Below are positions 1-64,000 of a stretch of DNA of 64,000 nucleotides, one piece after another. The first letter of the stretch is position 1, and every line of letters begins with the position of its first letter. The stretch is from Bacteroidota bacterium. Lineage in GTDB: Bacteria; Bacteroidota; Bacteroidia; Bacteroidales; GCA-2711565. The notes beneath the pieces are model-generated. The model saw nothing but the letters and a program-made list of their open reading frames with translations. It did not search any database and was not told the origin of the DNA. The DNA lies in contig JAHIVC010000099.1 of assembly GCA_018816945.1 (NCBI GenBank), positions 64,554 to 128,553 of the forward strand, in the 5' to 3' direction. The position numbers were made by a program, and so were the translations under genes.

Positions 1-1457
1 AGGTTATAGTCCATGCTGACTCGGGAAGAGAATTTCAAATCTTTGATGATTTCCCATTCAAGAGTTGTGTTTGAAATCGCACGTGTTAAATCATTATAGG
101 TTACGTCATGTTCTGCTAAATACAGAAAATTATAGTTTGAACCGGCTGTATTTAAGTTGGGTTCACCGTTTTCATCATAAGGCTGAATCCATGGTGAAAA
201 GAAGAATGCTCCGGCACGAGGATTGGCAAAATATGCACTACCTTCAAGGAATCCGGTTTGATGTGTGTTTGAAACATTCACATTTGTAGAGAATTTAACG
301 TTTTTTCTGAAGTTTCTGTTAAAATTTAAAGTACCGGTCATTCTTTCAAATTCCTGATTGATAACAGTTGCTTCTTGTTTCAAATAACTAAAAGAAGTGT
401 AGAAAGACGATACATCATCTCCACCTGTTGCAGATAATGAAAGGTTCAATACCGGTGCATCTTTATTATCGGTTACGTCGTTCCAATTAGCTACAGGTCT
501 CCCTGCATCGATCCATGCTTTTAGTTTACCATTATCCCTGCCGGTATTGGCCAGGTAATAATTAAGCGCACCATCTCTGGTAAAACCGGCAGTTGGGCCG
601 TAAGTATTAAAAAGTGCATCCAGCATTAATTCTTCACGCTGAGCACCTGTTAAAGCCAACCTACCATCAACTGCTTCATTTTGAAAACCGTAAGTAGAAT
701 TAAAAGCAAATTGTGTTTTACCTGACTTACCTCTTTTGGTGGTAATTACAATTACCCCATTAGATCCACGGGCTCCATAAGCTGAAGTTGCAGAAGCATC
801 TTTCAAAACGGTTAAAGATTCAATATCTGAACTGTTCAAAGAAGCAAGCGCACTTAATGAAGTTCTTGCAGATGATCCGGAAAAGTTATCATTTACAACA
901 GGAACCCCATCAATAACAAATAAAGGTTCATTACCTGCCGTAAGTGAACCAACCCCCCTGATCCGGATATCCTGGGTAGATCCGGGAGTACCTGAAGTAG
1001 TAGAAATGGTTAAACCGGCCACTTTACCTTGTAGGGCTTGGTCAACTGAAGTTACAGGAATTTGCGCAAGTTGATCTCCGGCAATCTGAACGGTTGAACC
1101 GGTGATTTCGTTTTTACCTTTGGTTCCATAACCAACTACAATAACTTCACCCAGAAGAAACAAATCATCCTCCATTACAACATTAATTGTTGTTTGATTG
1201 CCGATGGTTATTTCTCGTTTTACCATCCCAATGAATGAAAATTCAAGAATGGTTGCAGATTGGGGAACATTTAAGCTATATGTTCCGTTTATGTCGGTTG
1301 TTACACCAATGGTGGTTCCTTTAACAACGACCTGAACACCAGGTATTGTAGAACCATCCGCTGCACTAGTCACCTTACCGGTGATAGTTCTACCCTGAGC
1401 AAATGCGAAATGCATACCCAGGAACAGGAATAATACAATAATTGTAAATCGTTTCAT
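1..1457 (-). CDS. SusC/RagA-family TonB-dependent outer-membrane transporter, N-terminal ~485 aa (C-terminus lies beyond the left window edge)
   Basis: Absent from the ORF track because it is open at the edge. My own minus-strand translation from the ATG (cat at 1455-1457) reads MKRFTIIVLFLFLGMHFAFAQGRTITGKVTSAADGSTIPGVQVVVKGTTIG...VIVVGYG...DIESLTVLKDASATSAYGARGSNGVIVITTKRG, with no stop seen down to position 1. It is a paralog of the 4190-7324 protein. Confidence 0.85.
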   Translation of the reverse strand, partial: MKRFTIIVLFLFLGMHFAFAQGRTITGKVTSAADGSTIPGVQVVVKGTTIGVTTDINGTYSLNVPQSATILEFSFIGMVKREITIGNQTTINVVMEDDLFLLGEVIVVGYGTKGKNEITGSTVQIAGDQLAQIPVTSVDQALQGKVAGLTISTTSGTPGSTQDIRIRGVGSLTAGNEPLFVIDGVPVVNDNFSGSSARTSLSALASLNSSDIESLTVLKDASATSAYGARGSNGVIVITTKRGKSGKTQFAFNSTYGFQNEAVDGRLALTGAQREELMLDALFNTYGPTAGFTRDGALNYYLANTGRDNGKLKAWIDAGRPVANWNDVTDNKDAPVLNLSLSATGGDDVSSFYTSFSYLKQEATVINQEFERMTGTLNFNRNFRKNVKFSTNVNVSNTHQTGFLEGSAYFANPRAGAFFFSPWIQPYDENGEPNLNTAGSNYNFLYLAEHDVTYNDLTRAISNTTLEWEIIKDLKFSSRVSMDYN

Positions 1458-1703
1458 AAATATAAATTTTTATTAATTAAAAGGTTTCGTAGTTAAACAT
1501 TCTTTTAAAGAGTTCTCGAAAAGAATTCAACTTCTTAAACTTAAGAAATTGATTATTCGAAATGGGTTTCATCATAGGCATTAATTTTTGTTATTAATTG
1601 ATTTGTGTTAAATATATCTTAGCAAATATGGCATAAATATACGAGAATTTTGCACGTACAAATAACTGCAAAATTTTCCAATTTTCTTTATACTCTAATC
1701 GAA

Positions 1704-1959
1704 ATATGCTTATGTTCAGAATTGACGGGAAATTAGCAAGTATCTAATACTTGGGAAACCTTATTTATTACTAATTGTCACCCTTATAAATAATGATTGT
1801 TACAACATATCCCGAATTTTTGTTAATAATCCATCATTATTTTAAGCCAAAACCAAATAAGGTTTCAATTATTAAATAACAAAAAAAATTTATTTGCCCA
1901 TAAATATATAAAAATATGCGAAACAAAAACAAAAAGGGATAAAATGACTGAAAAAAAGC
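1704..1959. repeat. Conserved non-coding block upstream of the left susC (copy A)
   Basis: About 250 nt, by eye ~90% identical to 7507-7758, with a few substitutions and small indels. It lies ~250-500 nt upstream of the susC start at 1457. A shorter shared piece (ttcat(cat)aggcattaatttttgttattaat) sits at 1567-1600 and 7428-7458. Confidence 0.85.
1737..1753. promoter_or_regulatory. Perfect 7-3-7 palindrome CAAGTAT-CTA-ATACTTG (candidate operator), copy A
   Basis: Read directly. Identical in both conserved blocks. Confidence 0.4.
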
Positions 1960-2035
1960 GATGAACTGTCTGACAGCAAGCTATCGAGGTGTCAATTTGG
2001 AAATTCTTTTTATTGATGACGCAAGCATCGGAGTA

Positions 2036-2163
2036 CCTACCTACGGCAGGCAGATTTCGCCAACTTTATTTCAGCAAAAAGCTGAAAACAGAATTTTCAT
2101 TATTTCACCCCTCTGTCAGTCATTCGACTGACATCCCTTCCTGCGGCAAGCTACCGTGTACCC
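2036..2163. repeat. Multi-hairpin intergenic repeat element, copy 1
   Basis: The 80-nt core 2059-2138 (gccaactttatttcagcaaaaagctgaaaacagaattttcattatttcacccctctgtcagtcattcgactgacatccct) matches 14846-14925 at 79/80. It contains hairpins ttcagc/gctgaa and gtcagtc/gactgac. The flanks are similar but diverged. Confidence 0.9.
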
Positions 2164-2442
2164 ACAAGTTTTGAGTTGTACATTTAATAAGATTATGGAG
2201 CGTAGGCCTGAAAAAACGGCGGGCGTGGGGTGGCATCGTGGGGAGATAGCATCGTTTTTTCTGTCTTTTTCTTTTGTTCGTCCCGACTAGTCGGGATGAA
2301 CAAAATGAAATTTTAACAGCATGGAAAAAGGGATATGATTCACAAGAATAGACTTGGAGTCATAGTATTAAAGCTGGGATTAGAAAGATTAAGTTATATA
2401 ATAAAAGGAGCCGAACTTATAAAAGATGTGTCCACACAGTAG

Positions 2443-2477
2443 CTGCGGCAAGGCAGGTCCCCTATAAATAGGGGAGA
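2443..2477. repeat. Hairpin module ctgcggcaaggcaggtcccct-N-aggggaga (second module of the same family)
   Basis: Matches 14928-14963 apart from loop bases. In this copy it is separated from the core by ~300 nt, whereas it is contiguous in the 14.8-kb copy. Confidence 0.8.
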
Positions 2478-2640
2478 AAATTTGCAAACCCCGAAGCAAG
2501 CATCAAAGCACCTAACTGCGCAAGCAGGCGTTCATCTTAAAGATTTCAAGGCACTATCCCCCCATAAAATGCTTTTTCTTGTTTTATTGCCAATAAGTTT
2601 AAAATTCTCATAATTCATTTCGTTATACGATGGCCATTAT

Positions 2641-2671
2641 AAAAAAAGGCTGCCTTTTGAGGGGCAGCCTT
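2641..2671 (-). terminator. Intrinsic terminator after susD
   Basis: A 9-bp stem aaggctgcc/ggcagcctt with an 8-nt loop. On the minus strand it is followed by T7 (plus-strand a2641-a2647). Confidence 0.8.
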
Positions 2672-2694
2672 TACAAAATTAAATTCTAATGTTA

Positions 2695-4167
2695 CTAATT
2701 GTCAACCATTAACTTATTAATATTCAGTTCGGTTTCGGGAATAGGCCAAATATAGGTTGGGCTTGTTGAAGCCACGGCTGCCACACCGGTTTTTGCAGGA
2801 ATGGTAGATAGTGTTCTTAACAAATCCATATTGCGTATTCCTTCACCCAAAAATTCCATACTTCGTTCGAGCATTATTGCATTCTGGAATGCCTGTGCAT
2901 TCGCAAAACTAGCTAATGTATAAGCACCTCCCGGATAAGAGCGGGTTCGAACGGCATTTAGCAGGTCAACTGCTTTTTGCGATACGGCATTATTTCCTCT
3001 TACAATAGCTTCGGCATAGTTCAACAAAACCTCTGCATATCTGATAACAGGGGCATAATCTGATTTAGTTGTAAAGTCTAACCATTTTCCGGGGAAATAA
3101 CGAAGTGTTCCACTTACAGTAGCTGTTTGAAATATCGCTTTACGGGCATCATTTGCATTTGCGGCTAAGGCAGTATATGCTTCTCCGGTCACTTCTAAAT
3201 AATGCGATTCACTGGATGACGGATGATAATAATGCCCTAATGCGTTTTGGGTACCGGGTTGATTCGTTGCAGTAAAGGGCATTGAAAAAATGGATTCCTT
3301 AGTTGTATAAGGACTTGCCCAGATTCCGGCAAAAGTTGGGTTCAGCCCATTGGCTACTCCTGCAGATGCAACAAACGGAGCACTTGCGGAAACCATTTTT
3401 GCAGCTTCGGTTTGAACCTTGGCAAAATCGTTCATATGTAAATAAACTCGGGTTTTATAGGCTATGATGGTATTTTTATGAACCCGTGTAGTATTCAATA
3501 GCGGTGTTGAATAATTGGCGACAGCAGAAGCTTCAGCAGCATTAAGATCAGCCAAAATTTGAGTATACACTTCAGCTACAGAACTACGTGCCATATCATT
3601 ACCATCACCGGTTTTATAAGCAGTGATTCGTAATGGAAGCCCAAGACTGCTACCAGCGTTTTTATTGTATGGCTGAGCATACAACTGTAACATCGAGAAG
3701 TAGGAAATTGCTCTTAAAGTCAATGCTTCAGCTTTATATCCTTTATACTCAGCCTCGGTAATGATCCCGGTAAGTTTTCCTGAATCCCAATTTGCATCTA
3801 AACCTTCAATGAAAATATTAATGGCATTTACGGCAGCATATACTGCACCCCATAAATTTTGAACTTCATTGGTCGAGTTTACTACGGTATGACTAAAAGT
3901 TGCAAAACCTGTAACCCCATTTGTACTTTTAGGAATAAAATTATCGGCCCTGATATCATTGTAAACAAAATATCGTCCGCCCATAAAGTTTCCTACTTTC
4001 ATCATTGCATACATCCCGTTCACCTGGCCAACAATGCGGTCCTTTGTATCAAAAGCCTGCAATTCGCCTAAGGCTGTTTTTGGTGCCGGATCGAGCCTGT
4101 CTTTTGAACAACTCACAACCAGAACCATAATCAATAATATAATTGATCCTTTCAATATATTTTTCAT
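2695..4167 (-). CDS. SusD/RagB-family nutrient-binding outer-membrane lipoprotein
   Basis: 490 aa with a lipoprotein signal (LIMVLVVSC). It lies 22 nt downstream of a SusC-type gene and carries the SusD-like C-terminal motif RSMEFLGEGIRNMDLLR. Confidence 0.85.
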   Translation of the reverse strand: MKNILKGSIILLIMVLVVSCSKDRLDPAPKTALGELQAFDTKDRIVGQVNGMYAMMKVGNFMGGRYFVYNDIRADNFIPKSTNGVTGFATFSHTVVNSTNEVQNLWGAVYAAVNAINIFIEGLDANWDSGKLTGIITEAEYKGYKAEALTLRAISYFSMLQLYAQPYNKNAGSSLGLPLRITAYKTGDGNDMARSSVAEVYTQILADLNAAEASAVANYSTPLLNTTRVHKNTIIAYKTRVYLHMNDFAKVQTEAAKMVSASAPFVASAGVANGLNPTFAGIWASPYTTKESIFSMPFTATNQPGTQNALGHYYHPSSSESHYLEVTGEAYTALAANANDARKAIFQTATVSGTLRYFPGKWLDFTTKSDYAPVIRYAEVLLNYAEAIVRGNNAVSQKAVDLLNAVRTRSYPGGAYTLASFANAQAFQNAIMLERSMEFLGEGIRNMDLLRTLSTIPAKTGVAAVASTSPTYIWPIPETELNINKLMVDN

Positions 4168-4189
4168 AATTTCTATCGTTTAATAGTGA

Positions 4190-7100
4190 CTAAAATGAAA
4201 CATTTACACCAAATGAGTAAGTTCTGGCCTGAGGTACCGTATTTCTGTCGATACCTGGTGTAAGGTTGCTATTTCCGTTGGCTGAAACTTCGGGATCTGA
4301 ACCTGTATAACCGGATATTACCAAGGCGTTGAAAACCTGTGCATAGAACCTTACTCTTTCAATTCCCCATGAACTAGGAATATTCTTTAATGTATAGCCA
4401 ACAGTTATATTGCGAACTTTTAAGTAATCACCTTTTTCAACGTTTTCAGATAGTACCATTGTAGAACCATTTGAGGTGTTATCGTTAAAAATTGGTTTCG
4501 GTATATTGGTGATGTCGCCCGGTTGTGACCAAGCTGTTTCATATACCTCAACCGTGTTGTTCCACCATCTTTGATCTCTCAAACCTGCCTTTGAACCGTT
4601 GTATAATTCGAAACCAAGCGCATAAGTTAAATTTAAAGAGAAATCAAAATTCTTATAGGTAAGGGTATTGTCTAAACCACCATAAACTGTTGGAAGAGGA
4701 GAGCCCAATATTTTCCCATCTGCATTAAGGGAAATTGCAGGGGCATTTCCACTACCATCCCTGTATTGCCATTGGGTAGCTGCGGAATTTTCACGATAAA
4801 AAAGAACTTCTTTACCGGCTGCGTTAACAAAAACCCTTCTACCTGTTGCAGGATCAACCCCTCTTGTTTCGATACCAAAAATATTTCCTACAGGAGATCC
4901 GATCATTGTACGGCTGGTTGTTTCCAAACCTGACGTCCTCCCGACAATTTCAGTTACACCGGGTGCCAATTCGGTAACTTCATTTTTAAGGGTACTGATA
5001 TTAAAATTGGTTGTCCAGGTGAAATCTTTTTTAGCCACATTATAACTTGTTAGCGAAAGTTCGAGACCTGTATTGTACATAGCTCCTATATTCATTGGAA
5101 TAGTATTGCCAGGTACCCCTTTTGAAGGAGACTGGGGAACATTGAGTATAAGGTCGTTCACATCATTATAGTACCAGTTCAGATCAACCTGAATTTTATC
5201 TTTAAGCAAGCCAAAGCTTAGGCCTATGTCATATTTATCACTCTTTTCCCATTTTAAATCAGGGTTACCTGCTTGATTGAATATCCATGTTGGTGCAGCA
5301 CCATAAACACCTGAACCATATAGGAATAAAGATGCGTATGAATCGATACCCGACATATTACCAACTTGTCCGTAACTGGCTTTAAATCGTAAATCAGAAA
5401 ATAACTCGCCTAATTTTCCGTCTTTCACAAAACTTTCATTTGAAAGGTTCCACATTAAAGATGCACCACCGAAAAGTCCATATTTATTATCTTTTGCTAA
5501 ACCTGAATATCCATCCTGACGCACACTGGCTTCGAAAAAATATCTTTTATCGTAGTTGGCATTAAAACGTCCGAAATAGGAAATGAAATAATTTTCATAT
5601 TGGGCTCCACCGCCCATTCCTGCAGTAACCCACGAACCCTGATAGGTTTCAAAAAATGGGTCAGCCACATTTGTTTTGTTGCCACTCCATCTATTTCCGG
5701 CAGTATATTGCTCCTCTGTACCGGCAAGAATACTTAAATTTGTTTTTTCTTTGAGGGTATACGAATAATTCACGGTATTGGTCCAGGTCCATCGGTTCAA
5801 ACGTTCGAAATTGTTTGTAGCATTCCCATTTGCAGAATAACCGTCACCGGTGATTCCGGATTGGAATGTAATGGATTCAACAGAAAGGTTATCGATACCA
5901 TAAACGGTTTTAAACACCAAATCTTTAATTGGTTCATAAGAAACTGAGAAATTGGCCAATACCCTGTCGGTTTGTGCTGTAAATGTATTGAGTTCGAATG
6001 CAGCAACAGGATTATAATAGCCATAATTTGCTACAGGTTGTCCCATATTTCCGATTGCCGAACCATTGATGTTATAGGTTCCATCGTTTTTAAAAGGTGC
6101 TATGTTTGGAGGAAGCACAAAAGCCAATCGGCCTGCACCTGCAGTATTAAATCCCTGACCAGGCAATGATCCTGTATTTGGCGCTTCATTCATTGAATTG
6201 GTAACCGTAATATTAGCACCTAAATTAATATACTTGTTCAATTTATGATCAAGATTGAACCTGACATTTTTTCTTGAATAAGTATTATTAATAACCATAC
6301 CTTCCTGATCGGTAAAGCCGGCTGAAAGATAATAAGTTGTTGAAGGAGAGGCTCCGGAAATGGTCACTGCATGATTATGTTGGAACCCAGTTCGATATAC
6401 CAGGTCTGCCCAATCCGTGTCGATAGGTTTGCCATCTGCATCGGTTGGAATAAAGAATTGGAATGCCAGTTGAGAAGGAAAATTTGCCAGTGCTTTGTTT
6501 TTATGCTCAACATATTGTGTGGCATTCATCATGTCAAAAATATTAAACGGTTGGGTATAACCAAAAGATCCATCGTAAGTAACTTTTGTTTTAGCAGTAT
6601 TTCCACGTCGTGTAGAAATTAAAATTACACCATTGGCAGCTCTGGATCCATAAATGGCTGTTGCTGATGCATCTTTTAAAATTTCCATTGATTGGATATC
6701 TGAGGGGTTAATATCGCCAAGGGGGTTTGATGCGGCACTATTTTGTGATACATCACCAGTAAAAACAGGTACTCCATCTACGACGATAAGTGGATAAGAA
6801 GAGGATGAAATTGAGTTAAAACCCCTAACCCTGATTACAGGAGGGTTATTCAATACCCCATTGGGCATGGTGATCATTACACCGGCAGCTTTCCCTTGTA
6901 ATGCCTGGTCGAAACTTTGAACAGGAACTAATTTAAGGTCATCGCCCTTTACGGATGATATGGCACCGGCAACATCTCGCTTCTTTTGTACACCATAACC
7001 AACAACCACTACTTCATCAAGTGAGGTTGAAGACATGTTCATTTGAACATTAATTACGGATTGGCTTCCTATCTCAATCTCTTGAGTAACCATACCAATA

Positions 7101-7324
7101 TAAGTAAAGCGAAGAATTTGAGCAGATGCAGGTAATGTAAAAGCATACTTGCCATCTATGTCAGTTGTTGTACCTATAGTAGTTCCTTTAACAACCACCT
7201 GTACACCAGGTATTGTAGAACCGTCTGAAGCACTTGTCACTGTACCAGTGATAGTTCTTCCTTGGGCAAAGGCAAAACTAATGCCCAGAAACATGAATAA
7301 TACAATAATTGCAATTCGTTTCAT
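4190..7324 (-). CDS. SusC/RagA-family TonB-dependent outer-membrane transporter
   Basis: 1044 aa with a signal peptide and a carboxypeptidase-regulatory-like N-domain (GRTITGTVTSASDGSTIPGVQVVVKGT). Plug motifs are present (VVVVGYG, ILKDASATAIYGSRAANGVILISTRRG) and the barrel ends ...YSFGVNVSF. There is no STN/anti-sigma N-extension. Confidence 0.9.
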   Translation of the reverse strand: MKRIAIIVLFMFLGISFAFAQGRTITGTVTSASDGSTIPGVQVVVKGTTIGTTTDIDGKYAFTLPASAQILRFTYIGMVTQEIEIGSQSVINVQMNMSSTSLDEVVVVGYGVQKKRDVAGAISSVKGDDLKLVPVQSFDQALQGKAAGVMITMPNGVLNNPPVIRVRGFNSISSSSYPLIVVDGVPVFTGDVSQNSAASNPLGDINPSDIQSMEILKDASATAIYGSRAANGVILISTRRGNTAKTKVTYDGSFGYTQPFNIFDMMNATQYVEHKNKALANFPSQLAFQFFIPTDADGKPIDTDWADLVYRTGFQHNHAVTISGASPSTTYYLSAGFTDQEGMVINNTYSRKNVRFNLDHKLNKYINLGANITVTNSMNEAPNTGSLPGQGFNTAGAGRLAFVLPPNIAPFKNDGTYNINGSAIGNMGQPVANYGYYNPVAAFELNTFTAQTDRVLANFSVSYEPIKDLVFKTVYGIDNLSVESITFQSGITGDGYSANGNATNNFERLNRWTWTNTVNYSYTLKEKTNLSILAGTEEQYTAGNRWSGNKTNVADPFFETYQGSWVTAGMGGGAQYENYFISYFGRFNANYDKRYFFEASVRQDGYSGLAKDNKYGLFGGASLMWNLSNESFVKDGKLGELFSDLRFKASYGQVGNMSGIDSYASLFLYGSGVYGAAPTWIFNQAGNPDLKWEKSDKYDIGLSFGLLKDKIQVDLNWYYNDVNDLILNVPQSPSKGVPGNTIPMNIGAMYNTGLELSLTSYNVAKKDFTWTTNFNISTLKNEVTELAPGVTEIVGRTSGLETTSRTMIGSPVGNIFGIETRGVDPATGRRVFVNAAGKEVLFYRENSAATQWQYRDGSGNAPAISLNADGKILGSPLPTVYGGLDNTLTYKNFDFSLNLTYALGFELYNGSKAGLRDQRWWNNTVEVYETAWSQPGDITNIPKPIFNDNTSNGSTMVLSENVEKGDYLKVRNITVGYTLKNIPSSWGIERVRFYAQVFNALVISGYTGSDPEVSANGNSNLTPGIDRNTVPQARTYSFGVNVSF

Positions 7325-7506
7325 AAAATAATTTTTAGATTAAATAATGGTTTAGATTGTAGGCTGTTCACTAAGAGAGTCAAATCCCTTTAACTTCTCA
7401 TTCAAGGAAGGATTTTTTGTCACTTTATTTCATAGGCATTAATTTTTGTTATTAATAGATTTTGGTTAAAATTTTTATTGCTAAATTTTCTTTAAAGTCT
7501 AATCTA

Positions 7507-7758
7507 TATATGCTTATGTTCAGAATTGTCGGGAAATTAGCAAGTATCTAATACTTGGGAAACCTTATTTGTTACCAATTATCACCCTTATAAATGATGA
7601 TTGTTACAATATATCCCGACTTTTGTTAATAATCCATCATTATTTTAAGCCAAAACCAAATAATGTATAAATTATTAAATAACAAAAAAATTTAATTTGC
7701 GATAAATATATAAAAATAAGCGAAACAAAACAAAAAAATTAAGTGGCTGAAAAACAGC
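7507..7758. repeat. Conserved non-coding block upstream of the right susC (copy B)
   Basis: Partner of 1704-1959. The sequence between the block and each start codon (1458-1560 versus 7325-7425) is not similar. Confidence 0.85.
7541..7557. promoter_or_regulatory. Perfect 7-3-7 palindrome CAAGTAT-CTA-ATACTTG (candidate operator), copy B
   Basis: Read directly. About 400 nt from the LuxR-type regulator gene and ~220 nt upstream of the susC start at 7324. Confidence 0.4.
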
Positions 7759-7781
7759 ACTTAAATTATTAACTTATTTAC

Positions 7782-7827
7782 TATAGAAATAATGAAAATT
7801 CTTATATAGAAATAATGAAAATTCTTA
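7782..7827. repeat. Perfect 23-nt tandem duplication (tatagaaataatgaaaattctta x2)
   Basis: Read directly: 7782-7804 equals 7805-7827. Confidence 0.9.
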
Positions 7828-7915
7828 AAGCTGACTATCACTTTGGCAAGTTATTACCCAAATAATCCTTCGACATACTCAAGATTCCCAGCCTACATCT
7901 GGCAGGAGTTCGACT
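7817..7915. repeat. Partial, diverged copy of the multi-hairpin repeat family
   Basis: gaaaattcttaaagctgactatc (7817-7839) matches 14779-14801 at 22/23. It is followed by ...ctttggcaag... and ...ctggcaggagttcgac... motifs related to the family. Confidence 0.6.
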
Positions 7916-7952
7916 AAATAATTTTGCTTTTCAAAATTATTGTCTTACTGAT

Positions 7953-8564
7953 TTATTTTTTGAAATCAATCCCTACGATCTTATAACTCAATTCGGAGAA
8001 GTTTTTTGAATCTGTCTTTAGTAAAATGTTCTGGCGGTGTGAATCTATCGTAGCCTTACTAATAAATAGAAGGTTTGCTATTTCGCGGCTTGTTTGGCCT
8101 TTCATTGCTAAAATCAGTACTTCTTTTTCCCGATCGCTTAAAGATGCACAAATTGGATTTTGATTTAAATCGATCGATTTTGCAAATGAATGCCTTGATT
8201 TAAAATGATCAATGGCAACTTTCAATTCTTCAATATCAATAGGTTTAAGCAAATAATCAAGCGCTTCCTGCTTTATTGCCTTAATCGCATACTGATCGTA
8301 AGCAGTAATAAAAATAAAGCCCGGAAAAAATCCGGCGTCGTGAACATCACTTAAAACATTAAACCCATTTTTTACAGGCATTTCAACATCTACAAATACC
8401 AAGGAAGGGCGTTCCTCAATAATAAGCTGAACGGCTTTCACCGGATCCCTGGTATATTGAATTACTTCAATTTCAGGAAACATAGAAAGAACATATTGCA
8501 TTCTTTCAAGTGACGCGGGTTCGTCGTCAATAACAACTGTGCGGATTTTTTCGATTTCTTCCAT
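7953..8564 (-). CDS. Two-component response regulator, REC domain plus LuxR/GerE (NarL/FixJ-type) HTH
   Basis: 203 aa. The receiver shows an acidic pocket (VVIDDEP, LVFVDVEMP). The C-terminal HTH reads LSDREKEVLILAMKGQTSREIANLLFISKATIDSHRQNILLK. Confidence 0.85.
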   Translation of the reverse strand: MEEIEKIRTVVIDDEPASLERMQYVLSMFPEIEVIQYTRDPVKAVQLIIEERPSLVFVDVEMPVKNGFNVLSDVHDAGFFPGFIFITAYDQYAIKAIKQEALDYLLKPIDIEELKVAIDHFKSRHSFAKSIDLNQNPICASLSDREKEVLILAMKGQTSREIANLLFISKATIDSHRQNILLKTDSKNFSELSYKIVGIDFKK

Positions 8565-8638
8565 AATAAAACTAAATTGTAAATATATTAAAGTAAATTT
8601 CAGTGTACAAATTTTAAATGTCTGAAAAATTCATTCCT

Positions 8639-10801
8639 TTAAATTTTGAATAATTTAGGATGAACCGTTATTGTAACCCTTGTGCCTGCCGGATCTTCAC
8701 TGTTCGTTAATTCATTCAACTTAAACAAATCTTCAATCTTATAGCTCACCTTTACATTTCGAAGTTGCTGATAAAGTTGGCAAATACTATTAGATATACC
8801 AACACCTTTGCCACTACTTAATGATCTATCTTGTGATGCAGCCTTTCGACCAACTCCATTATCTTCAATAATTATAAATATATGTTTGTCTTTTTCATTC
8901 ATGGTTATTTTTAAGAATCCACCTTCCTTTTTTAGTCTTAATCCATGCTTAATTGCATTTTCAGTAAATGTATGAATGAGCATACGCGGTATTTCTCTTT
9001 CACCAAGCCGTTTTTCATCCCAATAAATTTTATAATCAAATACATCCTTAAACCGAATCATTTGCAACTCGATGTAATTTTTTATCATTTCGACTTCGGC
9101 CCTGAGTGTTGAACTAATTTGATCCGATTCATTCAACACCAGTAACATCAAACGCGATAACTTAGTCATGTATTTATAAGCCTCTTGATTTTCTCCCTTG
9201 CCATAAAGAGAGCTTATTGAGTTAAGGGTGTTTAAAGTAAAGTGTGGATCAATTTGGTTTTTAATTGCCAATAACTGAAGTCTGGCCAATTCTTTTTCTT
9301 TCAGTGTATTATTTTGAGTTTTTATTCGTTGAGCCCATTGCATAATAGCAATAAAAAAAACAATTAGAGCATAAGTAAATATCCAAACCAAATACTTAAA
9401 CTTATAGTTTGGATTTCCAGAATAAGAACATAGGTAGGCATCTTCGTTGCTCAACTGAAGAACGAATGATTTATTATCTTTCAACTCACTTCGATGGGTT
9501 ATTGAAAATCCCGAAACCCCAAAAACCTTTCCCTCAAGCTTAATGTTGACAGGACATGACAAATCGTTCTGTATAATTACAAATTCATTTGAGAAGATTG
9601 AATTGGGAACCTGCTTGAAGAAAAATTCATTCTGCCCATCATTGTCCAAATCAATCGGTCTAATGGGAAATCCTTCAATGGGTTTTATTTGCAACGATTG
9701 TATTAGGTTTAAACTTGCATCATAGCATTCAACTAATCCTTTTACATGTGCAATATATAACAAATCATCAATGCTGTTGTTTTTCGTAAATATCCAATCA
9801 TTGGAATATCCGTAATCATTTGCAATACTTTTAGTTTTAAACAATTTGCCATTCAAATCATAAAGTTGAATTTTTTGTTCAACCCTACCTTCTTTTTCTG
9901 TTCCAATGATTGCAGCTATTTTTACACCATTCTCTGTTTTCAGTGGAGCAATATAAGAATGCTGACAGGATACCGGAATGGGATCGAAACGTAAGCTCAA
10001 ATCATGATTCAAAACCATAATATAACTTGAAGAGTCCGGGTATTGTAAATCTTTATTTGAATTATCCCGACTATTGTAAAAAGTATTAGTGTAGGTACTT
10101 AGCAATATCTCATCGAACCCATCCTGATCAATATCGCACAGATAATGTTGAACTAGATCCAAAGAAATCCCAAATGGCGCAGATCGTATAACACTATTTT
10201 TTTGGAGATCCCATGCAAAAATACCTTTAGGTTGTTGACCATAGCCGGTCATGATCATAAAAACAAAATCTTTAAATCCATCTCCGTTTAAATCGGAATT
10301 TCCAATATGATTGATCCATAGGTCGTAGTTAATATCCAAATTATTCAAAGCTTCAACTTGAACTGATTGGGAAATTATTGAGTCGGAAGAATAATGTTCA
10401 AACATATTCAAATAAATTGAATCCGCACTTCTGGTAAAAACAAAAAGCTCATTTTTTTTATTGCCATTAAGATCAGCCGAATACAAATTGTTTCCCTTAA
10501 CCCATGGGTGATCAAGAAGTATATCATATTTCGGGGCATCGGTAGCACTATAAATTGATATATGTGGTAATGTAGGAATTGGTTTTGAAATAGAATGTAA
10601 AATTACCTTTTCACTAAGGCCATCTCCATCAAGTTCAATAAATTTTTGAATAAACTTGTCAGTAGAATTATAGCTTTGATCAATATTAAACTCATATTTT
10701 TGATAAATATCGGGTAAAAAATATATTGCAAGAATAGCAAAGGGCAATGCCAGTACAAATGGATTGAATAATGAACCTTGGTCGTTAAATATGCGATACA
10801 T
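8639..10801 (-). CDS. Membrane sensor histidine kinase (LytS/YehU-type kinase core) with a large FG-GAP/VCBS-like extracytoplasmic domain
   Basis: 720 aa. An N-terminal TM is followed by a ~440-aa external region with four DxDxDG-like motifs (DLNGNKKNELF, DLNGDGFKDF, DIDQDGFDE, DLDNDGQNEF). A second TM (YLVWIFTYALIVFFIAIMQW) precedes QIDPHFTLNTLNSISSL and an HATPase segment (IIIEDNGVG). Confidence 0.8.
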   Translation of the reverse strand: MYRIFNDQGSLFNPFVLALPFAILAIYFLPDIYQKYEFNIDQSYNSTDKFIQKFIELDGDGLSEKVILHSISKPIPTLPHISIYSATDAPKYDILLDHPWVKGNNLYSADLNGNKKNELFVFTRSADSIYLNMFEHYSSDSIISQSVQVEALNNLDINYDLWINHIGNSDLNGDGFKDFVFMIMTGYGQQPKGIFAWDLQKNSVIRSAPFGISLDLVQHYLCDIDQDGFDEILLSTYTNTFYNSRDNSNKDLQYPDSSSYIMVLNHDLSLRFDPIPVSCQHSYIAPLKTENGVKIAAIIGTEKEGRVEQKIQLYDLNGKLFKTKSIANDYGYSNDWIFTKNNSIDDLLYIAHVKGLVECYDASLNLIQSLQIKPIEGFPIRPIDLDNDGQNEFFFKQVPNSIFSNEFVIIQNDLSCPVNIKLEGKVFGVSGFSITHRSELKDNKSFVLQLSNEDAYLCSYSGNPNYKFKYLVWIFTYALIVFFIAIMQWAQRIKTQNNTLKEKELARLQLLAIKNQIDPHFTLNTLNSISSLYGKGENQEAYKYMTKLSRLMLLVLNESDQISSTLRAEVEMIKNYIELQMIRFKDVFDYKIYWDEKRLGEREIPRMLIHTFTENAIKHGLRLKKEGGFLKITMNEKDKHIFIIIEDNGVGRKAASQDRSLSSGKGVGISNSICQLYQQLRNVKVSYKIEDLFKLNELTNSEDPAGTRVTITVHPKLFKI

Positions 10802-10939
10802 GACAATAAAAGCTATAACTTATTACCTACTAATTATAATTTACTACACTTAGTGCAATAATGTTAGTCAATAATATGGTTTCGTGAGGAGTTTATTATA
10901 TGATCATAAAAATCATATATCCTCGGTTAAGTTCCTTTG

Positions 10940-11932
10940 TTAATCCGCCATTTTAAATGAATATAAAATTGCTTCTAATTGTTTTAACAAATCTCGCTTA
11001 TTTTGGCTTGGTGCATATACATATGAGTCGAGTGTAATCACTCTGTTATTTGCTTCATCAACCAAGGTATAACTCAAGAATGGGCCTCCCATATAATCGC
11101 CTTCAGTTTCCCAAAGTCCCCTGGTTTCGATAGCATACAAATTATTAAAATTTACTGTTTTTGTTATAGGAAAAATGACCTGATCGGCAACTTTCATAAA
11201 TGATCCATCTGCCGGACCTGGAATATAGCGCTTGGTCATCATATTTCTTACATTGATGATGATGTCTTTTTCAAATGCATTTTCGTGTAAATAGGGATAG
11301 GAATAAATTATAATCCCCTGGCTATCTTCTAAAGTTTCCTTTCTGATCCACATAAAATTACTGTCTTGCTTTGCAATTTTATAGGCACTTGGAAGAATCA
11401 GGCTAAAATTAAATTTTTCTGATAAAGCATTTGATATGCCTACATTCTGAGCAGTTTTAAACGCATTAATCATTCTTTCCCTTTCTACCTGATTAAATAA
11501 TTCCAGTATTCCCTCTTTATTTTCATCAAATATTTTAAAGAATGATTCGTTGTTAGGGGCAGAAATTTTTATAACCCTTTGTGGGCTTGCCCAGAAGTCT
11601 TTTTTGTTTTCAATCTGAGCATTTGTTATTTTTTCGCTGATGTCAATGATGAGTATATCGCGATTTGATTGGTACATTTTAATGAAGGCTTCTTCCGGTA
11701 AATTAACCATAGAATAAAGTGCCTCAGATTGAGGCAGTCCGATTTGCTCTTGTCCAAAAAATGATTTAATGGCTTGCCCAACACTGCTGTTCCATTGTTC
11801 TTTATTATTTGTAACTACAATCATTTCTAATGTTTTTCCTGTTGAATGAGGAAGTCCATTTGGTTTTGAACATGATTGAAATAGAAATGCACTAAGACAT
11901 AAAATGAAGACTGACCATAAAATGTTTTTCAT
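10940..11932 (-). CDS. Lipoprotein of unknown function (DUF4837-like)
   Basis: The track ORF starts at 11983, but the Met at 11932 gives a clean lipoprotein signal (MKNILWSVFILCLSAFLFQSC) and removes the overlap with the upstream gene. The family call is from memory of similar Bacteroidota proteins. Confidence 0.5.
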   Translation of the reverse strand: MKNILWSVFILCLSAFLFQSCSKPNGLPHSTGKTLEMIVVTNNKEQWNSSVGQAIKSFFGQEQIGLPQSEALYSMVNLPEEAFIKMYQSNRDILIIDISEKITNAQIENKKDFWASPQRVIKISAPNNESFFKIFDENKEGILELFNQVERERMINAFKTAQNVGISNALSEKFNFSLILPSAYKIAKQDSNFMWIRKETLEDSQGIIIYSYPYLHENAFEKDIIINVRNMMTKRYIPGPADGSFMKVADQVIFPITKTVNFNNLYAIETRGLWETEGDYMGGPFLSYTLVDEANNRVITLDSYVYAPSQNKRDLLKQLEAILYSFKMAD

Positions 11933-11966
11933 GCTTGTAGATTTAATGATACATTCTAATCGTTGA

Positions 11967-13643
11967 TTAACCAATAATTGCAATCTTAATTTTCTTTCCC
12001 GGTTCTAAGCGTTTGGTGTTTTGAATATTATTAAGTGCTTTTATTTTTTCAACAGTTACGCCATCATACATTTTAGCAATATCCCACAAAGTATCTCCTG
12101 ATTTTATGGTATGATATAGATATTTTCCGGAAGTATTTGCAGCTATTGCATTCCCCGCTTCTGGTTTGAATACAATTAGTTTTTGCTTTGGCTGAATAGT
12201 AGAACTTTTTAGGTTATTCCATTCTTTCAAATCAGTAATGCTGCATTTATATTTCGTGGCAATTAGTCCAAGGTTCTCTCCGGATTTCACTTCATGAACT
12301 GATTGCTCATTTGAGCGAACAACGGTTTGCTTATTACTGGCCAATACAGCTCCACTTCCGTAAAGAATAAGTTTTTGTCCGGGGAAAATATTACTATTTT
12401 TTAGACTATTCCATTGCATAAGCTGATTTACGTTGCAACGATATTGTTTAGCAATGGAGCCTAAGTTTTCGCCACTGCGAACGATGTGAATATTTCTATC
12501 CGCGACAGATGCTATTTGGGTCATGAGTTTTTCACGCTCGACCCCTTTTTCAGTTTTAAAATTATAAAGTGAATCTTCATTTTCCAAATAAGTATAGATA
12601 TAATCTTTGGGCAAACGAAGAACATATTTTTCGCCATTTGTTGCCGGGATAATGCCCAATTTAAACTGTGGGTTTAAAAATTGAATGTCTTCCATTGGGA
12701 CCTTTAAAAACTCCGATATCTGGTCGAATGATAAAACATCTTTAACTGTGACCGTATCAATCCCTTGATATAAGATTCCGGGATCAATCGGATAAAGATT
12801 GTGTTCGGCAGCAAAATTCATGATATAATTAACTGCTATAAAAGCGGGGACATAATCCCTGGTTTCCCTAGGCAAAAATGGCCATATGGCCCAATAATTT
12901 TTAATCCCCCCAGCTCTGCGAATAGCTCTGTTAACATTTCCTGCTCCGGAATTATAAGCAGCCAATACCAGCGACCAATCTCCATAAATATCATAAAGAT
13001 CTTCCAGGTGCTCACAAGCAGCAATAGTCGATTTCATAGGATCGAACCGATCATCTACATATGAACTTACGGTTAGGCCATAAACTTTTCCGGTACCATA
13101 CATGAATTGCCACAATCCTTTGGCACCAGCTCTCGAACCGGCATTTGGGATTAAAGCAGATTCTACAATGGCCAGATATTTCAATTCTAACGGAATATTA
13201 TACAAATCAAGCTTTTCCTCAAAATATGGAAAATAAATTTTGGCGAGACCAAGCAATCGCTGTGTCAAATTCCTTTTTCTTTCTCCGTATAGCTGAATAT
13301 AATTCTTTACGTTTTTATTGTAAGTAAGTTCAATAGGGGTTTGGGCATTTAAATAAGCTATTCTTGCTTCATAAATTGAATCGGAATAACTTGGAACAAA
13401 TTCAGGAGCGTAATTATAAACATTTAAAACTTCAGAGTTTTCGTTTAAGAAATTATTGGTAAAATATTTAACATTGATCAGGCTGTCCAGCATGATTACA
13501 AGGGTAGAGTCTTCAACAAGTTCTTCCTCTATAAGATCAACCTTTGTTGTGTCGATCACTTGGCTATAACAACTGATGGATGTAAAAAGAAAAAATGATA
13601 TTGCAAATAAGCTTATGGTTATATTTCTATATGGATGTTTCAT
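11967..13643 (-). CDS. Membrane-bound lytic murein transglycosylase (MltD-like), SLT domain plus three LysM domains
   Basis: 558 aa. The SLT catalytic motif is VESALIPNAGSRAGAKGLWQFMYGTG. Three LysM-like repeats follow (HIVRSGENLGSIAKQY, HEVKSGENLGLIATKY, HTIKSGDTLWDIAKMY). Confidence 0.85.
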   Translation of the reverse strand: MKHPYRNITISLFAISFFLFTSISCYSQVIDTTKVDLIEEELVEDSTLVIMLDSLINVKYFTNNFLNENSEVLNVYNYAPEFVPSYSDSIYEARIAYLNAQTPIELTYNKNVKNYIQLYGERKRNLTQRLLGLAKIYFPYFEEKLDLYNIPLELKYLAIVESALIPNAGSRAGAKGLWQFMYGTGKVYGLTVSSYVDDRFDPMKSTIAACEHLEDLYDIYGDWSLVLAAYNSGAGNVNRAIRRAGGIKNYWAIWPFLPRETRDYVPAFIAVNYIMNFAAEHNLYPIDPGILYQGIDTVTVKDVLSFDQISEFLKVPMEDIQFLNPQFKLGIIPATNGEKYVLRLPKDYIYTYLENEDSLYNFKTEKGVEREKLMTQIASVADRNIHIVRSGENLGSIAKQYRCNVNQLMQWNSLKNSNIFPGQKLILYGSGAVLASNKQTVVRSNEQSVHEVKSGENLGLIATKYKCSITDLKEWNNLKSSTIQPKQKLIVFKPEAGNAIAANTSGKYLYHTIKSGDTLWDIAKMYDGVTVEKIKALNNIQNTKRLEPGKKIKIAIIG

Positions 13644-13909
13644 AAAAATGTTTGAATCAATAATTATTTAATGACGAAGCTAAAGTTAAATTATAAACAA
13701 ATTTTGTAATAAAATATTGTTTATCTCTACGAACAAATGGTAAAATGCGCATTTACAAATATATTATTGAATATTTATGAGGATACCATCGATGCGAATT
13801 ACCCTATTTTATATCGAAAATAAGTATAAATTTGAATATAATCCTTAAATGAATTTATTAAAATTAAGATGGGAATACCCAATTAAAATCCAAGGTAACC
13901 GGGATTTGA

Positions 13910-14101
13910 TTATTTTTTATTTTCTTCTTTTTCCTTTTTTTCCTCATCTGGATTCATTCCCTCTTTAAATTCCCTTATTCCACGTCCCAGTCCTTTCATC
14001 AATTCCGGAATTTTTTTCCCACCAAAAAGTAACAAAACTATTGCAACGATTATTATTGCCTGCCATGGACCAACAACGCCCAAAAGTACGAGTAAATTCA
14101 T
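13910..14101 (-). CDS. tatA: Twin-arginine translocase subunit TatA/E
   Basis: 63 aa with a single TM followed by an amphipathic helix: [36 protein letters not shown]. Confidence 0.85.
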
Positions 14102-14125
14102 TTTTTACATTTTTTAAAGTGACAA

Positions 14126-14133
14126 CAAATATA
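14126..14133 (-). promoter_or_regulatory. Bacteroidota-type -7 promoter box (TATATTTG on the minus strand) upstream of tatA
   Basis: The plus strand reads caaatata, 25 nt upstream of the start at 14101. It matches TAnnTTTG. Confidence 0.4.
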
Positions 14134-14190
14134 TGAAATAACAAGAATAATAAAACAAAGAACAAATATAGTACTAAAGATATGGTGCTG

Positions 14191-14583
14191 CTAACTTTTA
14201 AGAGCTTTAATTAACTCTTCCGACCTAAATGGTTTGGTCATAAAATAATCCATCCCAACTTCAAAACACTTATTTTTGTCCTCAGTAAGTACATTGGCAG
14301 TTATCGCAATAATTTTTATAGGGTTTGTTACCTTATTTTCGCGTTCAAATTTCCTAATCTCAATCGTGGCACTAATTCCATCCAAAACCGGCATCTGCAA
14401 ATCCATAAGAATTAAATCGTATTTCCCGGATTTATACATTTCAACAGCCATTCTACCATTGATGGCAATTTCCACATCATGACCCATTTGTTTTAGGTTC
14501 ATCATGGCCACTTTTTGGTTAATCAGGTTATCTTCTGCAACCAAAATGTTTAGCTTTCGTTCTGATGGGTTTATTACAGGCAT
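14191..14583 (-). CDS. Stand-alone response-regulator receiver (REC) protein
   Basis: 130 aa, CheY-like: ILVAEDNLINQ, DLILMDLQMPVLDG, IIAITAN, FMTKP. Confidence 0.85.
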   Translation of the reverse strand: MPVINPSERKLNILVAEDNLINQKVAMMNLKQMGHDVEIAINGRMAVEMYKSGKYDLILMDLQMPVLDGISATIEIRKFERENKVTNPIKIIAITANVLTEDKNKCFEVGMDYFMTKPFRSEELIKALKS

Positions 14584-14597
14584 GATTGAAATTTGGT

Positions 14598-14605
14598 CAA
14601 ATTTA
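14598..14605 (-). promoter_or_regulatory. -7 box (TAAATTTG on the minus strand) upstream of the REC gene
   Basis: The plus strand reads caaattta, 15 nt upstream of the start at 14583. Confidence 0.35.
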
Positions 14606-14778
14606 TTTTAACAAATAATTACAGCACCACGAGCGATAAAATAATTGTGACAATAATTGTAACAATCAGCACAATTACCCTTTCATTAGGTCGAAGTTTT
14701 TCCATGTGTTAATGTAATTTTTATTATTCTTTGTTGTAAAGCTATTAAATTTTGAAATAAGAGTTTCATTTTAATAAA

Positions 14779-14994
14779 GAAAATTCTTAAAGTTGACTAT
14801 CCCCGTGGCAAGCCAAGGGGTACTTGCCTGCGGCAGGCAGGTTTTGCCAACTTTATTTCAGCAAAAAGCTGAAAACCGAATTTTCATTATTTCACCCCTC
14901 TGTCAGTCATTCGACTGACATCCCTGCCTGCGGCAAGGCAGGTCCCCTGAAAATCAGGGGAGAGTATTAGGAAACCTCGCGGCAAGCCACGAGG
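14779..14994. repeat. Multi-hairpin intergenic repeat element, most complete composite copy
   Basis: Consecutive modules are: gaaaattcttaaagttgactatc; ccccgtggcaagccaagggg; cctgcggcaggcagg; the 80-nt core 14846-14925; ctgcggcaaggcaggtcccctgaaaatcaggggaga; cctcgcggcaagccacgagg. Confidence 0.9.
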
Positions 14995-15026
14995 AATTGT
15001 TTGATTCAAAAATTATATCAATGCAT

Positions 15027-15062
15027 AAAAAAAAGAGGGAGAACGAATGTTCCTCCTCTTTT
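15027..15062 (-). terminator. Intrinsic terminator after the TPR gene
   Basis: Stem aagagg/cctctt. On the minus strand it is followed by a T8 run (plus-strand A-run 15027-15034). Confidence 0.7.
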
Positions 15063-15084
15063 ATCAAGATAACTTAACTTTTTA

Positions 15085-16038
15085 TTAATTACACTTTAAT
15101 TCGTTTTTGATTTTATGTTGGGCTGCAGCAACATTTGGTCCGCTTGTTACTTTTTTATAAGCACTACAGGCCTCATTCTTATTATTTATTCCTTCGTAAG
15201 CTCTGCCTAATTCAAAATAAACTTTTGATTTGTCTTTTGTTTCAAGCTCAACAGCTTTTTTACCAAAGTCAACTGCTTTTTGCCAATTTGATAATCCATT
15301 ATTTGCAATCGTTGCAAAATATAAAATTTGAGCATCACCATCTTCATAATTTAAGGCGATATCAATATATTCCATAGATTTAGTAAAATTTCCTGCCTGA
15401 AGCGCTTTTCCTGCATCTGCCCTGAAACTTCTGAATACTGTCAATTTTGCAGCTTCAACAGTTTTATCATCAGCCGGACCAAGTTCGATAACCTTATCCA
15501 TGGCTGCTTTAAACTCTGCTGCTTTATCCTGTTTATTATAAACCAAACCTATGCTATAATATGCCTTAGAATAGGTTTCATCAGCTTGTATTGCTTTCTC
15601 AAAAGATACGATTGCATTATCGTATTCTTCATCTTTATACTGAGCAGATCCTTTTGTTGTATAAACCCTGGCTATATAGTTTAGCGCTTTATCAGAATTT
15701 TCTTTATCATTTATTTTAAGGGCAAATTCGCTTGATTTTTGAAAATCAATAACCGCTTCATCAAATTTTTGGGCCTGATATGCCCCAATACCCATTTTAA
15801 AATATGCGTCAGGAATTTGTGATTCGGCCTTCATTTTCATTTCTTCCCCTTCCTCGCCAAGTTTACTGCAAATATCAATACATTCGGAATAAGCTTTAAT
15901 TGCTGCTGCATAGTCATTTGCTTTAACTGCTGCAATACCATTATTGAAAGCTTCACCGGCTTCATTCATGGTTTGGGAAAATAAGAAAGATGAGAGGCTT
16001 AAAAATGCCACACTAAGAATCAGTTTAATTTTGTTCAT
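15085..16038 (-). CDS. Secreted tetratricopeptide-repeat (TPR) protein
   Basis: 317 aa with a signal peptide and repeated A-x-x-x-Y/F-x-x-A-I/L TPR-like units (e.g. NDYAAAIKAYSECI, YDNAIVSFEKAIQ, YSKAYYSIGLVY). Confidence 0.7.
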   Translation of the reverse strand: MNKIKLILSVAFLSLSSFLFSQTMNEAGEAFNNGIAAVKANDYAAAIKAYSECIDICSKLGEEGEEMKMKAESQIPDAYFKMGIGAYQAQKFDEAVIDFQKSSEFALKINDKENSDKALNYIARVYTTKGSAQYKDEEYDNAIVSFEKAIQADETYSKAYYSIGLVYNKQDKAAEFKAAMDKVIELGPADDKTVEAAKLTVFRSFRADAGKALQAGNFTKSMEYIDIALNYEDGDAQILYFATIANNGLSNWQKAVDFGKKAVELETKDKSKVYFELGRAYEGINNKNEACSAYKKVTSGPNVAAAQHKIKNELKCN

Positions 16039-16078
16039 AATTATCGTCGTTTTTAGTGATTAATTAAAGATTAGCCTG

Positions 16079-16086
16079 CAAATATA
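16079..16086 (-). promoter_or_regulatory. -7 box (TATATTTG on the minus strand) upstream of the TPR gene
   Basis: The plus strand reads caaatata, 41 nt upstream of the start at 16038. Confidence 0.35.
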
Positions 16087-16315
16087 TAAAAACTAACAAA
16101 AAATGAAAATTTCATTTTCTTAAAGTTTCTTAAATCAAAATAATTGCAAAACTAAATCGCAATGTTATATTGAGGGTTTTATATACAATTACCCTACCAA
16201 AGAATGATCATGTCGATCTGTTAACCTGTTCAGATTAATTTGAAGCTTACTTTAACCTTTGTAACTAATCAGTCTACAGCAAGTCGATAAAATTAAGTAT
16301 TTGATTGAAATCTTT

Positions 16316-16407
16316 CTTTGCTTTGTGTCTCTTTGAGCTACTTTGGGTAACTTTGTGTAATAGCTGTGTCACAAAGAACCACAAAGAAGACACTAAGTAT
16401 CACAAAG
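16316..16407. repeat. Helically phased inverted array: CTTTG x5 then CA(C/A)AAG-type x4 at 10-11-bp spacing
   Basis: CTTTG starts at 16316, 16321, 16331, 16341 and 16351. cacaaag occurs at 16370, 16380 and 16401, and cactaag at 16391. The array is ~40 nt downstream of the lysS stop. Confidence 0.85.
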
Positions 16408-16449
16408 AAGACATCTTCACAACCGCTAATTTTTGACAATAATTAGTTA

Positions 16450-18171
16450 CTAACCTTTTATCCATGATTCCAAATCTTCCGATTTAAGACCGGGCGTATC
16501 TAATTTCATTTTTTTACGCAGTCCGCCTAAATCATTCATAAGTTTGTTAGCATCAGCTTGCTTGAAGGCTTCAACGGTATTAAAACCTGCTTTACGAATG
16601 GCAGGAATCCAAACTTCAGGGATTCCTAAATTTTTAAAATCAGCATCAGAAGAAATATTGACCTTTTGTTGAGGGCGCATTTGCGGGAAAAATAAAACAT
16701 CCTGAATTGAATCGGAATTTGTCATGATCATAGATAGCCGGTCAATACCTATTCCAATTCCTGCCGTAGGAGGCATTCCATATTCAAGCGCATTTAAGAA
16801 ATCTTCGTCCAATACCATACTTTCGTCATCACCGCGTTTTCCCAATTCAAGCTGAGATTCAAATCGCTGACGTTGATCAATAGGATCATTCAATTCAGAA
16901 AAAGCATTGCATAATTCCTTACCATTACAAACGGCTTCAAACCGCTCAACAAGTCCTTCAACTTTGCGGTGTTTTTTTGCCAAGGGCGACATTTCAACAG
17001 GATAATCGGTAATAAACGTTGGCTGAATCAATTGTGCTTCGCAGCATTCACCAAATATCTCATCAATCAATTTTCCTTTACCCATACTTGGGTCAATCGG
17101 AACTTGAAGTTTAGCGGCCGTTTCTCTCAATTGACCTTCGTCCATTTCCGAAATGTCTATTCCGGTAAAATGAGTGATAGCCTCAAACATGGTGAATCGT
17201 TTCCAAGGTCTTTTAAAATCGATGATGTTTTTTCCAACCTGAACTTTGGTTGTTCCATGTAAATCCATGGCAACTTTTTCGATCATTTCCTCAGCCAAAT
17301 TCATCATCCATTCGTAGTCTTTGTAAGCTACATATAATTCAATTTGGGTAAATTCAGGATTATGGAAACGATCCATCCCTTCGTTACGGAAATCTTTTGA
17401 AAATTCATAAACACCATCAAATCCACCCACAATCAGTCTTTTTAAATACAATTCATTGGCGATTCTCAGATAAAGCGTCATGTCCAAAGAGTTGTGATGG
17501 GTTTTGAAAGGACGTGCAGCAGCACCACCGTACAAAGGCTGAAGAATGGGTGTTTCAACTTCCAAATATCCTTTTTCGTTCAGAAAAGTTCTCATTGTAT
17601 TCATCAACTGTGAGCGCTTTTCAAAAATCTTTTTTACTGATGGATTTACGATTAAATCAAGATAACGTTGGCGATAACGTTGCTCAGGATCGGTAAATGC
17701 ATCATATTTTTTATCGTCTTTCTCTTTAACTACAGGCAGCGGTTTTAAGGCTTTACACAGAATTTTATATTCGGTAACATGGATGGTTATTTCACCCATC
17801 TGGGTGATAAAAACATAACCTTTCACCCCAATGATATCACCGATATCGAGCAATCTCTTAAAAACAGTATTATAGAGTGTTTTATCTTCACCGGGGCAAA
17901 TGTCATCGCGTTTAAAATATAATTGAATACGAGAAGTTGAATCCTGAAACTCGACAAAGGAAGCTGCTCCCATAATCCTACGACTCATAATCCGTCCCGA
18001 AATTTGAACATCATGATACAAAGACTTATCTTCAGGGAAATTCTTTAAAATATCTTGAATGGCTACATTTGATTTATACTCTTCTGCAGGATAAGGATCA
18101 ATCCCTAAACTAATTAGTTCTTTTAAAGAATTCCTTCTGACTATTTCATGTTCACTCAATTCTCGACTCAT
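16450..18171 (-). CDS. lysS: Lysine--tRNA ligase (class II) with a ~72-aa C-terminal extension
   Basis: 573 aa with an OB-fold N-domain and class II motifs ([34 protein letters not shown]). Extra residues follow ...FFPQMRPQ. Confidence 0.95.
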
Positions 18172-18187
18172 GTTTTTAAAATTTTTG

Positions 18188-18195
18188 CAAAGATA
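18188..18195 (-). promoter_or_regulatory. -7 box (TATCTTTG on the minus strand) upstream of lysS
   Basis: The plus strand reads caaagata, 17 nt upstream of the start at 18171. Confidence 0.4.
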
Positions 18196-18267
18196 AGAAA
18201 GTACATTAATTGTTTTTAATAAAATTTGAACTCCATAGTACTCAAACTATCTGTGTTTTATAGCTGG

Positions 18268-18352
18268 GAAGTGCCTAAAGGTTTAAGTGACTAAAATGCC
18301 TAAATCAAATTTCACAAATCAACTTTAGTTACTCCAAACTTTAGCTCACTTC
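18268..18352. repeat. Imperfect inverted repeat built from CTAAAG / CTTTAG words
   Basis: The left arm 18268-18298 (gaagtgcctaaaggtttaagtgactaaaatg) roughly matches the reverse complement of the right arm 18320-18352 (gaagtgagctaaagtttggagtaactaaagttg). It lies in the lysS/lipA divergent promoter region. Confidence 0.75.
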
Positions 18353-18367
18353 AAGTACTTTTTTAAT

Positions 18368-18375
18368 TAATTTTG
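18368..18375 (+). promoter_or_regulatory. -7 box TAATTTTG upstream of lipA
   Basis: Located 21 nt upstream of the ATG at 18396. Confidence 0.4.
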
Positions 18376-18395
18376 CCAAATATTGAACGATTAGA

Positions 18396-19256
18396 ATGAA
18401 AGCAGAAAAACAAACGAGAAGGATAAAACCGGATTGGCTCAAAACCCAAATTCCCACCGGTAAAACATATCTTGGAGTTAGAGAAATTGTTGAAAAAAAC
18501 AAACTTCATACGATTTGCACGAGCGGAAATTGCCCAAACATGAACGAATGCTGGGGTTTAGGAACTGCTACCTTAATGATATTGGGAGATATTTGTACCC
18601 GTTCATGTAAGTTCTGTAATGTAAAAACAGGTAAGCCCGATGCTGTTGATTGCGATGAACCCAAAAGAGTTGCAGATTCTGTTAAGCTAATGAAACTTAA
18701 ACATGTGGTTTTAACTTCTGTCGACCGTGATGATTTAGAAGATGGAGGTGCGGGTATATGGGCCGAAACAATCAAAGAAATTAAGAACACATCACCCGAA
18801 ACCACACAAGAAACCCTTATCCCTGATTTTCAAGGTAAAAAAAATCTGATTGAAATGGTGATCGATGCTGCACCCGAAGTAATTTCCCACAATCTGGAAA
18901 CCGTTGAACGATTAACACCCCAAGTTCGAAGTATTGCCAATTATAGAAGAAGCCTTGAAGTAATCCGTCAAATTGCACTTTCAGGAATTGTTGCAAAATC
19001 AGGGATTATGGTTGGCATAGGCGAAACCGAAGAAGAAGTATTACAATGCATGGACGATTTGCTGGAGGTTGGATGCAAGGTTTTCACCATTGGGCAATAT
19101 TTGCAACCTACCACGAAACATTTACCCGTTCTGGAATATGTTCATCCCGATACTTTTGAAATGTATAAAGAAATTGGATTGGAAAAAGGGTTTACTCATG
19201 TGGAGAGCAGTCCACTGGTACGCTCATCCTATCATGCCGAAAAACATGTTTATTAA
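18396..19256 (+). CDS. lipA: Lipoyl synthase
   Basis: 286 aa with the N-terminal cluster CPNMNECW and the radical-SAM motif CTRSCKFC. It is followed directly by lipB. Confidence 0.95.
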   Translation: MKAEKQTRRIKPDWLKTQIPTGKTYLGVREIVEKNKLHTICTSGNCPNMNECWGLGTATLMILGDICTRSCKFCNVKTGKPDAVDCDEPKRVADSVKLMKLKHVVLTSVDRDDLEDGGAGIWAETIKEIKNTSPETTQETLIPDFQGKKNLIEMVIDAAPEVISHNLETVERLTPQVRSIANYRRSLEVIRQIALSGIVAKSGIMVGIGETEEEVLQCMDDLLEVGCKVFTIGQYLQPTTKHLPVLEYVHPDTFEMYKEIGLEKGFTHVESSPLVRSSYHAEKHVY

Positions 19257-19264
19257 AAAGAAAA

Positions 19265-19939
19265 ATGATCAAAACCATTTATAAAAACTTGGGGATAATC
19301 GATTATAAAGAAGCCTGGGATTATCAGGAAGAATTATTTGCCCAAAAATTACAAGAAAAACGTAACGCTCAAATCCCCGAAAATCATTTATTGCTTTGTG
19401 AGCATCCCCCTGTGTTTACCCTTGGTAAAAGCGGGGATGATTCGAACTTGTTGATAACTCAAAACCTTTTGGATCAAAAAGGAATTCAATATTATAAAAT
19501 TAATAGGGGGGGGGACATTACTTTTCATGGACCGGGTCAAATTGTAGGTTACCCCATACTCGATTTGGAACAATTTAAACTTGGGGTTAAAGAGTATATT
19601 CATGCAATGGAAGAGGTGATTATTAAAACCCTCGCCGATTACCATATTAAAAGCGAACGTCTGGAAGGTGCCACCGGGGTTTGGATGGATACCAATAAAA
19701 TCTCTGCCCGTAAAATTTGTGCCATCGGCGTAAAAGCCAGCCGGCACATTACCATGCATGGTTTTGCTTTTAATGTAAATACCGATTTAAGTTATTACAG
19801 CCTCATCAATCCTTGTGGTTTCACCGATAAAGGCGTGACTTCATTAGCCAAAGAATTAGGTCACGGTCTTAAAATGGCAGAAGTACAGCAACAAGTTAAG
19901 CACTACTTTTCTGAGGTTTTCGGGATGGAAATGGAATAG
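19265..19939 (+). CDS. lipB: Octanoyltransferase (lipoyl(octanoyl) transferase)
   Basis: 224 aa with the motifs RGGDITFHGPGQ and KICAIGVK, in the lipA-lipB gene order. Confidence 0.9.
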   Translation: MIKTIYKNLGIIDYKEAWDYQEELFAQKLQEKRNAQIPENHLLLCEHPPVFTLGKSGDDSNLLITQNLLDQKGIQYYKINRGGDITFHGPGQIVGYPILDLEQFKLGVKEYIHAMEEVIIKTLADYHIKSERLEGATGVWMDTNKISARKICAIGVKASRHITMHGFAFNVNTDLSYYSLINPCGFTDKGVTSLAKELGHGLKMAEVQQQVKHYFSEVFGMEME

Positions 19940-19941
19940 AA

Positions 19942-19980
19942 GTAATACGATTGTAATACAATGGTAATACGTTGTGATAC
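19942..19980. repeat. Direct phased array GTAATAC x3 plus GTGATAC at 11/11/10-nt spacing
   Basis: Words start at 19942, 19953, 19964 and 19974. The array begins 3 nt after the lipB stop codon. Confidence 0.8.
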
Positions 19981-20069
19981 GATATAGTTAGCGTTTATGA
20001 TTAAAAGAAAGGAACGATGATAGAATATCGTGGAATTTTGACAAATTTAAAATTAAACAATTAAAAGAG

Positions 20070-20417
20070 GTGAACAAATTCGAAGAAATTAATCGTAAAA
20101 GAAAAGAATCAAATGCTAGATTCGAGAAGCTAGACTCAAAAGTTTATAAACTTTTTTTAGAAATGGGTGATGCAACATTCTGCGATGGGGCTTTACCGAA
20201 AAAAACAAAGGAACTGATTGTCATAGCAATCGGAGCAATTACAAATTGTGAGTCATGCATGCAATGGCATATTGAGCAAGCCTATAAAGATGGTGCTACT
20301 ATTCATGAAGTCATGGAAGCTCTTGAAGTTGCAATTGATATGGGTGTTGGGCCAGTTACTGTAAATGCGAGGTTTGCACTTGATGTAATGGAGAATACTT
20401 TTGGTAAAATAAAATAA
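20070..20417 (+). CDS. Carboxymuconolactone decarboxylase / AhpD-like family protein
   Basis: 115 aa with an AhpD-type CxxC-x2-H motif (CESCMQWH). It has a GTG start, so the start position is uncertain. Confidence 0.65.
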   Translation: MNKFEEINRKRKESNARFEKLDSKVYKLFLEMGDATFCDGALPKKTKELIVIAIGAITNCESCMQWHIEQAYKDGATIHEVMEALEVAIDMGVGPVTVNARFALDVMENTFGKIK

Positions 20418-20878
20418 AACCCACAAACCCTAATATCCGCTAAATTCCATTTGGGCGGAAATGCAGAAACCAAAGTTTTTTGTACTTTAGTTTTTGTATT
20501 AACGAGGGATAAAAAAACGGTTCTTTGCTCCCAACCGCAATTTAGCGTGGGAACGTTATACCTAGTTTTATCTATTCACAATCAGTGGACATTCGGTTAT
20601 CATTCTATTGTAATTCGTTGGTCAATATTTTGACTTTCTGTTGCTAAGTGTCAATCCAAAAACTCATTAATCACCCAATTATATATTAATATCATTCCGG
20701 CTCAAGCAAAGCGGAAGGCCGGAATCTCATAATTCTTCCTTGAAAAGTTTTTTCTTAACGATACCCAACATTAATCAGGCAAAATTTATAATTGCTTGAG
20801 ACAAATTTCTTTAATCTGTATAAATCATAAAAATAATTTGAGGTTGCAAATTGTGAACTTAAACAAAATATTATACAA

Positions 20879-21394
20879 ATGAAAAACGAATTGGTAAAAG
20901 AAAATTTCGAATCTCTAATTTATGAGTTCAGAGGTGTTAAAATTATGCTGGACTATGATTTAGCCTTATTGTATGATATTGAAACAAGAGCGTTAAAGCA
21001 AGCAGTCCGTAGAAATATAAAGCGATTTCCAAAAGATTTTATGTTCGAGCTCAGCCATGAAGAACATAATTCTTTAAGATCACAAATTGTGATCTTAAAG
21101 AGAGGACAACACTCAAAATATCCTCCGTTTGCATTCACAGAACATGGCGTTTCTATGTTATCATCAGTCTTAAACTCGGATCGGGCAATTCAAATTAATA
21201 TTGAGATTATGCGAGCATTCTCAAAATACAGAGCCTTACTTCTCGAAAGCAAAGAGTTAAATTCAGAAATAAAACGATTAGATAGTAAAATCGATAAAGT
21301 GCTCAAATACTTGCTCAGTAAAATTGATGCACTTCAACAAAAAAAACTTGATGTACCATGTAAGAAAATTGGTTACAAAAGTCATGAAAAATAG
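20879..21394 (+). CDS. ORF6N (KilA-N-related) DNA-binding domain protein with a C-terminal coiled coil
   Basis: 171 aa. The N-terminal segment VKIMLDYDLALLYDIETRALKQAVRRNIKRFPKDFMFEL is typical of ORF6N domains. The gene is isolated between long non-coding flanks. Confidence 0.6.
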   Translation: MKNELVKENFESLIYEFRGVKIMLDYDLALLYDIETRALKQAVRRNIKRFPKDFMFELSHEEHNSLRSQIVILKRGQHSKYPPFAFTEHGVSMLSSVLNSDRAIQINIEIMRAFSKYRALLLESKELNSEIKRLDSKIDKVLKYLLSKIDALQQKKLDVPCKKIGYKSHEK

Positions 21395-21472
21395 ATGAAA
21401 TTTAAAATTCAATTGTAATCCTGTGGACATTCAATAGAGATCCGTTAACTTTTGTATCCAACCTGAACATGT

Positions 21473-21509
21473 AAACACGCAAACACTCAAACACGTAAAC
21501 ACATCTTCA
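21473..21509. repeat. Direct array AAACAC x4 at 8-nt spacing followed by ACATCTTCA
   Basis: AAACAC starts at 21473, 21481, 21489 and 21497. The array ends 2 nt from the recO stop codon (21512-21514, minus strand). Confidence 0.8.
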
Positions 21510-21511
21510 AA

Positions 21512-22237
21512 TTAACTCAATACTTCTTTCAAAACCTTCAACGACTTCGGTGTTCCTAAATTTGGTACATGCAACTGGTAGTATTCAATGATATTATTGA
21601 GTAAATTATTTCTGGCCGTGCTATTTAAAGGAACATCCAACATGTTTTCAAAAGAAACCTGAACTAACAAGCTAAATTGATAAGCAGCTTTTTCGTTGAA
21701 ATAATTTGGATGATTCGGAATAACCGATTCAAAACAACCGCTGTTCATATTAAAAATATTGTAAGTATCTGAGTAAAGTCCCTTAGGAAAAAATCCCAAA
21801 TATTTACTAAGCTGAAGTAAAAATACCAGATGAAAATTAGCAAAGCCTGATGCTCTTAAATCAAGCCATTGAAGAGAATTTGAAATAAAATCAAATAGTT
21901 CAGTGTTGACTTCTTCTTCCTTAATTGAGCGATAAAGAATTTCGTTTATAAGCAATAAAATTGAGCTTTTATGAATATCGTAAGGGATGCTCGAATACTG
22001 ATAAGTAAGGCGAACATCCTGCAAAAAATGAATATTACTTTTTTCTTTATGATTAGCTGTAAGCTCAACCAGTGAAAGATGCTGAAATACCACGGGGGAT
22101 ATTTTTGATTTTTTCCTCCTCGCACCTTTTATAATATAGGATTGCAAGCCAAATTTTTCGGTAAATATCTTTGCAATAATACTGGTTTCGGAGTATTTTA
22201 ATTGATGAAAAACGATGCCCCGGCTTGACGAAATCAT
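21512..22237 (-). CDS. recO: DNA repair protein RecO
   Basis: 241 aa with an N-terminal OB-fold region (RGIVFHQLKYSETSIIAKIFTEKFGLQSYIIKGARR) and typical RecO length. Confidence 0.75.
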   Translation of the reverse strand: MISSSRGIVFHQLKYSETSIIAKIFTEKFGLQSYIIKGARRKKSKISPVVFQHLSLVELTANHKEKSNIHFLQDVRLTYQYSSIPYDIHKSSILLLINEILYRSIKEEEVNTELFDFISNSLQWLDLRASGFANFHLVFLLQLSKYLGFFPKGLYSDTYNIFNMNSGCFESVIPNHPNYFNEKAAYQFSLLVQVSFENMLDVPLNSTARNNLLNNIIEYYQLHVPNLGTPKSLKVLKEVLS

Positions 22238-22250
22238 TGGTTTAATACAA

Positions 22251-24575
22251 TCAATTAATGAACAAAATTTTTGTGATCATGGTCGACGAACCATCACGAT
22301 TGCTAACAAAAACCAGGTAAACGCCTGTTTTAGGTTTTTGTCCGTTTAATGTTTTTCCATCCCAAATTGCCTGTCCACCCAATGATCGGGTTTCAAAAAC
22401 CAAATCACCACTGATATCAGTAATTTTAACGATGGCTTCGTAAGGAACATTCTTAATGGTAATCGGACCCGAATAATCTTCCCTTACCGGATTTGGAAAG
22501 GCATAAATTTCTTCTTTTATGTTTGAAGCATCCGAAGCATCTGATCGATAGGAAATAATCCCATTGCTTGTCCCGAAAAACACTTCTCCTTCCTTATTAA
22601 TGGCGATCGATAGAATGTTGTTCGAAAGCAGTGGTGAATTTTCGGCCATGAAATGAAAAATCTGTTCTTTGCCATCTTCCGAAAATAAAAATACCCCTGA
22701 GTTTTCAGTTCCTACCCATTTTCGATTTGCACCATCTACCGCAATACTCGTGATCCGTTCAGTTTCGAGCAGATACTGAGTTCTGTTATCCCATTCAACA
22801 GTGATCCGTTGTACATCAAAACTACCTCCTCCAAAAACATTTTCCGGAGCGTAAATCAATCCGATACCTTCATTGGTTCCAAGCCAGATTTCTCCATTTA
22901 AATCCTCGGCCATGCAAACAATTTCTGAAGCGAAAATATTTCCGTTTCCCGGATTCGAGGTCAATACTTTTTTCTTATCATCCGATAAATCGCTGATTGA
23001 ATTGTTATCATTAAAAACCAGCAATGAATGGGCGTTTCGTAAGATGATCCACTTTTGATTGTAGGAATCGATCAACATGGTTCCGATATCGACCCCGCTG
23101 TAAGACGATCCCATATTAAACGAAAACCAGTTTCCGTCGATGGTTTGTACTGATAGAATGTCATTGGCACCTGAATTGGCAATCCATAGATTCCCGGCTT
23201 CATCAAATGCAAGATCACTTACCAATATTCTTGAAGGATCAGCATTCCAGGTTCCTAAACTAGAATTTTCGGTGTTATAAATTTCAGTTAAACTTCCATC
23301 ATTAAACTCAAGCAAACCGGTTTGCCAGGTGCCTGCAAAAACCTGTTTATGATTAAAAGGGTTAACAGCCAGGCTCAGCATATCTTGTACGTTTTCAAGT
23401 TCAGCAGATGTGCAATTTTCAGATAAACAATTGATGGAATTCCAGCTTTCATTGATGAACGAATAAATTCCTTCGCGTTTGAATAAGGGTGCCCATACCG
23501 AACTTCTTCCACCTGAAGCAACCCATAAATCATTACCGGCGGTTTTCATCGAAAAGACATCAATAAAGTCAGGGCCATTTAAACTAATGAATTCTCCTTG
23601 CCAACCATCACTTGAGGTTTTAACAAGGCCCTTTTTACTATCGGCAATCCAAATTTGATTTTCACTATCTATCAAAGCACTTTTTGGGAAAATACTCTTT
23701 TGGTTGGGCGACCAGATTTTGGTTTCCAATCCGAATTGTTGATTATAAACCAATACATCCATATTCCGGCAGAATAGCAATTTATTATCTTCAGCTACAA
23801 TATCAATAATATCCGATTGATCAGCATGGGAAAATAGCTGCCACCCTAATCCATTCTGAATGTAAAGGACATCATCATTATATCCGGCATTGTATTTATT
23901 AACAATTATTTTCCCACCAAAAAACTCCACTAAATTGAAAGGTGAAGCAAAATCAGGAATGGTTGTTATCCTTTGCCAGAATGCAAAATCAGCTAGATTA
24001 GGAGCATTAATTGAAGCTGTGTAAATCCCATTTTCTGTGGCAGCATAAAAATTTGTTTCATTTGCAGAAAGATCAAAAATATTCAGATAGCTACCATTTA
24101 GCCCTATGTAATAAGTGTCTTTGATTTCTTCTCTGATAAAATCCAAAACAACAATTCCAAACCCACAAGAAAGGTATGCCAGATTATTACGAATAAATAT
24201 ATTGTGGATGGTTTTATTCCCCAGAATCTGCTTCCGTTTGATATCAGAAATATTGATGATTTGGTTGTTCTTGACTAAATCAACATTAGAATTTGTGTAA
24301 GCTATGATCAAAATACCTGAATTTTTATCATAGCTAATTTTACTAATTCCAACATCCGATAACCCATTTACTTTTGAAAGTTTTTCGATGCTGTTATCCG
24401 TTTTTTCATAATAAAACAAACTATAGGGTGTGGCACAATAAATTTTCGATCCGGCCTCAGCAACAGAAATACCACTTTTATAGGGTAAATGATCGCGCCA
24501 CTGACCAATTCCTATCTGAGAAAAGACCGGGCTAATTAATAAAAAAAGAATGGTTATGAGAATGTATTTCTTCAA
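22251..24575 (-). CDS. Double beta-propeller (two-component-regulator-propeller type) protein with a T9SS C-terminal sorting domain; PorZ-like
   Basis: 774 aa with a signal peptide and many propeller-blade repeats (W-rich, G-L/I-x-x-F/Y). The C-terminal ~80 aa ends ...GVYLVFVSNRDGSSTMITKILFIN, resembling a T9SS CTD. Size and architecture resemble PorZ. The propeller-plus-CTD call is firmer than the PorZ call. Confidence 0.5.
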   Translation of the reverse strand: MKKYILITILFLLISPVFSQIGIGQWRDHLPYKSGISVAEAGSKIYCATPYSLFYYEKTDNSIEKLSKVNGLSDVGISKISYDKNSGILIIAYTNSNVDLVKNNQIINISDIKRKQILGNKTIHNIFIRNNLAYLSCGFGIVVLDFIREEIKDTYYIGLNGSYLNIFDLSANETNFYAATENGIYTASINAPNLADFAFWQRITTIPDFASPFNLVEFFGGKIIVNKYNAGYNDDVLYIQNGLGWQLFSHADQSDIIDIVAEDNKLLFCRNMDVLVYNQQFGLETKIWSPNQKSIFPKSALIDSENQIWIADSKKGLVKTSSDGWQGEFISLNGPDFIDVFSMKTAGNDLWVASGGRSSVWAPLFKREGIYSFINESWNSINCLSENCTSAELENVQDMLSLAVNPFNHKQVFAGTWQTGLLEFNDGSLTEIYNTENSSLGTWNADPSRILVSDLAFDEAGNLWIANSGANDILSVQTIDGNWFSFNMGSSYSGVDIGTMLIDSYNQKWIILRNAHSLLVFNDNNSISDLSDDKKKVLTSNPGNGNIFASEIVCMAEDLNGEIWLGTNEGIGLIYAPENVFGGGSFDVQRITVEWDNRTQYLLETERITSIAVDGANRKWVGTENSGVFLFSEDGKEQIFHFMAENSPLLSNNILSIAINKEGEVFFGTSNGIISYRSDASDASNIKEEIYAFPNPVREDYSGPITIKNVPYEAIVKITDISGDLVFETRSLGGQAIWDGKTLNGQKPKTGVYLVFVSNRDGSSTMITKILFIN

Positions 24576-24687
24576 TGTCTTTATGTTTGCTTACACAATA
24601 TTAGTAATTTCATTTTTAATGAACGTCTTTTAAAGATCAAATTACTGCGGTGTTCAAACATCTTATATCTTGATATTCTATATCTAA

Positions 24688-25485
24688 TTATGATGAATAA
24701 ATATGCAGACTGTTTTGAGCAGCCGGTAAATAATTAATTCCAAACCAGCATACCAATAAAATAATAAAAGCGAAGGTAAGAATCCAAAGTGCCTGCGTCG
24801 TATTGGTTTTTTTCTTTATTCGAAGATGAATATAGATAAGATAAACCAACCAGGTTAATAAGGCCCAAGTTTCCTTAGGATCCCAGGTCCAATAATGTCC
24901 CCAGGCTTCTTTTGCCCATAATGCACCAAACAATAATCCAAATGTTAAAAAAGCAAAACCCAGATAAACCGAATTATCTGCTAATTTTAAGGTTGGATCA
25001 AAATCCATATTTTTCTTCATCAGAACTAAGCCCTTTAATGCCGTTAATGACGAAACGGCCAAAAAGGCATAAGCAATTATGTACACCACAACGTGTGGAA
25101 TAAACCAAGGCGATTGAAGTGCCGGCATCAATGTTTTATCAAAAGTTTCGGGGTTCATAATGTTTATGAACATAAACAAAACAGCCAACGTAAGGGTATA
25201 TGCCAACATCCAGAATATTTTCCATCGATAATAAATGAAAATCCCTATTACCGATAAAAATATAGAATACCATAAACGGGTTTCGCCAAGGGTCCGAAAT
25301 GGCGGACGCTCCAAACTTATCCATAAATTAATGGTAAAACAGGCCAGACCACCAACTCCAAGTATGAGAAATACTGCAGCAAACCAACTGTATGTTTTTG
25401 ATTTTACGAATATTAAAAAGAGCAATCCCACAATCCATAATGCAGTTGTGAGGTAAGTATATAGCGGAAAACTTGTCCAGGTCAT
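24688..25485 (-). CDS. ccsA: Cytochrome c biogenesis protein CcsA (System II heme lyase subunit)
   Basis: 265 aa, polytopic, with the tryptophan-rich WWD-type motif WGHYWTWDPKETWALLTWL. Confidence 0.85.
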   Translation of the reverse strand: MTWTSFPLYTYLTTALWIVGLLFLIFVKSKTYSWFAAVFLILGVGGLACFTINLWISLERPPFRTLGETRLWYSIFLSVIGIFIYYRWKIFWMLAYTLTLAVLFMFINIMNPETFDKTLMPALQSPWFIPHVVVYIIAYAFLAVSSLTALKGLVLMKKNMDFDPTLKLADNSVYLGFAFLTFGLLFGALWAKEAWGHYWTWDPKETWALLTWLVYLIYIHLRIKKKTNTTQALWILTFAFIILLVCWFGINYLPAAQNSLHIYSS

Positions 25486-25488
25486 AAA

Positions 25489-26739
25489 TTAGTCTTTAAT
25501 AGTTTTTGATCTTCCGGTTAGTGCCAGGTAAAGTGATCCTGCCAATATCATAAAAATACTGGTATAAACTGCAGGCAACCATGGGTCCCGAATGAGCTGA
25601 ATGGCACTCATTTTTGACCATTTTCCCATTTTCTCGTCATATCCAACCTGATAAATTTTATACCCAAATACTTCAATAGGTTTGTTTACTATAATCTCAG
25701 CATCTTCGTATTTACTTACAGTTTTGAAAATCCTTAGTTTTGAGCTGAATTTTTTTGGGGCTTGAACTGTCATTGCCAAGGATAGGGTTTCATTTAACGG
25801 CATCAACTGCTTATCATACATGAAATTACCTGCAGAAATCCATCCTGTTTTTTCAACGCCGCTATTTACATTTACTGCCTTTATTTCAACTGCCGGAGTT
25901 GCACCCATAGTAGATGAGCTATCATATTGCCCATCTTTATATCTTGCTTCGGCAATAGATTGCTCTATTTCGAATTGCCAATCATTCCAATTAAACTTAT
26001 TACCGATATTTACATCAAACAGCTTTTCTCCTTTTTTTGTCACAATTTTTGAGGTTTCGTTATCAATAATTGCCAGTGAAGGTGGATATTCTTCAATATC
26101 GAATTCAAGTAATTTAATAGCAAAAGGAAGTTGCTGTGTTATTCCGTTTTTATCCTCTGCAAAATAAATGGCCCGATCTAACACCAGGTTCATATTAAAC
26201 ATCTTTATATCGGCAGATCCCAGCGAAGCAGATGCTATCAAAATCCATAATCCGGCATGATTTAAGAAAAAACCGATATTTTTAAGATTGAATTTATTCA
26301 GTCTTTTAAAAATTGCATGACCAAGAATTGCAAGTAAGTAAATAGCAGAAAACAGGTAAGGCCAGCTATTTTTCAAATGAGTCAATCCCCAGGTTTGTAT
26401 CCAACCTTCCTGCCTTTGTTGAGGAATAAATGCCATTAAAAGAACCAGGAACATCACAAAACTGATAGCTGTAACTGCTGCCGGAACACCAGACAGAAAA
26501 GAAGTAATTCTATTGTTAAGAATTTTACTGCTTATCCAAAAAATGACAATGAGCCCAATGGCTATAACCAAATTAATAGGCCATCCTGGAAGGGTAATCC
26601 TGTATTCGGATAGCACAAATTCAAGAACAAAACCCGCGATCAGCAAAGCAAGGTTTATTAGAATGCTTTCCTTGAATCCCCAAGGCTTTTCCCATATTTT
26701 TTTGTTGATCTTTTCAGCGTTATCTATATCTGTATGCAT
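25489..26739 (-). CDS. ResB/CcsB-like cytochrome c biogenesis protein (System II)
   Basis: 416 aa with several N-terminal TMs, a large soluble loop and a C-terminal TM. Its stop lies 3 nt upstream of ccsA, the classic ccsB-ccsA arrangement. Confidence 0.7.
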   Translation of the reverse strand: MHTDIDNAEKINKKIWEKPWGFKESILINLALLIAGFVLEFVLSEYRITLPGWPINLVIAIGLIVIFWISSKILNNRITSFLSGVPAAVTAISFVMFLVLLMAFIPQQRQEGWIQTWGLTHLKNSWPYLFSAIYLLAILGHAIFKRLNKFNLKNIGFFLNHAGLWILIASASLGSADIKMFNMNLVLDRAIYFAEDKNGITQQLPFAIKLLEFDIEEYPPSLAIIDNETSKIVTKKGEKLFDVNIGNKFNWNDWQFEIEQSIAEARYKDGQYDSSSTMGATPAVEIKAVNVNSGVEKTGWISAGNFMYDKQLMPLNETLSLAMTVQAPKKFSSKLRIFKTVSKYEDAEIIVNKPIEVFGYKIYQVGYDEKMGKWSKMSAIQLIRDPWLPAVYTSIFMILAGSLYLALTGRSKTIKD

Positions 26740-26966
26740 AAAGTTATTTTAGTGTACCAAGGATCATATAAATCTAGTGTGGCGAATATACGAGTTTTTC
26801 AATCTAAGTAATATTGTTTTAAAGGACAAATTAAGATGAATTGTTTGAATTCAGGATAAAGCATTGAATCTTATATTTACCATTAAGATTTTGAAATATA
26901 GGTATATTGCCTATATAATTAGCCTTATTCATTTCTCATCTTTGATTTAAAAGTATCATGGAATTC

Positions 26967-26980
26967 ATGATAAATATCAT
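26967..26980. promoter_or_regulatory. FNR/CRP-like palindrome aTGAT-AAAT-ATCAt
   Basis: Located in the divergent region between the resB-like gene and the ImcH-like gene, 33 nt upstream of the -7 box at 27013. It matches 8 of 10 consensus positions of TTGAT-N4-ATCAA. Confidence 0.3.
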
Positions 26981-27012
26981 TCATATTAAAAATTACAGCT
27001 ATCTTAATTGTA

Positions 27013-27020
27013 TAATTTTG
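27013..27020 (+). promoter_or_regulatory. -7 box TAATTTTG upstream of the ImcH-like cytochrome gene
   Basis: Located 24 nt upstream of the ATG at 27044. It lies inside the 5' end of the track ORF that starts at the TTG at 27008. Confidence 0.4.
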
Positions 27021-27043
27021 TAAAACATACTAAAATTACTAAT

Positions 27044-28543
27044 ATGAAACTTCCAAAAACTGCCTATAACTGGACATCCTTAATTGGGGCGACCATATCA
27101 ATTATTTCATTATCGATGATCGTATTTCTATTTACGATATCAATCATGTTCGATAAAGGAGGTTCTTATCTTGGTATTTTTATTTACATGGTATTGCCCA
27201 TGTTTTTAATATTTGGATTAATTCTTATTCCAATTGGGATGTGGAAGCGGCACAGGGCGGAGTTAAAAAATGCTGATCTTAAAGAATTAAAATGGCTTAA
27301 AATAGATTTTAACGATCCAAAGCATAGAAATGCAATGTTGATTTTCATAGTTGGATCGGCCATATTTTTGTTTTTATCCTCCATTGGAAGTTATGAGGCC
27401 TTTCACTATTCCGAATCTGTAGAATTTTGTGGTACCGTTTGCCATGATGTGATGGAACCTGAATATGTTGCTTATCAAAACTCTCCACATGCAAGGGTTG
27501 CTTGTGTTGAATGTCACGTTGGTGAAGGTGCTGATTGGTATGTTCGTTCAAAATTATCAGGAATGTATCAGGTGTATTCAGTACTGTTTAAGAAGTATCC
27601 TACTCCAATTCCTACACCGGTTGAAAATTTACGTCCGGCCCGTGAAACATGCGAACGCTGTCATTGGCCCGAAAAATTTTATGCACAACAAAATCGCTTA
27701 GAAAAACATTATATTGCTGATGAACAAAATTCAGAATGGGACATCAGTTTGCAAATTAAAACAGGTCCCAATTACAGCGCTCTTGGATTGCAAGAAGGAA
27801 TTCACTGGCATATAAATCCTGATGTTACCATTGAGTATATTCCCGGTTCATCAAACAGAGAAGAAATCCCCTGGGTTAAATACACCAATAAAAAGACCGG
27901 CGAAACTTATATTTATGAAGACACTGAAAATCCATTAAGTGAAGAAGTAATTAATTCTTCGCAGATAAGAACGATGGATTGTATGGATTGCCATAATAGG
28001 CCTTCACATAATTATTTATCGCCGTCAAAGTTTGTTGACAATGCAATGATAGCAGGCCTAATGTCATCTTCTATCCCTGAGCTAAAAGTGACTGCCATGG
28101 GATTACTATCCATCGAATATCCAACCAAGGACAGTGCTTTAAACGCTATTGCATCTGGAATTAAAGGGTTTTATGAAAATTCTTATCCTGAATTTTTAGC
28201 AGAGAATAAAGGTTTAATCGATGATGCAATTACTGCATTGCAGGATGGATTTCAAAAAAACATATTCCCATTCATGAAAGTCAGATGGGATATATATCCT
28301 AACCATATTGGTCATATCGAAAGCAATGGGTGCTTCAGGTGTCATAATGATACCCATCAAACCAAGGAACAAAGGGCCATTTCTAAAGATTGTAATTTGT
28401 GTCATATTATCAATGCCCAAGGACCTCCTGCCAATTTGGAACGATCATTAACTTTTGATGCACTTGAATTTAAACATCCGGTGGATATTGGTGAGGAGTG
28501 GAAAGTTACAAATTGTGCCGAATGTCATTCAGCTTTATTTTAA
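27044..28543 (+). CDS. Inner-membrane heptaheme c-type cytochrome with a NapC/NirT-like module (ImcH-like architecture)
   Basis: Seven CxxCH motifs (CGTVCH, CVECH, CERCH, CMDCH, CFRCH, CNLCH, CAECH) and about 3 N-terminal TM helices. The NapC/NirT-like stretch is FCGTVCHDVMEPEYVAYQNSPHARVACVECH. I moved the start from the track's TTG at 27008 to the ATG at 27044, because a TAATTTTG -7 box sits at 27013-27020. Confidence 0.8.
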   Translation: MKLPKTAYNWTSLIGATISIISLSMIVFLFTISIMFDKGGSYLGIFIYMVLPMFLIFGLILIPIGMWKRHRAELKNADLKELKWLKIDFNDPKHRNAMLIFIVGSAIFLFLSSIGSYEAFHYSESVEFCGTVCHDVMEPEYVAYQNSPHARVACVECHVGEGADWYVRSKLSGMYQVYSVLFKKYPTPIPTPVENLRPARETCERCHWPEKFYAQQNRLEKHYIADEQNSEWDISLQIKTGPNYSALGLQEGIHWHINPDVTIEYIPGSSNREEIPWVKYTNKKTGETYIYEDTENPLSEEVINSSQIRTMDCMDCHNRPSHNYLSPSKFVDNAMIAGLMSSSIPELKVTAMGLLSIEYPTKDSALNAIASGIKGFYENSYPEFLAENKGLIDDAITALQDGFQKNIFPFMKVRWDIYPNHIGHIESNGCFRCHNDTHQTKEQRAISKDCNLCHIINAQGPPANLERSLTFDALEFKHPVDIGEEWKVTNCAECHSALF

Positions 28544-28596
28544 ATCAACATTGATAAACTTAATGGCCAGGTAAAGAATCGCATTCATACATACAT

Positions 28597-28629
28597 AAAA
28601 AAAACTCCTTTGGTTTAAAGGAGTTTTTT
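28597..28629. terminator. Bidirectional intrinsic terminator between the convergent ImcH-like and tetraheme genes
   Basis: An 11-bp stem aaaactccttt/aaaggagtttt with a 5-nt loop. The A-run before it and the T-run after it serve both strands. Confidence 0.85.
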
Positions 28630-28651
28630 ATTGAGTAACACTTATTGTAAA

Positions 28652-29143
28652 TTACTCGACTATAGTTGGGTGTGCAATTTTAGCAACATACTCTTTATAA
28701 TTAAAGCCTTTAAAATGTGGGCTTTCTGAATTATGGCATTTAAGGCATACCGCTTCTTTTGGCTCAATCATACCGTTTGCCAATGCTTTTGCCTTATCCT
28801 TCATAATAGCATTTGGGAAATATTTACTACCTGGTCCGTGACAAGATTCGCAAGATACACCTTCAGTAATTTTTAAACCAGCCACTAAATCTTTATCTAC
28901 ATGGCCAACCGTAGAATGGCATTTAATACACTTTGGATCTTTAGCTTCTGCAGCACTTAAAGATTCCATTGCTTTAGCATGTAATGATACTTGCCATTTA
29001 GCATACTGGGCTCCGGTTGCCGGTTTATTATGGCACATTTTACATTTATTTGCTCCTACATACTCAAAATCTTGAGCCATCAAGTTGCTGCTTCCCAGAA
29101 ACACAACTAATGAAATTAACATTAAAATTCTCATAATCATCAT
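28652..29143 (-). CDS. Secreted tetraheme c-type cytochrome (cytochrome c554-like small multiheme)
   Basis: 163 aa with a signal peptide (...SNLMAQDF) and four CxxCH motifs (CKMCH, CIKCH, CESCH, CLKCH). Confidence 0.8.
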   Translation of the reverse strand: MMIMRILMLISLVVFLGSSNLMAQDFEYVGANKCKMCHNKPATGAQYAKWQVSLHAKAMESLSAAEAKDPKCIKCHSTVGHVDKDLVAGLKITEGVSCESCHGPGSKYFPNAIMKDKAKALANGMIEPKEAVCLKCHNSESPHFKGFNYKEYVAKIAHPTIVE

Positions 29144-29191
29144 TTTTATAGTTAGACTGTTGTTTGTTTTTATTATTTATTAAACCTATTA

Positions 29192-29199
29192 CAAATTTA
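29192..29199 (-). promoter_or_regulatory. -7 box (TAAATTTG on the minus strand) upstream of the tetraheme cytochrome gene
   Basis: The plus strand reads caaattta, 49 nt upstream of the start at 29143. Confidence 0.35.
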
Positions 29200-29297
29200 A
29201 GACCATTAATTTCTGTTAATACACTCCGGCAATAATCATCAATTCATGATCTTCGCAGCATATCATGTAATCTACATTCAATCGCGAATATAGCTCA

Positions 29298-29311
29298 TTG
29301 ATTTCCATCAA
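29298..29311. promoter_or_regulatory. Perfect FNR/CRP-type palindrome TTGAT-TTCC-ATCAA
   Basis: Read directly. It lies in the 268-nt gap between the cytochrome b stop (29412) and the tetraheme cytochrome start (29143). Confidence 0.5.
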
Positions 29312-29411
29312 TGCATAAAGCATGGTTATTAGAATTAGTTTTTAAAATAGTTTGTTTAGTATTTCAATCAATTTTGTAGTCAAATTAGTTCAAATCAAAT
29401 ATAAATAATTA

Positions 29412-30026
29412 TCAATGTATTTCGTGATAGCCATTAATCATGCCCTTAAAATTACTAAGCGGTGTATGTCCGATGGTGCAAAAGTAGATATGGACAATTA
29501 AAAATAGTGAGACAATAAATCCCATTATAACGTGAATGATATGAGTTATATGTAATGCTTTGTTCCCAAAAAAATCAATAACCAAGAATTCGGGATATAG
29601 TATCATGATCCCTGTTAAAACCACAAGTGGGATAGTTACATACATCACAAAAATATAACTGAACTTTTGCAGTGGATTAAATTTATGCTCTTTAGTAATT
29701 GGAAATGGAGGATTTTCTCCTTTAAAAATACCAAAAGCATAATATCTGGCTTGCATAATCAAGTTCTTTACGATACCTTTTCTAAGAAAATACTGCCGAC
29801 CATTTGGTGTAAGGAAATTTCCCAGAAAAAAACAGATATAACTCAGTACCAGAATAATTCCGGCGATATTATGAATTGATACGGACCAATCAAATCGAAT
29901 CAGAGGAAGTGCCGGATCAGAATATTGCATGCTGATGCCGGTAAAGATCAACAATAAACAAAGGATTGCATTAAACCAATGCCAAAGCCTGATCCAAACG
30001 GGGTATAAATATATTTTTTCACTCAT
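29412..30026 (-). CDS. Membrane b-type cytochrome (FdnI/HydC/PhsC-like, Ni/Fe-hydrogenase cytochrome b family)
   Basis: 204 aa with 4 TM helices carrying conserved His residues (WIRLWHWFNAI, SIHNIAGI, HITHIIHVIMGF, LIVHIYF). Its start lies 5 nt after the stop of the upstream heptaheme gene. Confidence 0.75.
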   Translation of the reverse strand: MSEKIYLYPVWIRLWHWFNAILCLLLIFTGISMQYSDPALPLIRFDWSVSIHNIAGIILVLSYICFFLGNFLTPNGRQYFLRKGIVKNLIMQARYYAFGIFKGENPPFPITKEHKFNPLQKFSYIFVMYVTIPLVVLTGIMILYPEFLVIDFFGNKALHITHIIHVIMGFIVSLFLIVHIYFCTIGHTPLSNFKGMINGYHEIH

Positions 30027-30031
30027 GGCGC

Positions 30032-31006
30032 TTAATGTTTAATGATAATACGTAAGAAAGCATGAATACACAATCCCAGAAAAACTAAAACGAATAATCC
30101 AATACTGATAACATTCAGATAGTAATTTCTGTTAGCTCCAATTACATACGATTCTTCAAGCATTGCCTCATTTGAAAAACCGGTAATGCTTCGTTCGTTG
30201 GTAAACTGATATTTATAAAGAGAGGCAAGCAATCGCGATTCTTTCGAATGACACTCCACACAAAGCTTAATAGCCTCTTCTTTAGGCCGAACATTATGTG
30301 CAACTAAGGTGTTATCATTAATTTGAGTATGACATTCGATGCACCTAACTTTTTTAAAGTGAAGAACTTGGTTGGGCAACCAATTATGTGTTACTAAAAC
30401 ATTCGGGTTTTCCATCGTAGTCAACAACTGGTATTTAGAAATATCAGCATGGCAGGTCAAACAAATTTCATTATCGTATTGTATGAAATCAGCCATATTT
30501 TCGTTGGTACGTGCATTAATTTTATAACTATGCGGATTATGACACATCCAGCAGGTAAAGTCTTCGGAATGTTTTGAGGAGTGAACACTTTTGTGAAAAT
30601 CTTCTTCGATTTGCTCAAAATTGAACTTTGCATATTGTTCATCGCCGGCATGACAATCTAAACATGCAAATTTAGGCTCCATGCGCAATTGCCCTGAGTG
30701 GGGAAATTCTCCATAGTCGGCCGAATGACAATCCCTACAACTAAATTTCCAATGATTTGATTGGTAATATTCTACTGAATCCACGATAAAATATGGATTC
30801 ATTCTTTCTTTCACTTTTTTCCCCATCCAGTCGTTTTGATAGTAATAGTTTGCCTGTCCGTGACAACTGAAGCATAATTGATTGTCTTCGGCATACTCAG
30901 CTATTCTTTGAGTTTGATCAGTTTGTGCAAGTATATAATTAGGCTGAAATAAAAACAAAGAGAAGAAGATAAAAACACCTAAAATGCGATATAAATTTCT
31001 TTTCAT
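30032..31006 (-). CDS. Heptaheme c-type cytochrome with signal peptide and C-terminal membrane anchor
   Basis: 324 aa with seven CxxCH motifs (CFSCH, CRDCH, CLDCH, CWMCH, CLTCH, CIECH, CVECH) and a C-terminal TM (YYLNVISIGLFVLVFLGLCIHAFL). Confidence 0.8.
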   Translation of the reverse strand: MKRNLYRILGVFIFFSLFLFQPNYILAQTDQTQRIAEYAEDNQLCFSCHGQANYYYQNDWMGKKVKERMNPYFIVDSVEYYQSNHWKFSCRDCHSADYGEFPHSGQLRMEPKFACLDCHAGDEQYAKFNFEQIEEDFHKSVHSSKHSEDFTCWMCHNPHSYKINARTNENMADFIQYDNEICLTCHADISKYQLLTTMENPNVLVTHNWLPNQVLHFKKVRCIECHTQINDNTLVAHNVRPKEEAIKLCVECHSKESRLLASLYKYQFTNERSITGFSNEAMLEESYVIGANRNYYLNVISIGLFVLVFLGLCIHAFLRIIIKH

Positions 31007-31147
31007 CCTTTTATTGTTATAAAGGGTGCCATTATTGTGATGACACCCTTATAATTATTTAATCAAAAATAAGCAATAATTTAAATTGATTCGATGCTTT
31101 TCAACTTGAATTAATGAAGTCAGAAAACCAGTATTCATCTTACAAAT

Positions 31148-32017
31148 TTAGAAACCCCACAATCTTGTAATATTGAAACCTATAAACAAAGCTCCATCTT
31201 GCCAATCATTAATGTTGGTCATCATATTGTATTGTGGGCTAAGCGTATTGGCTGTTCCCATGAATATTTGGAAAGCGTGAGTTCCTGTTGCAAATTCAAC
31301 ACCAAAAGCTAAATTAGGTTTTGCTTTAAGATCCAAAACAGTATGTTCTTGAATTCCTTTGATATGCAAAGGAGCATCATAATTAAAAATGAAAGATCCT
31401 TGTGGGCTGAATTTTACCCTGCCACTAAAGGAAATCGCAATTTTATCATGTTCCTGTGTCGATTCAACCTTATTAATATGTGAGATACTTGGTGCAACCT
31501 GAAAAGAGAATGCATCGCAAAATTTTCGACCAATGATGATTTGGTTGAAAAATGAAAATCGATCTGTTCCACGTGAAGGTTGCCCGGCAGAAACAAATAC
31601 TTCCTTATTTCTACCATCAATACCAAAATTACTATAATAGGTTATGGCTAGCGGGCTTCCGCCTTCCCGGGCTTGTTTTAAAATACTCCATTTTAATCTA
31701 AAATCGGTCATTTTATTGTATTTTATGGCTCCAACACCGATCATGATATTATTGTTTATGCTATAATTCAATCCAAGTCTGATATTTGATGGTGCATAAA
31801 GACCATACAAATCGGTAATTCCGTTCTGGACGGTTCCAAAATTATGCTCAATAATCATTTCAAGTGTTCGGGCATCTGGAATTACTCCGGTTTGGGCATT
31901 GATTAAAATCCCACTTTCAAATGGTGATCTTACCGGTTTAACTTCAACTTTTTCTTCTTGTGCAAGGAGAACGCCAAAACACATCAAAAAAGCCAGTATT
32001 ATGCTATATTTTTTCAT
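31148..32017 (-). CDS. Predicted small outer-membrane beta-barrel protein (possibly DUF5777-like)
   Basis: 289 aa with a signal peptide (...GVLLAQEEK). It shows an alternating hydrophobic pattern throughout and a terminal aromatic residue (...GFNITRLWGF), typical of OM barrels. The family name is from memory and unverified. Confidence 0.6.
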   Translation of the reverse strand: MKKYSIILAFLMCFGVLLAQEEKVEVKPVRSPFESGILINAQTGVIPDARTLEMIIEHNFGTVQNGITDLYGLYAPSNIRLGLNYSINNNIMIGVGAIKYNKMTDFRLKWSILKQAREGGSPLAITYYSNFGIDGRNKEVFVSAGQPSRGTDRFSFFNQIIIGRKFCDAFSFQVAPSISHINKVESTQEHDKIAISFSGRVKFSPQGSFIFNYDAPLHIKGIQEHTVLDLKAKPNLAFGVEFATGTHAFQIFMGTANTLSPQYNMMTNINDWQDGALFIGFNITRLWGF

Positions 32018-32035
32018 CTTTTTCTGATTTATAAG

Positions 32036-32449
32036 TTAATTATTTTTAGCACCCTCTGTAATCCATTTCAGGACCAATGCACTTTGTGAATCTGTAAATT
32101 GCTTCCAGGCGTGCGTACCTGCTCCAGGCTTAACGTAAGTGTACAATTTGCTGGAAGCCGGATTAGCTGTATTTACAAGACCCTTGGAAATGATTTCGCT
32201 ATAGGCTTTTGCAGCAGTCAAATAAGGACGGGTTCCACCGTCTCCATGACAGGATGTACAACGATTACCTGTTGTAAAAATGGGTACAATCATCGTAGAA
32301 AAACTAGTTGCATCCGGATCAACAGGATCATCTGGATCTGGTTCCTCAATAGGGGGAGGAGTAGGGCGATATATAAAATCATATTCACAACCCGTAACAA
32401 CCATCATTCCAACGAAAACCAGTATTAGTATATATATTGATTTTTTCAT
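32036..32449 (-). CDS. Monoheme c-type cytochrome lipoprotein with an acidic Pro-rich linker (PSCyt-like heme motif)
   Basis: Start chosen at the ATG at 32449 (MKKSIYILILVFVGMMVVTGC lipobox). The track's TTG start at 32479 falls inside a terminator hairpin. The linker reads PTPPPIEEPDPDDPVDPD and there is a single CxxCH (IVPIFTTGNRCTSCHGDGG). Confidence 0.6.
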   Translation of the reverse strand: MKKSIYILILVFVGMMVVTGCEYDFIYRPTPPPIEEPDPDDPVDPDATSFSTMIVPIFTTGNRCTSCHGDGGTRPYLTAAKAYSEIISKGLVNTANPASSKLYTYVKPGAGTHAWKQFTDSQSALVLKWITEGAKNN

Positions 32450-32477
32450 TGCAGAAATTTTAAATGTCATTTTAATC

Positions 32478-32510
32478 AAAAAAAGGCACCTTAAATAACC
32501 GATGCCTTTT
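32478..32510 (-). terminator. Intrinsic terminator or attenuator inside the cytochrome operon, after the hexaheme gene
   Basis: The minus strand reads aaaggca-tcggttatttaagg-tgccttt followed by a T-run. It lies between the stop at 32533 and the next start at 32449. Confidence 0.65.
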
Positions 32511-32532
32511 TCTATATGGTTAATTACATAAC

Positions 32533-33609
32533 TTATTTAACTTTCGCAATCGTATTTTTCAGAATGCCAATTACATATTGTGGATTGTGAACTCCAAGGC
32601 TCTTGTCTTCAGTAGCTAATTGCCAGTTAATAAAAGCTGCTGCTAAGTTGGCTGGTTGCGAACCTGCAATTGCATAACCTGCATGGCCTTTTGAACCATC
32701 ATCATAGATACCTTTTGCAGTCAAGATAGCTTGTAACTCATCTAATAAAGTTTGAACTTCTAATTGTAAAGCTTTAACTTGTGCAGTCACTTCGGTGGTG
32801 CTAGTATGACAACTGGTACAACCTGCATAAGAAATCGCACCTGTTTCTTCATTAGTTACATTAAAAGTATGACCACCGGTAGAAGTGCCAGTAGCTGCAG
32901 CCATATGACAAGCAACACAACCGTCTTCCACATAATTTGCATGGGTGTTGATACCATAAGTTGCGGTTCCGCCCATTTTAATTAAACCTTCGCCTGCTAA
33001 TACGTTTGCCTGTGGACCATGATGGCCACCATAACGATAAGAAGTTAAAGTTACATTAGCTCCATCAACAACTGGCATTGGGCTAATTGGTCTAGATTGA
33101 TGACAGGTAGCACATAAATTACCTTTTCCAAAATCAACAGTGGCACCACCAACAAATAATTGAACATTTGCCGTTTGTGTTAAGCCTAAATCAGCAGGAG
33201 TGAATGTTTTGTGAATGTTATGACAAGTATAACAGTTAATTGGGTTGGGATTGTTGATAATTATACCATCATAAGTTCCGGCTAGGTTAGCAAGGAATCC
33301 TTGACTGGTATGACAAGTTGCACATGCACCGGTATTTCTTGCAAAAGCTTCACCAGTTGCATGAAGTGAATGTTCCCATTGGTTTACTTGTGCAAACATA
33401 CCCTGAGATTGACCCCCGTCGTGACATAGGATACAACCTGCTGTTCCGTCTATTCCGTCAACACCTGCTTCGCCTCTTGGTCCGGCTGGTCCTACTGCTC
33501 CATCAATTCCGTCTTTTCCTGCAGCACCTTCCTTGGTACAACTTGTAATCATTAACACAGAAAACAGAAATGCAACTGTTAAAAAAGTTAAAAATGTAAA
33601 TCTTTTCAT
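32533..33609 (-). CDS. Hexaheme c-type cytochrome lipoprotein with an N-terminal collagen-like Gly-X-Y repeat
   Basis: 358 aa with lipobox LMITSC. Eleven uninterrupted G-X-Y triplets follow (GAAGKDGIDGAVGPAGPRGEAGVDGIDGTAGCI). There are six CxxCH motifs (CILCH, CATCH, CYTCH, CATCH, CVACH, CTSCH). Confidence 0.8.
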   Translation of the reverse strand: MKRFTFLTFLTVAFLFSVLMITSCTKEGAAGKDGIDGAVGPAGPRGEAGVDGIDGTAGCILCHDGGQSQGMFAQVNQWEHSLHATGEAFARNTGACATCHTSQGFLANLAGTYDGIIINNPNPINCYTCHNIHKTFTPADLGLTQTANVQLFVGGATVDFGKGNLCATCHQSRPISPMPVVDGANVTLTSYRYGGHHGPQANVLAGEGLIKMGGTATYGINTHANYVEDGCVACHMAAATGTSTGGHTFNVTNEETGAISYAGCTSCHTSTTEVTAQVKALQLEVQTLLDELQAILTAKGIYDDGSKGHAGYAIAGSQPANLAAAFINWQLATEDKSLGVHNPQYVIGILKNTIAKVK

Positions 33610-33741
33610 TTGTCGTAGTTTTAAGTTAATATTTTTAGCGCTTGTTTATTCTTTAACAATATTAAACATTTTATAAAATCCACGTCTTTAAAGGGAAATG
33701 AGATATTTCAAACCGAAAATTGAAATAAACTATCCTTTTGC

Positions 33742-33755
33742 TTGACATTTATCAA
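33742..33755. promoter_or_regulatory. FNR/CRP-type palindrome TTGAc-ATTT-ATCAA (9/10)
   Basis: Located in the divergent region between the hexaheme cytochrome start (33609) and the Crp/Fnr regulator start (33920). Confidence 0.45.
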
Positions 33756-33919
33756 CCAAAGTTGGATATTTGTCACCTTTTGTGTTTGTTAAGATTCTTG
33801 AGACATGCTGTTTTTTCTATTAAATATTTGATTTTTAATACTATATAACTTTTACTACTTGCTTATTTAATTACATTATAAATAATGTACTATAAATCAG
33901 TTAACTAAACAACTTAACT

Positions 33920-34615
33920 ATGCCTACCTATATTAACAATGCATTATGCAAAGATTGTTCTAAAAGGCTTAACATTTTTCATTTTTTAACCGACGATGAA
34001 ATGGACTATATCAACGAGCATCGTCATGAGGTAAAATTCAATCCCGGCGAAACAATTTTCAAGCAAGGAGGAGCATTCACTCATGTTGCGTGTTTGACAT
34101 CAGGTTATGGAAAAGTTTATATAGAAGGCATCAATAAAAAGAATCTGGTTCTTAATATTTTACGACCTACAGAAATGATTGGTGGACCCGGATTGTTCAA
34201 CGATTTTCGTCATCATTATTCGGTTTCCGCAATTGATGATGTTGTTGCTTGTTTTATTGAAGTTGAGTCTTTTATGGAAGTTGCGAAACAAAACAAGGAG
34301 TTTGCTTCGGAACTATTCAAATGGATCAACCAAAAAGGGGTCCGTAATTTTGAAAAGCTGATTAATCTTACCCAAAAACAAATGCCCGGAAGAATAGCAG
34401 ATGCCTTACTCTATCTTTCAAACTCTGTTTACGAAAATGATAAATTTACGGTCAATATTTCACGTCAGGATATTGCAGATCTGGCAGCCATGTCGAAAGA
34501 AAGTGCCATCCGAATTATTAAAGAATTCAAAGAATCGGGCTTTATTACCTGTGAGGGGAACGATTTTAATATTCTCGATCCAAAGGCACTGCATAAAATT
34601 AGTCAGACCGGTTAA
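33920..34615 (+). CDS. Crp/Fnr-family transcriptional regulator
   Basis: 231 aa with a cNMP-binding-like beta-roll (FNPGETIFKQGG...) and a C-terminal HTH (SRQDIADLAAMSKESAIRIIKEFKESGFI). An N-terminal CxxC (CKDC) is present. The gene is divergent from the cytochrome operon. Confidence 0.85.
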   Translation: MPTYINNALCKDCSKRLNIFHFLTDDEMDYINEHRHEVKFNPGETIFKQGGAFTHVACLTSGYGKVYIEGINKKNLVLNILRPTEMIGGPGLFNDFRHHYSVSAIDDVVACFIEVESFMEVAKQNKEFASELFKWINQKGVRNFEKLINLTQKQMPGRIADALLYLSNSVYENDKFTVNISRQDIADLAAMSKESAIRIIKEFKESGFITCEGNDFNILDPKALHKISQTG

Positions 34616-34640
34616 AGAACCCAATTGGACATTTATTTTC

Positions 34641-34648
34641 TAACTTTG
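34641..34648 (+). promoter_or_regulatory. -7 box TAACTTTG upstream of ispG
   Basis: Located 21 nt upstream of the ATG at 34669. Confidence 0.4.
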
Positions 34649-34668
34649 TATAAATAAGTTAAAAATAA

Positions 34669-36444
34669 ATGACTGATTTACTGCAAAAATTTCCTTCTTT
34701 CATTTCCCGAACCATTCATATTGGCAACGTTGCTTTGGGCGGATTAAATCCAGTAAGGATTCAATCAATGACTTCGACCAATACTTTAAATACCAAAGAA
34801 ACAGTTAGCCAGTCTATTCGCATGATTGATGCCGGCTGTGAAATGGTTCGAATAACCTGTCCCGGAATAAAAGAGGCTGAAAATTTAAGGCTCATCAAAA
34901 AAAAATTGCAACAAGCCGGTTACAATGCACCTCTTATTGCCGACATTCATTTTAATCCAAATGTGGCTGAACGTGCCGCCCGAATCGTTGAAAAAATCAG
35001 AATAAATCCAGGGAATTACACAGGAACTATTTCTAAAAACTTATCAGTATTAAGTGAGTTTGAATATCAGCTGGAACTCGAAAAAGTGGCCGATAAACTT
35101 CTACCTTTACTTAAGGTTTGTAAAGAATACGGAACGGTAATAAGGGTTGGGGTTAATCATGGTTCCTTATCCGAACGCATAATTCATAAATACGGAAACA
35201 CACCCTTGGGAATGGTGGCTTCTGCAATGGAGTTCGTACAAATCTGTCAGGCATTTCAATTTTGCGATTTGGTGTTATCAATGAAATCGAGCAATCTAAA
35301 AATCATGGTGCAAGCCTATCGGTTATTGGTAAGTAAAATGCTTGAAAATAATATGGATTATCCTCTTCACTTGGGAGTTACAGAAGCAGGAAACGGATTG
35401 GACGGGCGAATTAAATCAACTTTAGGCATTGGCACTTTGATTCGGGAAGGAATAGGGGATACCATCAGGGTTTCGCTAACTGAGGCTCCGGAAAATGAAA
35501 TTATTTTCGCAAAATCAATTATTAAAATATTGGGCAGGTCAACTCAACAAAATAATAAACACACTGATTATTTTTCGCATATAAATCCTTTTGAATATAA
35601 TCGCAGAGGCAGCAATCTGACGGCTCAAATTGGAGGAGGAAAACCACCGATTGTAATTTCATCGTCACAGAACGAAGAAGCTGATTTGTTTTTTGACAAA
35701 GCACAAAATCTACTTGTTGGAAAACAAAATAATTTCAAAATCATCAGGATTGAAGAAAAGGTTAAAAATCGGATTTCTGAAAATCAAAATAAATTTGTTG
35801 AATTGCATTTGCTACTTGACCAAAAAGAGTTTGATTTGATTTTGGGACGAATCGTTAATGATGATATTTTATTGTTTTCCCTCGGCAACGATCAGGAGAT
35901 TATTGAGGTTCGAAAACTGATTTCATCCTTACTCAGTCGGGAAATTAAAAACCCGGTTGTAATTAAAAAAACCTATGAGGATGAAAATTATGACGAGTTA
36001 ATCGTACATGCCTCTACCGATTTTGGATCATTGCTTATTGATGGACTCATAGATGGGGTTTGGATAGAAAGTCTTAAACACGAAAGCAAAAGCACTTTAT
36101 TAAGTTTTCGAATATTACAAGCGAGTGGTTCGCGAATCAGTAGCACCGAATTTATTGCCTGTCCCTCATGCGGCAGAACCAAATATAATATTGAACAAGC
36201 ATTTGACGAAGTTAAAAAAGCAACAAATCACCTCTGCGGTTTAAAAATAGCGGTGATGGGTTGCATCGTAAATGGTCCGGGCGAAATGGCCGATGCGGAT
36301 TATGGTTATATCGGCGCAGGCAATGGAAAAGTAAATTTGTATAAATCACGGGAATTAATCAAACAAGGAATTGACGAAAAGCAAGCCGTTGCAGAACTAA
36401 TTGCACTGATAAAAAAGTACGGTGACTGGAAAGAAAAAAATTAG
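34669..36444 (+). CDS. ispG: 4-hydroxy-3-methylbut-2-en-1-yl diphosphate synthase (long form with inserted domain)
   Basis: 591 aa with an N-terminal TIM-barrel region (VRIQSMTSTNT, IADIHF) and a C-terminal Fe-S region (CPSCGRT...GCIVNGPGE). A ~200-aa insertion between them is typical of the long IspG type. Confidence 0.9.
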   Translation: MTDLLQKFPSFISRTIHIGNVALGGLNPVRIQSMTSTNTLNTKETVSQSIRMIDAGCEMVRITCPGIKEAENLRLIKKKLQQAGYNAPLIADIHFNPNVAERAARIVEKIRINPGNYTGTISKNLSVLSEFEYQLELEKVADKLLPLLKVCKEYGTVIRVGVNHGSLSERIIHKYGNTPLGMVASAMEFVQICQAFQFCDLVLSMKSSNLKIMVQAYRLLVSKMLENNMDYPLHLGVTEAGNGLDGRIKSTLGIGTLIREGIGDTIRVSLTEAPENEIIFAKSIIKILGRSTQQNNKHTDYFSHINPFEYNRRGSNLTAQIGGGKPPIVISSSQNEEADLFFDKAQNLLVGKQNNFKIIRIEEKVKNRISENQNKFVELHLLLDQKEFDLILGRIVNDDILLFSLGNDQEIIEVRKLISSLLSREIKNPVVIKKTYEDENYDELIVHASTDFGSLLIDGLIDGVWIESLKHESKSTLLSFRILQASGSRISSTEFIACPSCGRTKYNIEQAFDEVKKATNHLCGLKIAVMGCIVNGPGEMADADYGYIGAGNGKVNLYKSRELIKQGIDEKQAVAELIALIKKYGDWKEKN

Positions 36445-37493
36445 TTTCCCCTTATCAACTGAATGCTTTTAGGGATAATCGTGAACTCAAAAGGAGAGTG
36501 CCCAAGCGATTCACCATCCGTTTCAAGAAATAGGGAAGCCGCAGGATTTGAAGTAATCTCAATTCGTTTTCCGGTAAAGGTTTGTACTTCCGGAATTTTA
36601 ACAAATGAACCATCGTATAAATTTTTAATGTTTGAGATGACTTTAAATTTTGAAGCTTTACGAATGAGGGTAATATCAAACAATCCGTTATCCGGGATTG
36701 CATAAGGAAGTTGCATCATTCCACCTCCGTTATATTTACATATTCCAATACTTAAGCTAAATATTTTTCCTGCAAAAACCTTATCATCATCAATGCGCAA
36801 ATTAATTTCAGTATGTTGGTATTGTAATAATCCCAGGAATAAATTGATGAGATAAGCAAATGGCCCTCCGCCTCCTTTTTCTTTCATCAAATTGGTTTTT
36901 TTTGCAACAAGAGCATCATAACCCATCCCTGCCATGTTTACAAAATGCCTTGAAATAATTTTTTCTTTAGATGAGTATTTTACGATTCCGGCATCCTGTA
37001 TAAAGGTCTTATCTTTTTGAATAATATCAATGGCACTTTCATAATCGTTAGGAATTTGGTACATTCTACCCCAATCATTACCTGTGCCAATCGGAATCAT
37101 CCCAATTTTTATATCTTTCGTTCCGACAATCTTTTGTTGAAATATACCGTTTACAACTTCGTTAAATGTGCCATCACCTCCCACGACTATAATATTACGA
37201 TAGCCATCGCTTATATATTGAGTAGTTATTTCGATGGCATCGTTTTTATGTTTTGTGAAAACATTCTTGAAAGAGAATCCTTTTTTTTCCAAAAGCGATT
37301 GAATCTTACTCCAATCCTTTTCACCTTTTCTTTTACCGGAATTCGGGTTGACAATTACCAACCAATCCTTTATGAATAAATCTGATTTAGTATCACCCAA
37401 AATAATCGTTGTTAAGTAAGTTTGAATGGGATCAAATTTAGGATAAATTTTTATATAACCGAAGTTCGATCCAATGCACATCAAATAAAACAT
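36441..37493 (-). CDS. Diacylglycerol/lipid kinase family protein (YegS-like)
   Basis: 350 aa with VIVNPNSGKRKG and the GGDGT motif (VVGGDGTFNEVVNG). The N-terminal ~45 aa are atypical, so the start is uncertain. The stop codon overlaps the ispG stop by 4 nt in convergent orientation. Confidence 0.75.
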   Translation of the reverse strand: MFYLMCIGSNFGYIKIYPKFDPIQTYLTTIILGDTKSDLFIKDWLVIVNPNSGKRKGEKDWSKIQSLLEKKGFSFKNVFTKHKNDAIEITTQYISDGYRNIIVVGGDGTFNEVVNGIFQQKIVGTKDIKIGMIPIGTGNDWGRMYQIPNDYESAIDIIQKDKTFIQDAGIVKYSSKEKIISRHFVNMAGMGYDALVAKKTNLMKEKGGGGPFAYLINLFLGLLQYQHTEINLRIDDDKVFAGKIFSLSIGICKYNGGGMMQLPYAIPDNGLFDITLIRKASKFKVISNIKNLYDGSFVKIPEVQTFTGKRIEITSNPAASLFLETDGESLGHSPFEFTIIPKSIQLIRGN

Positions 37494-37530
37494 GCTTCAA
37501 TAGGTCTAATATTAAGTACTTTGGGCTAAT

Positions 37531-37603
37531 AAGACATTAGATACCAGATGTTAGATCATAGATGAAACTTCTTTTTTGTCTAATATCTAAACTCTAACGT
37601 CTT
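37531..37603. repeat. Imperfect inverted repeat built from TTAGAT / ATCTAA words
   Basis: The left arm 37531-37558 (aagacattagataccagatgttagatca) roughly matches the reverse complement of the right arm 37577-37603 (aagacgttagagtttagatattagaca). It lies between the trkH stop and the lipid-kinase start. Confidence 0.7.
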
Positions 37604-37693
37604 TTATCTTAATTTATTAAAACGCAAATAACATAGCAGCGAGTATTTCAATGCTTTTTCTGTAGAATTAATGTAATATTGATTCTAAATGAT

Positions 37694-39157
37694 CTATTTT
37701 TTCCAAAACGCAGGTGCAAAAATGATGAGTACGGTGAACAATTCCAAACGACCTAAAAGCATTATAAAAGATAAAACCCATTGGCCGGCCAAAGGAATAT
37801 GGGAATAATTTTCGATCGGACCTACCGACCCAATACCGGGGCCAATATTGCCAAGTGAGGCAGCAACAGAGCCGGCAGCTGACTCAAAATCCAATCCTAA
37901 AGCCGACATGATAAGTGTGCCAAAAACAAAAATGAGGATGTAGATTAAAAAGAAAGCCATTACTTTATAAATAATATCTCCATCAACTGATTTCTTATTA
38001 AGTTTTACAGGAATAACTGCTTGTCGATGTATCAATCGCTTTAATTCTTGTCCACTATTTTTTAATAATAAAAGTTGTCTGATGACTTTCATACCACCAC
38101 CAGTTGAGCCCGCGCTTCCACCAACAAACATCAATAAAAAGATGATGAGCCAAAGTGTACCTGGCCAGAGTAAATAATTGTCAGTAACAAAGCCTGTAGT
38201 TGTAATAATTGAAACAACTGTGAATAAGGTGTCCCTGAAAGCCTTTTCCATTTCTACTGTTCCTAAGCTAGTAATAGCAATGGTTATAGCAATTGTTGCA
38301 AGCCCGATTAGTGCAAGGTAGTTTCTGTATTCTTCGTTGTCCCAAACTTTTCGCAATCGACCTTGTAAGGCAAAATAATGCAAAGTGAAATTTGTTCCCG
38401 CCAAAATCATAAAAAAGATGATGATGTATTGTATGTAAGACGAATAGCCTGCTATGCTGTCATTTTGAGTTGAAAAACCTCCGGTAGCCATGGTACCAAA
38501 AGCGTGACATAAGCCGTCAAACAAATTCATCCCTCCGGTCATTAACATGATTGTTTCTGCAAAGGTGAGCAAAACATAAATTGCCCATAGACGTTTTGCA
38601 GTGTGTGTGATCCGAGGATGGAGTTTATCGTGAGTTGGGCCCGGCATTTCGGCAACAAATAATTGCATACCCCCAATTCCCAAAACCGGTAATATGGCAA
38701 CTGATAAAACGATGATCCCCATTCCGCCTATCCAATGAGTTAAGCTGCGCCAAAATAAAATTCCTTTTGGAACAGCTTCAATATCACTTAAAATAGTTGC
38801 TCCGGTGGTTGTAAAACCAGACATGGTTTCAAAAAAAGCATTTGTAAAACCGGGAATTGCTCCACTAAATAAAAAGGGTAAGGTGCCAAAAAAAGAAGTA
38901 GTAATCCATGTAAAAGTGACAATCAAATAGCCTTCGCGTTTACCTATGATATTGCTGGTATATTTGCGCAAAGCGATGAATAAAGTGGCTCCAACTGCAG
39001 AGGTAATCAGTCCCGAATAAAGTAATGCCAAATAACTTGTTTCATGATAGTACAAAGAAAATGGGATACCCAGAAACATAAAAAAACCTTCAATCATCAG
39101 TAAAAAACCAATAATCTTTAGGACTAATTTGAAATTTATATCCGCATTTTTAAACAT
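37694..39157 (-). CDS. trkH: Trk/Ktr-type potassium uptake membrane subunit TrkH
   Basis: 487 aa, polytopic, with repeated pore-loop-like motifs (TTTGAT, TGGFST, TTTGFV, GSTGGG). It lies downstream of trkA. Confidence 0.85.
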   Translation of the reverse strand: MFKNADINFKLVLKIIGFLLMIEGFFMFLGIPFSLYYHETSYLALLYSGLITSAVGATLFIALRKYTSNIIGKREGYLIVTFTWITTSFFGTLPFLFSGAIPGFTNAFFETMSGFTTTGATILSDIEAVPKGILFWRSLTHWIGGMGIIVLSVAILPVLGIGGMQLFVAEMPGPTHDKLHPRITHTAKRLWAIYVLLTFAETIMLMTGGMNLFDGLCHAFGTMATGGFSTQNDSIAGYSSYIQYIIIFFMILAGTNFTLHYFALQGRLRKVWDNEEYRNYLALIGLATIAITIAITSLGTVEMEKAFRDTLFTVVSIITTTGFVTDNYLLWPGTLWLIIFLLMFVGGSAGSTGGGMKVIRQLLLLKNSGQELKRLIHRQAVIPVKLNKKSVDGDIIYKVMAFFLIYILIFVFGTLIMSALGLDFESAAGSVAASLGNIGPGIGSVGPIENYSHIPLAGQWVLSFIMLLGRLELFTVLIIFAPAFWKK

Positions 39158-39209
39158 GCATAAAATTATTTATTTACTAATAATGCGAATTTAGGGATAA
39201 GAAATAAAA

Positions 39210-40550
39210 TCAGTTAAAAAGTTTGTCTACTTTGGTTATGGCATGAGGCAAACAAAAAACAACAACCCTATCACCTTCCTCAATTTGAGAATTACCCATT
39301 GCAATAAAACTTTCGTTACCTCTATAAATTCCGCCTATTAATGCGCCATCCGGAACATTTAAGTATTTAATTTGCTTTTTAGTTATCGCTGAAGAAGGTT
39401 TGGCAACAAGTTCAATTACCTCTGCATCCACCCCACTTAAGCATTTTAGAGAAGCAACTTCAGAGCCCATCGTAAACCGAACAATATAACTTGCAGTAAT
39501 TAGTTTTTTATTGATAATAGTATCAATACCAATGTTTTGTGAAATGTCGATATAATCAATGTTTTCGACCAATGCTATAGTTTTCTTAACACCGAATTTG
39601 CGTGCATGTAAACAAGTAAGGATATTTGTTTCCGAATTATCGGTCACCGCAATAAAAGCATCAACTCCACGAATGCCCTCCTCTTCCAAAAGTTGAATAT
39701 CACGCGCATCTCCATGAATAACCAAAGTATCTTCCAAATAATCCGTTAGACTTAAACATCTTTCTTTATCAACTTCAAACAATTTGATATTTACCTCTTT
39801 TTCCAATCGCTTACATGCAGTTCGTCCAACACGACCTCCTCCAACTACCATGATATTCTTTATCTCAAAACGTGATTTTCCACAAAATTCCATCAGGTCA
39901 TCAATACCTTCGGGTTTAGTAATCACATAAATCAGGTCGTTTGGAAGAAATTTATCATTTCCTTTTGGAATAATTGTTTGACCGCTTCTGTGTATTGCTA
40001 CAGCTCTGAAATTCAGGTGTGGGTTTTCCTTTGCAATTTGATACAGACTTTGGTACATAATCGGGGCATTTTCTTCCAACCTTATCAAAAATAAAGAAAG
40101 CTTTTTATTGGTAAAATCGAAAATTTCTGTTGCTCCTGTTTGATGCAAAAGGTCCGTAATTTCGTGTGCGGCAATCTCTTCCGGACAAATCATGGCGTCG
40201 ATACCAAGGCTTTCATAAATCTTTTTATTTTCCTCACTTACATTTTCCAGGTTATTAACACGGGCAATTGTTTTTTTTGCTCCTAATTTTTTACCAAGAA
40301 TAGCTGTAATAATATTTACCTGCTCATTATGAACTACCGAAATTAATAAATCCGTATTATGAATATTAGCACTCTTAAGGATCGGAATGTTGGTTGAATC
40401 GCCAGTGATTGTCATCAAATCAGTATGTGATTCAACCATTTTTAATAATTCTTCGTTGGGATCAACTATGGTAATGTTATGGTTTTCACTGGCTAATTGT
40501 TTCGCCAGATGCAATCCCACTTCTCCATCTCCTGCAATAAGTATATTCAT
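39210..40550 (-). CDS. trkA: Trk system potassium uptake protein TrkA (two RCK/NAD-binding modules)
   Basis: 446 aa with two Rossmann motifs (IAGDGEVG, VVGGGRVG), each followed by an RCK_C-like segment. Confidence 0.9.
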   Translation of the reverse strand: MNILIAGDGEVGLHLAKQLASENHNITIVDPNEELLKMVESHTDLMTITGDSTNIPILKSANIHNTDLLISVVHNEQVNIITAILGKKLGAKKTIARVNNLENVSEENKKIYESLGIDAMICPEEIAAHEITDLLHQTGATEIFDFTNKKLSLFLIRLEENAPIMYQSLYQIAKENPHLNFRAVAIHRSGQTIIPKGNDKFLPNDLIYVITKPEGIDDLMEFCGKSRFEIKNIMVVGGGRVGRTACKRLEKEVNIKLFEVDKERCLSLTDYLEDTLVIHGDARDIQLLEEEGIRGVDAFIAVTDNSETNILTCLHARKFGVKKTIALVENIDYIDISQNIGIDTIINKKLITASYIVRFTMGSEVASLKCLSGVDAEVIELVAKPSSAITKKQIKYLNVPDGALIGGIYRGNESFIAMGNSQIEEGDRVVVFCLPHAITKVDKLFN

Positions 40551-40592
40551 AAAAATATTTTCTTTGCGGCTGCGAAATTAATGCAATCTGAT

Positions 40593-40600
40593 CAAATATA
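40593..40600 (-). promoter_or_regulatory. -7 box (TATATTTG on the minus strand) upstream of trkA-trkH
   Basis: The plus strand reads caaatata, 43 nt upstream of the start at 40550. Confidence 0.35.
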
Positions 40601-40669
40601 GCAAATTATCAATTAAAAATGCTGCTTTTTATTTTAATCGGGAGGAAAATAGAAGATGAAATTATTTCT

Positions 40670-41461
40670 CTAATCGAACGTAAATTTATCCCAGTCAGGG
40701 CCTACATTAAATTTTCGTCTTAAATCAGTTAAGGTAGTCAGGGATAATTCAACGATGGCAATTTCTTCAATTTTCGGATTAAGGGAAAGCAATATTTCAC
40801 CTTTTGGATCAATAAGCAATGAGTCTCCCGAATATTTATTTCCGCTTCCATCAATGCCAATTCGGTTCAAGCCAATCACATAGGCCTGATTTTCAATCGC
40901 ACGGGCAATGAGTAATTGTTTCCATGGATAACTTCTGGAAGCCGGCCAATTGGCTACATAAATCAATAAATCATATTCAAATTTATCGTCAGTATAGGTA
41001 TTTTTACTCCATACAGGGAAACGTAAATCATAGCAAATCAAAGGACGGATTTTCCAATTATTCAAATTAAATATCAATCTTTCATTACCGGGCCTGATCG
41101 TATCAGCTTCATCACCTAAATGAAAAACATGTCGTTTTGAATATTGATCAAAAGTTCCATCCGGTTTCATTGAAATAAAAGTATTGAAATAGGCATTTTG
41201 ATTTTTCAGCAGCAAACTTCCGGCAATGCTACAATTAAGTTGGGATGCTTTTTTATGCATCCATTTCATGGTTGAACCATCCATATTTTCTGCGAACCTG
41301 TCGGGATCAACAGGAAATCCGGTATTAAAAACCTCCGGTAATGCAATTAAATCAACCGGTTCGTCTATTTGAGGTAAAAGAGAATCAAAATGATTTAAAT
41401 TACCTTGAATATCTTCCCATAAAATATCGGACTGGATTAGTGCTATTTTTAAATTTTGCAT
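40670..41461 (-). CDS. Carbon-nitrogen hydrolase family amidohydrolase (omega-amidase/YafV-like)
   Basis: Start moved to the Met at 41461 (MQNLKIALIQ), which shortens the overlap with the upstream aminotransferase gene (stop at 41449-41451) from 61 nt to 13 nt. The Glu-Lys-Cys triad context is ALPEVF, ...SKRHVFH..., PLICYDLRFP. Confidence 0.8.
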   Translation of the reverse strand: MQNLKIALIQSDILWEDIQGNLNHFDSLLPQIDEPVDLIALPEVFNTGFPVDPDRFAENMDGSTMKWMHKKASQLNCSIAGSLLLKNQNAYFNTFISMKPDGTFDQYSKRHVFHLGDEADTIRPGNERLIFNLNNWKIRPLICYDLRFPVWSKNTYTDDKFEYDLLIYVANWPASRSYPWKQLLIARAIENQAYVIGLNRIGIDGSGNKYSGDSLLIDPKGEILLSLNPKIEEIAIVELSLTTLTDLRRKFNVGPDWDKFTFD

Positions 41462-42606
41462 AAAATTTCTGCGGCTTTGTTTAATGTTTCTTTTTGTTTG
41501 GCAAAACAAAATCTGAGTCTTTTTGATTCCATTCCATCATGATAAAATGAAGAAACGGGTATCGATGCAATTCCAAATTTTTTAATCAATTCCTTTGCAA
41601 ATTCCATTTCGGGCTTATCCGAAATATCGCGATAATCCAACAACTGAAAATAAGTTCCAAAACATGGGACTATCCGAAAACGTGAAGTCCTGATTTTATC
41701 TGCAAAATAATCTCTCTTTTGTTCGTAAAACGAATGAAGTTTATTGTAGTTTTTCTTCTTGCTTATAAAATCGGCAATGGCGTATTGAATTGGAGTATTC
41801 ACGGTAAACACATTAAATTGGTGAACCTTGCGGAACTCATTCATTAGTTTTTCAGGTGCCAAAACATAACCCATTTTCCAACCTGTAGCATGAAAAGTTT
41901 TCCCAAACGAAGCGATGACAAAACTTCGGCGAGCCAGCTCAGGATATTTACAAACACTTTCATGTTGCAAATTGTCAAAAATCAGATGCTCATATACCTC
42001 ATCACTAATTACAATAATATCCGTTTCTTTAGTCAAAGCTTCCAATTGTAAAATATCGGAAGATTTTAATACACTTCCGGTGGGATTGTGCGGGGTATTA
42101 ATGATTATTAGTTTTGTACGATGGGTGATCAATCGGGGTAATTCGTCCCAATCTATTGAATAATCGGGCAAAAGAAGTCTGGCATATTTTACCGTTCCTC
42201 CATTCAAACGAATTGATGGAGCATAGCTGTCATAAGCCGGTTCAAAAATAATCGCCTCGTCTTCATCTCTTATTATTGCAGAAATGGCAGTATAAATTGC
42301 CTGCGTGGCTCCTGCCGTAACCGTAATTTCAGAATCGGCATTGTATTCTGCGCCATATATATCTTTAACCTTTTTCACAATCTGCGCCCTTAGAGCCGGA
42401 ACACCCGGCATAGGTGCATACTGATTATATCCATTTTTCATATAATGATGAATCAATTCGATCAGTTCGGCAGAAACCGGAAAATCTGGGAAACCTTGAG
42501 ACAAATTAATCGCATTATGCTCATTTGCCATTTTACTCATTACAGCAAAGATGGAAGTCCCAACATTAGGCAACTTTGTACTCAGTCTTCCTTCAAAATC
42601 TAACAT
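41449..42606 (-). CDS. PLP-dependent aminotransferase, class I/II (YbdL/methionine aminotransferase-like)
   Basis: The PLP-lysine context is SFGKTFHATGWKMGY, and NPHNPTG is present. Start chosen at the ATG at 42606 (MLDFEGRLSTKLP) because the track's TTG start at 42627 lies inside a -7 box (42625-42632). Confidence 0.8.
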   Translation of the reverse strand: MLDFEGRLSTKLPNVGTSIFAVMSKMANEHNAINLSQGFPDFPVSAELIELIHHYMKNGYNQYAPMPGVPALRAQIVKKVKDIYGAEYNADSEITVTAGATQAIYTAISAIIRDEDEAIIFEPAYDSYAPSIRLNGGTVKYARLLLPDYSIDWDELPRLITHRTKLIIINTPHNPTGSVLKSSDILQLEALTKETDIIVISDEVYEHLIFDNLQHESVCKYPELARRSFVIASFGKTFHATGWKMGYVLAPEKLMNEFRKVHQFNVFTVNTPIQYAIADFISKKKNYNKLHSFYEQKRDYFADKIRTSRFRIVPCFGTYFQLLDYRDISDKPEMEFAKELIKKFGIASIPVSSFYHDGMESKRLRFCFAKQKETLNKAAEILCKI

Positions 42607-42624
42607 TAATATATTATTTAAAAG

Positions 42625-42632
42625 CAAATTTA
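42625..42632 (-). promoter_or_regulatory. -7 box (TAAATTTG on the minus strand) upstream of the aminotransferase gene
   Basis: The plus strand reads caaattta, 19 nt upstream of the ATG at 42606. Confidence 0.4.
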
Positions 42633-42652
42633 ATTAATTTAAACAGAAATTG

Positions 42653-42660
42653 TATTTTTG
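42653..42660 (+). promoter_or_regulatory. -7 box TATTTTTG upstream of pgk
   Basis: Located 29 nt upstream of the ATG at 42689 and divergent from the box at 42625-42632. Confidence 0.4.
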
Positions 42661-42688
42661 AATTTCATTGACACCTAAAAATAATCGG

Positions 42689-43879
42689 ATGAAAACAATC
42701 AATCAGTTCAGCTTTAAAAACAAAAAAGCATTAATCAGGGTTGATTTTAATGTTCCCTTGGATGAAAATTTTGAAATTACTGACACCTCAAGAATTGATG
42801 CTACAATTCCAACGATAAAAAAGGTTTTGAAAGATGGGGGATCTGTCATTTTAATGTCACATTTAGGGCGACCTAAAGGTGGTCCCGAAGATAAATTTTC
42901 ACTTAAACATCTGTTAAAGTATTTATCATCTGCGTTAAAACTTGAAGTACAATTTGTCAACGATTGTATTGGTGAGGAAGCTAAACAAAAAGCAGTAAAC
43001 CTGAAAAACAGAGAAGTGCTGCTTCTTGAAAATTTAAGGTTTTATAAAGAAGAAACCGCAGGGGACGAGGACTTTTCAAAAAAGCTCGCTTCACTTGGGG
43101 ATGCTTATATCAATGATGCTTTTGGAACAGCGCACCGCGCTCATGCATCAACAGCAATAATTGCCAAATATTTCCCTGAAAATAAAATGTTTGGTTACAT
43201 TATGAACGATGAAATTACCAATATCAATAAGGTGATGGTTGATCCACGGCGACCATTTACTGCAATATTGGGAGGTGCCAAAGTATCGGGTAAAGTTGAG
43301 GTGATCACAAATCTTTTGGATAAGGTTGACAACCTTATTATTGGGGGAGGAATGATGTTCACGTTTATTAAAGCCCTTGGAGGAAATATCGGGAATTCGC
43401 TCGTTGAAGAATCACTTTTTGCATTGGCAGTTGACACCATCAATTTTGCCAAGGACGAAAATGTGAATCTCTACTTACCAACTGACGCAATTATTGCAGA
43501 TGGATTTTCAAATGATGCAAAAACAACCGTTTCCTCATCTTATAATATTCCGGATGGATGGATGGGTTTGGACATCGGCCCGGAAACAATTAAAAAATAC
43601 AAATCGATTATTGAGGATTCAACAACCATTCTTTGGAATGGGCCCATGGGTGTTTTCGAAATGTCGAATTTTGAAAATGGCACAAAAGATATTGCTCTGG
43701 CGGTTGCAAAGGCTACTAAAAAAGGAGCTTACTCATTAATTGGTGGTGGTGATTCAGTGGCCGCCATAAATAAATATCACTTAAAGGATCAGGTAAGTTA
43801 TATTTCTACCGGTGGTGGCGCCATGCTTGAATATATTGAAGGAAAAATCCTACCCGGAATCCAGGCAATAGAAGAATAA
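42689..43879 (+). CDS. pgk: Phosphoglycerate kinase
   Basis: Motifs [25 protein letters not shown] and STGGGA. The ATG at 42689 is preferred over the track's TTG at 42668; a -7 box sits at 42653-42660. Confidence 0.95.
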
Positions 43880-43881
43880 AT

Positions 43882-44304
43882 ATGGGGCAATCGATCGAAT
43901 CATTTGTAGCTGACAGGGTACAAGAATACGCATGGAAACAAGATTTGAATTGCGCTCAAACCACACTTTTGGTTTTATCCGAAAAATTTAATATTGAACT
44001 TAGCCCTCAGATTATTGATGGCTCTTCGGGCTTAAACGGTGCCGGACAATATCAGGCTCAATGTGGTTTGGTTGAAGGGGCATTAATTTTTATAGGTATT
44101 TATTTGCGCTCACAACGGAAGGAGAAGCAGGAAATTCAAACCATGTGCAAAACATATGCCCAAAGTTTTGAAAACAAATTCGGAAGTTTGAGTTGCAGCC
44201 GGCTAAGACCAAACGGTTTTAATTTGACAGATCCTCCGCATCTTTGCAGTGATTTAACGGAACAAACTCTGTTGTTTGCCATTGATTTTATTTCAACCTA
44301 TTGA
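43882..44304 (+). CDS. C_GCAxxG_C_C family protein
   Basis: 140 aa with the family's spaced Cys pattern (LNCAQTTL, AQCGLVEGAL, SLSCSRL, HLCSDL). Confidence 0.55.
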   Translation: MGQSIESFVADRVQEYAWKQDLNCAQTTLLVLSEKFNIELSPQIIDGSSGLNGAGQYQAQCGLVEGALIFIGIYLRSQRKEKQEIQTMCKTYAQSFENKFGSLSCSRLRPNGFNLTDPPHLCSDLTEQTLLFAIDFISTY

Positions 44305-44380
44305 TCTTAATAACGTAATATTCAATAATAAAAAAATATTTGTATAAGTATTCATTTTTAACCTACTAAGCCGAACAGCA

Positions 44381-44902
44381 ATGCTCAAAAAATTCTTCAT
44401 TTTTCTATTCGTGGTTGGACTCTCTTTTAGTGCTTTTACACAAGAAGAAGAAAACCCGGAAGCCTTCAACCTTACTAAAATTGGTCAGGATGTCCCTAAC
44501 TTTTCGTTTACCACTATCGACGGTAAAACTTATCAGATGTCCGATCTGAAAGGCAAAACCGTACTTCTTAATTTTTTCGCAACCTGGTGCGGCCCCTGCA
44601 TGAAGGAAATGCCTCATCTGGAAGCTGAAATCTGGAAAGAATTTCAAACACGTAAATTTTTGATTCTAGCCTTAGGCAGAGAACATTCGATGGATGAAAT
44701 TGTAAAATTCAACGAGAAAAAAGGATTTACTTTTCCAATAGGCCCCGATCCGGAGCGAAAAGTTTACAACCTTTTCTTTACAAAGTATATTCCTCGCAAT
44801 GTTTTGATAAATAAAGAAGGGAAAATTATTCTTCAGGAACAAGGTTATACCGAAGAAGGATTTAAAAAATTGATCGAACTGATTGATCGGGAAACAAAAT
44901 AA
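44381..44902 (+). CDS. TlpA/AhpC-TSA family thiol-disulfide oxidoreductase (secreted thioredoxin fold)
   Basis: 173 aa with a signal peptide and the active site FFATWCGPCMKEMP. Confidence 0.8.
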   Translation: MLKKFFIFLFVVGLSFSAFTQEEENPEAFNLTKIGQDVPNFSFTTIDGKTYQMSDLKGKTVLLNFFATWCGPCMKEMPHLEAEIWKEFQTRKFLILALGREHSMDEIVKFNEKKGFTFPIGPDPERKVYNLFFTKYIPRNVLINKEGKIILQEQGYTEEGFKKLIELIDRETK

Positions 44903-44926
44903 CGATTAAATACAACGCGATATTTC

Positions 44927-44973
44927 AATCCGCTAAACTCGTAATTCTGAAGTTTGGCGGATTATATTTTTTT
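44927..44973 (+). terminator. Hairpin plus T-run after the TlpA-like gene (overlaps the cvpA-like stop codon)
   Basis: Stem aatccgc (44927-44933) / gcggatt (44957-44963) with a 23-nt loop, followed by atattttttt. Confidence 0.5.
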
Positions 44974-45498
44974 CAGATCTTCTTTATCAATAAAAGGATT
45001 TTTAATGTTCCTTATTTTGTCAAGACTAAGTTTGGGAACGATCATCGGTGCAAATTTTTCAATAGGGCCATAAAGCATTGACTTTTGTATTGTATTTTCC
45101 TTGATGATGGATTTGCTATAATCAAAACTATTGATGATCCACAAAATAACACTTAACAAAAATAACGCTTTTATTATTCCGAAAACAGCCCCAACTATTT
45201 TATTAACAAAGCCCAACAATATAATATCAACAAATTTTTCGAGTATTTTCCCAATGAGAAATACCATAAAAACAACCACCATAAATGTAAAAACAAAGGC
45301 AAAAATTGATAAATATTTATCTCCAATATCGAAATTACGGGACAGAAAATCTGCAGCAAAGTAAGAGAAATTGATCGCGAAATAAATTCCAAGTATTAAG
45401 GCGACCAGCGAACTAAGTTCAATAATAAATCCTTTTTGAAAACCACGGTAAGTCAGCCAAACTATGGGGATAATCAATATAATATCTAAAATATTCAT
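44962..45498 (-). CDS. CvpA-family membrane protein
   Basis: 178 aa with 4 TM helices and an N-terminal segment NILDIILIIPIVWLTYRGFQKGFI typical of CvpA. Confidence 0.65.
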   Translation of the reverse strand: MNILDIILIIPIVWLTYRGFQKGFIIELSSLVALILGIYFAINFSYFAADFLSRNFDIGDKYLSIFAFVFTFMVVVFMVFLIGKILEKFVDIILLGFVNKIVGAVFGIIKALFLLSVILWIINSFDYSKSIIKENTIQKSMLYGPIEKFAPMIVPKLSLDKIRNIKNPFIDKEDLKKI

Positions 45499-46244
45499 CG
45501 TGTTTTTAATCTTCTGGTCAATTCGTTGGAAAAAATAAAATCATTCAATTCAGCATTTTGGGTGTGTAAAATATCTTTGTTATCACCGGTCCACGAAAGT
45601 TTTCCATTAAAAATATAAGCGATACTATCACCAATCTCTAATACTGAATTCATATCGTGCGTATTAATGATGGTGGTAATATTATATTCTATCGTAATTT
45701 CTTTAATCAGATTATCGATAACACCAGCTGTACGTGGATCCAGACCTGAATTGGGCTCATCACAAAATAAATATTTGGGGTTCATTGAAATTGCTCTGGC
45801 AATCGCGACCCGCTTAACCATTCCACCACTTAACTCGGAAGGCAATAATTTATTAACATTTTCAAGATTGACCCGCTTTAAACAAAAATTAACCCGTTCA
45901 CGCTTTTCTTCAAGAGTCATTTGTGTAAACATCGAAAGCGGAAACATCACGTTTTCTTCAACACTTTTTGAATCGAACAGTGCCCCTCCCTGAAAAAGCA
46001 TACCCACCTCCTGCCGAATTTCCATTTGCTGTTTGTTGCTCATATTCGTAAATGAGCGGCCATCATAAATTACCTGCCCCTCATCAGCATTATAAAGACC
46101 CACAAGGCATTTCATCAGAACAGTTTTACCCGAACCACTTTGTCCAATAATCAGGTTTGTTTGTCCCTGTTTGAACGACACAGAAACATTGTCCAAAACT
46201 TTTTTATCGGCAAAACTCTTTGATATTTCCCTGGCCTCAATCAT
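45495..46244 (-). CDS. ABC transporter ATP-binding protein (MlaF-like)
   Basis: 249 aa with Walker A GQSGSGKT, signature LSGGMVKR and Walker B LFCDEP. There is a 4-nt overlap with the genes on both sides. Confidence 0.85.
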   Translation of the reverse strand: MIEAREISKSFADKKVLDNVSVSFKQGQTNLIIGQSGSGKTVLMKCLVGLYNADEGQVIYDGRSFTNMSNKQQMEIRQEVGMLFQGGALFDSKSVEENVMFPLSMFTQMTLEEKRERVNFCLKRVNLENVNKLLPSELSGGMVKRVAIARAISMNPKYLFCDEPNSGLDPRTAGVIDNLIKEITIEYNITTIINTHDMNSVLEIGDSIAYIFNGKLSWTGDNKDILHTQNAELNDFIFSNELTRRLKTR

Positions 46245-46978
46245 ACCAATAACAGTTGGGTTAAAATCAAATCGAAAATAATAATGATGATACTACTTGA
46301 AACTACGGCCTTTGTACTGGATTTACCAACATCAAGGGCACCGCCGGTAGTCGTATATCCAAAATATCCGGATACGGATGCAATAATAAAAGCAAACACG
46401 ATGGTTTTAATTATTGCATATAATATCGTAAAGGCTTCGAAATCCCATCTTAATCCTGTTATAAAATCCTGAGTGGTTACAATCCCTGATAAGGAACAAG
46501 CCAGCCATCCCCCAAATAAACTGACAAAAATGCTTAAGATAATCAAGAAGGGATTGATAATCATGGAGGCTGTTATTTTGGGTAAAATCAAATAATTGGC
46601 AGGATTTACACCCATTATTTTTAGCGCGTCAATTTGTTCGGTAACTTTCATGGTTCCGATTTCCGAAGCAATGCGTGATCCAACTTTTCCGGCCAAAATC
46701 AAGCTAATGATAGTTGGAGAAAACTCTAAAACAATAGATTGCCTAACTGCAAACCCAACGGTAGTAAGTGGGATAAATGGGCTATCAATATTATAAGCTG
46801 TTTGTAAGGCTACAATTCCACCTGTAAAGGCAGAAATAAATAGGACAATTCCTAAGGATTCTATTCCCAAACCCTGAAATTCAAACATTAATTGTTTACG
46901 AAAAACACTTCCCTTATCAGGCCGTCTAAAGGTCTCTAACATTAAGAGTACATATCTTCCAAGGGTGCTAATCAGCAT
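46241..46978 (-). CDS. ABC transporter permease (MlaE-like)
   Basis: 245 aa, polytopic, with the motif EIGTMKVTEQIDALKIMGVNP typical of MlaE/Ttg2B permeases. Confidence 0.8.
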   Translation of the reverse strand: MLISTLGRYVLLMLETFRRPDKGSVFRKQLMFEFQGLGIESLGIVLFISAFTGGIVALQTAYNIDSPFIPLTTVGFAVRQSIVLEFSPTIISLILAGKVGSRIASEIGTMKVTEQIDALKIMGVNPANYLILPKITASMIINPFLIILSIFVSLFGGWLACSLSGIVTTQDFITGLRWDFEAFTILYAIIKTIVFAFIIASVSGYFGYTTTGGALDVGKSSTKAVVSSSIIIIIFDLILTQLLLV

Positions 46979-47047
46979 AAGTTTAGAAACTTTTGGCTAA
47001 GTTAATCAATATTTAAGAATTTATGTTTGTGACCTAAACCAAATTCC

Positions 47048-47055
47048 TAATTTTG
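47048..47055 (+). promoter_or_regulatory. -7 box TAATTTTG upstream of the micro-lipoprotein/SprT-like pair
   Basis: Located 61 nt upstream of the ATG at 47116. Confidence 0.35.
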
Positions 47056-47115
47056 CAACAAAACGAATCTGCTTATAATTTAATTGTTCAAACTTCGTTA
47101 AGATGAATACCGTTT

Positions 47116-47304
47116 ATGAAAATTACAAAAATGAACAAGATTTTATTGTGTACTTTCGGCTTAATTTTAATATTCATATTAGCTTCCTGTAGTTCGACAA
47201 AACATGCTTTTCCTAAAAAAACCAGAAAAACTAATAAATGTAACTGTCCAACCTGGGGTTATCAAATTAAACAAAAAGAACTTTCCGGCTGTTATTATGG
47301 ATGA
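47116..47304 (+). CDS. Hypothetical micro-lipoprotein (mature part ~37 aa, Cys-rich)
   Basis: Signal plus lipobox (ILIFILASC), then SSTKHAFPKKTRKTNKCNCPTWGYQIKQKELSGCYYG. A -7 box at 47048-47055 lies upstream. The stop overlaps the SprT-like start (ATGGATGA). Confidence 0.3.
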   Translation: MKITKMNKILLCTFGLILIFILASCSSTKHAFPKKTRKTNKCNCPTWGYQIKQKELSGCYYG

Positions 47305-47920
47305 TTCTCAAATAATACTAAAAAAATATTTACCTGAAAATTCGCCTGATCTGATTTTTGAATGGATTAAACAATATAAAATTCATTTACGAATTACACG
47401 TACCAGAAGAAGCAAGCTTGGCGATTACCGCCAGGCGCATAATGGTTCACCTCATCGTATTTCAATAAACAACAGCCTTAATAAATATGCTTTCCTAATT
47501 ACACTTGTTCATGAAATAGCTCATCTTGTGGTGTTTGAAAAATATGGAAACCGAGCTAAGCCTCATGGAAAAGAATGGAAGCTTGCTTTTCGTAATTTAA
47601 TGAACCCCTTCATTATTGAAAGGGTTTTCCCCGATGATTTATCGGCTATCATTTATCAATATTTACAAAATGCAGCTGCATCAAGCAATACCAATATACT
47701 GCTGGCTCGAGCTCTCAAAAAATATGACGAAAATGAGGTAATGGGTGTACATATTGAAGAACTAAGTGAAAACACGGTTTTTAAACTTTCGAATGGCAAA
47801 ATGTTCAAGAAACTGGAAAAAAGGCGCAAACGATTTAAATGTGTAAACCTTGAAAACGGTAAGTATTATCTTTTCGATCCTTTGGCACGTGTTATTCCTT
47901 TAGAACATGAGCTAGCATAA
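47297..47920 (+). CDS. SprT-like zinc metalloprotease domain protein
   Basis: HExxH motif in LVHEIAHLVVFEKYG...HGKEW. Start set to the ATG at 47297 (MDDSQIILKKYLP), because the track ORF start at 47204 runs through the upstream lipoprotein ORF. Confidence 0.65.
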   Translation: MDDSQIILKKYLPENSPDLIFEWIKQYKIHLRITRTRRSKLGDYRQAHNGSPHRISINNSLNKYAFLITLVHEIAHLVVFEKYGNRAKPHGKEWKLAFRNLMNPFIIERVFPDDLSAIIYQYLQNAAASSNTNILLARALKKYDENEVMGVHIEELSENTVFKLSNGKMFKKLEKRRKRFKCVNLENGKYYLFDPLARVIPLEHELA

Positions 47921-47952
47921 GGATATTTTATATCTTTATATCCTAATTTTTT
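47920..47952 (+). terminator. Intrinsic terminator after the SprT-like gene
   Basis: Stem aggatat/atatcct with an 11-nt loop, followed by aatttttt. Confidence 0.6.
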
Positions 47953-47968
47953 CTGAAAAACCCAACTA

Positions 47969-49066
47969 ATGGAAGTTAACCAAAACAACTATTGTGTTAT
48001 CATGGCCGGAGGCATAGGAAGTCGATTCTGGCCAATGAGCAAAACTTCAAATCCCAAACAATTTATCGACATACTCGGTTCAGGGTCAACCCTTATTCAA
48101 CAAACCTTTAGCCGTTTTTTAAAAATTTGCCCATCAGAGAATATTCTTATTGTTACAAATCAGATATATAAAAACCTGGTGATGGAGCAGCTTCCAAATA
48201 TTTCTGAAAATCAGGTACTATGCGAACCCATTGGACGAAATACCGCACCATGTATTGCTTATGCAAATTATAAAATACTGCAAACAAATCCGGATGCAAA
48301 AATTATTGTAGCTCCTTCAGATCATATTATTTTAAAAGAGAATGAATTTATTAACACCCTGCTTTCTGCACTCAAGGCTTCGACTGATAATGACTGGCTC
48401 ATCACTTTAGGAATCAGGCCAAGCAGGCCCGATACAGGCTATGGGTATATCCAATACCTGGATAAAGAAATTTATAAACCTGATAACCGATTAAAAAAAG
48501 TAAAAACTTTTACGGAAAAGCCCGCTCTTGAAAAAGCAAAAATGTTTTTAGAAAGCGGCGACTATCTTTGGAATGCCGGTATTTTTATCTGGTCGCTGGC
48601 AAGCATCAATAAAGCTTTTGAAATGTATCTCCCAAACGTTAATTCTCTTTTTAAAAAAGGAATTGGATTATACAACACTGCCAACGAAACCTCATTCATT
48701 AATGAAACTTATACTTCCTGCCAAAACATTTCAATCGATTACGGGGTAATGGAAAAAGCAGATAATGTATATGTACTTGCTTCAGATTTTGGATGGTCGG
48801 ATTTAGGAACCTGGGGTTCACTATATGATGTCCGGGAGAAAGATCAAAACGAAAATTCCATCATCGGTAACAATGTAATGACTTACGATACCAAAAACTG
48901 TATTGTTCATGTGCCAAAAGACAAACTTGTTGTTTTACAAGGGCTCGATAATTTTATTGTTGTTGAAAATGATGGCGTTTTACTCATCTGCAAAAAAAAT
49001 GAAGAACAACAAATAAAACAGTTTGTTACCGATGTAAAAGAACAAAAAGGTAACCAATATATTTAA
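47969..49066 (+). CDS. Mannose-1-phosphate guanylyltransferase (nucleotidyltransferase domain only)
   Basis: 365 aa with the N-terminal motif VIMAGGIGSRFWPMS and GYGYIQ. Confidence 0.85.
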   Translation: MEVNQNNYCVIMAGGIGSRFWPMSKTSNPKQFIDILGSGSTLIQQTFSRFLKICPSENILIVTNQIYKNLVMEQLPNISENQVLCEPIGRNTAPCIAYANYKILQTNPDAKIIVAPSDHIILKENEFINTLLSALKASTDNDWLITLGIRPSRPDTGYGYIQYLDKEIYKPDNRLKKVKTFTEKPALEKAKMFLESGDYLWNAGIFIWSLASINKAFEMYLPNVNSLFKKGIGLYNTANETSFINETYTSCQNISIDYGVMEKADNVYVLASDFGWSDLGTWGSLYDVREKDQNENSIIGNNVMTYDTKNCIVHVPKDKLVVLQGLDNFIVVENDGVLLICKKNEEQQIKQFVTDVKEQKGNQYI

Positions 49067-49093
49067 TCATTAACCATTTATTTAATTAAAAAC

Positions 49094-51238
49094 ATGAAAA
49101 AACTAATTTTACTATTATTTATTGCATTACTTGGTATTCAACCGGTAGTAAATGCAAATGAAGGCATGTGGATTCCTTCATTAATAGCACGACTCAATAT
49201 TGCCGAAATGCAAAAAATGGGTTTCAATTTATCTGCTGAAGAACTTTTCAGTATTAAAAATTCAAGCATTAAAGATGCGATTGTAATTTTTGGAGGCGGT
49301 TGTACGGGTGAAATTATTTCGTCCGAAGGTTTGGTAATTACTAACCATCACTGTGGTTATGGCTCGATCCAAAAAGTGAGTACCGTTGAAAATGATTATT
49401 TGACCAATGGATTTTGGGCGTATAGCAAAAAAGAGGAAATTCCGATATCAGGTTTGTCTGTTCGTTTTTTGATAGACATGAAAGATGTAACCAGCGAAGC
49501 TTTGAAAGGGGTTAATGCAAATATGACCGAAACGGAAAGAAAGGAATTGATTGCCCTCAATTCAAATACCATCCGAAAAGCTGCTATCGAAGGCAATCAT
49601 TATGACGCATTGGTAAGAAGTTATTTTGAAGGAAACGAATATTACCTGCTGGTTTATGAGCGTTTTGACGATGTTCGATTGGTTGGAACCCCTCCTGAAA
49701 GTATTGGGAAATTTGGAGCCGACACTGATAATTGGATGTGGCCGCGTCATACCGGTGATTTCTCGATGTTCAGAGTGTATATGTCGCCCGACGGAAAACC
49801 GGCTCAGTTCTCAGATAAGAATATCCCTCTTAAACCAAAGCATTTTTTACCAATCTCATTAAAGGGCGTTAAAAAAGATGACTTTGCAATGGTAATGGGT
49901 TATCCCGGAAGCACTGATCGTTATTTGTCATCTTGGGGCGTTGAACAGGTTATTGACCAAAAAGCACCAATGACCGTAGCAATTAGAGATCGCGTCTTAA
50001 ATATTATGAAAGAAGACATGGATGCTTCTGAAAAAATCAGACTACAATATGCTTCAAAATTTGCTGGTATTGCCAATTATTGGAAATTTTATATCGGACA
50101 AAAAAAAGGGTTAACCCGATTAAAAATTGCTGATAAAAAAAGAGCTTTGGAAGCTGATTTTGCTAAGTGGGCAAAAGGCAAACCTGAATTCGAACCAGCT
50201 TTAGGATTAATGAAAGAAGGAATTAAGGAAGTGTCAAAAAATTATCCTGCCAGTTTATATTTTAGTGAAGCAATTCAACGGGGCAATGAAATTATCAGAT
50301 ATTCAAATACTTTTAAATCGCTCTATACCGAACTTTCAAAAAAAGAACAGGATACTAAAAAAATTGAAAGTATAATCAGCAGACTAAAAAGTGGTATTGA
50401 AGGTCATTTTAAAGATTATAATGCACCTACTGATCTTAAATTATTGGCAAACTCTTTGAATCACTATTATACAGATATTCCTAAAGAAGTATCTCCTAAA
50501 TATTTTGTTGAAATAGCTGCCAAATACAAGACAGATTTTAACAAAATAGCTGATGATATGTTCAAAAATTCAATCTTTGGCGATGAGCAAAAAGTGGCCA
50601 AATTTCTTGATAACCCAAGCCTAAAATCATTAGAAAAAGACCCTGTTTTTAAACTAATGCAGGCCTTTTATGATAATCAGGAAATAATTTCGGCAAAAAT
50701 GGTGCTTCCTTATGAAAATTTAGCAAAAGGAAATCGATTATTTGTTGCAGGTTTGCAGCAAATGAACCCCGACCAAAGATATTCTCCTAATGCAAACTCA
50801 ACCATGCGTGTAACCTATGGAAGCGTTCAGGATTATTACCCTGCAGATGCTGTTCACTATAACTACATTACAACCCTTGATGGCGTAATGGATAAAGAAG
50901 ATCCAAATGTCAGGGAGTTTAACGTTCCTAAAAAATTAAAACAAATTTACGAAGCCAAAGACTACGGTGACTATGCAGAAAATGGAACCGTTGTTACCTG
51001 TTTTTTAACCAATTTGGATATCACAGGTGGTAACTCCGGAAGTCCTGTTATTAATGGCGATGGACAATTAATTGGACTTGCTTTTGACGGCAACTGGGAA
51101 GCCATGAGTGGCGACATCGCTTTTGAGGAAAAACTACAAAGATGCATTGCGGTTGATATTCGTTATGTGATGCTTATCATTGATAAAATGGCAGGTGCTC
51201 AAAATTTATTAGATGAGATGACCATTGTTAAAAAGTAA
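49094..51238 (+). CDS. S46-family dipeptidyl-peptidase (DPP7/DPP11-like)
   Basis: 714 aa with a signal peptide followed by NEGMWIP, catalytic His in TNHHCGY, and Ser in GGNSGSPV. Confidence 0.85.
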   Translation: MKKLILLLFIALLGIQPVVNANEGMWIPSLIARLNIAEMQKMGFNLSAEELFSIKNSSIKDAIVIFGGGCTGEIISSEGLVITNHHCGYGSIQKVSTVENDYLTNGFWAYSKKEEIPISGLSVRFLIDMKDVTSEALKGVNANMTETERKELIALNSNTIRKAAIEGNHYDALVRSYFEGNEYYLLVYERFDDVRLVGTPPESIGKFGADTDNWMWPRHTGDFSMFRVYMSPDGKPAQFSDKNIPLKPKHFLPISLKGVKKDDFAMVMGYPGSTDRYLSSWGVEQVIDQKAPMTVAIRDRVLNIMKEDMDASEKIRLQYASKFAGIANYWKFYIGQKKGLTRLKIADKKRALEADFAKWAKGKPEFEPALGLMKEGIKEVSKNYPASLYFSEAIQRGNEIIRYSNTFKSLYTELSKKEQDTKKIESIISRLKSGIEGHFKDYNAPTDLKLLANSLNHYYTDIPKEVSPKYFVEIAAKYKTDFNKIADDMFKNSIFGDEQKVAKFLDNPSLKSLEKDPVFKLMQAFYDNQEIISAKMVLPYENLAKGNRLFVAGLQQMNPDQRYSPNANSTMRVTYGSVQDYYPADAVHYNYITTLDGVMDKEDPNVREFNVPKKLKQIYEAKDYGDYAENGTVVTCFLTNLDITGGNSGSPVINGDGQLIGLAFDGNWEAMSGDIAFEEKLQRCIAVDIRYVMLIIDKMAGAQNLLDEMTIVKK

Positions 51239-51256
51239 TTTTTACATAAATACTAT

Positions 51257-51288
51257 AAAAAAAAGAGGCCGGTTGGCCTCTTTTTTTT
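51257..51288 (+). terminator. Intrinsic terminator after the S46 peptidase gene
   Basis: A 10-bp stem aaaagaggcc/ggcctctttt with loop ggtt and a T8 run. Confidence 0.9.
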
Positions 51289-51568
51289 GGTGCGATTGAA
51301 AAGTTTGATTAAAAGACAACTAAGGGCTCCCCTTCCGATAGGTTCTTTTGTTAGAGATCTTTTTTCAATGCAATGTTAACCAGAAACAGACATGACACAT
51401 TATTTCACAGCCAACATGGATATATACCACAGATTTAAAAATGTCGCACCTTAAAAAGAATTTTTTTATGATTTAAATTTAAATATTAGCTTAAAATTTT
51501 GTCTATCATTCCATTACGCGATTTAAATTTTACAAATAATTTTAAGCTTCAATTAACAACATAAACAC

Positions 51569-51576
51569 TATTTTTG
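51569..51576 (+). promoter_or_regulatory. -7 box TATTTTTG upstream of the CYTH gene
   Basis: Located 25 nt upstream of the ATG at 51601. Confidence 0.4.
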
Positions 51577-51600
51577 ATTTATAATATAAATAACTGCCCA

Positions 51601-52077
51601 ATGGGAGTTGAAATTGAAAGAAAATTTTTAGTCGATAAAAATCTTTTTAAGCCTTCCGTAAAAGGGGAATTGGTGCATCAGGTTTATTTGAAAAGGAATA
51701 ATGGTCGTTCTGTTCGTGTAAGAATAATTGGGACAAATGCTTTTATAACAATTAAAAATACCATTACTGCAATGGTTAAAAATGAATTTGAATATGCAAT
51801 TCCTTTACAGGATGCACAGGAAATGATCGAAATATTTAAAGATCTGCCGGCTATTAAAAAAATCAGATATCAGCAGGTAATTGATGGGAACGAATGGGTA
51901 GTCGATGAATTTTTAGGAGAAAATGAAGGTCTTTTAATGGCAGAAATTGAGCTTCCCTCTACCTCAACTTCATTTTCCAAACCGGCTTGGTTGCTAAAAG
52001 AAGTTACTGATGACTTCAGGTTTCATAACTCCAGCCTTGCAGCTCTTCCTTTCAAAGGTTGGACAGAGAAACCTTAA
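51601..52077 (+). CDS. CYTH-domain protein (triphosphate tunnel metalloenzyme family)
   Basis: ExExK signature at the N-terminus (GVEIERKFLV). The ATG at 51601 is preferred because the track's TTG at 51574 lies inside a TATTTTTG -7 box (51569-51576). Confidence 0.75.
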   Translation: MGVEIERKFLVDKNLFKPSVKGELVHQVYLKRNNGRSVRVRIIGTNAFITIKNTITAMVKNEFEYAIPLQDAQEMIEIFKDLPAIKKIRYQQVIDGNEWVVDEFLGENEGLLMAEIELPSTSTSFSKPAWLLKEVTDDFRFHNSSLAALPFKGWTEKP

Positions 52078-52105
52078 CATTTTTTAATATCTGCAAGTTG
52101 GCATA

Positions 52106-53932
52106 ATGTTTAATTTTGATTTCAAATATTCATTTATGATTCCTCCTTTGCCTTTTTATCAAAAACGCTTTGATCGATTTTCAGAAGAACTTAAAAAAAC
52201 TTCCCAACTTGTTGAACGCTATTCCGTAATTCGCATCCTTGTTTTTATTGCCGGATTGATTCTTCTTTATTTTTCAACAACCTTTAGCCTGAATATAGCC
52301 TTGGCCTATTCTGCATGTTTCGCAATTGTTTTTGGATTTATTGTTTATCATCATGGCATACTGCATAAACTTAAAAAAAACCTGACCATTCTGAAGGATA
52401 TTAACAAGAATGAAATAGCAGCAATAAATGGAGAGTTTGGGCATTTTAATAAGGGAGAGGAATTTATAAGCAACGAAAATCATTATGCTGATGATTTGGA
52501 TATTTTTGGAACAGGCTCCCTATTTCAATATTTAGACAGAAGTACCACCTTTAGCGGAAAGGAAAAATTAGCCCATTGGCTGGCAAATCAGGAATTAAAT
52601 ACCGAACAAATTTTACTTAAACAAGAAGCGGTTAAAGAACTTGCAGATAAACCTGAATGGAGACAAAACCTGCAACTGATTGGCAAAAATACCGATGAGA
52701 AAAAACAAGATGTACTTGATATCTTGAAATGGCTTGAAGAAGAACCTCTCATTAAAAACAAGAAGTTTATATATTTTATTATTCTGGTTAATCTGATCAC
52801 TTTTACATTATTAACCTTGAGTATTTTAGCCATAATTCCATCCGTAATTTTTATTCTTCACATAATGATAATCCCTTTTCTTATAATAGGACCTTTCGTT
52901 AAACGTATAAATCTAATTCATGCCCAATTGGGCAAAAAAACCGACTTGCTTTTAAAATATTCGACCATTATTAAACTGATAGAAGGAGAAAAATTTACAA
53001 GCAATTATTTATTCAACCTTAAAAAAAACAGTGCAATCATTGATAATAACGCAAGTCGAATTATTAAGAATTTATCGAAAATTTCATCGGCTTTTAACCA
53101 ACGCCTGAACATGATAGCAGGAGTGTTATTGAACATTTTTTTATTGTGGGATTTGATTCAAACGATACGTCTTGAAAATTGGAAGAAAAGACACAAGGAA
53201 CAATTGGTAAAATGGTTTGATGTAATCGGTGAATTTGATGCCCTTTCAAGCTTGGCTTGCTTTGCTTTTAACAATCCGGGTTATCAGATACCAAAAATTA
53301 GCGAGAAGAAATTTCTAATTCAGGCTGAGGAAATGGGTCATCCGCTTATTCATCATAAAAACAGAATAAATAATAGTATTGCGATTTCCGGACAACAACA
53401 GTTTGTGATTATAACAGGCGCAAACATGGCAGGTAAAAGTACTTTTTTACGAACCCTTGGAGTGAACATGATTTTGGCATCAGTAGGAGCTCCGGTTTGT
53501 GCACAGGCATTTGAATGGAGCCCGATTCAAATCTTCACCAGTATCCGCACCAAAGATTCCTTGTATAAAAACGAATCGTATTTTTTTGCAGAACTCAAGC
53601 AATTAAAAGTACTGATCGATCAGTTGCAATCCGGAAAACGATTATTCATCATTCTGGACGAAATTTTAAAAGGCACTAACTCAAAAGACAAACAAACAGG
53701 TTCAATGCACTTAATTGAGCAGCTTATCCGTTTAAATTCTTCCGGCATTATTGCCACGCACGATCTTGCTTTGGGCGATCTGGTCAAAACTTACCCAAAT
53801 AATATCAGCAACATGCGATTTGAGGTAGAATTTAATAATGATGAACTGGTTTTTGATTATAAACTTAAATCGGGAATTTCGCAAAACATGAACGCTACCT
53901 TTCTTATGAAAAAGATGGGAATCACGGTCTAG
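52106..53932 (+). CDS. Membrane-anchored MutS-related ATPase (MutS domain V only, no mismatch-binding domain)
   Basis: 608 aa. TM segments occur near residues 40-85 and 215-260. The C-terminal MutS ATPase has Walker A (GANMAGKST), LDEILKGTN and THD. The start could instead be the Met at 52133. Confidence 0.75.
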   Translation: MFNFDFKYSFMIPPLPFYQKRFDRFSEELKKTSQLVERYSVIRILVFIAGLILLYFSTTFSLNIALAYSACFAIVFGFIVYHHGILHKLKKNLTILKDINKNEIAAINGEFGHFNKGEEFISNENHYADDLDIFGTGSLFQYLDRSTTFSGKEKLAHWLANQELNTEQILLKQEAVKELADKPEWRQNLQLIGKNTDEKKQDVLDILKWLEEEPLIKNKKFIYFIILVNLITFTLLTLSILAIIPSVIFILHIMIIPFLIIGPFVKRINLIHAQLGKKTDLLLKYSTIIKLIEGEKFTSNYLFNLKKNSAIIDNNASRIIKNLSKISSAFNQRLNMIAGVLLNIFLLWDLIQTIRLENWKKRHKEQLVKWFDVIGEFDALSSLACFAFNNPGYQIPKISEKKFLIQAEEMGHPLIHHKNRINNSIAISGQQQFVIITGANMAGKSTFLRTLGVNMILASVGAPVCAQAFEWSPIQIFTSIRTKDSLYKNESYFFAELKQLKVLIDQLQSGKRLFIILDEILKGTNSKDKQTGSMHLIEQLIRLNSSGIIATHDLALGDLVKTYPNNISNMRFEVEFNNDELVFDYKLKSGISQNMNATFLMKKMGITV

Positions 53933-54143
53933 TTAAATAACTATTTCATGGTTTTCAACAGTTTATTGTATCTTCTTTAGTTATAGGAATAACAAATTCC
54001 TAAAATATGTTTAATTTCGTGGTTACGAATCAAAAACCTCAAAATCATGAAATGTCCATTAAAAAATTTAATCATAAATAAAATGTTTAGTTATTTATGG
54101 ACATTCCATCTGACCTATTTATAAACTTTAAAAAAATAAACAG

Positions 54144-55826
54144 ATGAAATCAAAACTATTTATCCTTTTTTTTATGAGTATCATTTTAATTACCTCTGGA
54201 TGTTCTTCTATTAAAAATGGCAAGAATGAATCAGTTAGTATCATTCCACCTAATATTGCCCTAAATCCTACATCGGTGGAAGAAGTAGATAGTCGTTTGC
54301 AAATTTATGCTCCTTTTGAATTAAAAAGCGATGTAAGCCATTTGTCCGACAACGAAAAAGAAATTCTTCCCCTCTTGTTCCAGATTGCTGATATTATGGA
54401 AGAAATATATTGGGAGCAAACCATTGGAAACAGAGAAGATTTTTTAAATCGCATAAAAGATCCTGGTTCAGCTTTATTTTCCTTAATCAATTATGGCCCC
54501 TGGGACAGATTAAATGGAAACCAATCATTTATTGCAGAAATTGGTGACAAACCGGCAGGAGCTAATTTTTATCCTGTTGATATGACCAAAGAAGAATTTG
54601 AAGCATTCACGGACCCAAATAAAACCAGTCAATATACCCTTATCAGAAGGGACAAGAATGGCTCGTTGAAATCAGTATGGTATCACGAGGCTTATAAAGA
54701 TGAAACTGAAAAGGCGGTGAGCCTGTTAAAAAAAGCAGCTAAACTCGCCGAAGATCCGGGATTTAAAAAATATTTAACCCTCCGTGCTGAAGCGTTGGCA
54801 ACCGACAATTATCAAGCGAGCGATTTTGCCTGGATGGATATGCAAAACTCTAATATTGATTTCGTGGTTGGTCCTATCGAAAATTACGAAGATGCACTTT
54901 ATGGTTATAAAGCCGCTCATGAATCTTTCATTTTAATTAAAGATATTGATTGGAGCAAAAAGCTGGCAAAATTCGGAGCAATGCTTCCTGATTTACAAAC
55001 CAAATTACCTGTTGAACCTGAATACAAAAAAGAAGTACCCGGTTCAAATGCCGATATTTTTGCTTACGATGTGGTTTATTATGCTGGCGATTGCAATGCC
55101 GGAAGCAAAACCATCGCAATCAATCTTCCAAACGATGAAGAGGTACATTTAAAAATGGGCTCACGTAAGCTGCAATTAAAAAATGCAATGCGAGCTAAAT
55201 TTGAACAAATAGTGGTTCCGATTTCCAAAATGCTCATCGACGAAAGTCAACAAAAATATGTCAAATTTGATGCGTTTTTTGAAAACACCATGTTTCATGA
55301 AGTAGGACATGCCATGGGAATAAAAAACACCCTCGACGGCACCCAAACCGTTCGTGCAGCACTTAAAGAAAAATATTCATCAATGGAAGAAGCTAAAGCC
55401 GATATTATGGGGCTTTACCTTGTAACCCAATTATACGAAATGGGAGAACTTACTCAGGGCGAAGTGATGGATAATTATGTTACCTTTTTTGCCGGAATAT
55501 TCCGATCAAGTCGTTTTGGAGCAGCCAGTGCGCACGGCAAAGCAAATATGATGCGATTTAATTATTTTGCAGATAAAGGTGTTTTCACACGAAGCGAAGA
55601 AGGAACCTATACCATTCATTTCGAAGAAATGAAAAAAGCAATGATCAGTTCGCTACAAGATATTCTTACGATTCAAGGTAATGGCGATTACGAAACAGCC
55701 TCAAAACTGATTGAAGAAAAAGGAATTGTTATGCCTACTCTTCAAGCTGATCTTGATCGACTTGGCAATGCTAGTATCCCTGTTGATATTGTCTTTTCAC
55801 AAGGACTTTCAAGACTTGGATTATAA
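54144..55826 (+). CDS. Zinc metallopeptidase lipoprotein, DPP III (M49)-like
   Basis: 560 aa with lipobox ITSGC, an HExxH motif (FHEVGHAMG) and a downstream EEAKAD motif reminiscent of the second zinc-binding motif of M49. The family call is tentative. Confidence 0.5.
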   Translation: MKSKLFILFFMSIILITSGCSSIKNGKNESVSIIPPNIALNPTSVEEVDSRLQIYAPFELKSDVSHLSDNEKEILPLLFQIADIMEEIYWEQTIGNREDFLNRIKDPGSALFSLINYGPWDRLNGNQSFIAEIGDKPAGANFYPVDMTKEEFEAFTDPNKTSQYTLIRRDKNGSLKSVWYHEAYKDETEKAVSLLKKAAKLAEDPGFKKYLTLRAEALATDNYQASDFAWMDMQNSNIDFVVGPIENYEDALYGYKAAHESFILIKDIDWSKKLAKFGAMLPDLQTKLPVEPEYKKEVPGSNADIFAYDVVYYAGDCNAGSKTIAINLPNDEEVHLKMGSRKLQLKNAMRAKFEQIVVPISKMLIDESQQKYVKFDAFFENTMFHEVGHAMGIKNTLDGTQTVRAALKEKYSSMEEAKADIMGLYLVTQLYEMGELTQGEVMDNYVTFFAGIFRSSRFGAASAHGKANMMRFNYFADKGVFTRSEEGTYTIHFEEMKKAMISSLQDILTIQGNGDYETASKLIEEKGIVMPTLQADLDRLGNASIPVDIVFSQGLSRLGL

Positions 55827-55855
55827 TCATTAACCTATAACTAAACTTAAAAATA

Positions 55856-57955
55856 ATGAAAAAGATGATCATCATGCTTTGTTTTACATGTCTTGGAATC
55901 ATTTCATGTAAGCAGAAGGCAGAACAAACTGAAACCGTAAATCCATTCTTTAGTGAATATAATACACCTTTTCAGGTACCTCCTTTCGAACAAATAAAAC
56001 TTGGACATTATATTCCTGCTTTTGAAAAAGGAATGCTTGAACACAAAAAAGAAGTTGATGCAATAATTAATAGTAAAGAGGAAGCTACTTTTGACAACAC
56101 GATTGCAGCTATAGATAAAGCAGGAGAGTTGCTTGGAAAAGTATCAATGGTATTTTATAGCATTGTCGGTGCAAATACAAATAAAGAGCTGGATTCTATC
56201 CAAATGGTGATTGCTCCTGTTTTGGCTGCTCATGGTGACGATATCAGATTAAACCCCAAATATTTTGAAAGAATAAAAGCCGTTTATGATAATCGTGAAC
56301 AATTCAATTTAACTGCCGAGCAATTATTTATTCTCGAAAACCAGTATAAGGGCCTGGTGAGAAATGGTGCTGAATTAACCTCTGAGAAGAAAGAAGAGTT
56401 AAAAGCCATCAACCAAAAACTTTCTACACTTGCTGTTCAATTTGATCAAAATGTATTGAGCGAAACCAACAGTTTTAAATTGGTTATTGATAATGAAGCT
56501 GATTTAGCCGGCTTGCCTGAATCTGTTAGGGCGGCAGGTGCTGATGATGCCAAAGCAGCAGAAATGGAAGGAAAATGGGTATTCACAACTCAACGCCCAA
56601 GTATGTATCCTTTTTTACAATATTCCGAAAAAAGGGACTTAAGGGAAAAATTGTACATGGCCTATACAAATCGTTCAAATCACGATGACGATAAAGACAA
56701 TAAAGCCATTGTTGCACAAATTATGAAACTTCGTGTTGAAAGAGCTAATTTGTTGGGATATAAAACACATGCCCACCTTACTTTAGAACCACGAATGGCA
56801 GGTACTCCCGATAGGGCCATTGCATTGTTAGATCAACTCTGGAATGCTGCATTGCCTATTGCTAAAAGCGAAGCTAAACAAATGCAAGCCGTGATCGATA
56901 AAGAAGGTGGTAATTTTAAACTTGCATCGTGGGATTGGTGGTATTATGCTGAAAAAATACGGATGGCAAAATATAATTTGGACGAGAATGAAGTTCGTCC
57001 TTATTTCAAATTAGAAAACGTTAGGGATGGTGCTTTTTGGGTTGCCAATCAATTGTATGGAATTACATTCACCCCCATTGAAAACATTCCCTTACCTCAT
57101 CCAGATGCACAGGCTTTCGAAGTGAAGGAAGCTGATGGAAGTCATTTATCAGTTTTATACATGGATTTTTATCCAAGAGAAAGTAAGAGTGGAGGTGCAT
57201 GGTGTGGCAGTTATCGGGATCATCATTTTTTAGATGGAAAAGAAATTAAGCCTATTGTAACTGTTGTATGTAATCTAACAAAACCTGCAGGTGACACTCC
57301 ATCACTTTTAAGCATGGATGACGTTTCTACTTTATTCCACGAATTTGGTCATGCCCTGGATGGTATGTTTGCAAAAACAACTTATAATTCAAATTATATT
57401 GCTTGGGATTTTGTTGAATTACCCTCACAAATTATGGAACATTGGGTAACTGAGCCAGAAGTTTTAAAACAATATGCAAAGCATTATCAAACGGGAGATG
57501 TAATTCCAAATGAATTGGTTAAAAAAATGGATGCCGCCAGTAAATTTAACCAGGGTTTCGTTAATGTTGAAATTATAGCCGCTTCATTGCTCGATCTTGC
57601 TTATCACACGATTGAAAAACCTGTTGATATTGATGTTGCCAAATTCGAAAAAGATTATTTGAACAGCATTGGTTTAATTCCTGAAATTGAATCGAGATAC
57701 AGAACTACTTATTTCGGACACATCATTGGTGGATACGATGCAGGTTACTATAGTTATACCTGGGCCGCTGTTTTGGATAATGATGCTTATGAAGCATTTA
57801 CCGAAAATGGCATCTTTGATAAAGCAACTGCCGATAAATTCAGAAAATGCATTTTAGAAAAAAATGGTATTGAAAATGCCATGGAAATGTATGTTAATTT
57901 CAGAGGCAGAGAACCGAAAATAGAACCTTTATTAAAAAACAGGGGCCTAAATTAA
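55856..57955 (+). CDS. dcp: M3-family peptidyl-dipeptidase (Dcp-like) lipoprotein, copy 1
   Basis: 699 aa with lipobox LGIISC, the zinc motif FHEFGHAL and the typical C-terminal NFRGREP. Confidence 0.85.
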   Translation: MKKMIIMLCFTCLGIISCKQKAEQTETVNPFFSEYNTPFQVPPFEQIKLGHYIPAFEKGMLEHKKEVDAIINSKEEATFDNTIAAIDKAGELLGKVSMVFYSIVGANTNKELDSIQMVIAPVLAAHGDDIRLNPKYFERIKAVYDNREQFNLTAEQLFILENQYKGLVRNGAELTSEKKEELKAINQKLSTLAVQFDQNVLSETNSFKLVIDNEADLAGLPESVRAAGADDAKAAEMEGKWVFTTQRPSMYPFLQYSEKRDLREKLYMAYTNRSNHDDDKDNKAIVAQIMKLRVERANLLGYKTHAHLTLEPRMAGTPDRAIALLDQLWNAALPIAKSEAKQMQAVIDKEGGNFKLASWDWWYYAEKIRMAKYNLDENEVRPYFKLENVRDGAFWVANQLYGITFTPIENIPLPHPDAQAFEVKEADGSHLSVLYMDFYPRESKSGGAWCGSYRDHHFLDGKEIKPIVTVVCNLTKPAGDTPSLLSMDDVSTLFHEFGHALDGMFAKTTYNSNYIAWDFVELPSQIMEHWVTEPEVLKQYAKHYQTGDVIPNELVKKMDAASKFNQGFVNVEIIAASLLDLAYHTIEKPVDIDVAKFEKDYLNSIGLIPEIESRYRTTYFGHIIGGYDAGYYSYTWAAVLDNDAYEAFTENGIFDKATADKFRKCILEKNGIENAMEMYVNFRGREPKIEPLLKNRGLN

Positions 57956-57978
57956 AAGCCTTCTGTACAATTTTAAAG

Positions 57979-58002
57979 GCGGGAAATTCTCCCGCTTTTT
58001 TT
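57979..58002 (+). terminator. Intrinsic terminator after dcp copy 1
   Basis: Stem gcggga/tcccgc with a 5-nt loop and a T7 run. Confidence 0.85.
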
Positions 58003-58153
58003 ATATTATGCCATTTTGTGGATATCTATGGAATCCTAACTTTCATCCCCATCAATTTAAAGAAGGTCTAAATAAACATGACAAAGTAAATAGTGTCGTG
58101 CTTATTCCTTATTTTTATCCTTCTTAACCAATTGTTTAATTAAAAAATTAGCT

Positions 58154-60256
58154 GTGAAAAAATTAATAATGTTTGTTTGTATAGCAGGCTTAGGACTAGC
58201 TGCATGCAACACTCAGGAAAAACAGGTAGCCGATAATGGCAATCCGTTCTTCTCTGAATTCGATACCCCTTTTCATGTTCCTCCTTTCGATAAAATTAAA
58301 GCTGAGCATTATATGCCTGCATTTTTAGAAGGGATGAAACTTGAAAAAGCCGAAATTGAGGCAATTGTAAATAATCCGGAAGCCCCAACATTTGAAAATA
58401 CAATAATTCCTTATACGCGAGCCGGTAGATTTTTAGGTAGAGTAAGTTCTGTATTTGGCGGATTAAGCAGTGCAAATACAACTGATGAATTAAAAGCCAT
58501 TGCGAAAGAACTTTCACCTATTCGTTCAGCCCATAGCAATGAAATCAGTTTAAACCCTGCATTGTTCCAAAGGATTAAAACTGTTTACGAACAAAGAGAT
58601 TCTTATAACTTAGAACCGGATGCACTTTTTATGCTGGAAAATTTATATGGCAGTTTCGTCAGGAATGGTGCCAATTTAGATGATGATGCAAAAGAAAAAC
58701 TCAAAGAAATTAATGTGGAACTTTCCGGTTTAAGCGTTCAATTTGGTCAGAATCTATTAGGAGAAACCAATGCTTATCAATTAATTATTGAGAATGAAGC
58801 AGATTTAGATGGTTTACCTGAAAACATTAAGGCTCTGGGTGCTGAAGAAGCTACTCGTGCTGGTCTTGATGGTAAATGGGTTTATACAACACAACGTGCC
58901 AGCATGTATCCTTTTTTGACTTATGCCAAAAACCGAGATTTACGTAAGCAAATTTACACCGCTTATACCATGAGGGGTGATAACGATAATGAGCGTGATA
59001 ATAAAAAAATTGCATCAGACATTTATAAATTAAGATTACGACGAGCCAATTTGTTAGGTTATAAAACCCATGCAGACTTAATTCTTTCAACACGGATGGC
59101 TAAAACTTCCGAACGTGTTTATGATTTATTGGATCAGGTATGGTGGCCGGCATTAGAAGTTGCCAAAAAAGAAGTAAAAGACATGCAGGCCATTGCTGAT
59201 GCCGAAGGCGGTAAATTCAAAATTGCTGCCTGGGATTGGTGGTATTATGCCGAAAAAGTTAGAGCCGATAAATACAATTTTGAAGACAGCGAAATTCGCC
59301 CTTATTTTTCCCGAAAAAATGTACAGGATGCCATATTTTATGTAGCTAATCAACTTTATGGGATAACCTTTACAGAAGTAAAGGATGCTCCAAAACCTCA
59401 TCCTGATGCATTTCTTTTTGAAGTAAAAGAAGCAGATGGAAGTCACCTGGGTGTATTGTATCAGGATTTTTACCCGCGTGCCAGTAAAAATGGCGGCGCA
59501 TGGTGTGGCGGCTATGAGCGTTACAAAATTGTTGACGGAGTAGTAACTCCACCTATCATAACGATGGTTACTAATGTTGCAGCTCCTGTCGGAGACTTGC
59601 CAGCATTGCTAAGTATTGATGATGTCACTACTGTATTTCATGAATTTGGTCATGCATTGGACGGATTGTTCTCTAATGTTCGTTATGAGCAAACTTTCAG
59701 ATCGACTGATTTTACAGAATTGCCTTCTCAAATTATGGAACATTGGGCTATGGAACCTGATGTATTAAAAGTATATGCAAAACATTATAAAACAGGTGAA
59801 GTAATTCCTGATGATCTGATCGAAAAAATTCAAAAATCCAGCTTGTTCAATCAGGGATTTATTACCGTTGAATTTGTTGCGGCTGCACTAATCGATATGG
59901 AATATTATACACAAACGGTAGAAAAGGATTTAGATATCAGGGCTTTCGAAAAAGATTTTTTTGCAAAACGAAAATTAATACCTGAAATTGCGCCACGATA
60001 CAGAACCACTTATTTCTCTCACATCATTGGTGGGTACTCAGCCGGATATTACAGCTATTTGTGGTCTGGAGTACTTGATAATGATGCCTTCGAAGCATTT
60101 AAAGAAACCAGTTTGTTCGACCAGGAAACAGCACAAAAATTCAGAAGAGAAATTCTTGAACCTAATGGTTTAAAAGATCCGGATGAAATGTATTTTAATT
60201 TCCGGGGACGTGCACCAATCATTGAACCTTTGTTAAAGAGCAGGGGATTGAAATAG
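58154..60256 (+). CDS. dcp: M3-family peptidyl-dipeptidase (Dcp-like) lipoprotein, copy 2 (tandem paralog)
   Basis: 700 aa with a GTG start, lipobox GLAAC and FHEFGHAL. It is collinear with copy 1 along the full length (roughly two thirds identical by eye). Confidence 0.85.
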   Translation: MKKLIMFVCIAGLGLAACNTQEKQVADNGNPFFSEFDTPFHVPPFDKIKAEHYMPAFLEGMKLEKAEIEAIVNNPEAPTFENTIIPYTRAGRFLGRVSSVFGGLSSANTTDELKAIAKELSPIRSAHSNEISLNPALFQRIKTVYEQRDSYNLEPDALFMLENLYGSFVRNGANLDDDAKEKLKEINVELSGLSVQFGQNLLGETNAYQLIIENEADLDGLPENIKALGAEEATRAGLDGKWVYTTQRASMYPFLTYAKNRDLRKQIYTAYTMRGDNDNERDNKKIASDIYKLRLRRANLLGYKTHADLILSTRMAKTSERVYDLLDQVWWPALEVAKKEVKDMQAIADAEGGKFKIAAWDWWYYAEKVRADKYNFEDSEIRPYFSRKNVQDAIFYVANQLYGITFTEVKDAPKPHPDAFLFEVKEADGSHLGVLYQDFYPRASKNGGAWCGGYERYKIVDGVVTPPIITMVTNVAAPVGDLPALLSIDDVTTVFHEFGHALDGLFSNVRYEQTFRSTDFTELPSQIMEHWAMEPDVLKVYAKHYKTGEVIPDDLIEKIQKSSLFNQGFITVEFVAAALIDMEYYTQTVEKDLDIRAFEKDFFAKRKLIPEIAPRYRTTYFSHIIGGYSAGYYSYLWSGVLDNDAFEAFKETSLFDQETAQKFRREILEPNGLKDPDEMYFNFRGRAPIIEPLLKSRGLK

Positions 60257-60272
60257 TTCCTAAATAGCATAT

Positions 60273-60307
60273 AAAAAACCCATTGGAATATTTCTGATGG
60301 GTTTTTT
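60273..60307. terminator. Bidirectional intrinsic terminator between dcp copy 2 and the retropepsin-PDZ gene
   Basis: Stem aacccat/atgggtt, with an A6 run before it and a T6 run after it. Confidence 0.8.
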
Positions 60308-60325
60308 ATTGTTATTATATTTCAG

Positions 60326-61543
60326 TTAAAGAATTTCCCTTAATTGAATATTTAAAATTAAGGATTCATTATTTCTTTGAATTGTCAATTTTATAGATTC
60401 CGACCTCTTAATAATCTCCTGTTGTTGTTCATGGCTTATTTCCTTAATCGACTGGCCGTTTATATGAGTGATTTTATCGTCAATTTTTAAACCTGATTTT
60501 TCAGCAGAAGAATTTTTATATAAACCTGTTATATTCCAAGCATCCATTGTGACTGCTCTGTCAACAAATGCGAATCCCAGACGAGGGATTTCAAAAGAAT
60601 TATTAAAATCACCATTGGGTTTTAGGTAAAGAATACTATTTCTGAAATCAATGATAATGTCAAACTTTTCTAATATCCGATTACCAAGTAAGCCTAAGTT
60701 TTTGTTTGACGAAAGTGCCCCATATTTATCCTCACTATAATCCATCACAAAATCATTGAGTTCGTAATCCCCAATAAACAAAGACTTGGCAATAAAATCA
60801 TTTCTTGAAGTCTCGCCACCAACACCTCCGTATTTCGAATAGTAGTTTCTTTTTTTATTAACATTATTTCCCAGATCAAATTGTTTGGCTGTCGGGCTTG
60901 TTAATGATATACTTCCACCACTACCCAAATCAAGGGTACACTTTCCTATAATTTCTAACGAATCATTAATGTTTAATTTAATGGGAACATAAAGCCTATT
61001 ATTTACATTTTCACACCTAATTTTTGTATATCCATTTGTGATAGCAACATTAATGCTATCATGGATTTTCATGTACTGATAATTGTAATTGATTTCTAAT
61101 ATTTTTACGTTAAAATAATTCCTCCCTAAAATGCCATCCGCAAAATCGCCAAGAATGTTTTTCAGTCCTAAAATTGGAACATTGCTGGTTCTATAATTAT
61201 TATTGGCAAATTGAAAGCTAACTGTATCCAATATCAATTTTGTTTTTTGTGGTTTTGATCCCACCCCGGGTAAAAAAGCTACAACAATTTTATCATAAGC
61301 AAATTTATTATCCCCGAAAAATAAGGAGTCAATATATAAATTATCAGCCCCGGTATCAAATACAAAAACGCTTTTAGCTTTATCAACAATTCCTTCTATA
61401 TAAATATGCTTCCGATAAATAATTGGAATGGCACCTGATGGTAATTGAAATTCAGTTTTTGTGATAGTTTTTTGAACAGGTTCTTGAAAACTACAAGACA
61501 ACAAACAAATAGCCACTAAGGTCAGTTTAAACATATTTCTCAT
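60326..61543 (-). CDS. Retropepsin-like aspartic protease with a C-terminal PDZ domain
   Basis: 405 aa with a signal/lipobox-like N-terminus (LLSC), two Asp-protease-like motifs (FDTGAD, LDLGSGGS) and a PDZ-like segment (GLKIDDKITHINGQSI). Confidence 0.6.
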   Translation of the reverse strand: MRNMFKLTLVAICLLSCSFQEPVQKTITKTEFQLPSGAIPIIYRKHIYIEGIVDKAKSVFVFDTGADNLYIDSLFFGDNKFAYDKIVVAFLPGVGSKPQKTKLILDTVSFQFANNNYRTSNVPILGLKNILGDFADGILGRNYFNVKILEINYNYQYMKIHDSINVAITNGYTKIRCENVNNRLYVPIKLNINDSLEIIGKCTLDLGSGGSISLTSPTAKQFDLGNNVNKKRNYYSKYGGVGGETSRNDFIAKSLFIGDYELNDFVMDYSEDKYGALSSNKNLGLLGNRILEKFDIIIDFRNSILYLKPNGDFNNSFEIPRLGFAFVDRAVTMDAWNITGLYKNSSAEKSGLKIDDKITHINGQSIKEISHEQQQEIIKRSESIKLTIQRNNESLILNIQLREIL

Positions 61544-62013
61544 AATCCTTTATTGGTTAATTGATTTTTGTTTGTTCTTCTATTCTCTTTACTTTCTATA
61601 AAAACTCCATCTTTGTAAATAGAAATCCCTGTTAAATGGTGGTTTTCTGCATAAAACTTCCAATGGCCATGCCAGTAAAATCTTATTTTATCTGTATGAA
61701 ATTCTAAAATACCATAGCCTTTTTGTTGAATTTTTCCATGTTCATTGTAATTTTTGACCTTAATTCTTTTTTTAAGATGACGTTCTTTCATCATCAATTT
61801 TCCTTCGGAGTTATACATTTTGCAAACCCCACTTTCTCGGTCATTTTTATAATGAAACCTTCTGGCTGGTATATGTTTTTCCTTATCCCAATACATCAAC
61901 CAAAGGCCTGTTTTTTTTCCATCCGCATTTATTTTGTTGTAATATTTGCATTGCGATTTTACCGATAGGGTAATTATCATAATGATGAAAATGGAGATTG
62001 CTTTTTTTATCAT
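61540..62013 (-). CDS. Secreted MORN-repeat-variant-like protein
   Basis: 157 aa with a signal peptide and repeated G-x-W/Y-x-x-Y/F-x-x-G units (GKKTGLWLMYW, GVCKMYNSEGKL, HGHWKFYAEN). There is a 4-nt overlap with the downstream protease gene. Weak call. Confidence 0.4.
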   Translation of the reverse strand: MIKKAISIFIIMIITLSVKSQCKYYNKINADGKKTGLWLMYWDKEKHIPARRFHYKNDRESGVCKMYNSEGKLMMKERHLKKRIKVKNYNEHGKIQQKGYGILEFHTDKIRFYWHGHWKFYAENHHLTGISIYKDGVFIESKENRRTNKNQLTNKGL

Positions 62014-62066
62014 ACTTAATCTATTATGGGATGGCGTTCTTATGAGAGGAAACCATCGGCTTTAAT

Positions 62067-63257
62067 TTATATCAACTTATTTATGGTATCACGAATCTCT
62101 TTATCTGTTGTTCCCTTTCCATAACCATTAATTACTTTCCTTATAATTCTGTTTTCATCTAAAATAAAAAATATAGGAGCGCTATTAATTTTATAATCAC
62201 TCTTTACCTTCTCGGTTGCCTGAAGATACATATAATCAATCTTATGTTTATCCCGATATTTTTTAATCCCATCTAAGCTTGATACCCAGGTTTCAATACT
62301 GACCAATTCAAAGTCCTTATCCTTGTTTTCTGTGAACAACTGTTTTAAAAAAGGAATGGCCATCTGACAATGTCCACAACCAATCCCTGTAAATTGAATA
62401 AGTACTACTTTACTTTTTAAATCCTTAAAATCTATGAGGGTGTTATCCGCATCTTTTAATAACCATTCGGGGGCTGTTTTTCCTTCAAATTCATTTTTTG
62501 TGACACTTTTTGCAATTTTATATTCTCTTAGCTTATAATCGGGCATAAAATAATCCGAGACCTTAAAATTTTCAATTTTATGCTCATTTAGTATAATAAA
62601 TTCAACAACTTCAACAGTTTTTTCATGGAGCATATCCTGTACAATTTTAAAAGGCAAGCCGTTCGACTTATTTACCCAAATTTCATATAATGAATTTTCG
62701 CCTATTTTCGATCCATAAGGTGTTTCATAAACTGGTATCTTACCAACAAAATGAACTTGATGATCAAATATTGATACAATAAATTGAATCTGTTGACCAA
62801 AATCTTTTGATTCAATCAAAACACTATCTTTTGTTTCATTGACAAACTTGATAATATTTTTTGCCATTGTTATGAAAGGCGGATAAACAATCCGAAACGG
62901 CCAATAGTTATATTCAAAATTATCAATAACCAAGGTTTTGTCTTCATCATAAACCAGAACCCGAACGTTTCCATCATAAGCAAATTGCATTCTCGTTGTA
63001 TCATCCTGATATAGTTTCACAAAACTTGCCCCAACAGAAGTATCAGCAGGATTGTCGAACCACTTAAAATAAAAATGTTTATCTCCAAACATTGAAATGG
63101 TGTCGCCCTGCTGATAGGTTGTTTTAGTTGAAAAATATGTAGCAGATTTAATTTTTCCAAGATTATTTAAAACCTCTTTTAAATATTCACTTTTTGATTG
63201 ACCAACGAGGATGCTTGCAATTAAAACAAATAACAGCAATAAAGATGTTCTTTTCAT
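62067..63257 (-). CDS. TlpA-family thiol-disulfide oxidoreductase with a large N-terminal domain
   Basis: 396 aa with a signal peptide. The C-terminal thioredoxin fold has the active site FTGIGCGHCQMAIP. Confidence 0.7.
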   Translation of the reverse strand: MKRTSLLLLFVLIASILVGQSKSEYLKEVLNNLGKIKSATYFSTKTTYQQGDTISMFGDKHFYFKWFDNPADTSVGASFVKLYQDDTTRMQFAYDGNVRVLVYDEDKTLVIDNFEYNYWPFRIVYPPFITMAKNIIKFVNETKDSVLIESKDFGQQIQFIVSIFDHQVHFVGKIPVYETPYGSKIGENSLYEIWVNKSNGLPFKIVQDMLHEKTVEVVEFIILNEHKIENFKVSDYFMPDYKLREYKIAKSVTKNEFEGKTAPEWLLKDADNTLIDFKDLKSKVVLIQFTGIGCGHCQMAIPFLKQLFTENKDKDFELVSIETWVSSLDGIKKYRDKHKIDYMYLQATEKVKSDYKINSAPIFFILDENRIIRKVINGYGKGTTDKEIRDTINKLI

Positions 63258-63285
63258 GATGAAATATTAGGGTTTTTGTATGATA

Positions 63286-64000
63286 TTAAATTGCAAATAT
63301 CGTTTTCAATTTTTCATCCAGTTGACCCGTTCCCAGAAATTTATCAATAATTATTCCATTAGGATCAATTAAAAAATAGGTCGGCATAAAATAAACCTTA
63401 TAGGACATAATAACATCACCATCACTGCCTTTAAAGTCGCAAACTGTGCTCCAAATCATGTTATATTGTTTTGTGGCATTCTCCCAGTCTTCTCTTTTCT
63501 TATCGAAAGAGATGCTTATGATTTCAAATCCCCTATCACGATAGGCTTGGTAGTTCTTTAACATGTTAGGCAATTCAAGGGTACACGGATTACAATTTGA
63601 ACTCCAAAAATCAAGCAAAATATATTTGCCTTCAAAATTACTTAATCCAATTAAATTACCATCGAGGTCGGGTAATTGAAAATCGGGTGCTTTATCTCCA
63701 ATTTTTAAATCTAAGCTTAAATCTAAATATTTCTTGATCGAGATTCCATAGCTGCTTGCTTTCATTCGATCACTTAAGTTTTCAAATAATTCTTTGGTCT
63801 TATCTTTAGGAATTGTATATGTCATTAATCGTTTTAGGGTGAAAGCACTGTAGAGCTGATCCGGATTATCTTTTATATAATTAGTTTCTACATCCTTTAT
63901 TGCTTGTGATATTTCTCTTCTTTGAGCACTTAATGCCAATCTTTTTTCTGTTTCTTCTTTTGGCAAAGCGCTGTATTCTTTTATGAGACTATCGTAATTC
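63286..64000 (-). CDS. TlpA-family thiol-disulfide oxidoreductase, C-terminal part (N-terminus beyond the right edge)
   Basis: The thioredoxin fold has FWSSNCNPCTLELP. The track's start at 63966 is a TTG, and the reading frame stays open to position 64000 (...NYDSLIKEYSALPKEE...), so the gene is truncated by the window. Confidence 0.7.
   Translation of the reverse strand, partial: NYDSLIKEYSALPKEETEKRLALSAQRREISQAIKDVETNYIKDNPDQLYSAFTLKRLMTYTIPKDKTKELFENLSDRMKASSYGISIKKYLDLSLDLKIGDKAPDFQLPDLDGNLIGLSNFEGKYILLDFWSSNCNPCTLELPNMLKNYQAYRDRGFEIISISFDKKREDWENATKQYNMIWSTVCDFKGSDGDVIMSYKVYFMPTYFLIDPNGIIIDKFLGTGQLDEKLKTIFAI

Follow-up and report, generated by a model that had tools for sequence, protein, structure and literature searches.

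Can a compact cytochrome island in a Bacteroidales genome carry electrons from the quinone pool to the cell surface, and if so, how would they cross an outer membrane for which the island encodes only a small barrel? The window, i.e. the whole stretch of DNA analysed, is 64 kb long. The first-pass annotation had described ten adjacent genes between positions 24688 and 34615, and all ten ORFs were found there on the strands given below.

Gene content of the island

24688..25485, minus strand: CcsA, System II cytochrome c synthase or haem-handling subunit (PF01578, E 2.6e-35; TIGR03144, ccsB-type, E 1.6e-43)
25489..26739, minus strand: ResB/CcsB-like partner of CcsA (PF05140, E 1e-11, residues 326-370)
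27008..28543, plus strand: putative ImcH homologue, predicted inner-membrane menaquinol-oxidising heptahaem cytochrome (3 TM, CX3CH plus six CxxCH, NrfH-like module)
28599..28629, no strand assigned: bidirectional terminator hairpin where the imcH-like and tetrahaem genes converge (13-pair stem, then a T-run)
28652..29143, minus strand: periplasmic tetrahaem cytochrome of the c554 family (signal peptide, four CxxCH, PF13435, E 2.6e-12)
29412..30026, minus strand: CbcB-like dihaem cytochrome b, "thiosulfate-reductase-like" (4 TM; PF01292, Ni_hydr_CYTB, E 3.9e-25)
30032..31006, minus strand: CbcA-like cytochrome c with seven haems and a single membrane helix near the C terminus (seven CxxCH, signal peptide, TM 304-322)
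31148..32017, minus strand: DUF5777 outer-membrane barrel, 12 strands in the model (PF19089, E 3.9e-73)
32036..32479, minus strand: monohaem lipoprotein, constant partner of the barrel (lipobox VTGC, one CxxCH)
32533..33609, minus strand: OcwA-like hexahaem lipoprotein with a collagen-like stalk (lipobox ITSC, six CxxCH, OcwA fold and profile match)
33920..34615, plus strand: Crp/Fnr-family regulator with FNR-like cysteines (PF00027, E 2.7e-15; PF13545, HTH_Crp_2, E 4.7e-14)

The profile searches suggested earlier, run with Pfam and NCBIfam, thus assigned PF13435, PF01292 and DUF5777. The island contains 24 canonical CxxCH motifs (6+4+7+1+6). The count of 25 given in the first-pass annotation is reached only by including CGTVCH, an atypical CX3CH motif at position 141 of the ImcH-like protein (511 aa), which has six canonical motifs and not seven; we count it as a haem site because it is a published hallmark of ImcH (PMC6295460). 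The System II genes would mature all 25 sites. CcsA has six hydrophobic segments and contains a WGHYWTWDPKETW motif, the ResB-like protein has four TM-like segments (three N-terminal, one C-terminal), and in 17 related loci the two are fused as a single ~970-aa protein.

Every c-type cytochrome of the window is located within the island, and no catalytic enzyme was found anywhere in the window, as had been proposed. Housekeeping genes such as ispG and trkAH flank the island and GC content is even across the window, so we conclude that the island is a stable chromosomal operon set and not a mobile island.

Inner-membrane and periplasmic cytochromes

The likely true start of the ImcH-like protein is M13 (position 27044), which is conserved among orthologues. 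TM segments lie at residues 30-48, 56-74 and 109-127; CGTVCH follows directly after the third and precedes the six CxxCH, and all of the haem Cys and His residues are invariant among 37 orthologues. The N-terminal part is NapC/NirT/NrfH-like by Pfam and NCBIfam, with residues 115-220 resembling NrfH (TIGR03153, E 1e-17; PDB 2j7a_C). Published ImcH proteins have 495-519 aa. With every published hallmark present, the protein is assigned, by architecture and literature descriptions, as a probable ImcH homologue. Its earlier description as a 3-TM heptahaem NapC/NirT-type protein was right about the TM segments and the NrfH-like module, and its generic label gives way to a named family. In Geobacter sulfurreducens, ImcH oxidises menaquinol at the inner membrane with seven haems and serves extracellular acceptors of high potential. 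In a 2018 survey, Zhong & Shi recorded Bacteroidetes homologues of ImcH and CbcL and did not find mtrAB or mtoAB adjoining imcH genes.

The CbcA-like gene precedes the cytochrome b gene by 5 bp. Its membrane helix contains H315, which is invariant in the orthologue alignment; in the cytochrome b, H16, H52, H165, H179 and H201 are invariant among 67 orthologues. Against the PhsC model NF011582 the cytochrome b scored 187.9 bits, just below the cut-off of 204. An anode-enriched Zoogloea has a CbcBA-type pair that adjoins genuine MtrB/DmsE homologues; the island proteins are 32% identical to its 7-haem protein over the full length and 42% identical to its cytochrome b. By architecture and literature statements, the two island genes would encode a CbcBA-type pair. 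The 4-TM and C-anchored heptahaem architectures noted previously were confirmed, and the generic labels can be replaced by this family name. CbcBA of G. sulfurreducens is a bc-type quinol oxidoreductase working near the thermodynamic limit, and cbcBA homologues, described in Bacteroidetes (Prolixibacter, Marinilabiliales), have been proposed as an EET marker (Joshi et al. 2021). The module had been put forward as a candidate novelty, apparently uncharacterised in Bacteroidota. This appears to hold for its outer-membrane half, which appears undescribed; the inner-membrane half appears to consist of known families, with CbcBA and ImcH homologues published from that phylum.

The tetrahaem cytochrome is likely a soluble periplasmic shuttle. 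Homologues of several island proteins are encoded in a 7-gene cluster of a Bacteroidota MAG, "Bacteroidetes_1", that was enriched 39-fold on an anode; Ouboter et al. (2021, PMC8258643) put this cluster, which is uncharacterised, forward as a novel EET system.

Conservation and regulation

Hundreds of Bacteroidales genomes from sediment and groundwater share the cluster, and species-representative genomes hold at least 570 DUF5777 loci. Isolates with the cluster include Draconibacterium aestuarii, Tangfeifania diversioriginum DSM 27063 and Maribellus maritimus. The core order crp-hexahaem-monohaem-barrel-heptahaem-cytochrome b is kept in ~80 loci, with barrel identities of 46-97%. In a neighbour census of 83 related loci, we found the barrel in 82, the monohaem lipoprotein in 79, the heptahaem in 77, the hexahaem in 73, the cytochrome b in 72, the regulator in 61, and the tetrahaem gene near the barrel gene in 22. 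Recurrent neighbours were cytochromes, Ccs genes and Crp/Fnr only; no Mo, Cu, CxxCK or HAO enzyme recurred near these loci. The co-occurrence check proposed earlier therefore revealed no recurrent terminal reductase or oxidase, and the lack of a catalytic partner extends beyond the window. Many relatives add a 19-haem CbcL-type fusion, which would be a third quinol oxidoreductase, and many also encode a small soluble monohaem cytochrome.

The regulator combines a cNMP-binding domain with HTH_Crp_2, and its C10, C13 and C111 are conserved among 68 orthologues. The only two TTGAY-N4-ATCAA sites in the window each lie in an island promoter region:

29298..29311, no strand assigned: TTGATTTCCATCAA, a perfect FNR-type box ahead of the tetrahaem gene
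33742..33755, no strand assigned: FNR-type box TTGACATTTATCAA, in the divergent crp/hexahaem promoter region

Of 74 related loci, 53 have a TTGA-N6-TCAA box no more than 350 bp ahead of the hexahaem gene, where ~0.03 per locus would be expected.

The barrel and its monohaem partner

The barrel protein has 289 aa and ends in ...RLWGF. Its AF2 model (pLDDT 87, pTM 0.82) has 12 strands, and the best PDB folds were FapF, a COG4313 channel, OmpG and NanC. Among 58 homologues, 26 columns are invariant and mean column identity is 54%; the conserved charged residues map to the lumen parity of the strands. MtrB has 26 strands. As modelled, the DUF5777 barrel lacks the width to enclose a multihaem cytochrome. 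Because it models as only 12 strands, the "sheath" logic of the Mtr/Pcc systems, invoked in the first-pass annotation, is not transferable: a barrel of this predicted size cannot work like MtrB or PccF. The accompanying remark that the outer-membrane parts do not resemble MtrABC or PccF-H was correct, DUF5777 being an unrelated family.

The monohaem lipoprotein has 147 aa and a probable start at M11 (position 32449), conserved among orthologues. Its lipobox is followed by EYDFIY and a ~30-aa Pro/Asp-rich linker, and its C terminus reads W-I-x-x-G-A-K-N-N. The sixth haem ligand would be His123 or Met, which alternate among homologues. PSCyt1, a domain put forward earlier, was absent from the Pfam matches, which gave only weak class-I cytochrome c signals. 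By a strict test, the monohaem gene is directly upstream of the barrel gene in 72 of 82 cases. It is also found upstream in a distant DUF5777 subfamily, where the operon order is monohaem protein(s), tRNA_anti-like protein, YceI, barrel. Pairs of this kind, beside YceI and without multihaem cytochromes, occur in at least 587 loci, mostly of aerobic Bacteroidota, so their basic role is not specific to metal respiration.

These loci would fit a redox or lipid module with a general housekeeping role at the outer membrane (handling isoprenoid quinones with YceI, for example, or detoxifying at the surface), which shares its location with a periplasmic cytochrome network but is not itself an electron exit; so would the likeness of the fold to channels for hydrophobic compounds (COG4313) and polypeptides (FapF). 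In the window's clade, however, the pair is embedded between the hexahaem and CbcA-like genes with gaps of 18-141 bp, an order kept under one FNR-box promoter, which argues for a function shared with the cytochromes. We give little credence to the housekeeping role here.

The hexahaem lipoprotein

Of 39 orthologues of the hexahaem protein, 35-38 retain its N-terminal C-T-K-E-G-P. Behind the lipid anchor lie ~10 Gly-x-y triplets, with runs of 5-11 among orthologues. To our knowledge, known bacterial collagen-like proteins are surface proteins. The tested Bacteroidota lipoprotein export signal needs K-(D/E)2; the hexahaem protein has one acidic residue at this site (C-T-K-E-G) and the monohaem protein one or two. 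Both proteins, previously described as surface-type lipoproteins, thus match the export signal only in part, and either may be a candidate for a cell-surface position.

By predicted fold and by profile, the closest solved relative of the hexahaem protein is OcwA. Foldseek ranked it first (6i5b, E 3.6e-6, TMq 0.5), and so did the profile search (E 1.2e-12), whose alignment spans the two final haems and the G-V-H-N helix bundle at the C terminus. OcwA reportedly reduces soluble substrates too, so this kinship is no proof of a solid-phase acceptor. Collinear profile alignments to NrfA cover its haems 2-3 and 4-5, and the CxxCK region of NrfA aligned with the hexahaem profile only out of order and non-significantly. 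A motif count found no CxxCK among the island proteins, in agreement with the first-pass annotation, and six conserved non-motif His residues are candidate distal ligands for the six haems; there is therefore no obviously open haem.

These results bear on an alternative in which the island is a periplasmic respiratory chain whose acceptor is soluble: selenite, an oxyanion of sulfur or nitrogen, chelated Fe(III), or a shuttle of the quinone or humic type, for example. Both lipoproteins would then face the periplasm, the barrel would be an uptake channel, and the hexahaem would be an OcwA/NrfA-like terminal reductase fed by ImcH and CbcBA. The incomplete export signals, the PhsC-like cytochrome b, the superfamily of the hexahaem (NrfA, octahaem nitrite reductase, OcwA) and the small channel-type fold (NanC, KdgM, OmpG, COG4313) with its conserved charged lumen are consistent with such a chain. 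However, the lack of CxxCK, the candidate distal ligands for all six haems and the out-of-order, non-significant match to the NrfA active-site region argue against it, a collagen-like stalk is hard to account for in a periplasmic enzyme, and a plain channel leaves the barrel's obligate monohaem partner unexplained. Moreover, ImcH and CbcBA serve extracellular acceptors in Geobacter, and a homologous cluster was enriched on an anode. We consider a periplasmic chain unlikely, though it deserves some weight.

Proposed electron path and its direction

We infer the functions of all island members. Our preferred reading, held with somewhat better than even confidence, is an anoxia-induced respiratory branch from the menaquinol pool to the cell surface, i.e. 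outward EET. The earlier idea of wiring from quinone pool to surface is strengthened by the kinship of the inner-membrane parts with the quinol oxidoreductases that Geobacter uses in EET; the OcwA kinship and the anode-MAG homologues also support it. Its sheath logic falls. The direction of flow had been thought not inferable from sequence, yet ImcH/CbcBA ancestry and the conserved FNR boxes favour anaerobic outward flow.

In this respiratory branch, the FNR-like regulator, whose cysteines and boxes we observed, would sense the lack of O2, bind TTGAY-N4-ATCAA and turn the genes on. The ImcH homologue and the CbcBA-type pair would pass quinol electrons to the periplasm, as their Geobacter counterparts suggest, and the c554-type tetrahaem would ferry them across it. 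The monohaem lipoprotein and the barrel, constantly paired as genes, may form one outer-membrane complex. With a barrel too narrow for a multihaem cytochrome, the outer-membrane crossing must differ from that of MtrAB/Pcc; most likely, the single haem domain or the Pro-rich tether would lie in or at the charged lumen. A 12-strand barrel without a multihaem wire and with a haem at one mouth would leave a membrane-thick gap, which simple tunnelling would not bridge. The hexahaem, probably a trimer held by a ~9-nm stalk of the observed Gly-x-y repeats, would if exposed hand the electrons on to their final acceptors, which could be Fe(III)/Mn(IV) minerals, humics, electrodes or partner cells. If so, Bacteroidales fermenters could most likely offload electrons onto extracellular minerals or electrodes.

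An inward conduit would instead draw on Fe(II), Fe(0), cathodes or partner cells for electrons and deliver these to the quinone pool or periplasmic reductases, with the monohaem-barrel unit working like the fused cytochrome-porin Cyc2. In its components and total length (147+289 aa) the unit resembles Cyc2, and the pair is common among aerobes. However, its barrel has 12 strands in the model where 16 have reportedly been proposed for Cyc2, the four longest proteins among the 150 best representatives of the family showed no DUF5777-cytochrome fusion, and FNR-type control indicates anaerobic respiration. CbcL/MtoC-type proteins occur in iron oxidisers and iron reducers alike, but ImcH homologues were found in Fe(III) reducers only (Zhong & Shi 2018). 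Some Prolixibacter strains corrode Fe(0), which the Prolixibacter corrosion study reportedly puts down to nitrite. Inward flow is, in our judgement, very improbable. Overall, the first-pass interpretation is supported in part.

Comparison with known systems

Like MtrCAB of Shewanella and PccF-H/OmbB-OmaB-OmcB of Geobacter, the island encodes a barrel, periplasmic cytochromes and a lipoprotein multihaem cytochrome together, and the Zoogloea pair beside MtrB/DmsE homologues links CbcBA-type proteins to such porin-cytochrome conduits. It differs in its smaller barrel of an unrelated family and in having no deca- or octahaem protein able to thread it. Like Cyc2, its outer-membrane redox unit consists of one haem and a small barrel, a likeness by parts list and not by sequence; here, two separate genes encode the unit, the cytochrome is a lipoprotein on a Pro-rich tether, and the whole is embedded in a multihaem chain of reductive type.

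The ImcH-like protein resembles G. sulfurreducens ImcH (GSU3259) in its length of ~500 aa, its three N-terminal TM helices followed by CX3CH and six CxxCH, and its NrfH-like first module, by architecture and published features and not by direct alignment. It differs in its FNR-type control and in that its gene is clustered with outer-membrane components; Zhong & Shi saw no mtrAB or mtoAB beside imcH genes. The CbcBA-type pair shares with that of G. sulfurreducens the gene order A then B, the seven haems and lone C-terminal TM of CbcA, and a b subunit that has four TM segments and two haems and is annotated as "thiosulfate-reductase-like". The Geobacter genes are controlled by the sigma-54-dependent BccR and not by an FNR-type regulator. 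The island pair shares one operon with outer-membrane genes and carries the invariant H315 within its CbcA-like helix.

OcwA (PDB 6i5b) is a cell-surface terminal reductase of the Gram-positive electrogen Thermincola potens. The hexahaem protein belongs to the same NrfA/octahaem nitrite reductase superfamily at 19% identity; it has six haems to the nine of OcwA, a Gram-negative context, a lipid anchor and Gly-x-y stalk that OcwA lacks, and distal-His candidates that suggest no open haem. The "Bacteroidetes_1" cluster, from a host of a different class (UBA10030), additionally encodes a CbcL-type fusion, 14-haem and 6-haem proteins and a 426-aa barrel unrelated to DUF5777, and lacks the monohaem lipoprotein and the CbcBA pair. 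Common to it and the island are the ImcH-like protein (41% identity over the full length), the tetrahaem cytochrome (37%) and a collagen-like cytochrome lipoprotein (29.5%).

The cytochrome island and its surroundings

We consider it moderately probable that the ten-gene island at positions 24688-34615 encodes an FNR-controlled outward electron-transfer chain. The first-pass annotation had described these ten ORFs, and their coordinates and strands proved correct. Pfam and NCBIfam searches confirmed each protein assignment, including the Crp/Fnr regulator and the System II maturation pair (CcsA, PF01578; ResB-like, PF05140), and assigned a c554-family tetraheme protein and a NapC/NirT/NrfH-like module. 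The CcsA translation contains WGHYWTWDPKETW, a Trp-rich WWD-type motif. Hydropathy and lipobox inspection agreed with the topologies first proposed. Besides the tetraheme and crp genes, the island comprises the following:

24688-26739, ResB-like protein and CcsA
27008-28543 (+), ImcH-like protein of 511 aa
29412-30026 (-), CbcB-like cytochrome b
30032-31006 (-), CbcA-like heptaheme protein
31148-32017 (-), DUF5777 barrel
32036-32479 (-), monoheme lipoprotein
32533-33609 (-), hexaheme lipoprotein

All c-type cytochromes of the 64-kb window sit within the island. The count of 25 CxxCH motifs needed amendment: 24 are canonical (6 + 4 + 7 + 1 + 6), and the total of 25 is reached with one CX3CH site (CGTVCH, residue 141 of the 511-aa protein). 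A motif count found no CxxCK in the island, as had been claimed, and a catalytic partner enzyme is absent from the window.

Housekeeping genes flank the island, and GC content is flat across the window. A mobile island was ruled out by this uniform GC content and by syntenic flanks, with ispG and trkAH beside crp in two related loci of other genomes (L002 and L003). The barrel gene is ~97% identical between the window and a Horonobe groundwater metagenome-assembled genome (MAG), HGW-Bacteroidetes-17.

Three further observations concern gene arrangement. The window and its nearest relatives encode ResB and CcsA as separate genes, 3 bp apart, and 17 related loci encode them as one fused protein of ~970 aa (e.g., L014 18029-20902 and L066 17972-20890). 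The 141 bp separating the barrel gene from the heptaheme gene contain a hairpin at 31019-31050 (AAGGGTG ... CACCCTT, loop of ~15 nt), which may serve as an attenuator inside the operon or affect the processing or stability of its mRNA. At 3-7324, two large proteins with near-identical N termini (MKR..IIVLF.FLG..FAFAQGRTITG.VTSA.DGSTIPGVQVVVKGTTI) are encoded on either side of a lipoprotein; by eye, these genes look like a SusC/SusD-type polysaccharide uptake system, which fits a Bacteroidota host.

Conservation and neighbors of the barrel

With each GTDB species represented by a single genome, a pattern scan recovered at least 570 loci encoding close DUF5777 relatives. Barrel identity was 46-97% among the best 80 of these loci, whose hosts were Prolixibacteraceae, Lentimicrobiaceae, and Mariniphaga, with isolates of Draconibacterium, Tangfeifania, and Maribellus. 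When the ten window proteins were compared with the ORFs of these 80 loci, the core order was near-invariant: crp / hexaheme - monoheme - barrel - heptaheme - cytochrome b. We then clustered all neighbors blindly at 83 loci (±10 kb).

Neighbor census: number of the 83 loci (±10 kb) with each protein
Barrel, 82
Monoheme lipoprotein, 79
Heptaheme protein, 77
Hexaheme protein, 73
Cytochrome b, 72
Crp/Fnr regulator, 61
Extra soluble monoheme cytochrome, 49
ImcH-like protein, 36
Tetraheme protein, 22
19-heme protein (~935 aa), 21
Fused ResB-CcsA, 17
NrfC-like protein, 7
NrfD-like protein, 6

We searched this census for a terminal enzyme consistently flanking the cluster and did not find one. Apart from NrfC/NrfD-like pairs at 6-7 loci, the recurrent neighbors within ±10 kb of the 83 loci were cytochromes, Ccs proteins, and the Crp/Fnr regulator; molybdoenzymes, copper enzymes, CxxCK cytochromes, and HAO-type proteins were not among them. 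The earlier view that the island lacks a catalytic partner thus holds for the window and for its relatives. The smallest cluster seen (L077, 8613-12813) reads crp / monoheme lipoprotein - barrel - soluble monoheme cytochrome - ImcH-like, without the hexaheme protein or the CbcBA pair, and would be a useful system for the role of the monoheme-barrel unit.

Inner-membrane components

ImcH proteins, of which GSU3259 is the G. sulfurreducens member, are described as having 495-519 aa, three N-terminal transmembrane (TM) segments, a CX3CH site by the membrane domain, six CxxCH motifs, and an NrfH-like start (PMC6295460; ImcH biochemistry preprint). The 511-aa protein shows all of these hallmarks. 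Hydropathy peaks at 30-48, 56-74, and 109-127 mark three TM segments, and C141GTVCH146 plus six CxxCH motifs make seven c-heme sites, with every heme Cys and His invariant across 37 orthologues. Residues 115-220 matched TIGR03153 (NrfH; E = 1e-17), and the protein also matched PF03264 (E = 2e-8) and NrfH in the PDB (2j7a_C; E = 0.0016). On architecture and published descriptions, we assign this protein to the ImcH family.

In the CbcBA complex of Geobacter, encoded by GSU0593/GSU0594, CbcA has seven c-hemes in its N-terminal domain and a single C-terminal TM helix, and CbcB is a four-TM diheme b cytochrome, usually annotated as thiosulfate reductase-like (Joshi et al. 2021; ImcH biochemistry preprint). 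The heptaheme protein of the island has seven CxxCH motifs and a TM segment at 304-322. Its partner matched PF01292 (Ni_hydr_CYTB; E = 3.9e-25), scored 187.9 bits against the PhsC model, below the cutoff of 204, and has five invariant His residues. The genes run CbcA-like then CbcB-like with a 5-bp gap. PDB sequence searches with either protein gave nothing informative. Homologous cbcBA clusters have been noted in Bacteroidetes (Prolixibacter, Marinilabiliales, and Labilibaculum) as possible markers of extracellular electron transfer (EET) (Joshi et al. 2021). On architecture and on that published statement, the two proteins match a CbcBA-type pair. H315 of the CbcA-like protein is invariant in 74 orthologues and lies inside the C-terminal membrane helix, where it could ligate a b-heme of the partner.

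The 19-heme protein of the relatives (~935 aa, 19 CxxCH motifs) is absent from the window. It ends in a Ni_hydr_CYTB domain and is therefore a CbcL/MtoC-type cytochrome c-b fusion, so that some relatives carry all three Geobacter-type quinol oxidoreductases in a single locus. Its gene lies between those for cytochrome b and the tetraheme or ImcH-like protein in L003 (12659-15466) and 20 other loci; the corresponding position in the window is merely a 268-bp intergenic gap (29144-29411). The same components could carry electrons inward, as an uptake chain; next to a membrane half of quinol-oxidizing families, we regard that direction as improbable. Under the outward reading that we favor, ImcH and CbcBA would oxidize menaquinol, and the periplasmic cytochromes would pass the electrons on.

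The hexaheme lipoprotein

In an alignment of 55 homologues, the lipobox Cys of the hexaheme protein is invariant and is followed by T-K-E-G-P. A Gly-x-y run comprises 5-11 triplets among orthologues, ~10 in the window. The collagen triple helix rises 0.29 nm per residue; if such a helix forms, the stalk would be roughly 9 nm long. The protein has six CxxCH motifs and six conserved non-motif His residues (H83, H133, H196, H223, H247, and H341), which would be enough to make every heme six-coordinate.

The AlphaFold model, of a monomer (pLDDT 81), shows a disordered stalk. With this model, the clear best Foldseek match in the PDB was OcwA of Thermincola potens (E = 3.6e-6; TMq 0.5), followed by octaheme nitrite reductases and then NrfA. 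The family profile matched OcwA (E = 1.2e-12) over the last two hemes and G-V-H-N helices, and matched NrfA (E = 4.9e-8). The protein thus falls in the OcwA/NrfA multiheme superfamily, with a shared fold and a C-terminal heme pair with helical bundle. Collinear profile alignments to NrfA start at heme 2 and span NrfA hemes 2-3 and 4-5; the NrfA CxxCK region aligned only out of order and nonsignificantly. An NrfA-type enzyme is made less likely by this starting point, by the lack of CxxCK, and by the six distal-His candidates. The protein looks like an NrfA-superfamily scaffold serving as an electron carrier, as OcwA does at the cell surface.

The tested Bacteroidota lipoprotein export signal is C-X-K-(D/E)2. 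After its lipobox, the hexaheme protein has C-T-K-E-G, in which K occupies +3 and a single acidic residue follows, and the monoheme lipoprotein has one or two acidic residues. Surface exposure of the two lipoproteins is putative, the collagen-like stalk of the hexaheme protein being no more than suggestive of it.

The barrel and its monoheme partner

The barrel matched DUF5777 (PF19089) over positions 1-247 of 247 (E = 3.9e-73; 246.2 bits against a gathering cutoff of 23.1). Its AF2 model has 12 strands (pLDDT 87; pTM 0.82), and its closest folds, with TM scores of ~0.5, are FapF, the COG4313 channel, OmpG, and NanC. MtrAB and Pcc barrels have ~20-26 strands and enclose a periplasmic multiheme cytochrome. 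Being far smaller than MtrB, the DUF5777 barrel cannot enclose such a cytochrome. The 12 strands of the model rule out an MtrB/PccF-type sheath and agree, for the barrel, with the suggestion that the outer-membrane parts do not resemble MtrABC or PccF-H.

The family is conserved to an unusual degree: the DUF5777 alignment has 26 invariant columns and a mean column identity of 54%. Judged by strand parity, the conserved charged residues N78, R80, N84, D105, K109, R153, Q159, K165, Q173, R200, K202, D214, and E241 would line the lumen. Four His residues are invariant (H58, H180, H190, and H247). By the same reasoning, H58, H180, and H247 would sit on the hydrophobic side, facing the membrane or an interface and not the lumen; H190-D191 belongs to an outer loop. 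The His residues might form an oligomer interface or bind a cofactor or a partner.

A charged lumen and channel-like folds suit the main rival to our reading, a periplasmic chain that reduces a soluble acceptor entering through the barrel. We judge it unlikely. Under an outward chain to the surface, the barrel would act with its monoheme partner.

The monoheme lipoprotein (~130 aa) is encoded directly upstream of the barrel in 72/82 loci by a strict test. Its lipid-modified Cys is followed by a conserved x-Y-(D/E)-(F/W)-(I/V) and a Pro/acid-rich linker, and its C-terminal end is W-I-x-x-G-A-K-N-N. The sixth heme ligand is His in 46 and Met in 13 of 74 orthologues. Among the sequences inspected, Met forms have a CX4CH-type site (e.g., SCNMSGCH) in place of CxxCH; the ligand switch together with this site would imply redox potentials differing between lineages. 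The lipoprotein and the barrel are encoded by separate, adjacent genes, unlike Cyc2, a single polypeptide whose N-terminal monoheme domain is fused to the barrel. We looked for a Cyc2-like DUF5777-cytochrome fusion among the best 150 of 1,831 representative clusters; the four longest lacked CxxCH, and one of these four was a tandem barrel.

A scan built on an alignment of 5 distant sequences revealed a second subfamily of DUF5777 with at least 587 additional loci, mostly in aerobic Bacteroidota (Saprospiraceae, Chitinophagaceae, Cytophagales, Flavobacteriales, and Mucilaginibacter). Its operon encodes one or two small monoheme lipoproteins of the same kind, a tRNA_anti-like membrane protein (PF12869), a YceI-like protein (PF04264), and the barrel, and contains no multiheme genes. 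Entries include L084 5109-7143, L085-L164, L002 17042-18406 (-), and L037 18395-20792 (-). Relatives of the window genome have a second-subfamily copy adjoining ccsA, which the window lacks. Since the pair also occurs in this subfamily, the monoheme lipoprotein and barrel form an old, phylum-wide outer-membrane unit, found at >1,100 loci in species-representative Bacteroidota genomes. Such a distribution, with aerobic hosts, would suit a housekeeping role for the pair; to this we give little credence, as in the window's clade the pair is joined to an EET-type cytochrome chain.

Regulation

The window contains two TTGAY-N4-ATCAA sites only, both in island promoter regions:

33742, FNR-type box between crp and the hexaheme gene
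29298, FNR-type box upstream of the tetraheme gene

TTGA-N6-TCAA occurred within 350 bp upstream of the hexaheme gene in 53/74 related loci, against ~0.03 expected per locus. A sigma-70 promoter scan was uninformative because Bacteroidota promoters differ. FNR-type regulators bind an Fe-S cluster through a group of N-terminal Cys residues and one central Cys, and act at TTGAT-N4-ATCAA sites. The regulator of the island has a Crp-type HTH, and its C10, C13, and C111 are conserved in 68 orthologues. In E. coli FNR, the spacing of C23-C122 is akin to that of C13-C111; the pattern resembles the FNR Fe-S ligands, with three candidate ligands found. The island is likely induced under anoxia.

DISCUSSION

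In the outward chain that we propose, the monoheme-barrel unit would take electrons over the outer membrane, and the stalked, OcwA-like hexaheme protein would be the terminal donor. The outer-membrane step is the weakest link: a 12-strand barrel and one heme do not obviously bridge the bilayer. We tentatively raise the possibility that the pair is an unrecognized minimal trans-outer-membrane electron unit, a two-piece counterpart of Cyc2, feeding, in the window's clade, a trimeric, collagen-stalked OcwA-like hexaheme protein. The Pro-rich tether might allow the single heme to be drawn into the charged barrel lumen. Another possibility, in keeping with the invariant His residues that face the membrane and with the YceI partner found in aerobes, is that the electrons move by way of a small cofactor, either lipophilic or a metal.

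The carriers belong to groups (Prolixibacteraceae, Lentimicrobiaceae, and Marinilabiliales) that are abundant fermenters of anoxic sediments, aquifers, digesters, and electrode biofilms. Because marker-gene tools seek Mtr, Pcc, Omc, or Cyc2, the share of Bacteroidales in the reduction of iron, manganese, and humics is usually left out of account. An FNR-controlled cluster at at least 570 loci would supply these Bacteroidales with a respiratory electron sink, and DUF5777, the monoheme lipoprotein, and the collagen-like hexaheme protein would be a new survey marker set. A 12-strand barrel with a one-heme partner also raises the question of how electrons cross the outer membrane without a heme wire; the minimal unit, if real, would together with the stalked hexaheme cytochrome make up a surface "electrode contact" of a kind new for Gram-negative cells. 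Cultured carriers (Draconibacterium, Tangfeifania, Maribellus, and Sunxiuqinia) make these ideas testable.

The module had been thought uncharacterized in Bacteroidota. That stands for the outer-membrane trio: our literature search found no paper describing it, its distribution, its regulation, or its pairing rule, and none mentioning DUF5777. It does not stand for the inner-membrane components, which are new members of known families already remarked on in Bacteroidetes. Searches for OcwA, multiheme proteins, or EET with Bacteroidota returned only general remarks, the two relevant precedents being Joshi et al. 2021 and Ouboter et al. 2021. The Horonobe paper, which described the source of the near-identical MAG, defined multiheme cytochromes as having at least 10 hemes and so would not have scored the cluster. 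Labilibaculum manganireducens shows that a fermentative member of the Marinilabiliales can reduce Mn oxide.

The island differs from Geobacter CbcBA in its control: the latter is under Sigma-54/BccR-type regulation, and the island instead has a Crp/Fnr-type neighbor and FNR boxes. Ouboter et al. (2021; PMC8258643) reported that a Bacteroidota MAG had become 39-fold enriched on an anode, and singled out in it, as probably a new EET system, an uncharacterized cluster encoding six multiheme cytochromes along with a predicted barrel. A related cluster has thus been flagged in print, though not analyzed, and part of the idea is published. We compared the supplementary sequences of that study (Suppl. 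Table 2) with the window proteins. The anode MAG cluster has an ImcH-like protein 41% identical to the 511-aa protein over its full length, a tetraheme protein 37% identical to that of the window, a collagen-like cytochrome lipoprotein 29.5% identical to the window's over its full length, and a CbcL-type fusion. The barrel of the MAG cluster is another protein, of 426 aa. In Zoogloea, also enriched on the anode (PMC8258643), a cytochrome b and a seven-heme protein (PMGACJAN_00645/00646) are 42% and 32% identical to the window pair. The Zoogloea pair lies directly beside genuine MtrB/PioB and DmsE homologues; in Betaproteobacteria, it therefore serves a classical porin-cytochrome conduit on the inner-membrane side. 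From these matches, we conclude that, in organisms grown on electrodes, the modules of the island recur next to outer-membrane conduits that are either accepted or suspected.

Follow-up and report, generated by a model that had tools for sequence, protein, structure and literature searches.

In Bacteroidota, a lipid-anchored cytochrome with a single haem is the obligate genetic partner of an outer-membrane barrel of the family DUF5777. Among 80 related loci, taken from genomes that carry a barrel with 46-97% identity to ours, a homologue of the lipoprotein gene was located directly upstream of the barrel gene and on the same strand in 79, with a median gap of 18 nt. This adjacency is far beyond chance. 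In the 64,000-nucleotide stretch of Bacteroidales DNA analysed here (the window), the pair is encoded on the minus strand: the lipoprotein ORF (137 aa, beginning MKKSIY; 32036-32449) ends with a stop codon and is followed after 18 nt by the separate barrel ORF (289 aa; 31148-32017). Public gene calls gave, independently, identical 137-aa and 289-aa products, and the pair stands as the preliminary description had drawn it. Cultured carriers are Draconibacterium orientale DSM 25947, Tangfeifania diversioriginum DSM 27063, and Maribellus maritimus 5E3. The reading we favour, with reservations that leave it somewhat short of an even chance, is that the pair forms the core of a conserved Bacteroidota outer-membrane redox module and that, in the organism of the window, an anaerobic respiratory chain encoded in one operon ends in this module. 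The module's two components would be the DUF5777 barrel with its 12 strands and a one-electron carrier that is small, lipid-anchored, and tethered by a linker; in the window this carrier is a PSCyt1-type monohaem cytochrome.

The barrel matched Pfam DUF5777 (PF19089) over its full length (profile positions 1-247 of 247; E 3.9e-73; 246.2 bits against a gathering cut-off of 23.1 bits), and AlphaFold2 predicted 12 strands (pLDDT 87.9, pTM 0.82). Profile comparison and strand number were checks named in the preliminary description, which had judged the barrel too small for an MtrB/PioB-type sheath. With 12 strands against 26 this judgement holds, and an MtrB-type sheath was rejected on strand number. 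The signal peptide is cleaved after LLA, giving a mature N-terminus at Gln20; about 30 N-terminal residues are conserved, hydrophobic and polar residues alternate along the strands, and the chain ends with a C-terminal Phe (...RLWGF). When used in a Foldseek search, the model matched only outer-membrane barrels, of generic 12-14-strand type, with TM scores of about 0.5. The best matches (NanC, FapF, COG4313 [Pput2725], and OmpG) resemble it in strand number and size, but TM scores were only about 0.45-0.68 at 7-12% identity, and none of these proteins is associated with redox proteins, unlike the DUF5777 barrel. Residues conserved throughout DUF5777 are H58, H180, H247, K109, Q115, R164, K165, N182, R200, and R285, and conserved polar or basic residues are found at lumen-parity positions. 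The barrel's own N-terminal segment may plug it and leave no pore, which counts against the reading we favour. The family comprises 1,840 clusters at 50% identity; in the literature searched, we found no paper mentioning DUF5777.

The lipoprotein contains a lipobox (VVTG followed by the lipidated C21), from which the mature sequence starts with CEYDF. The single CTSCH (residues 64-68) and the linker PTPPPIEEPDPDDPVDPD bear out the one CxxCH and the acidic, Pro-rich linker first claimed for this protein, and its C-terminal sequence is WITEGAKNN. A conserved motif, C-x-Y-D-F-I-x-P, begins at the lipidated Cys. Among the homologues, Y at position +3 was present in 77/77, and the D/E, aromatic, and I/V positions were kept in 87-92%. 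An acidic linker of 12-23 residues was conserved among them as well, and the short cytochromes of a distant DUF5777 clade begin with the identical C-x-Y-D. The distal haem ligand is probably His113, corresponding to a predicted His68/His113 ligation. As expected for an axial haem ligand, Met is found at the position aligned with His113 in a CX4CH subclade; distant relatives have a Met-Pro motif at a comparable distance past the haem site. AlphaFold2 modelling of the lipoprotein alone yielded an unreliable model (pLDDT 45.8), and a PDB sequence search with it returned nothing meaningful.

The haem context had also been described as PSCyt-like. Direct searches did not detect this relationship: Pfam PSCyt1 (PF07635, 'Planctomycete cytochrome C') did not match the lipoprotein or 24 close homologues at E up to 10, and Pfam and NCBIfam searches with the lipoprotein gave only sub-threshold class I cytochrome matches and a weak match to the LIC11213 lipoprotein. 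What supports the description is transitive profile homology. The HMM of the lipoprotein family matched three-domain relatives at about 1e-27, these relatives matched PF07635 at E 4e-19, and the reciprocal HMM matched the window lipoprotein at 2.3e-13. PSCyt1 and the lipoprotein share the pattern F..[IV].P[IL]F...C..CH ... L..WI..GA. The window protein differs from PSCyt1 in lying below Pfam detection and in being a stand-alone lipoprotein, and its subclade has His in place of the PSCyt1 Met ligand.

Comparison of the loci showed that the two genes do not make up a self-contained unit. The operon order in Bacteroidales is hexahaem lipoprotein, monohaem lipoprotein, barrel, heptahaem cytochrome, and dihaem cytochrome b. 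Of the 80 loci, 74 contained the hexahaem gene, mostly just before the pair but in nine behind the cytochrome b gene, and the last two genes, which are CbcBA-like, followed the pair in 72-76. Apart from the DUF5777 barrel, the cluster encodes no outer-membrane barrel. The hexahaem lipoprotein (358 aa; 32533..33609, minus strand) has a lipobox Cys in the sequence C-T-K-E-G, six CxxCH motifs, and about ten collagen-like G-X-Y triplets (Pfam Collagen match); its homologues contain 5-12 such triplets, except for two truncated fragments. Its C-terminal helices resemble NrfA/octahaem reductases (Pfam Cytochrom_C552, C-terminal part). It also matched Mtrc-MtrF_II-IV_dom (PF22113) with 36 bits (cut-off 30), a match that is generic because two other multihaem proteins of the window were matched too. 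Between the hexahaem and monohaem genes is a terminator-like hairpin (32479..32512, minus strand) with a 12-bp stem and a U run. At the window locus, for which it was calculated, the RNA fold had -18.9 kcal/mol (z = -3.0 against shuffles), and the hairpin may attenuate transcription, setting the product ratio. Consensus scans for sigma-70 promoters and terminators found sites no more numerous than in shuffled sequence.

Downstream of the barrel gene are genes for a CbcA-like heptahaem c cytochrome (324 aa; 30032..31006, minus strand) with a signal peptide and a C-terminal TM helix, and for a CbcB-like dihaem cytochrome b (204 aa; 29412..30026, minus strand) with four TM segments. Seven CxxCH motifs were present in 74/76 heptahaem homologues and a His in the C-terminal helix in 70/72. 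In the cytochrome b, His16, His52, His165, and His179 are conserved at a level of at least 99%. This protein matched Pfam Ni_hydr_CYTB (PF01292; E 3.9e-25) and the NCBIfam thiosulfate reductase cytochrome b (NF011582; E 2.2e-55; 188 bits, just below the cut-off of 204), and its gene lies a median of 2.5 nt past the heptahaem gene (72 loci). In Geobacter sulfurreducens, CbcBA is a menaquinol oxidase with a role in low-potential extracellular respiration; CbcA has seven haems and a C-terminal membrane helix with His, and CbcB is a four-helix 'thiosulfate-reductase-like' dihaem cytochrome b (bioRxiv 10.1101/2021.04.15.440034). The two window genes reproduce each described feature, and we likened them to Geobacter CbcBA by this published description. 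Homologous clusters were reported in Bacteroidetes (Prolixibacter, Marinilabiliales, and Labilibaculum), and cbcBA was put forward as a gene pair that might mark metal respiration in the phylum (bioRxiv 10.1101/2021.04.15.440034).

In Geobacter, the cbcBA operon includes no outer-membrane genes and its regulator is of the sigma-54 type, whereas the window operon is joined to the barrel/lipoprotein module and lies next to a Crp/Fnr-family regulator. The regulator gene (33920..34615, plus strand; Pfam cNMP_binding and HTH_Crp_2) is divergent from the operon and adjoins it in 58/80 loci. About 55% of loci had a gene for a soluble His/Met class I cytochrome c inserted after the barrel, indicating periplasmic electron traffic to the module. 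The literature searched contained no paper in which cbcBA clusters of Bacteroidetes were tied to a partner in the outer membrane; the Lentimicrobium 'giant PCC' (PMC13013709) is a different cluster.

Distant DUF5777 loci were scanned using a 17-sequence subset alignment, since a 38-sequence alignment was too diverse. In 43/45 of them, a related lipoprotein cytochrome or a Rieske lipoprotein was encoded beside the barrel. Thus, barrel function appears to need a one-electron partner, and a generic porin without redox partners was rejected on the basis of co-occurrence in 79/80 close and 43/45 distant loci. Quinol oxidase genes are absent from the loci of the distant clade, and a YceI-like lipocalin was present in 39/45; the ancestral role of the pair may thus not be respiration, a point against the reading we favour. 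ECF sigma/anti-sigma genes were also present.

For the respiratory module we propose the following path. An inner-membrane CbcBA-type complex, composed of the dihaem cytochrome b and the membrane-anchored heptahaem cytochrome, would oxidise menaquinol. Electrons would pass to the hexahaem lipoprotein, projected from the outer membrane into the periplasm by its collagen-like stalk of about 9 nm, and from there to the monohaem lipoprotein, which we infer to be held at the barrel. In the last step, the barrel would admit or bind a small acceptor, either soluble or chelated, which the single haem at the periplasmic mouth of the barrel would then reduce. A multihaem wire does not fit inside 12 strands, and we therefore take this step to have a Cyc2-type geometry operating in the reductive direction. 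The proposal draws on the pairing in 79/80 loci, the fixed operon (72-76/80; hexahaem gene 74/80) with its only barrel, the reproduced CbcBA features, the ligand pattern at His113, and the Crp/Fnr regulator in 58/80. It also draws on the class I cytochrome c insertion (about 55% of loci), the redox partners of distant barrels (43/45), and, in the barrel itself, the 12 strands, the conserved N-terminal segment, and the conserved polar or basic lumen-parity residues. The locus is thereby a candidate for an undescribed way of passing respiratory electrons to the outer surface.

As in MtrCAB, PioAB, MtoAB, and the Geobacter OmbB-OmaB-OmcB complex, the genes for an outer-membrane barrel and for c-type cytochromes, a multihaem lipoprotein among them, lie together, and there is a link to an inner-membrane cytochrome that oxidises quinol. 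However, the barrels of these porin-cytochrome complexes have 20-26 strands and enclose a periplasmic cytochrome with 8-10 haems, whereas the 12-strand DUF5777 barrel shows no sequence relationship to them and has a monohaem protein as its constant partner. Nearly all that is understood of extracellular electron transfer comes from Proteobacteria and Desulfuromonadota, and the systems known there use either large barrels that sheathe multihaem wires or a 16-strand barrel fused to a single-haem domain (Cyc2). Sediments, digesters, and anode biofilms harbour abundant Bacteroidales. With an uncharacterised barrel family, an obligate cytochrome partner, and a fixed operon, the locus is a specific candidate for the outer-membrane partner of Bacteroidetes cbcBA. 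It would offer a first hint at the function of DUF5777 and of stand-alone PSCyt1-type cytochromes, and the presence of the operon in cultured strains makes the question directly testable.

The location assumed for the hexahaem protein can be questioned. Known bacterial collagen-like proteins are usually found at the cell surface, and both lipoproteins partly resemble an export signal, which would favour a surface location instead. In Bacteroidota, this signal is C-X-K-(D/E)2-X, SDDDD, or SDDFE straight after the lipidated Cys (PMC5080379). The monohaem (C-E-Y-D-F-I) and the hexahaem protein (C-T-K-E-G) each show part of it, without two adjacent acidic residues. The preliminary description had read CEYDF as pointing to surface export; the published signal is partly matched, but the match is incomplete and the claim is not established. 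If the hexahaem and possibly the monohaem lipoprotein were exported to the surface like MtrC/OmcA, with electrons crossing at the barrel, the locus would encode a trans-outer-membrane conduit of a new type. We consider this unlikely. The crossing could use a barrel cofactor (haem b or a metal) bound through three His, or the acidic linker could thread the barrel as RcsF threads OmpA/C/F. H58, H180, and H247, kept in at least 96% of 160 diverse DUF5777 barrels, agree with the former route; the invariant C-x-Y-[DE]-aromatic-[IV] motif after the lipidated Cys and the conserved linker of 12-23 residues are also in line with a conduit, as are the collagen-like stalk, the partial signal matches, and the hexahaem score above the Pfam cut-off for the MtrC/MtrF domain. 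However, strand parity, from which their placement was judged, puts the three His on the hydrophobic face near strand ends and not clearly in the lumen, the export-signal match is incomplete, and the MtrC-domain match is generic. Distance limits of electron transfer also argue against a conduit: with one haem on either side of a barrel about 2.5-3 nm tall, the haems are too far apart for fast tunnelling.

A broader idea seems to us more doubtful still, namely that DUF5777 represents a new class of outer-membrane redox device distributed widely in Bacteroidota. Such a device would be a three-His, 12-strand barrel with a cofactor or a threaded linker, which with tethered single-haem carriers and no multihaem wire would carry electrons through the outer membrane. 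It would serve CbcBA-coupled extracellular respiration in anaerobic Bacteroidales and a different, YceI-coupled redox task in aerobic soil lineages.

The preliminary description had instead suggested a split Cyc2-like module for Fe(II) oxidation or electron uptake, in which Fe(II) would enter the barrel and give up electrons to the single haem, with an inward flow of electrons; we regard this as improbable. Cyc2, the Fe(II) oxidase of Acidithiobacillus, Mariprofundus, and others, is a fused 16-strand barrel with a PxFAR[Q/K][T/Y] motif upstream of a single CXXCH (PMC8406198). For assignment to Cyc2, a single polypeptide of at least 365 aa would have to combine a cytochrome domain with a barrel. 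The motif was found in 0/77 lipoprotein homologues (the local sequence in the window is VPIFTTGNRCTSCH). A Rosetta-stone search revealed no cytochrome-barrel fusion among the best 150 of 1,840 DUF5777 representatives, in which the long members had N-terminal extensions without CxxCH or were a tandem double barrel. Together with 12 strands instead of 16, this speaks against a family relationship to Cyc2. The part of the suggestion that stands is the combination of a small barrel with one c-type haem, the overall geometry proposed for Cyc2 (PMC8406198): in both cases, the barrel is too small for a multihaem wire, so the substrate must come to the pore. A PxL-like motif was present past the haem site in 55/67 lipoprotein homologues, 6 residues after CH (the Cyc2 spacing is 4 after CXXCH). 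Also on the side of the suggestion, the soluble class I cytochrome c could supply an oxidase with electrons. Unlike the single-polypeptide Cyc2, however, the pair comprises two genes, a lipid anchor, a linker, and probable His/His ligation in an operon whose context suggests electron export.

The inward direction of electron flow is disfavoured too. The predicted His/His ligation in the window's subclade suggests a low potential, and the quinol oxidoreductase encoded in the operon resembles CbcBA, which serves low-potential reductive respiration. Passing electrons from Fe(II) into the menaquinone pool would be uphill. The hosts are fermentative or anaerobic Bacteroidales, no oxidase is present in the operon, and a Crp/Fnr regulator is adjacent. 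This context favours electron export, that is, reduction, over Fe(II) oxidation.

The barrel could also lie outside the electron path and act as a Slam-like device for the insertion, export, or anchoring of neighbouring lipoproteins, recognising C-x-Y-D-F-I-x-P. The barrel always adjoins lipoproteins, and the unusual conservation of the motif from the lipidated Cys (Y+3 in 77/77), with its C-x-Y-D start shared by the distant clade, would suit a recognition signal. We nevertheless give this idea little credence. Where a Rieske lipoprotein takes the place of the cytochrome, as happens in some loci, it is without the motif, and Bacteroidota already have a general route for surface export (PMC5080379). 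Moreover, the neighbour is always a redox protein (cytochrome or Rieske), whereas a translocon would be expected to take other cargo as well.

The YceI-like lipocalins of the distant loci and their ECF sigma/anti-sigma genes raise the idea of envelope redox maintenance, in which the tethered cytochrome would reach, by way of the barrel, a lipophilic redox molecule of the outer membrane, for example an isoprenoid quinone or a lipid radical. An analogous system has been described, in which the YceI-family lipocalin BcnA works with the cytochrome b561 LcoA (PMC9113575). The Foldseek matches include channels for hydrophobic molecules (COG4313, FadL/TodX), at low TM scores. However, no YceI, OB-fold, or ECF genes were found among the genes of the window or at the 80 close loci, and multihaem cytochromes with a quinol oxidoreductase beside a Crp/Fnr regulator constitute a respiratory signature. 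For the window locus, maintenance thus appears a poor candidate compared with the respiratory module.

Further haem protein genes of the window are less conserved with the operon. The NrfH/NapC-like membrane cytochrome (511 aa; 27008-28543, plus strand) and the c554-like tetrahaem cytochrome (28652-29143, minus strand) are accessory and were found near the operon in 36/80 and 10/80 loci, respectively. Genes for System II cytochrome c maturation, ResB-like and CcsB (24688..26739, minus strand; Pfam ResB and Cytochrom_C_asm, NCBIfam ccsB), are linked to the operon in only 6/80 loci.

The two genes lie on the minus strand of the window, the barrel gene at positions 31148–32017 (289 aa) and the monohaem lipoprotein gene at 32036–32449 (137 aa, starting MKKSIY), and are separated by 18 nt, in frame. 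An alternative TTG start of the lipoprotein gene would extend the open reading frame (ORF) to 32479, but the 137-aa form agrees with the homologues and with independent public gene calls. Features of the lipoprotein are a lipobox (VVTG↓C21), the mature start CEYDFIYRP, the linker TPPPIEEPDPDDPVDPD and a single CTSCH (residues 64–68). Both ORFs, the gap, the lipobox, the linker and the single CxxCH were thus found in the window as previously described. In the barrel protein, a signal peptide (…VLLA↓QEE) is present and the C-terminal residues are RLWGF.

The barrel protein is a full-length member of the Pfam family DUF5777 (PF19089; E 3.9e-73), which comprises 1,840 clusters (50% identity, E ≤ 1e-3). 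It has no NCBIfam model, and the searched library contains no paper that refers to DUF5777. An AlphaFold2 model based on 45 homologues (pLDDT 87.9, pTM 0.82) shows a conserved N-terminal stretch of about 30 residues that forms no strand, followed by 12 strands, and hydrophobic and polar residues alternate along the strands in the pattern of a membrane barrel. In a Foldseek search of the PDB, the matches listed were generic small barrels only (NanC, FapF, COG4313 and OmpG; TM about 0.45–0.68, identity 7–12%), with no cytochrome-porin or other redox-associated protein among them. In 160 diverse DUF5777 members, H58, H180 and H247 were among the most conserved residues, together with K109, Q115, R164, K165, N182, R200, R285 and several aromatics. 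By strand parity, the three histidines lie on the hydrophobic face close to strand ends. The first mature residue, Gln20 (window 31960 region), is Gln in 98% of the 160 members; N-terminal pyroglutamate is a habit of Bacteroidota secreted proteins, and the conservation may reflect this habit and not a trait specific to DUF5777. In some DUF5777 proteins, a single polypeptide contains two barrels in tandem (the 615-aa member P0163; locus L152, 2741–4507).

The neighborhood of the barrel gene was analyzed in two samples, and the co-occurrence figures describe these samples, not all 1,840 clusters. The close loci are the best 80 of at least 572 confirmed matches in a genome scan with the barrel alignment as query and one genome per species. 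Their hosts are nearly all Bacteroidales (Prolixibacteraceae, Lentimicrobiaceae, Draconibacterium, Mariniphaga, Tangfeifania, Maribellus), and the closest barrel among the matches listed is that of 'Bacteroidetes bacterium HGW-Bacteroidetes-17' (97%). The distant loci are the best 80 of at least 598 matches in a scan of metagenome contigs with 17 distant DUF5777 representatives; counts were made in the 45 that include 1.5 kb or more of sequence upstream of the barrel. In 79 of the 80 close loci, a homologue of the monohaem lipoprotein is encoded directly upstream of the barrel on the same strand, with a median gap of 18 nt (−60 to +35 nt in 77/79). Among the distant loci, related cytochromes were found in 39/45 and a TAT-exported Rieske lipoprotein beside the barrel in 5/45 (together 43/45). 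The pairing of lipoprotein and barrel is obligate, and because a cytochrome or Rieske neighbor is present at nearly all loci of both samples, it appears that the barrel requires a one-electron partner. The preliminary description had named as a refuting case a generic porin that most genomes have without cytochromes; these counts contradict that option. Where the TAT-exported Rieske [2Fe-2S] protein stands in for the cytochrome (L087, L095, L106, L126 and L135), the exchange is non-orthologous, with a different one-electron carrier in the cytochrome's position. The single example examined in detail (L106) is a lipoprotein whose linker is rich in Pro.

The mature start of the monohaem lipoprotein is strongly conserved. 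In 77 homologues with intact N-termini it reads C(100%)-x-Y(100%)-[D/E](87%)-[F/W/Y](90%)-[I/V](92%)-x-P(73%), followed by a linker of 12–23 residues, of which 24% are Pro and 24% acidic. It is unusual for residues right next to the lipidated Cys to be so conserved, which suggests that they make a specific contact; short cytochromes of the distant clade share the C-x-Y-D start. As haem motif, 60 homologues have CxxCH and 17 have CX4CH (e.g., SCNMSGCH; loci L014, L015, L017, L023, L027, L034 and 11 more). The window's subclade has no conserved Met and a nearly invariant His113 (GTHAWK), the CX4CH subclade has a Met (GSMK) at the aligned position, and 43/50 short cytochromes of the distant clade have a Met-Pro motif at a comparable distance past the haem site. 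Since His and Met alternate at one aligned position, as expected of a distal axial ligand, His68/His113 ligation is predicted for the window protein. PSCyt1 was not detected by Pfam in the lipoprotein. An HMM of its family matches three-domain relatives at about 1e-27, which themselves match PF07635 (4e-19), and the window protein is matched at 2.3e-13 by the reciprocal HMM. Its AF2 model (pLDDT 45.8) is unreliable.

Across the 80 close loci (best 80 of at least 572), the gene order is fixed: hexahaem, monohaem, barrel, heptahaem, cytochrome b. The hexahaem lipoprotein gene (32533–33609, minus strand) is present in 74/80; in nine loci it follows the cytochrome b gene rather than lying upstream, an arrangement seen in 9/17 loci of the CX4CH subclade. 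The protein starts with C-[T/V]-K-E-G-P and has 5–12 collagen-like G-X-Y triplets before the first haem (about 10 in the window protein, all after the lipidated Cys), two truncated fragments being the sole exceptions. A collagen-type stalk is in itself an unusual feature for a multihaem cytochrome. The C-terminal helices of the hexahaem protein are akin to NrfA and octahaem reductases. The heptahaem cytochrome gene (30032–31006, minus strand) is present in 76/80 loci, with seven CxxCH in 74/76 and a His in the C-terminal transmembrane helix in 70/72. The cytochrome b gene (29412–30026, minus strand; 72/80) starts a median 2.5 nt after it and encodes four hydrophobic segments with conserved His16, His52, His165 and His179; it matches PF01292 and, near threshold, thiosulfate-reductase cytochrome b. 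A Crp/Fnr regulator adjoins the operon in 58/80 loci, and the cluster contains no outer-membrane barrel besides DUF5777. One small barrel and two outer-membrane-targeted lipoprotein cytochromes are thus inherited together with a quinol-oxidising module, as a single unit with a Crp/Fnr-type regulator.

About 55% of the close loci have an extra gene for a soluble class I (His/Met) cytochrome c of about 140 aa (CKSCH…MPNF) between the barrel and heptahaem genes (L004, 3828–4253, and about 45 others); the window has a 141-nt spacer instead (31007–31147), which contains a hairpin (z = −2.3). A terminator-like hairpin with a 12-bp stem and a U run (32479–32512, minus strand; z = −3.0) lies between the hexahaem and monohaem genes and might set the ratio of their products. 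The cluster also has an NrfH/NapC-like 511-aa cytochrome (six CxxCH) and a c554-like tetrahaem cytochrome (27008–29143), and System II cytochrome c maturation genes, ResB-like and CcsB (24688–26739), which together with the operon form a cytochrome island of about 9 kb. Adjoining the maturation genes is a 774-aa secreted protein (22251–24575, minus strand) that looks like a beta-propeller with a C-terminal sorting domain.

Functionally, the module comes closest to a porin-cytochrome system, yet it is a member of no known one. The proposed kinship with Cyc2 was not borne out, as fusion, strand number and the diagnostic motif all differ, and an MtrAB-type system differs in strand number and in its enclosed multihaem protein. 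The heptahaem cytochrome and cytochrome b reproduce each published feature of CbcBA, a match by description, not by sequence. In Geobacter sulfurreducens, CbcBA is an inner-membrane menaquinol oxidoreductase required for extracellular respiration near −0.2 V; homologous clusters are stated for the Bacteroidetes Prolixibacter, Marinilabiliales and Labilibaculum, and cbcBA, it was suggested, may serve as a marker of extracellular electron transfer (bioRxiv 10.1101/2021.04.15.440034). No paper in the searched library links an outer-membrane partner to the Bacteroidetes clusters.

We infer the sidedness, the direction of electron flow and the substrate as follows. Electrons of the menaquinol pool would exit via the CbcBA-like complex and pass through the hexahaem lipoprotein, whose ten G-X-Y triplets would form a stalk of about 9 nm provided that a triple helix forms, to the monohaem lipoprotein at the barrel. 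A 12-strand barrel cannot house a multihaem wire, and two haems on its opposite sides would be too far apart for fast tunnelling. The simplest physical reading keeps the initially proposed geometry of a small barrel with a single haem and reverses the direction: a small acceptor would bind in the barrel or move into it, and the single haem at the periplasmic mouth would reduce it. We favor this reading tentatively. It is rather unlikely that the module is a categorically new kind of system, with a barrel-based mechanism of crossing the membrane that needs no haem wire.

The main rival is a real trans-membrane conduit with surface-exposed lipoproteins and a cofactor on the invariant histidines or a threaded acidic linker. 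It draws on the collagen-like stalk, as collagen-like proteins are typically on the cell surface, and on a partial match of the lipoproteins to the export signal C-X-K-(D/E)2, SDDDD or SDDFE (PMC5080379). The placement of H58, H180 and H247, by strand parity, on the hydrophobic face near strand ends speaks against the conduit, which we consider unlikely. The Fe(II) oxidation initially proposed is very unlikely given the predicted His/His ligation and the CbcBA coupling. Just as unlikely is a dedicated lipoprotein export or anchor role of the barrel, since the neighbor is always a redox protein and the L106 Rieske lipoprotein lacks the C-x-Y-D motif.

A role in envelope redox maintenance, suggested by the distant clade, is likewise improbable for the module. 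This clade comprises soil and freshwater Bacteroidota (L081–L160, e.g., L125, 3443–7028), and its loci contain no multihaem cytochromes and no quinol oxidase. They encode a three-domain PSCyt1 lipoprotein alongside the barrel and the C-x-Y-D cytochrome, a YceI-like lipocalin (PF04264) in 39/45, a tRNA_anti-like OB-fold protein and, often, an ECF sigma/anti-sigma pair. YceI-family lipocalins act with cytochrome b561 against membrane lipid peroxidation (PMC9113575). Because of the YceI-like lipocalins and the lack of a quinol oxidase, the ancestral task of the module may be other than respiration; neither the window nor the 80 close loci contain a YceI gene. The layout is parallel in both clades, with a multi-centre lipoprotein cytochrome followed by a short C-x-Y-D cytochrome and the barrel.

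Follow-up and report, generated by a model that had tools for sequence, protein, structure and literature searches.

Most of what is understood about electron transfer in the periplasm and outside the cell comes from Shewanella and Geobacter; to our knowledge, the electron-transfer hardware of the Bacteroidota, abundant though they are in anoxic sediments, digesters and the subsurface, is essentially uncharacterised. In MtrC/OmcA, MtrCAB and the Geobacter PCC, a multihaem lipoprotein gene lies beside one for an outer-membrane beta-barrel and is accompanied by upstream electron-transfer cytochromes, an arrangement also found at the locus described here, which lies in a window of 64 kb (the whole stretch of DNA that was analysed). 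MtrC and OmcA differ in carrying ten haems, in a staggered-cross fold, instead of six and in their large porin sheath (20-26 strands in porin-cytochrome systems, ~26 for the MtrC/OmcA partner), against a barrel of ~12 strands here. The nearest solved relative of our hexahaem protein is OcwA (6i5b), a cell-surface terminal reductase of Thermincola potens, with which it shares a globular multihaem core and a C-terminal three-helix bundle containing the last haems, and its broader kin are the NrfA / octahaem nitrite reductase (ONR) / MccA / HAO superfamily. However, OcwA has nine haems (~18% identity), with open distal sites at haems 2 and 5, whereas all six appear bis-His here; it has no collagen-like stalk, while the present protein is a Gram-negative lipoprotein with an N-terminal one; and it is a weak dimer, not a trimer. 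We know of no collagen-like stalk in the other solved relatives either.

PgcA of Geobacter sulfurreducens, an extracellular trihaem protein, is likewise a lipoprotein cytochrome with tripeptide-scale repeats separating the lipid anchor and the haem motifs. Its PTx repeats, however, lie between haem motifs and gave CD spectra without signs of unusual secondary structure, and PgcA undergoes processing and release, whereas here a single N-terminal Gly-X-Y block stands in fixed register to the anchor and to haem 1. Two further genes of our locus resemble CbcBA of G. sulfurreducens, in which a four-helix dihaem cytochrome b is paired with a seven-haem cytochrome c whose C-terminal membrane helix bears a His; in Geobacter this pair is under sigma-54 BccR-type regulation, as opposed to the putative Crp/Fnr control here, and no stalked cytochrome is encoded alongside. 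The stalk itself recalls Scl1/Scl2 (Streptococcus), BclA (Bacillus) and Lcl (Legionella) in its unbroken Gly-X-Y, absence of hydroxyproline, GKD/GxD/GPQ triplets and globular neighbour. Those proteins have an LPXTG or exosporium anchor instead of an N-terminal lipid, their globular part is an adhesin and not a redox protein with a putative triple helix, and they carry tens of triplets, the stalk length here being much shorter (5-16 triplets).

No description of a stalked hexahaem cytochrome, or of its module, was found in the published literature, in line with an earlier note on this DNA that had called the design unfamiliar among characterised multihaem cytochromes; a Lentimicrobium paper and the PgcA paper were rejected as prior descriptions since they concern different proteins. 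What appears new here is the presence in one protein of a collagen-like stalk and a multihaem cytochrome, two classes not found described together.

The stalked hexahaem lipoprotein

The hexahaem gene corresponds to the ORF 32533..33609 on the minus strand. Its product of 358 aa comprises, from the N- to the C-terminus, a signal peptide with lipobox Cys24, the residues TKE, 11 Gly-X-Y triplets and six CXXCH motifs, with the following features.

33538..33609, minus strand: signal peptide with lipobox, aa 1-24, MKRFTFLTFLTVAFLFSVLMITSC; lipidation predicted at Cys24
33529..33537, minus strand: three-residue spacer TKE from lipid anchor to stalk; near-invariant, partial export-signal match
33430..33528, minus strand: collagen-like stalk, aa 28-60, with 11 unbroken Gly-X-Y triplets, the final one including the first haem Cys
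32536..33435, minus strand: six-haem c-type cytochrome domain, aa 59-358; six CXXCH and a C-terminal three-helix bundle
32620..32889, minus strand: hypervariable segment, aa ~241-330, spanning the haem 6 region together with a loop and the first long helix

The triplets are, in order, GAA GKD GID GAV GPA GPR GEA GVD GID GTA GCI, and the CXXCH motifs are found at aa 59, 96, 126, 166, 231 and 264, the first of them (CILCH) overlapping the final triplet. Re-reading of the ORF and its translation confirmed what the earlier note had described, namely 11 triplets after the lipobox at nt 33430-33528, the last of them running into CILCH, and six haem motifs. The signal peptide has a hydrophobic segment at aa 4-22 and the lipobox reads I-T-S-C. 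A lipobox-like Cys precedes the stalk in 120/120 listed homologs, 114 of which match the strict lipobox pattern, the other six having a different -1 residue or an extended predicted N-terminus. The protein is therefore predicted to be a signal peptidase II lipoprotein, with equivalent lipoboxes across the family. The spacer from Cys to the first Gly is three residues long in 118/120 listed homologs, CTKE preceding the run in 107 of the 120, and at its other end the run stops one residue before the haem-1 Cys in 68 and overlaps it in 51. The surface lipoprotein export signal (LES) of Bacteroidota is C-X-K-(D/E)2-X (PMC5080379), or an acidic stretch immediately following the +1 Cys; C-T-K-E-G is a partial match, with Lys at +3 and Glu at +4 but a Gly in position +5, and C-E-G-P is found in other clades.

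Between the lipobox Cys and haem 1, 5-12 unbroken triplets were found in all 120 listed homologs (44-100% identity), and 6-12 in all 83 genome loci where the hexahaem gene was readable. A lack of conservation of the stalk in orthologs, which the earlier note had named as an outcome that would speak against the design, was thus not observed. When the haem domain alone was used as query, at least two triplets (maximum 16) were present in 114 of the 124 full-length representatives obtained by clustering at 50%; about ten had no triplets and some others only 2-4, most representatives with 0-4 triplets belonging to one sub-clade with linkers of 14-17 residues. Such relatives indicate that the haem domain can function without a long stalk. 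The family counts at least 210 clusters at 50% identity (E <= 1e-30), with relatives in 185 species genomes, and the stalk is found in hundreds of mostly uncultured Bacteroidota; Sunxiuqinia sp. A32 (P0098) is an example of a cultured carrier.

Indels in the stalk are whole triplets only among homologs, and the Gly periodicity is constant while the X and Y residues differ by clade, from GxD/GKD-rich to classic GPQ/GPP-rich (P0276, L080); P0268 is another Pro-rich member. Asp is the commonest Y residue (38%) and Glu occupies 11% of X positions in the listed homologs. In close relatives, stalk identity reaches 81-97%, compared to ~70% for the haem core. Across the six frames of the window, the stalk is the sole Gly-X-Y run of at least five triplets, and over the 1.04 Mb covered by related loci, those with at least six triplets were restricted to the stalked-cytochrome family and one paralog; this uniqueness in the window and near-uniqueness across related loci exclude a chance origin of the run. 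A recent slippage repeat was also rejected as its origin, since TRF found no tandem repeat in the stalk-coding DNA. Taken together, these comparisons support the view that the collagen-like stalk is a genuine design feature of a family of predicted lipid-anchored multihaem cytochromes.

The AF2 model (pLDDT 83) has, C-terminally, a bundle of three helices (H271-298, H320-335, H343-357). Pfam multihaem families match the protein above their cut-offs, the best PDB profile match is OcwA 6i5b (E = 4.9e-14, aa 225-351, over the three-helix bundle), and the top Foldseek matches are OcwA (E = 4e-6, TM ~0.5), then ONR / NrfA. On this model, the haem domain is assigned to the NrfA/OcwA/ONR fold class, including a homologous C-terminal three-helix bundle. 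All six haem motifs are CXXCH, with no CXXCK in the protein, and six non-motif His of the haem domain are 94-100% conserved in the family, so that all six haems appear bis-His. Six conserved distal His for six haems, together with the lack of CXXCK, suggest an electron carrier rather than an enzyme, and membership of the NrfA-type enzymes was rejected on the same grounds of motif and ligand pattern, one conserved distal His being available per haem. Membership of MtrC/OmcA was likewise rejected, given the six haems, the ~12-strand partner barrel and the absence of MtrC-family structures among the fold-search matches to the haem-domain model; only the generic PF22113 (MtrC-MtrF_II-IV_dom) matched, at 36 bits for a cut-off of 30. 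The hypervariable segment is ~40% identical to its counterpart in L006, a locus with flanking genes at 91-96% identity, and 36-61% identical to the 12 homologs P0002-P0013, in which the stalk is at least 78% identical; over all 29 homologs compared, its identity ranges from 29 to 61%.

The downstream module and its putative regulation

The hexahaem gene is the first, separately terminated gene of a conserved module, and a regulator gene diverges from it.

33920..34615, plus strand: Crp/Fnr-family regulator, cNMP-binding and HTH_Crp_2, divergent from the hexahaem gene
33742..33755, no strand assigned: palindromic box of FNR/CRP type, TTGATAAATGTCAA, lying 146 nt upstream of the start codon of the hexahaem gene
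~32477..32514, minus strand: intrinsic-terminator-like hairpin, 14 bp and U-run, located between the hexahaem gene and its downstream neighbour
32036..32479, minus strand: small monohaem lipoprotein, one CXXCH; likely true start ATG at 32449
31148..32017, minus strand: DUF5777 outer-membrane beta-barrel, ~12 strands (Pfam PF19089, E = 3.9e-73)
30032..31006, minus strand: CbcA-like seven-haem cytochrome, seven CXXCH and a C-terminal membrane helix with His, TM LFVLVFLGLCIHAFLRIII
29412..30026, minus strand: CbcB-like membrane cytochrome b, four helices (PF01292, E = 3.9e-25)

The gene of the small monohaem lipoprotein is immediately downstream of the hexahaem gene in 60/63 loci. After its lipobox Cys, the protein has a Pro/Asp-rich tether of ~27 residues, and it gave a weak LIC11213-like match. 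Tether and stalk lengths are correlated, with r = 0.69 overall, a value inflated by one close clade, and r = 0.35-0.45 once this clade is removed or collapsed, phylogeny being ignored in both cases; this is suggestive of a co-variation of the two lengths.

The DUF5777 barrel gene is also present in 60/63 loci, and Prolixibacteraceae strain Z1-6 carries one (P0164). Its AF2 model (pLDDT 87) has 12 strands, with FapF, NanC, COG4313 and OmpG as nearest folds, and the barrel was therefore rejected as an MtrB-like sheath. With only ~12 strands, compared to the 20-26 of porin-cytochrome sheaths, no cytochrome could sit inside it, and no electron route across the outer membrane is evident. No periplasmic MtrA-like decahaem protein is encoded in the module.

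The CbcA-like and CbcB-like genes were found in 58/63 and 57/63 loci, respectively. A hydropathy scan of the CbcB-like protein gave five segments, two of them overlapping, which were interpreted as four helices. The pair fits the CbcBA type by its architecture as published for Geobacter, and not by sequence comparison with GSU0593/GSU0594. The paper describing the Geobacter pair mentions cbcBA homologs in Bacteroidetes (Prolixibacter, Marinilabiliales, Labilibaculum), and the pair has been put forward as a marker for extracellular electron transfer (EET).

The FNR/CRP-type box sits in a 310-nt A+T-rich intergenic region common to the hexahaem gene and the divergent Crp/Fnr gene. In 41/77 loci, the hexahaem start is preceded, at a distance of 107-181 nt, by a TTGAY-N4-RTCAA box, for a background of ~0.005 per 350 nt, and a divergent Crp/Fnr gene lies at most 1.5 kb upstream of the hexahaem gene in 41/73 loci. 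The Crp/Fnr protein of the window has four Cys, at positions 10, 13, 58 and 110.

Proposed triple helix, alternative tether and possible electron flow

Pfam Collagen (PF01391) scored 22.2 bits on the window protein (E = 1.2e-4), below the 27.2-bit gathering threshold. The co-occurrence of PF01391 with multihaem domains, a search proposed in the earlier note, is on record for 9/120 listed homologs, those with longer or more Pro-rich stalks. Weak profile matches of the stalk were to SclA, SclB and Lcl, and its in-register PDB alignments involved only true collagens, C1q, BclA and a phage fibre. Residues 24-63 are unstructured (pLDDT <50) in the AF2 monomer model. For a triple helix to form autonomously, 5-12 triplets lacking hydroxyproline are few, and Asp at Y is not stabilising; the stability of a triple helix would therefore need the haem domain to trimerise, together with membrane anchoring. 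HAO and MccA, from the same superfamily as the haem domain, are homotrimers.

The explanation that we favour, to which we give somewhat better than even chances, is that of a homotrimeric hexahaem lipoprotein carried on a collagen triple helix, acting in the distal part of an anaerobic respiratory or EET chain within a CbcBA-fed module under Crp/Fnr control. Its starting points are the sequence features, conservation, fold class, module and regulatory box described above. Three copies would assemble via (Gly-X-Y)11 into a triple helix forming, for a collagen rise of ~0.286 nm per residue, a rigid rod of ~9 nm that begins three residues past the lipidated Cys and extends to the Cys that binds the first haem. 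The stalk would be triply lipid-anchored and keep an 18-haem head at a fixed distance from the outer membrane (4-10 nm), the haem-1 groups of all three copies being clustered where the rod meets the head. The CbcBA-like inner-membrane pair may oxidise menaquinol and feed the module, which the neighbouring Crp/Fnr regulator would switch on through the FNR-type box, and the stalked cytochrome may serve as distal electron acceptor or donor of the chain. Like the triple helix and the trimer, the direction and partners of electron flow and the outer-membrane face occupied by the protein are what we infer. A bolder version, which we put forward tentatively and judge rather less probable, sees here an unrecognised envelope electron-transfer design of Bacteroidota and neighbouring phyla, a trimeric 18-haem 'lollipop' in which a stalk of ~4-14 nm would be tuned by whole triplets and matched to the tether of the monohaem partner, a 12-strand barrel replacing the sheath. 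If this were true, collagen would be the molecular ruler of a redox protein.

The main competitor of the trimeric triple helix, an unlikely one in our view though it deserves real weight, is that the Gly-X-Y segment acts as a single chain, an extended or flexible tether of polyproline-II-like type, on a monomeric or dimeric protein, whose haem domain it merely allows to reach out from the lipid anchor. The shortness of the stalks and the destabilising Asp at Y are in agreement with this possibility, as are the family members with 0-4 triplets, the disorder of the stalk in the monomer model, the dimeric state of OcwA and the small neighbouring lipoprotein, which reaches a similar tether using an ordinary Pro/Asp-rich linker. 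However, a flexible tether needs no Gly at every third residue, and this periodicity is unbroken in hundreds of sequences, with indels by whole triplets and Gly retained through X/Y turnover; several clades even have a canonical Pro-rich collagen sequence, and both stalk ends are fixed, relative to the lipid Cys and to haem 1. It is far less probable that the acidic, Gly-X-Asp-rich stalk mainly binds cations or minerals, or adheres, as a triple helix or not. The proportions of Asp at Y and Glu at X would suit such a role, the Pro-Thr repeats of the Geobacter lipoprotein cytochrome PgcA have been proposed to bind Fe(III) oxides, and known bacterial collagen-like proteins are often adhesins, as the family names of the weak matches recall. 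Yet the stalks of many clades are neutral, rich in Pro/Ala/Gln and poor in acidic residues, which indicates that Gly periodicity and length are conserved, and not charge. As for a low-complexity insertion peculiar to one strain, or a functionless artefact of annotation or assembly, its probability is negligible: the sub-threshold Pfam score is the sole point found in its favour, while the stalk is present in every close homolog and in most distant ones, outconserves the haem core among close relatives and shows no DNA repeat, and a 513-kb contig on record encodes the identical protein.

The role of the haem domain could also be read differently, as that of a periplasmic NrfA-like reductase of a soluble substrate (nitrite, sulfite or hydroxylamine), incidentally lipid-anchored and part of an ordinary periplasmic module without EET. 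We regard this as improbable, though less so than a binding stalk. Sequence and fold are indeed similar to NrfA and the octahaem nitrite reductases, some databases label homologs nitrite reductase c552 or NapC-like subunits, the signal for surface export is matched only in part and the small partner barrel could admit a soluble substrate. On the other hand, the similarity to NrfA resides mainly in the C-terminal helices and the last two haems, the protein has no CXXCK or special haem motif and, with six distal His, no open catalytic haem is apparent; moreover, its nearest relative OcwA works at the cell surface and the CbcBA-like partner pair is the proposed EET marker.

We know of no earlier collagen-spaced redox protein. 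If the stalk forms a triple helix, this would be the first known one and a natural case of distance control in biological electron transfer, and the stalked cytochrome, with DUF5777 and the CbcBA-like pair, would provide a genomic marker for a respiratory pathway of Bacteroidota type. DUF5777 gains a functional context from the module.

Base composition, terminator and database names

The G+C content of the hexahaem gene is 40.5%, for an ORF mean of 35.6% (z = 1.9), so that the gene is richer in G+C than its surroundings, as the earlier note had stated. The excess did not stand as a sign of high expression, with which the note had found it consistent, nor as one of foreign origin: GC3 of the gene (21.4%) is the lowest in the window (z = -2.7), the excess being confined to codon positions 1 and 2, where it is accounted for by the Gly/Ala/Pro/Cys-rich amino-acid composition. 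The terminator attributed to the gene in the same note was borne out by direct folding, which gave a hairpin 22 nt past the stop codon with a loop of 10 nt (-17.1 kcal/mol, z = -3.6). Such a terminator, with strongly biased third codon positions, is compatible with high expression as far as can be read from the DNA. Finally, database names can be corrected for this family, in which the label of some homologs is simply 'collagen-like protein' and that of others 'nitrite reductase'.

The Gly-X-Y stalk and its conservation

The gene predicted to encode the stalked six-haem lipoprotein cytochrome has the following layout.

32533-33609, minus strand: ORF of the hexahaem lipoprotein, 358 residues
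Minus strand, ending at Cys24: signal peptide with lipobox I-T-S-C (sequence)
Minus strand, between Cys24 and the stalk: tripeptide TKE (sequence)
33430-33528, minus strand: collagen-like stalk, 11 uninterrupted Gly-X-Y triplets, aa 28-60 (sequence)
Minus strand, aa 59, 96, 126, 166, 231 and 264: six CXXCH motifs (motif scan)
32620-32889, minus strand: hypervariable segment, aa ~241-330 (identity comparison)
~32477-32514, minus strand, 3' of the hexahaem stop codon: 14-bp hairpin with U-run, -17.1 kcal/mol, z = -3.6 (folding)

Re-reading of the ORF reproduced exactly the coordinates and arrangement of lipobox, 11 triplets and CILCH proposed in the earlier note, and this first haem motif shares residues with the last triplet. 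No second Gly-X-Y run of at least five triplets was found anywhere in the window when all frames were scanned. The stalk has the periodic sequence that defines a collagen-like repeat. The Pfam Collagen score of the protein is under the family threshold, the SclA, SclB and Lcl models matched the stalk weakly, and a PDB search with the stalk gave in-register alignments only to true collagens, C1q, BclA and a phage fibre.

A stalk not conserved in orthologs had been named beforehand as one outcome that would refute the proposal; the result was the opposite. A database search recovered at least 854 homologs at E ≤ 1e-5, and in all 120 of those listed, down to 44% identity, an unbroken run of 5-12 triplets, differing always by whole triplets, leads from the lipobox Cys to the first haem motif. 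The first Gly lies exactly 3 residues past the lipobox Cys in 118/120, CTKE precedes the run in 107/120, and the run ends 1 residue short of the haem Cys in 68/120 or overlaps it in 51/120. Likewise, 6-12 triplets were counted in 83 GTDB species-genome loci with a readable gene, and the homolog at locus L069 has 9. To avoid stalk bias, the haem domain alone was used as query against 1.84 billion representatives, which yielded 1270 matches at E ≤ 0.001, of which 769 reach 1e-10 and 210 reach 1e-30. Triplets were counted in 124 full-length representatives (32-70% identity): at least 2 occur in 114 and at least 5 in about 100, with a maximum of 16. The X and Y residues change between clades while Gly is kept: some clades have GKD/GxD-rich stalks, as in the window protein, and others classic Pro-rich collagen stalks, such as the homolog P0276 (GETGPQGPTGPAGPPGPPGSSGPAGPPGPAGPAG) and the locus L080 (GPRGPEGPAGIAGPQGPEGPQGPQGPVGPAG). 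Close relatives share 81-97% identity over signal peptide and stalk, versus ~70% over the haem core; no tandem repeat was found in the stalk-coding DNA of the window gene.

Gly-X-Y is absent from about 10 of the 124 representatives, mostly in one sub-clade. Since stalk-free relatives exist, the haem domain is able to work without a long stalk, which is thus accessory to it.

Other variants of the architecture were also observed. The stalk-free lipoprotein sub-clade (P0271, P0306, P0324, P0333, P0347, P0357, P0358) has linkers of a constant 14-17 residues and is interleaved with members bearing 4-6 triplets of equal total length. Giant multidomain relatives reach 1946 aa and 24 CXXCH: in P0327, P0334, P0343, P0381 and P0350 the haem module is internal and without stalk, and in P0269 (797 aa, 13 CXXCH) the stalk is still present at the N-terminus and a C-terminal extension has been added. 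At locus L011 the first copy is followed immediately, from ~2838 onward, by a divergent paralog that is likewise a stalked hexahaem protein; its reading frame spans 444 aa, with 10 triplets and again an SCTKE start.

The hairpin after the stop codon agrees with the proposal that the gene has its own terminator; the terminator pattern scanner is blind to it owing to its loop limit. As for the G+C richness also proposed, which had been thought consistent with high expression, the gene is indeed richer (40.5% versus an ORF mean of 35.6%), but the excess lies in the first two codon positions and is therefore due to amino-acid composition. The gene also has the lowest GC3 of the 46 window ORFs (21.4%, z = -2.7) together with the top overall G+C, hence an unusually strong third-position bias.

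The haem domain

Generic multihaem Pfam families scored above cut-offs, and Pfam also matched aa 230-356 with the C-terminal portion of cytochrome c552. The best match of the family profile was OcwA of Thermincola (6i5b; E = 4.9e-14, aa 225-351); NrfA and octahaem nitrite reductases came next. In the AlphaFold monomer model (pLDDT 83, pTM 0.78) a globular core is joined to three long helices at the C-terminus; pLDDT is below 50 for residues 24-63, as expected when a single chain of a collagen segment is modelled. Foldseek also ranked OcwA first (E = 4e-6, TM ~0.5), before ONR and NrfA, and no MtrC-type structure was among its matches. Membership of the MtrC family was rejected, and the haem domain was placed in the NrfA/OcwA fold class as a distant member. 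OcwA is described as a cell-surface terminal reductase with a helix bundle of the NrfA/HAO/MccA type.

The window protein has no CXXCK motif and, unlike NrfA, lacks what defines a catalytic haem. Six non-motif His (83, 133, 196, 223, 247, 341) are 94-100% conserved in the 124 representatives and would provide one distal ligand per haem; we infer from this conservation six bis-His electron-transfer haems rather than a catalytic site. The hypervariable segment is ~40% identical to the ortholog at locus L006, versus 91-96% for flanking genes and 90-93% for the stalk, and at most 61% identical to every database homolog compared (n=29), a pattern that points to recombination, or to diversifying selection acting on an exposed face.

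A conserved gene module and its putative regulator

The hexahaem gene heads a minus-strand cluster, listed here with other genes nearby.

32036-32479, minus strand: small monohaem lipoprotein (single CXXCH), Pro/Asp-rich tether (sequence)
31148-32017, minus strand: DUF5777 barrel (E = 3.9e-73)
30032-31006, minus strand: seven-haem cytochrome, C-terminal membrane helix containing a His (motif and TM scan)
29412-30026, minus strand: PF01292 cytochrome b (Pfam)
27008-28543, plus strand, downstream of the module: NapC/NirT-like membrane multihaem protein with one CXXXCH
24688-26739, downstream of the module: ResB/CcsA system II cytochrome c maturation (haem-attachment) genes
22251-24575, near the module: PorZ-like type IX secretion component
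33742-33755, beside a divergent Crp/Fnr gene: FNR/CRP-type box TTGAY-N4-RTCAA (pattern match)

A c554-like tetrahaem gene lies farther downstream of the cluster. In 63 genome loci that extend at least 4.5 kb past the hexahaem gene, gene order is the same (small lipoprotein 60/63, barrel 60/63, seven-haem 58/63, cytochrome b 57/63). The last two have the architecture published for Geobacter CbcBA; that paper notes homologs of cbcBA in Bacteroidetes and puts them forward as markers of extracellular electron transfer. The DUF5777 model (pLDDT 87, ~12 strands) resembles FapF, NanC, COG4313 channels and OmpG; judging from it, the barrel is too small to hold a cytochrome inside in the manner of MtrB. 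Across 52 homologs, H58, H180, H190, H247 and many polar residues are invariant, and these could form a cofactor/metal site or a tether docking site. The tether length of the small lipoprotein and the stalk length correlate without phylogenetic correction (r = 0.69, n=62 loci; r = 0.35-0.45, p 0.0005-0.009, once the window's close clade is removed or collapsed), a co-variation that would fit a spacer setting working height.

A divergent Crp/Fnr regulator is located within 1.5 kb upstream of the hexahaem gene in 41/73 loci, and the box lies 107-181 nt 5' of the hexahaem start codon in 41/77 loci, for a background of ~0.005 per 350 nt. The regulator has four Cys, at positions 10, 13, 58 and 110.

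Proposed assembly and distribution

Three chains would most likely form a collagen triple helix, since to our knowledge strict Gly periodicity with whole-triplet indels in an uninterrupted segment has no other structural rationale. The collagen rise is 0.286 nm per residue; assuming it, 5-12 triplets would span 4-10 nm, and the window stalk ~9 nm. The head would hold 18 haems, with three haem-1 groups atop the rod. HAO and MccA, of the same superfamily, are trimers; OcwA, unlike the assembly proposed here, is a dimer. Weak points of the model are the short stalks, rich at Y in Asp, a residue that does not stabilise a triple helix, the family members with 0-4 triplets and the Collagen score under the Pfam threshold.

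Menaquinol would be the electron source, with the CbcBA-like pair and periplasmic cytochromes relaying electrons to the stalked hexahaem protein; a path across the outer membrane is not evident in the module. The optimal surface-export signal of Bacteroidota lipoproteins is C-X-K-(D/E)2-X (PMC5080379), and C-T-K-E-G of the window protein matches its first half, the second acidic residue being absent. The likeness to OcwA and the hypervariable segment, aa 241-330, each hint weakly at surface exposure.

Some homologs are named 'collagen-like protein' at NCBI, so that the repeat has already been caught by automated annotation. Our literature search found no paper describing a collagen-stalk/multihaem fusion, the family or the module; PgcA, with Pro-Thr repeats, is the nearest conceptual precedent. 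Relatives are almost all metagenome-assembled (Bacteroidales, Lentimicrobiaceae, Marinilabiliales, Draconibacterium), with a few in bins that bear the label Chlorobiota, Marinimicrobia or Gemmatimonadota. A named isolate, Sunxiuqinia sp. A32, has one hexahaem homolog, and Prolixibacteraceae strain Z1-6 carries the partner DUF5777 gene; experiments are therefore feasible.
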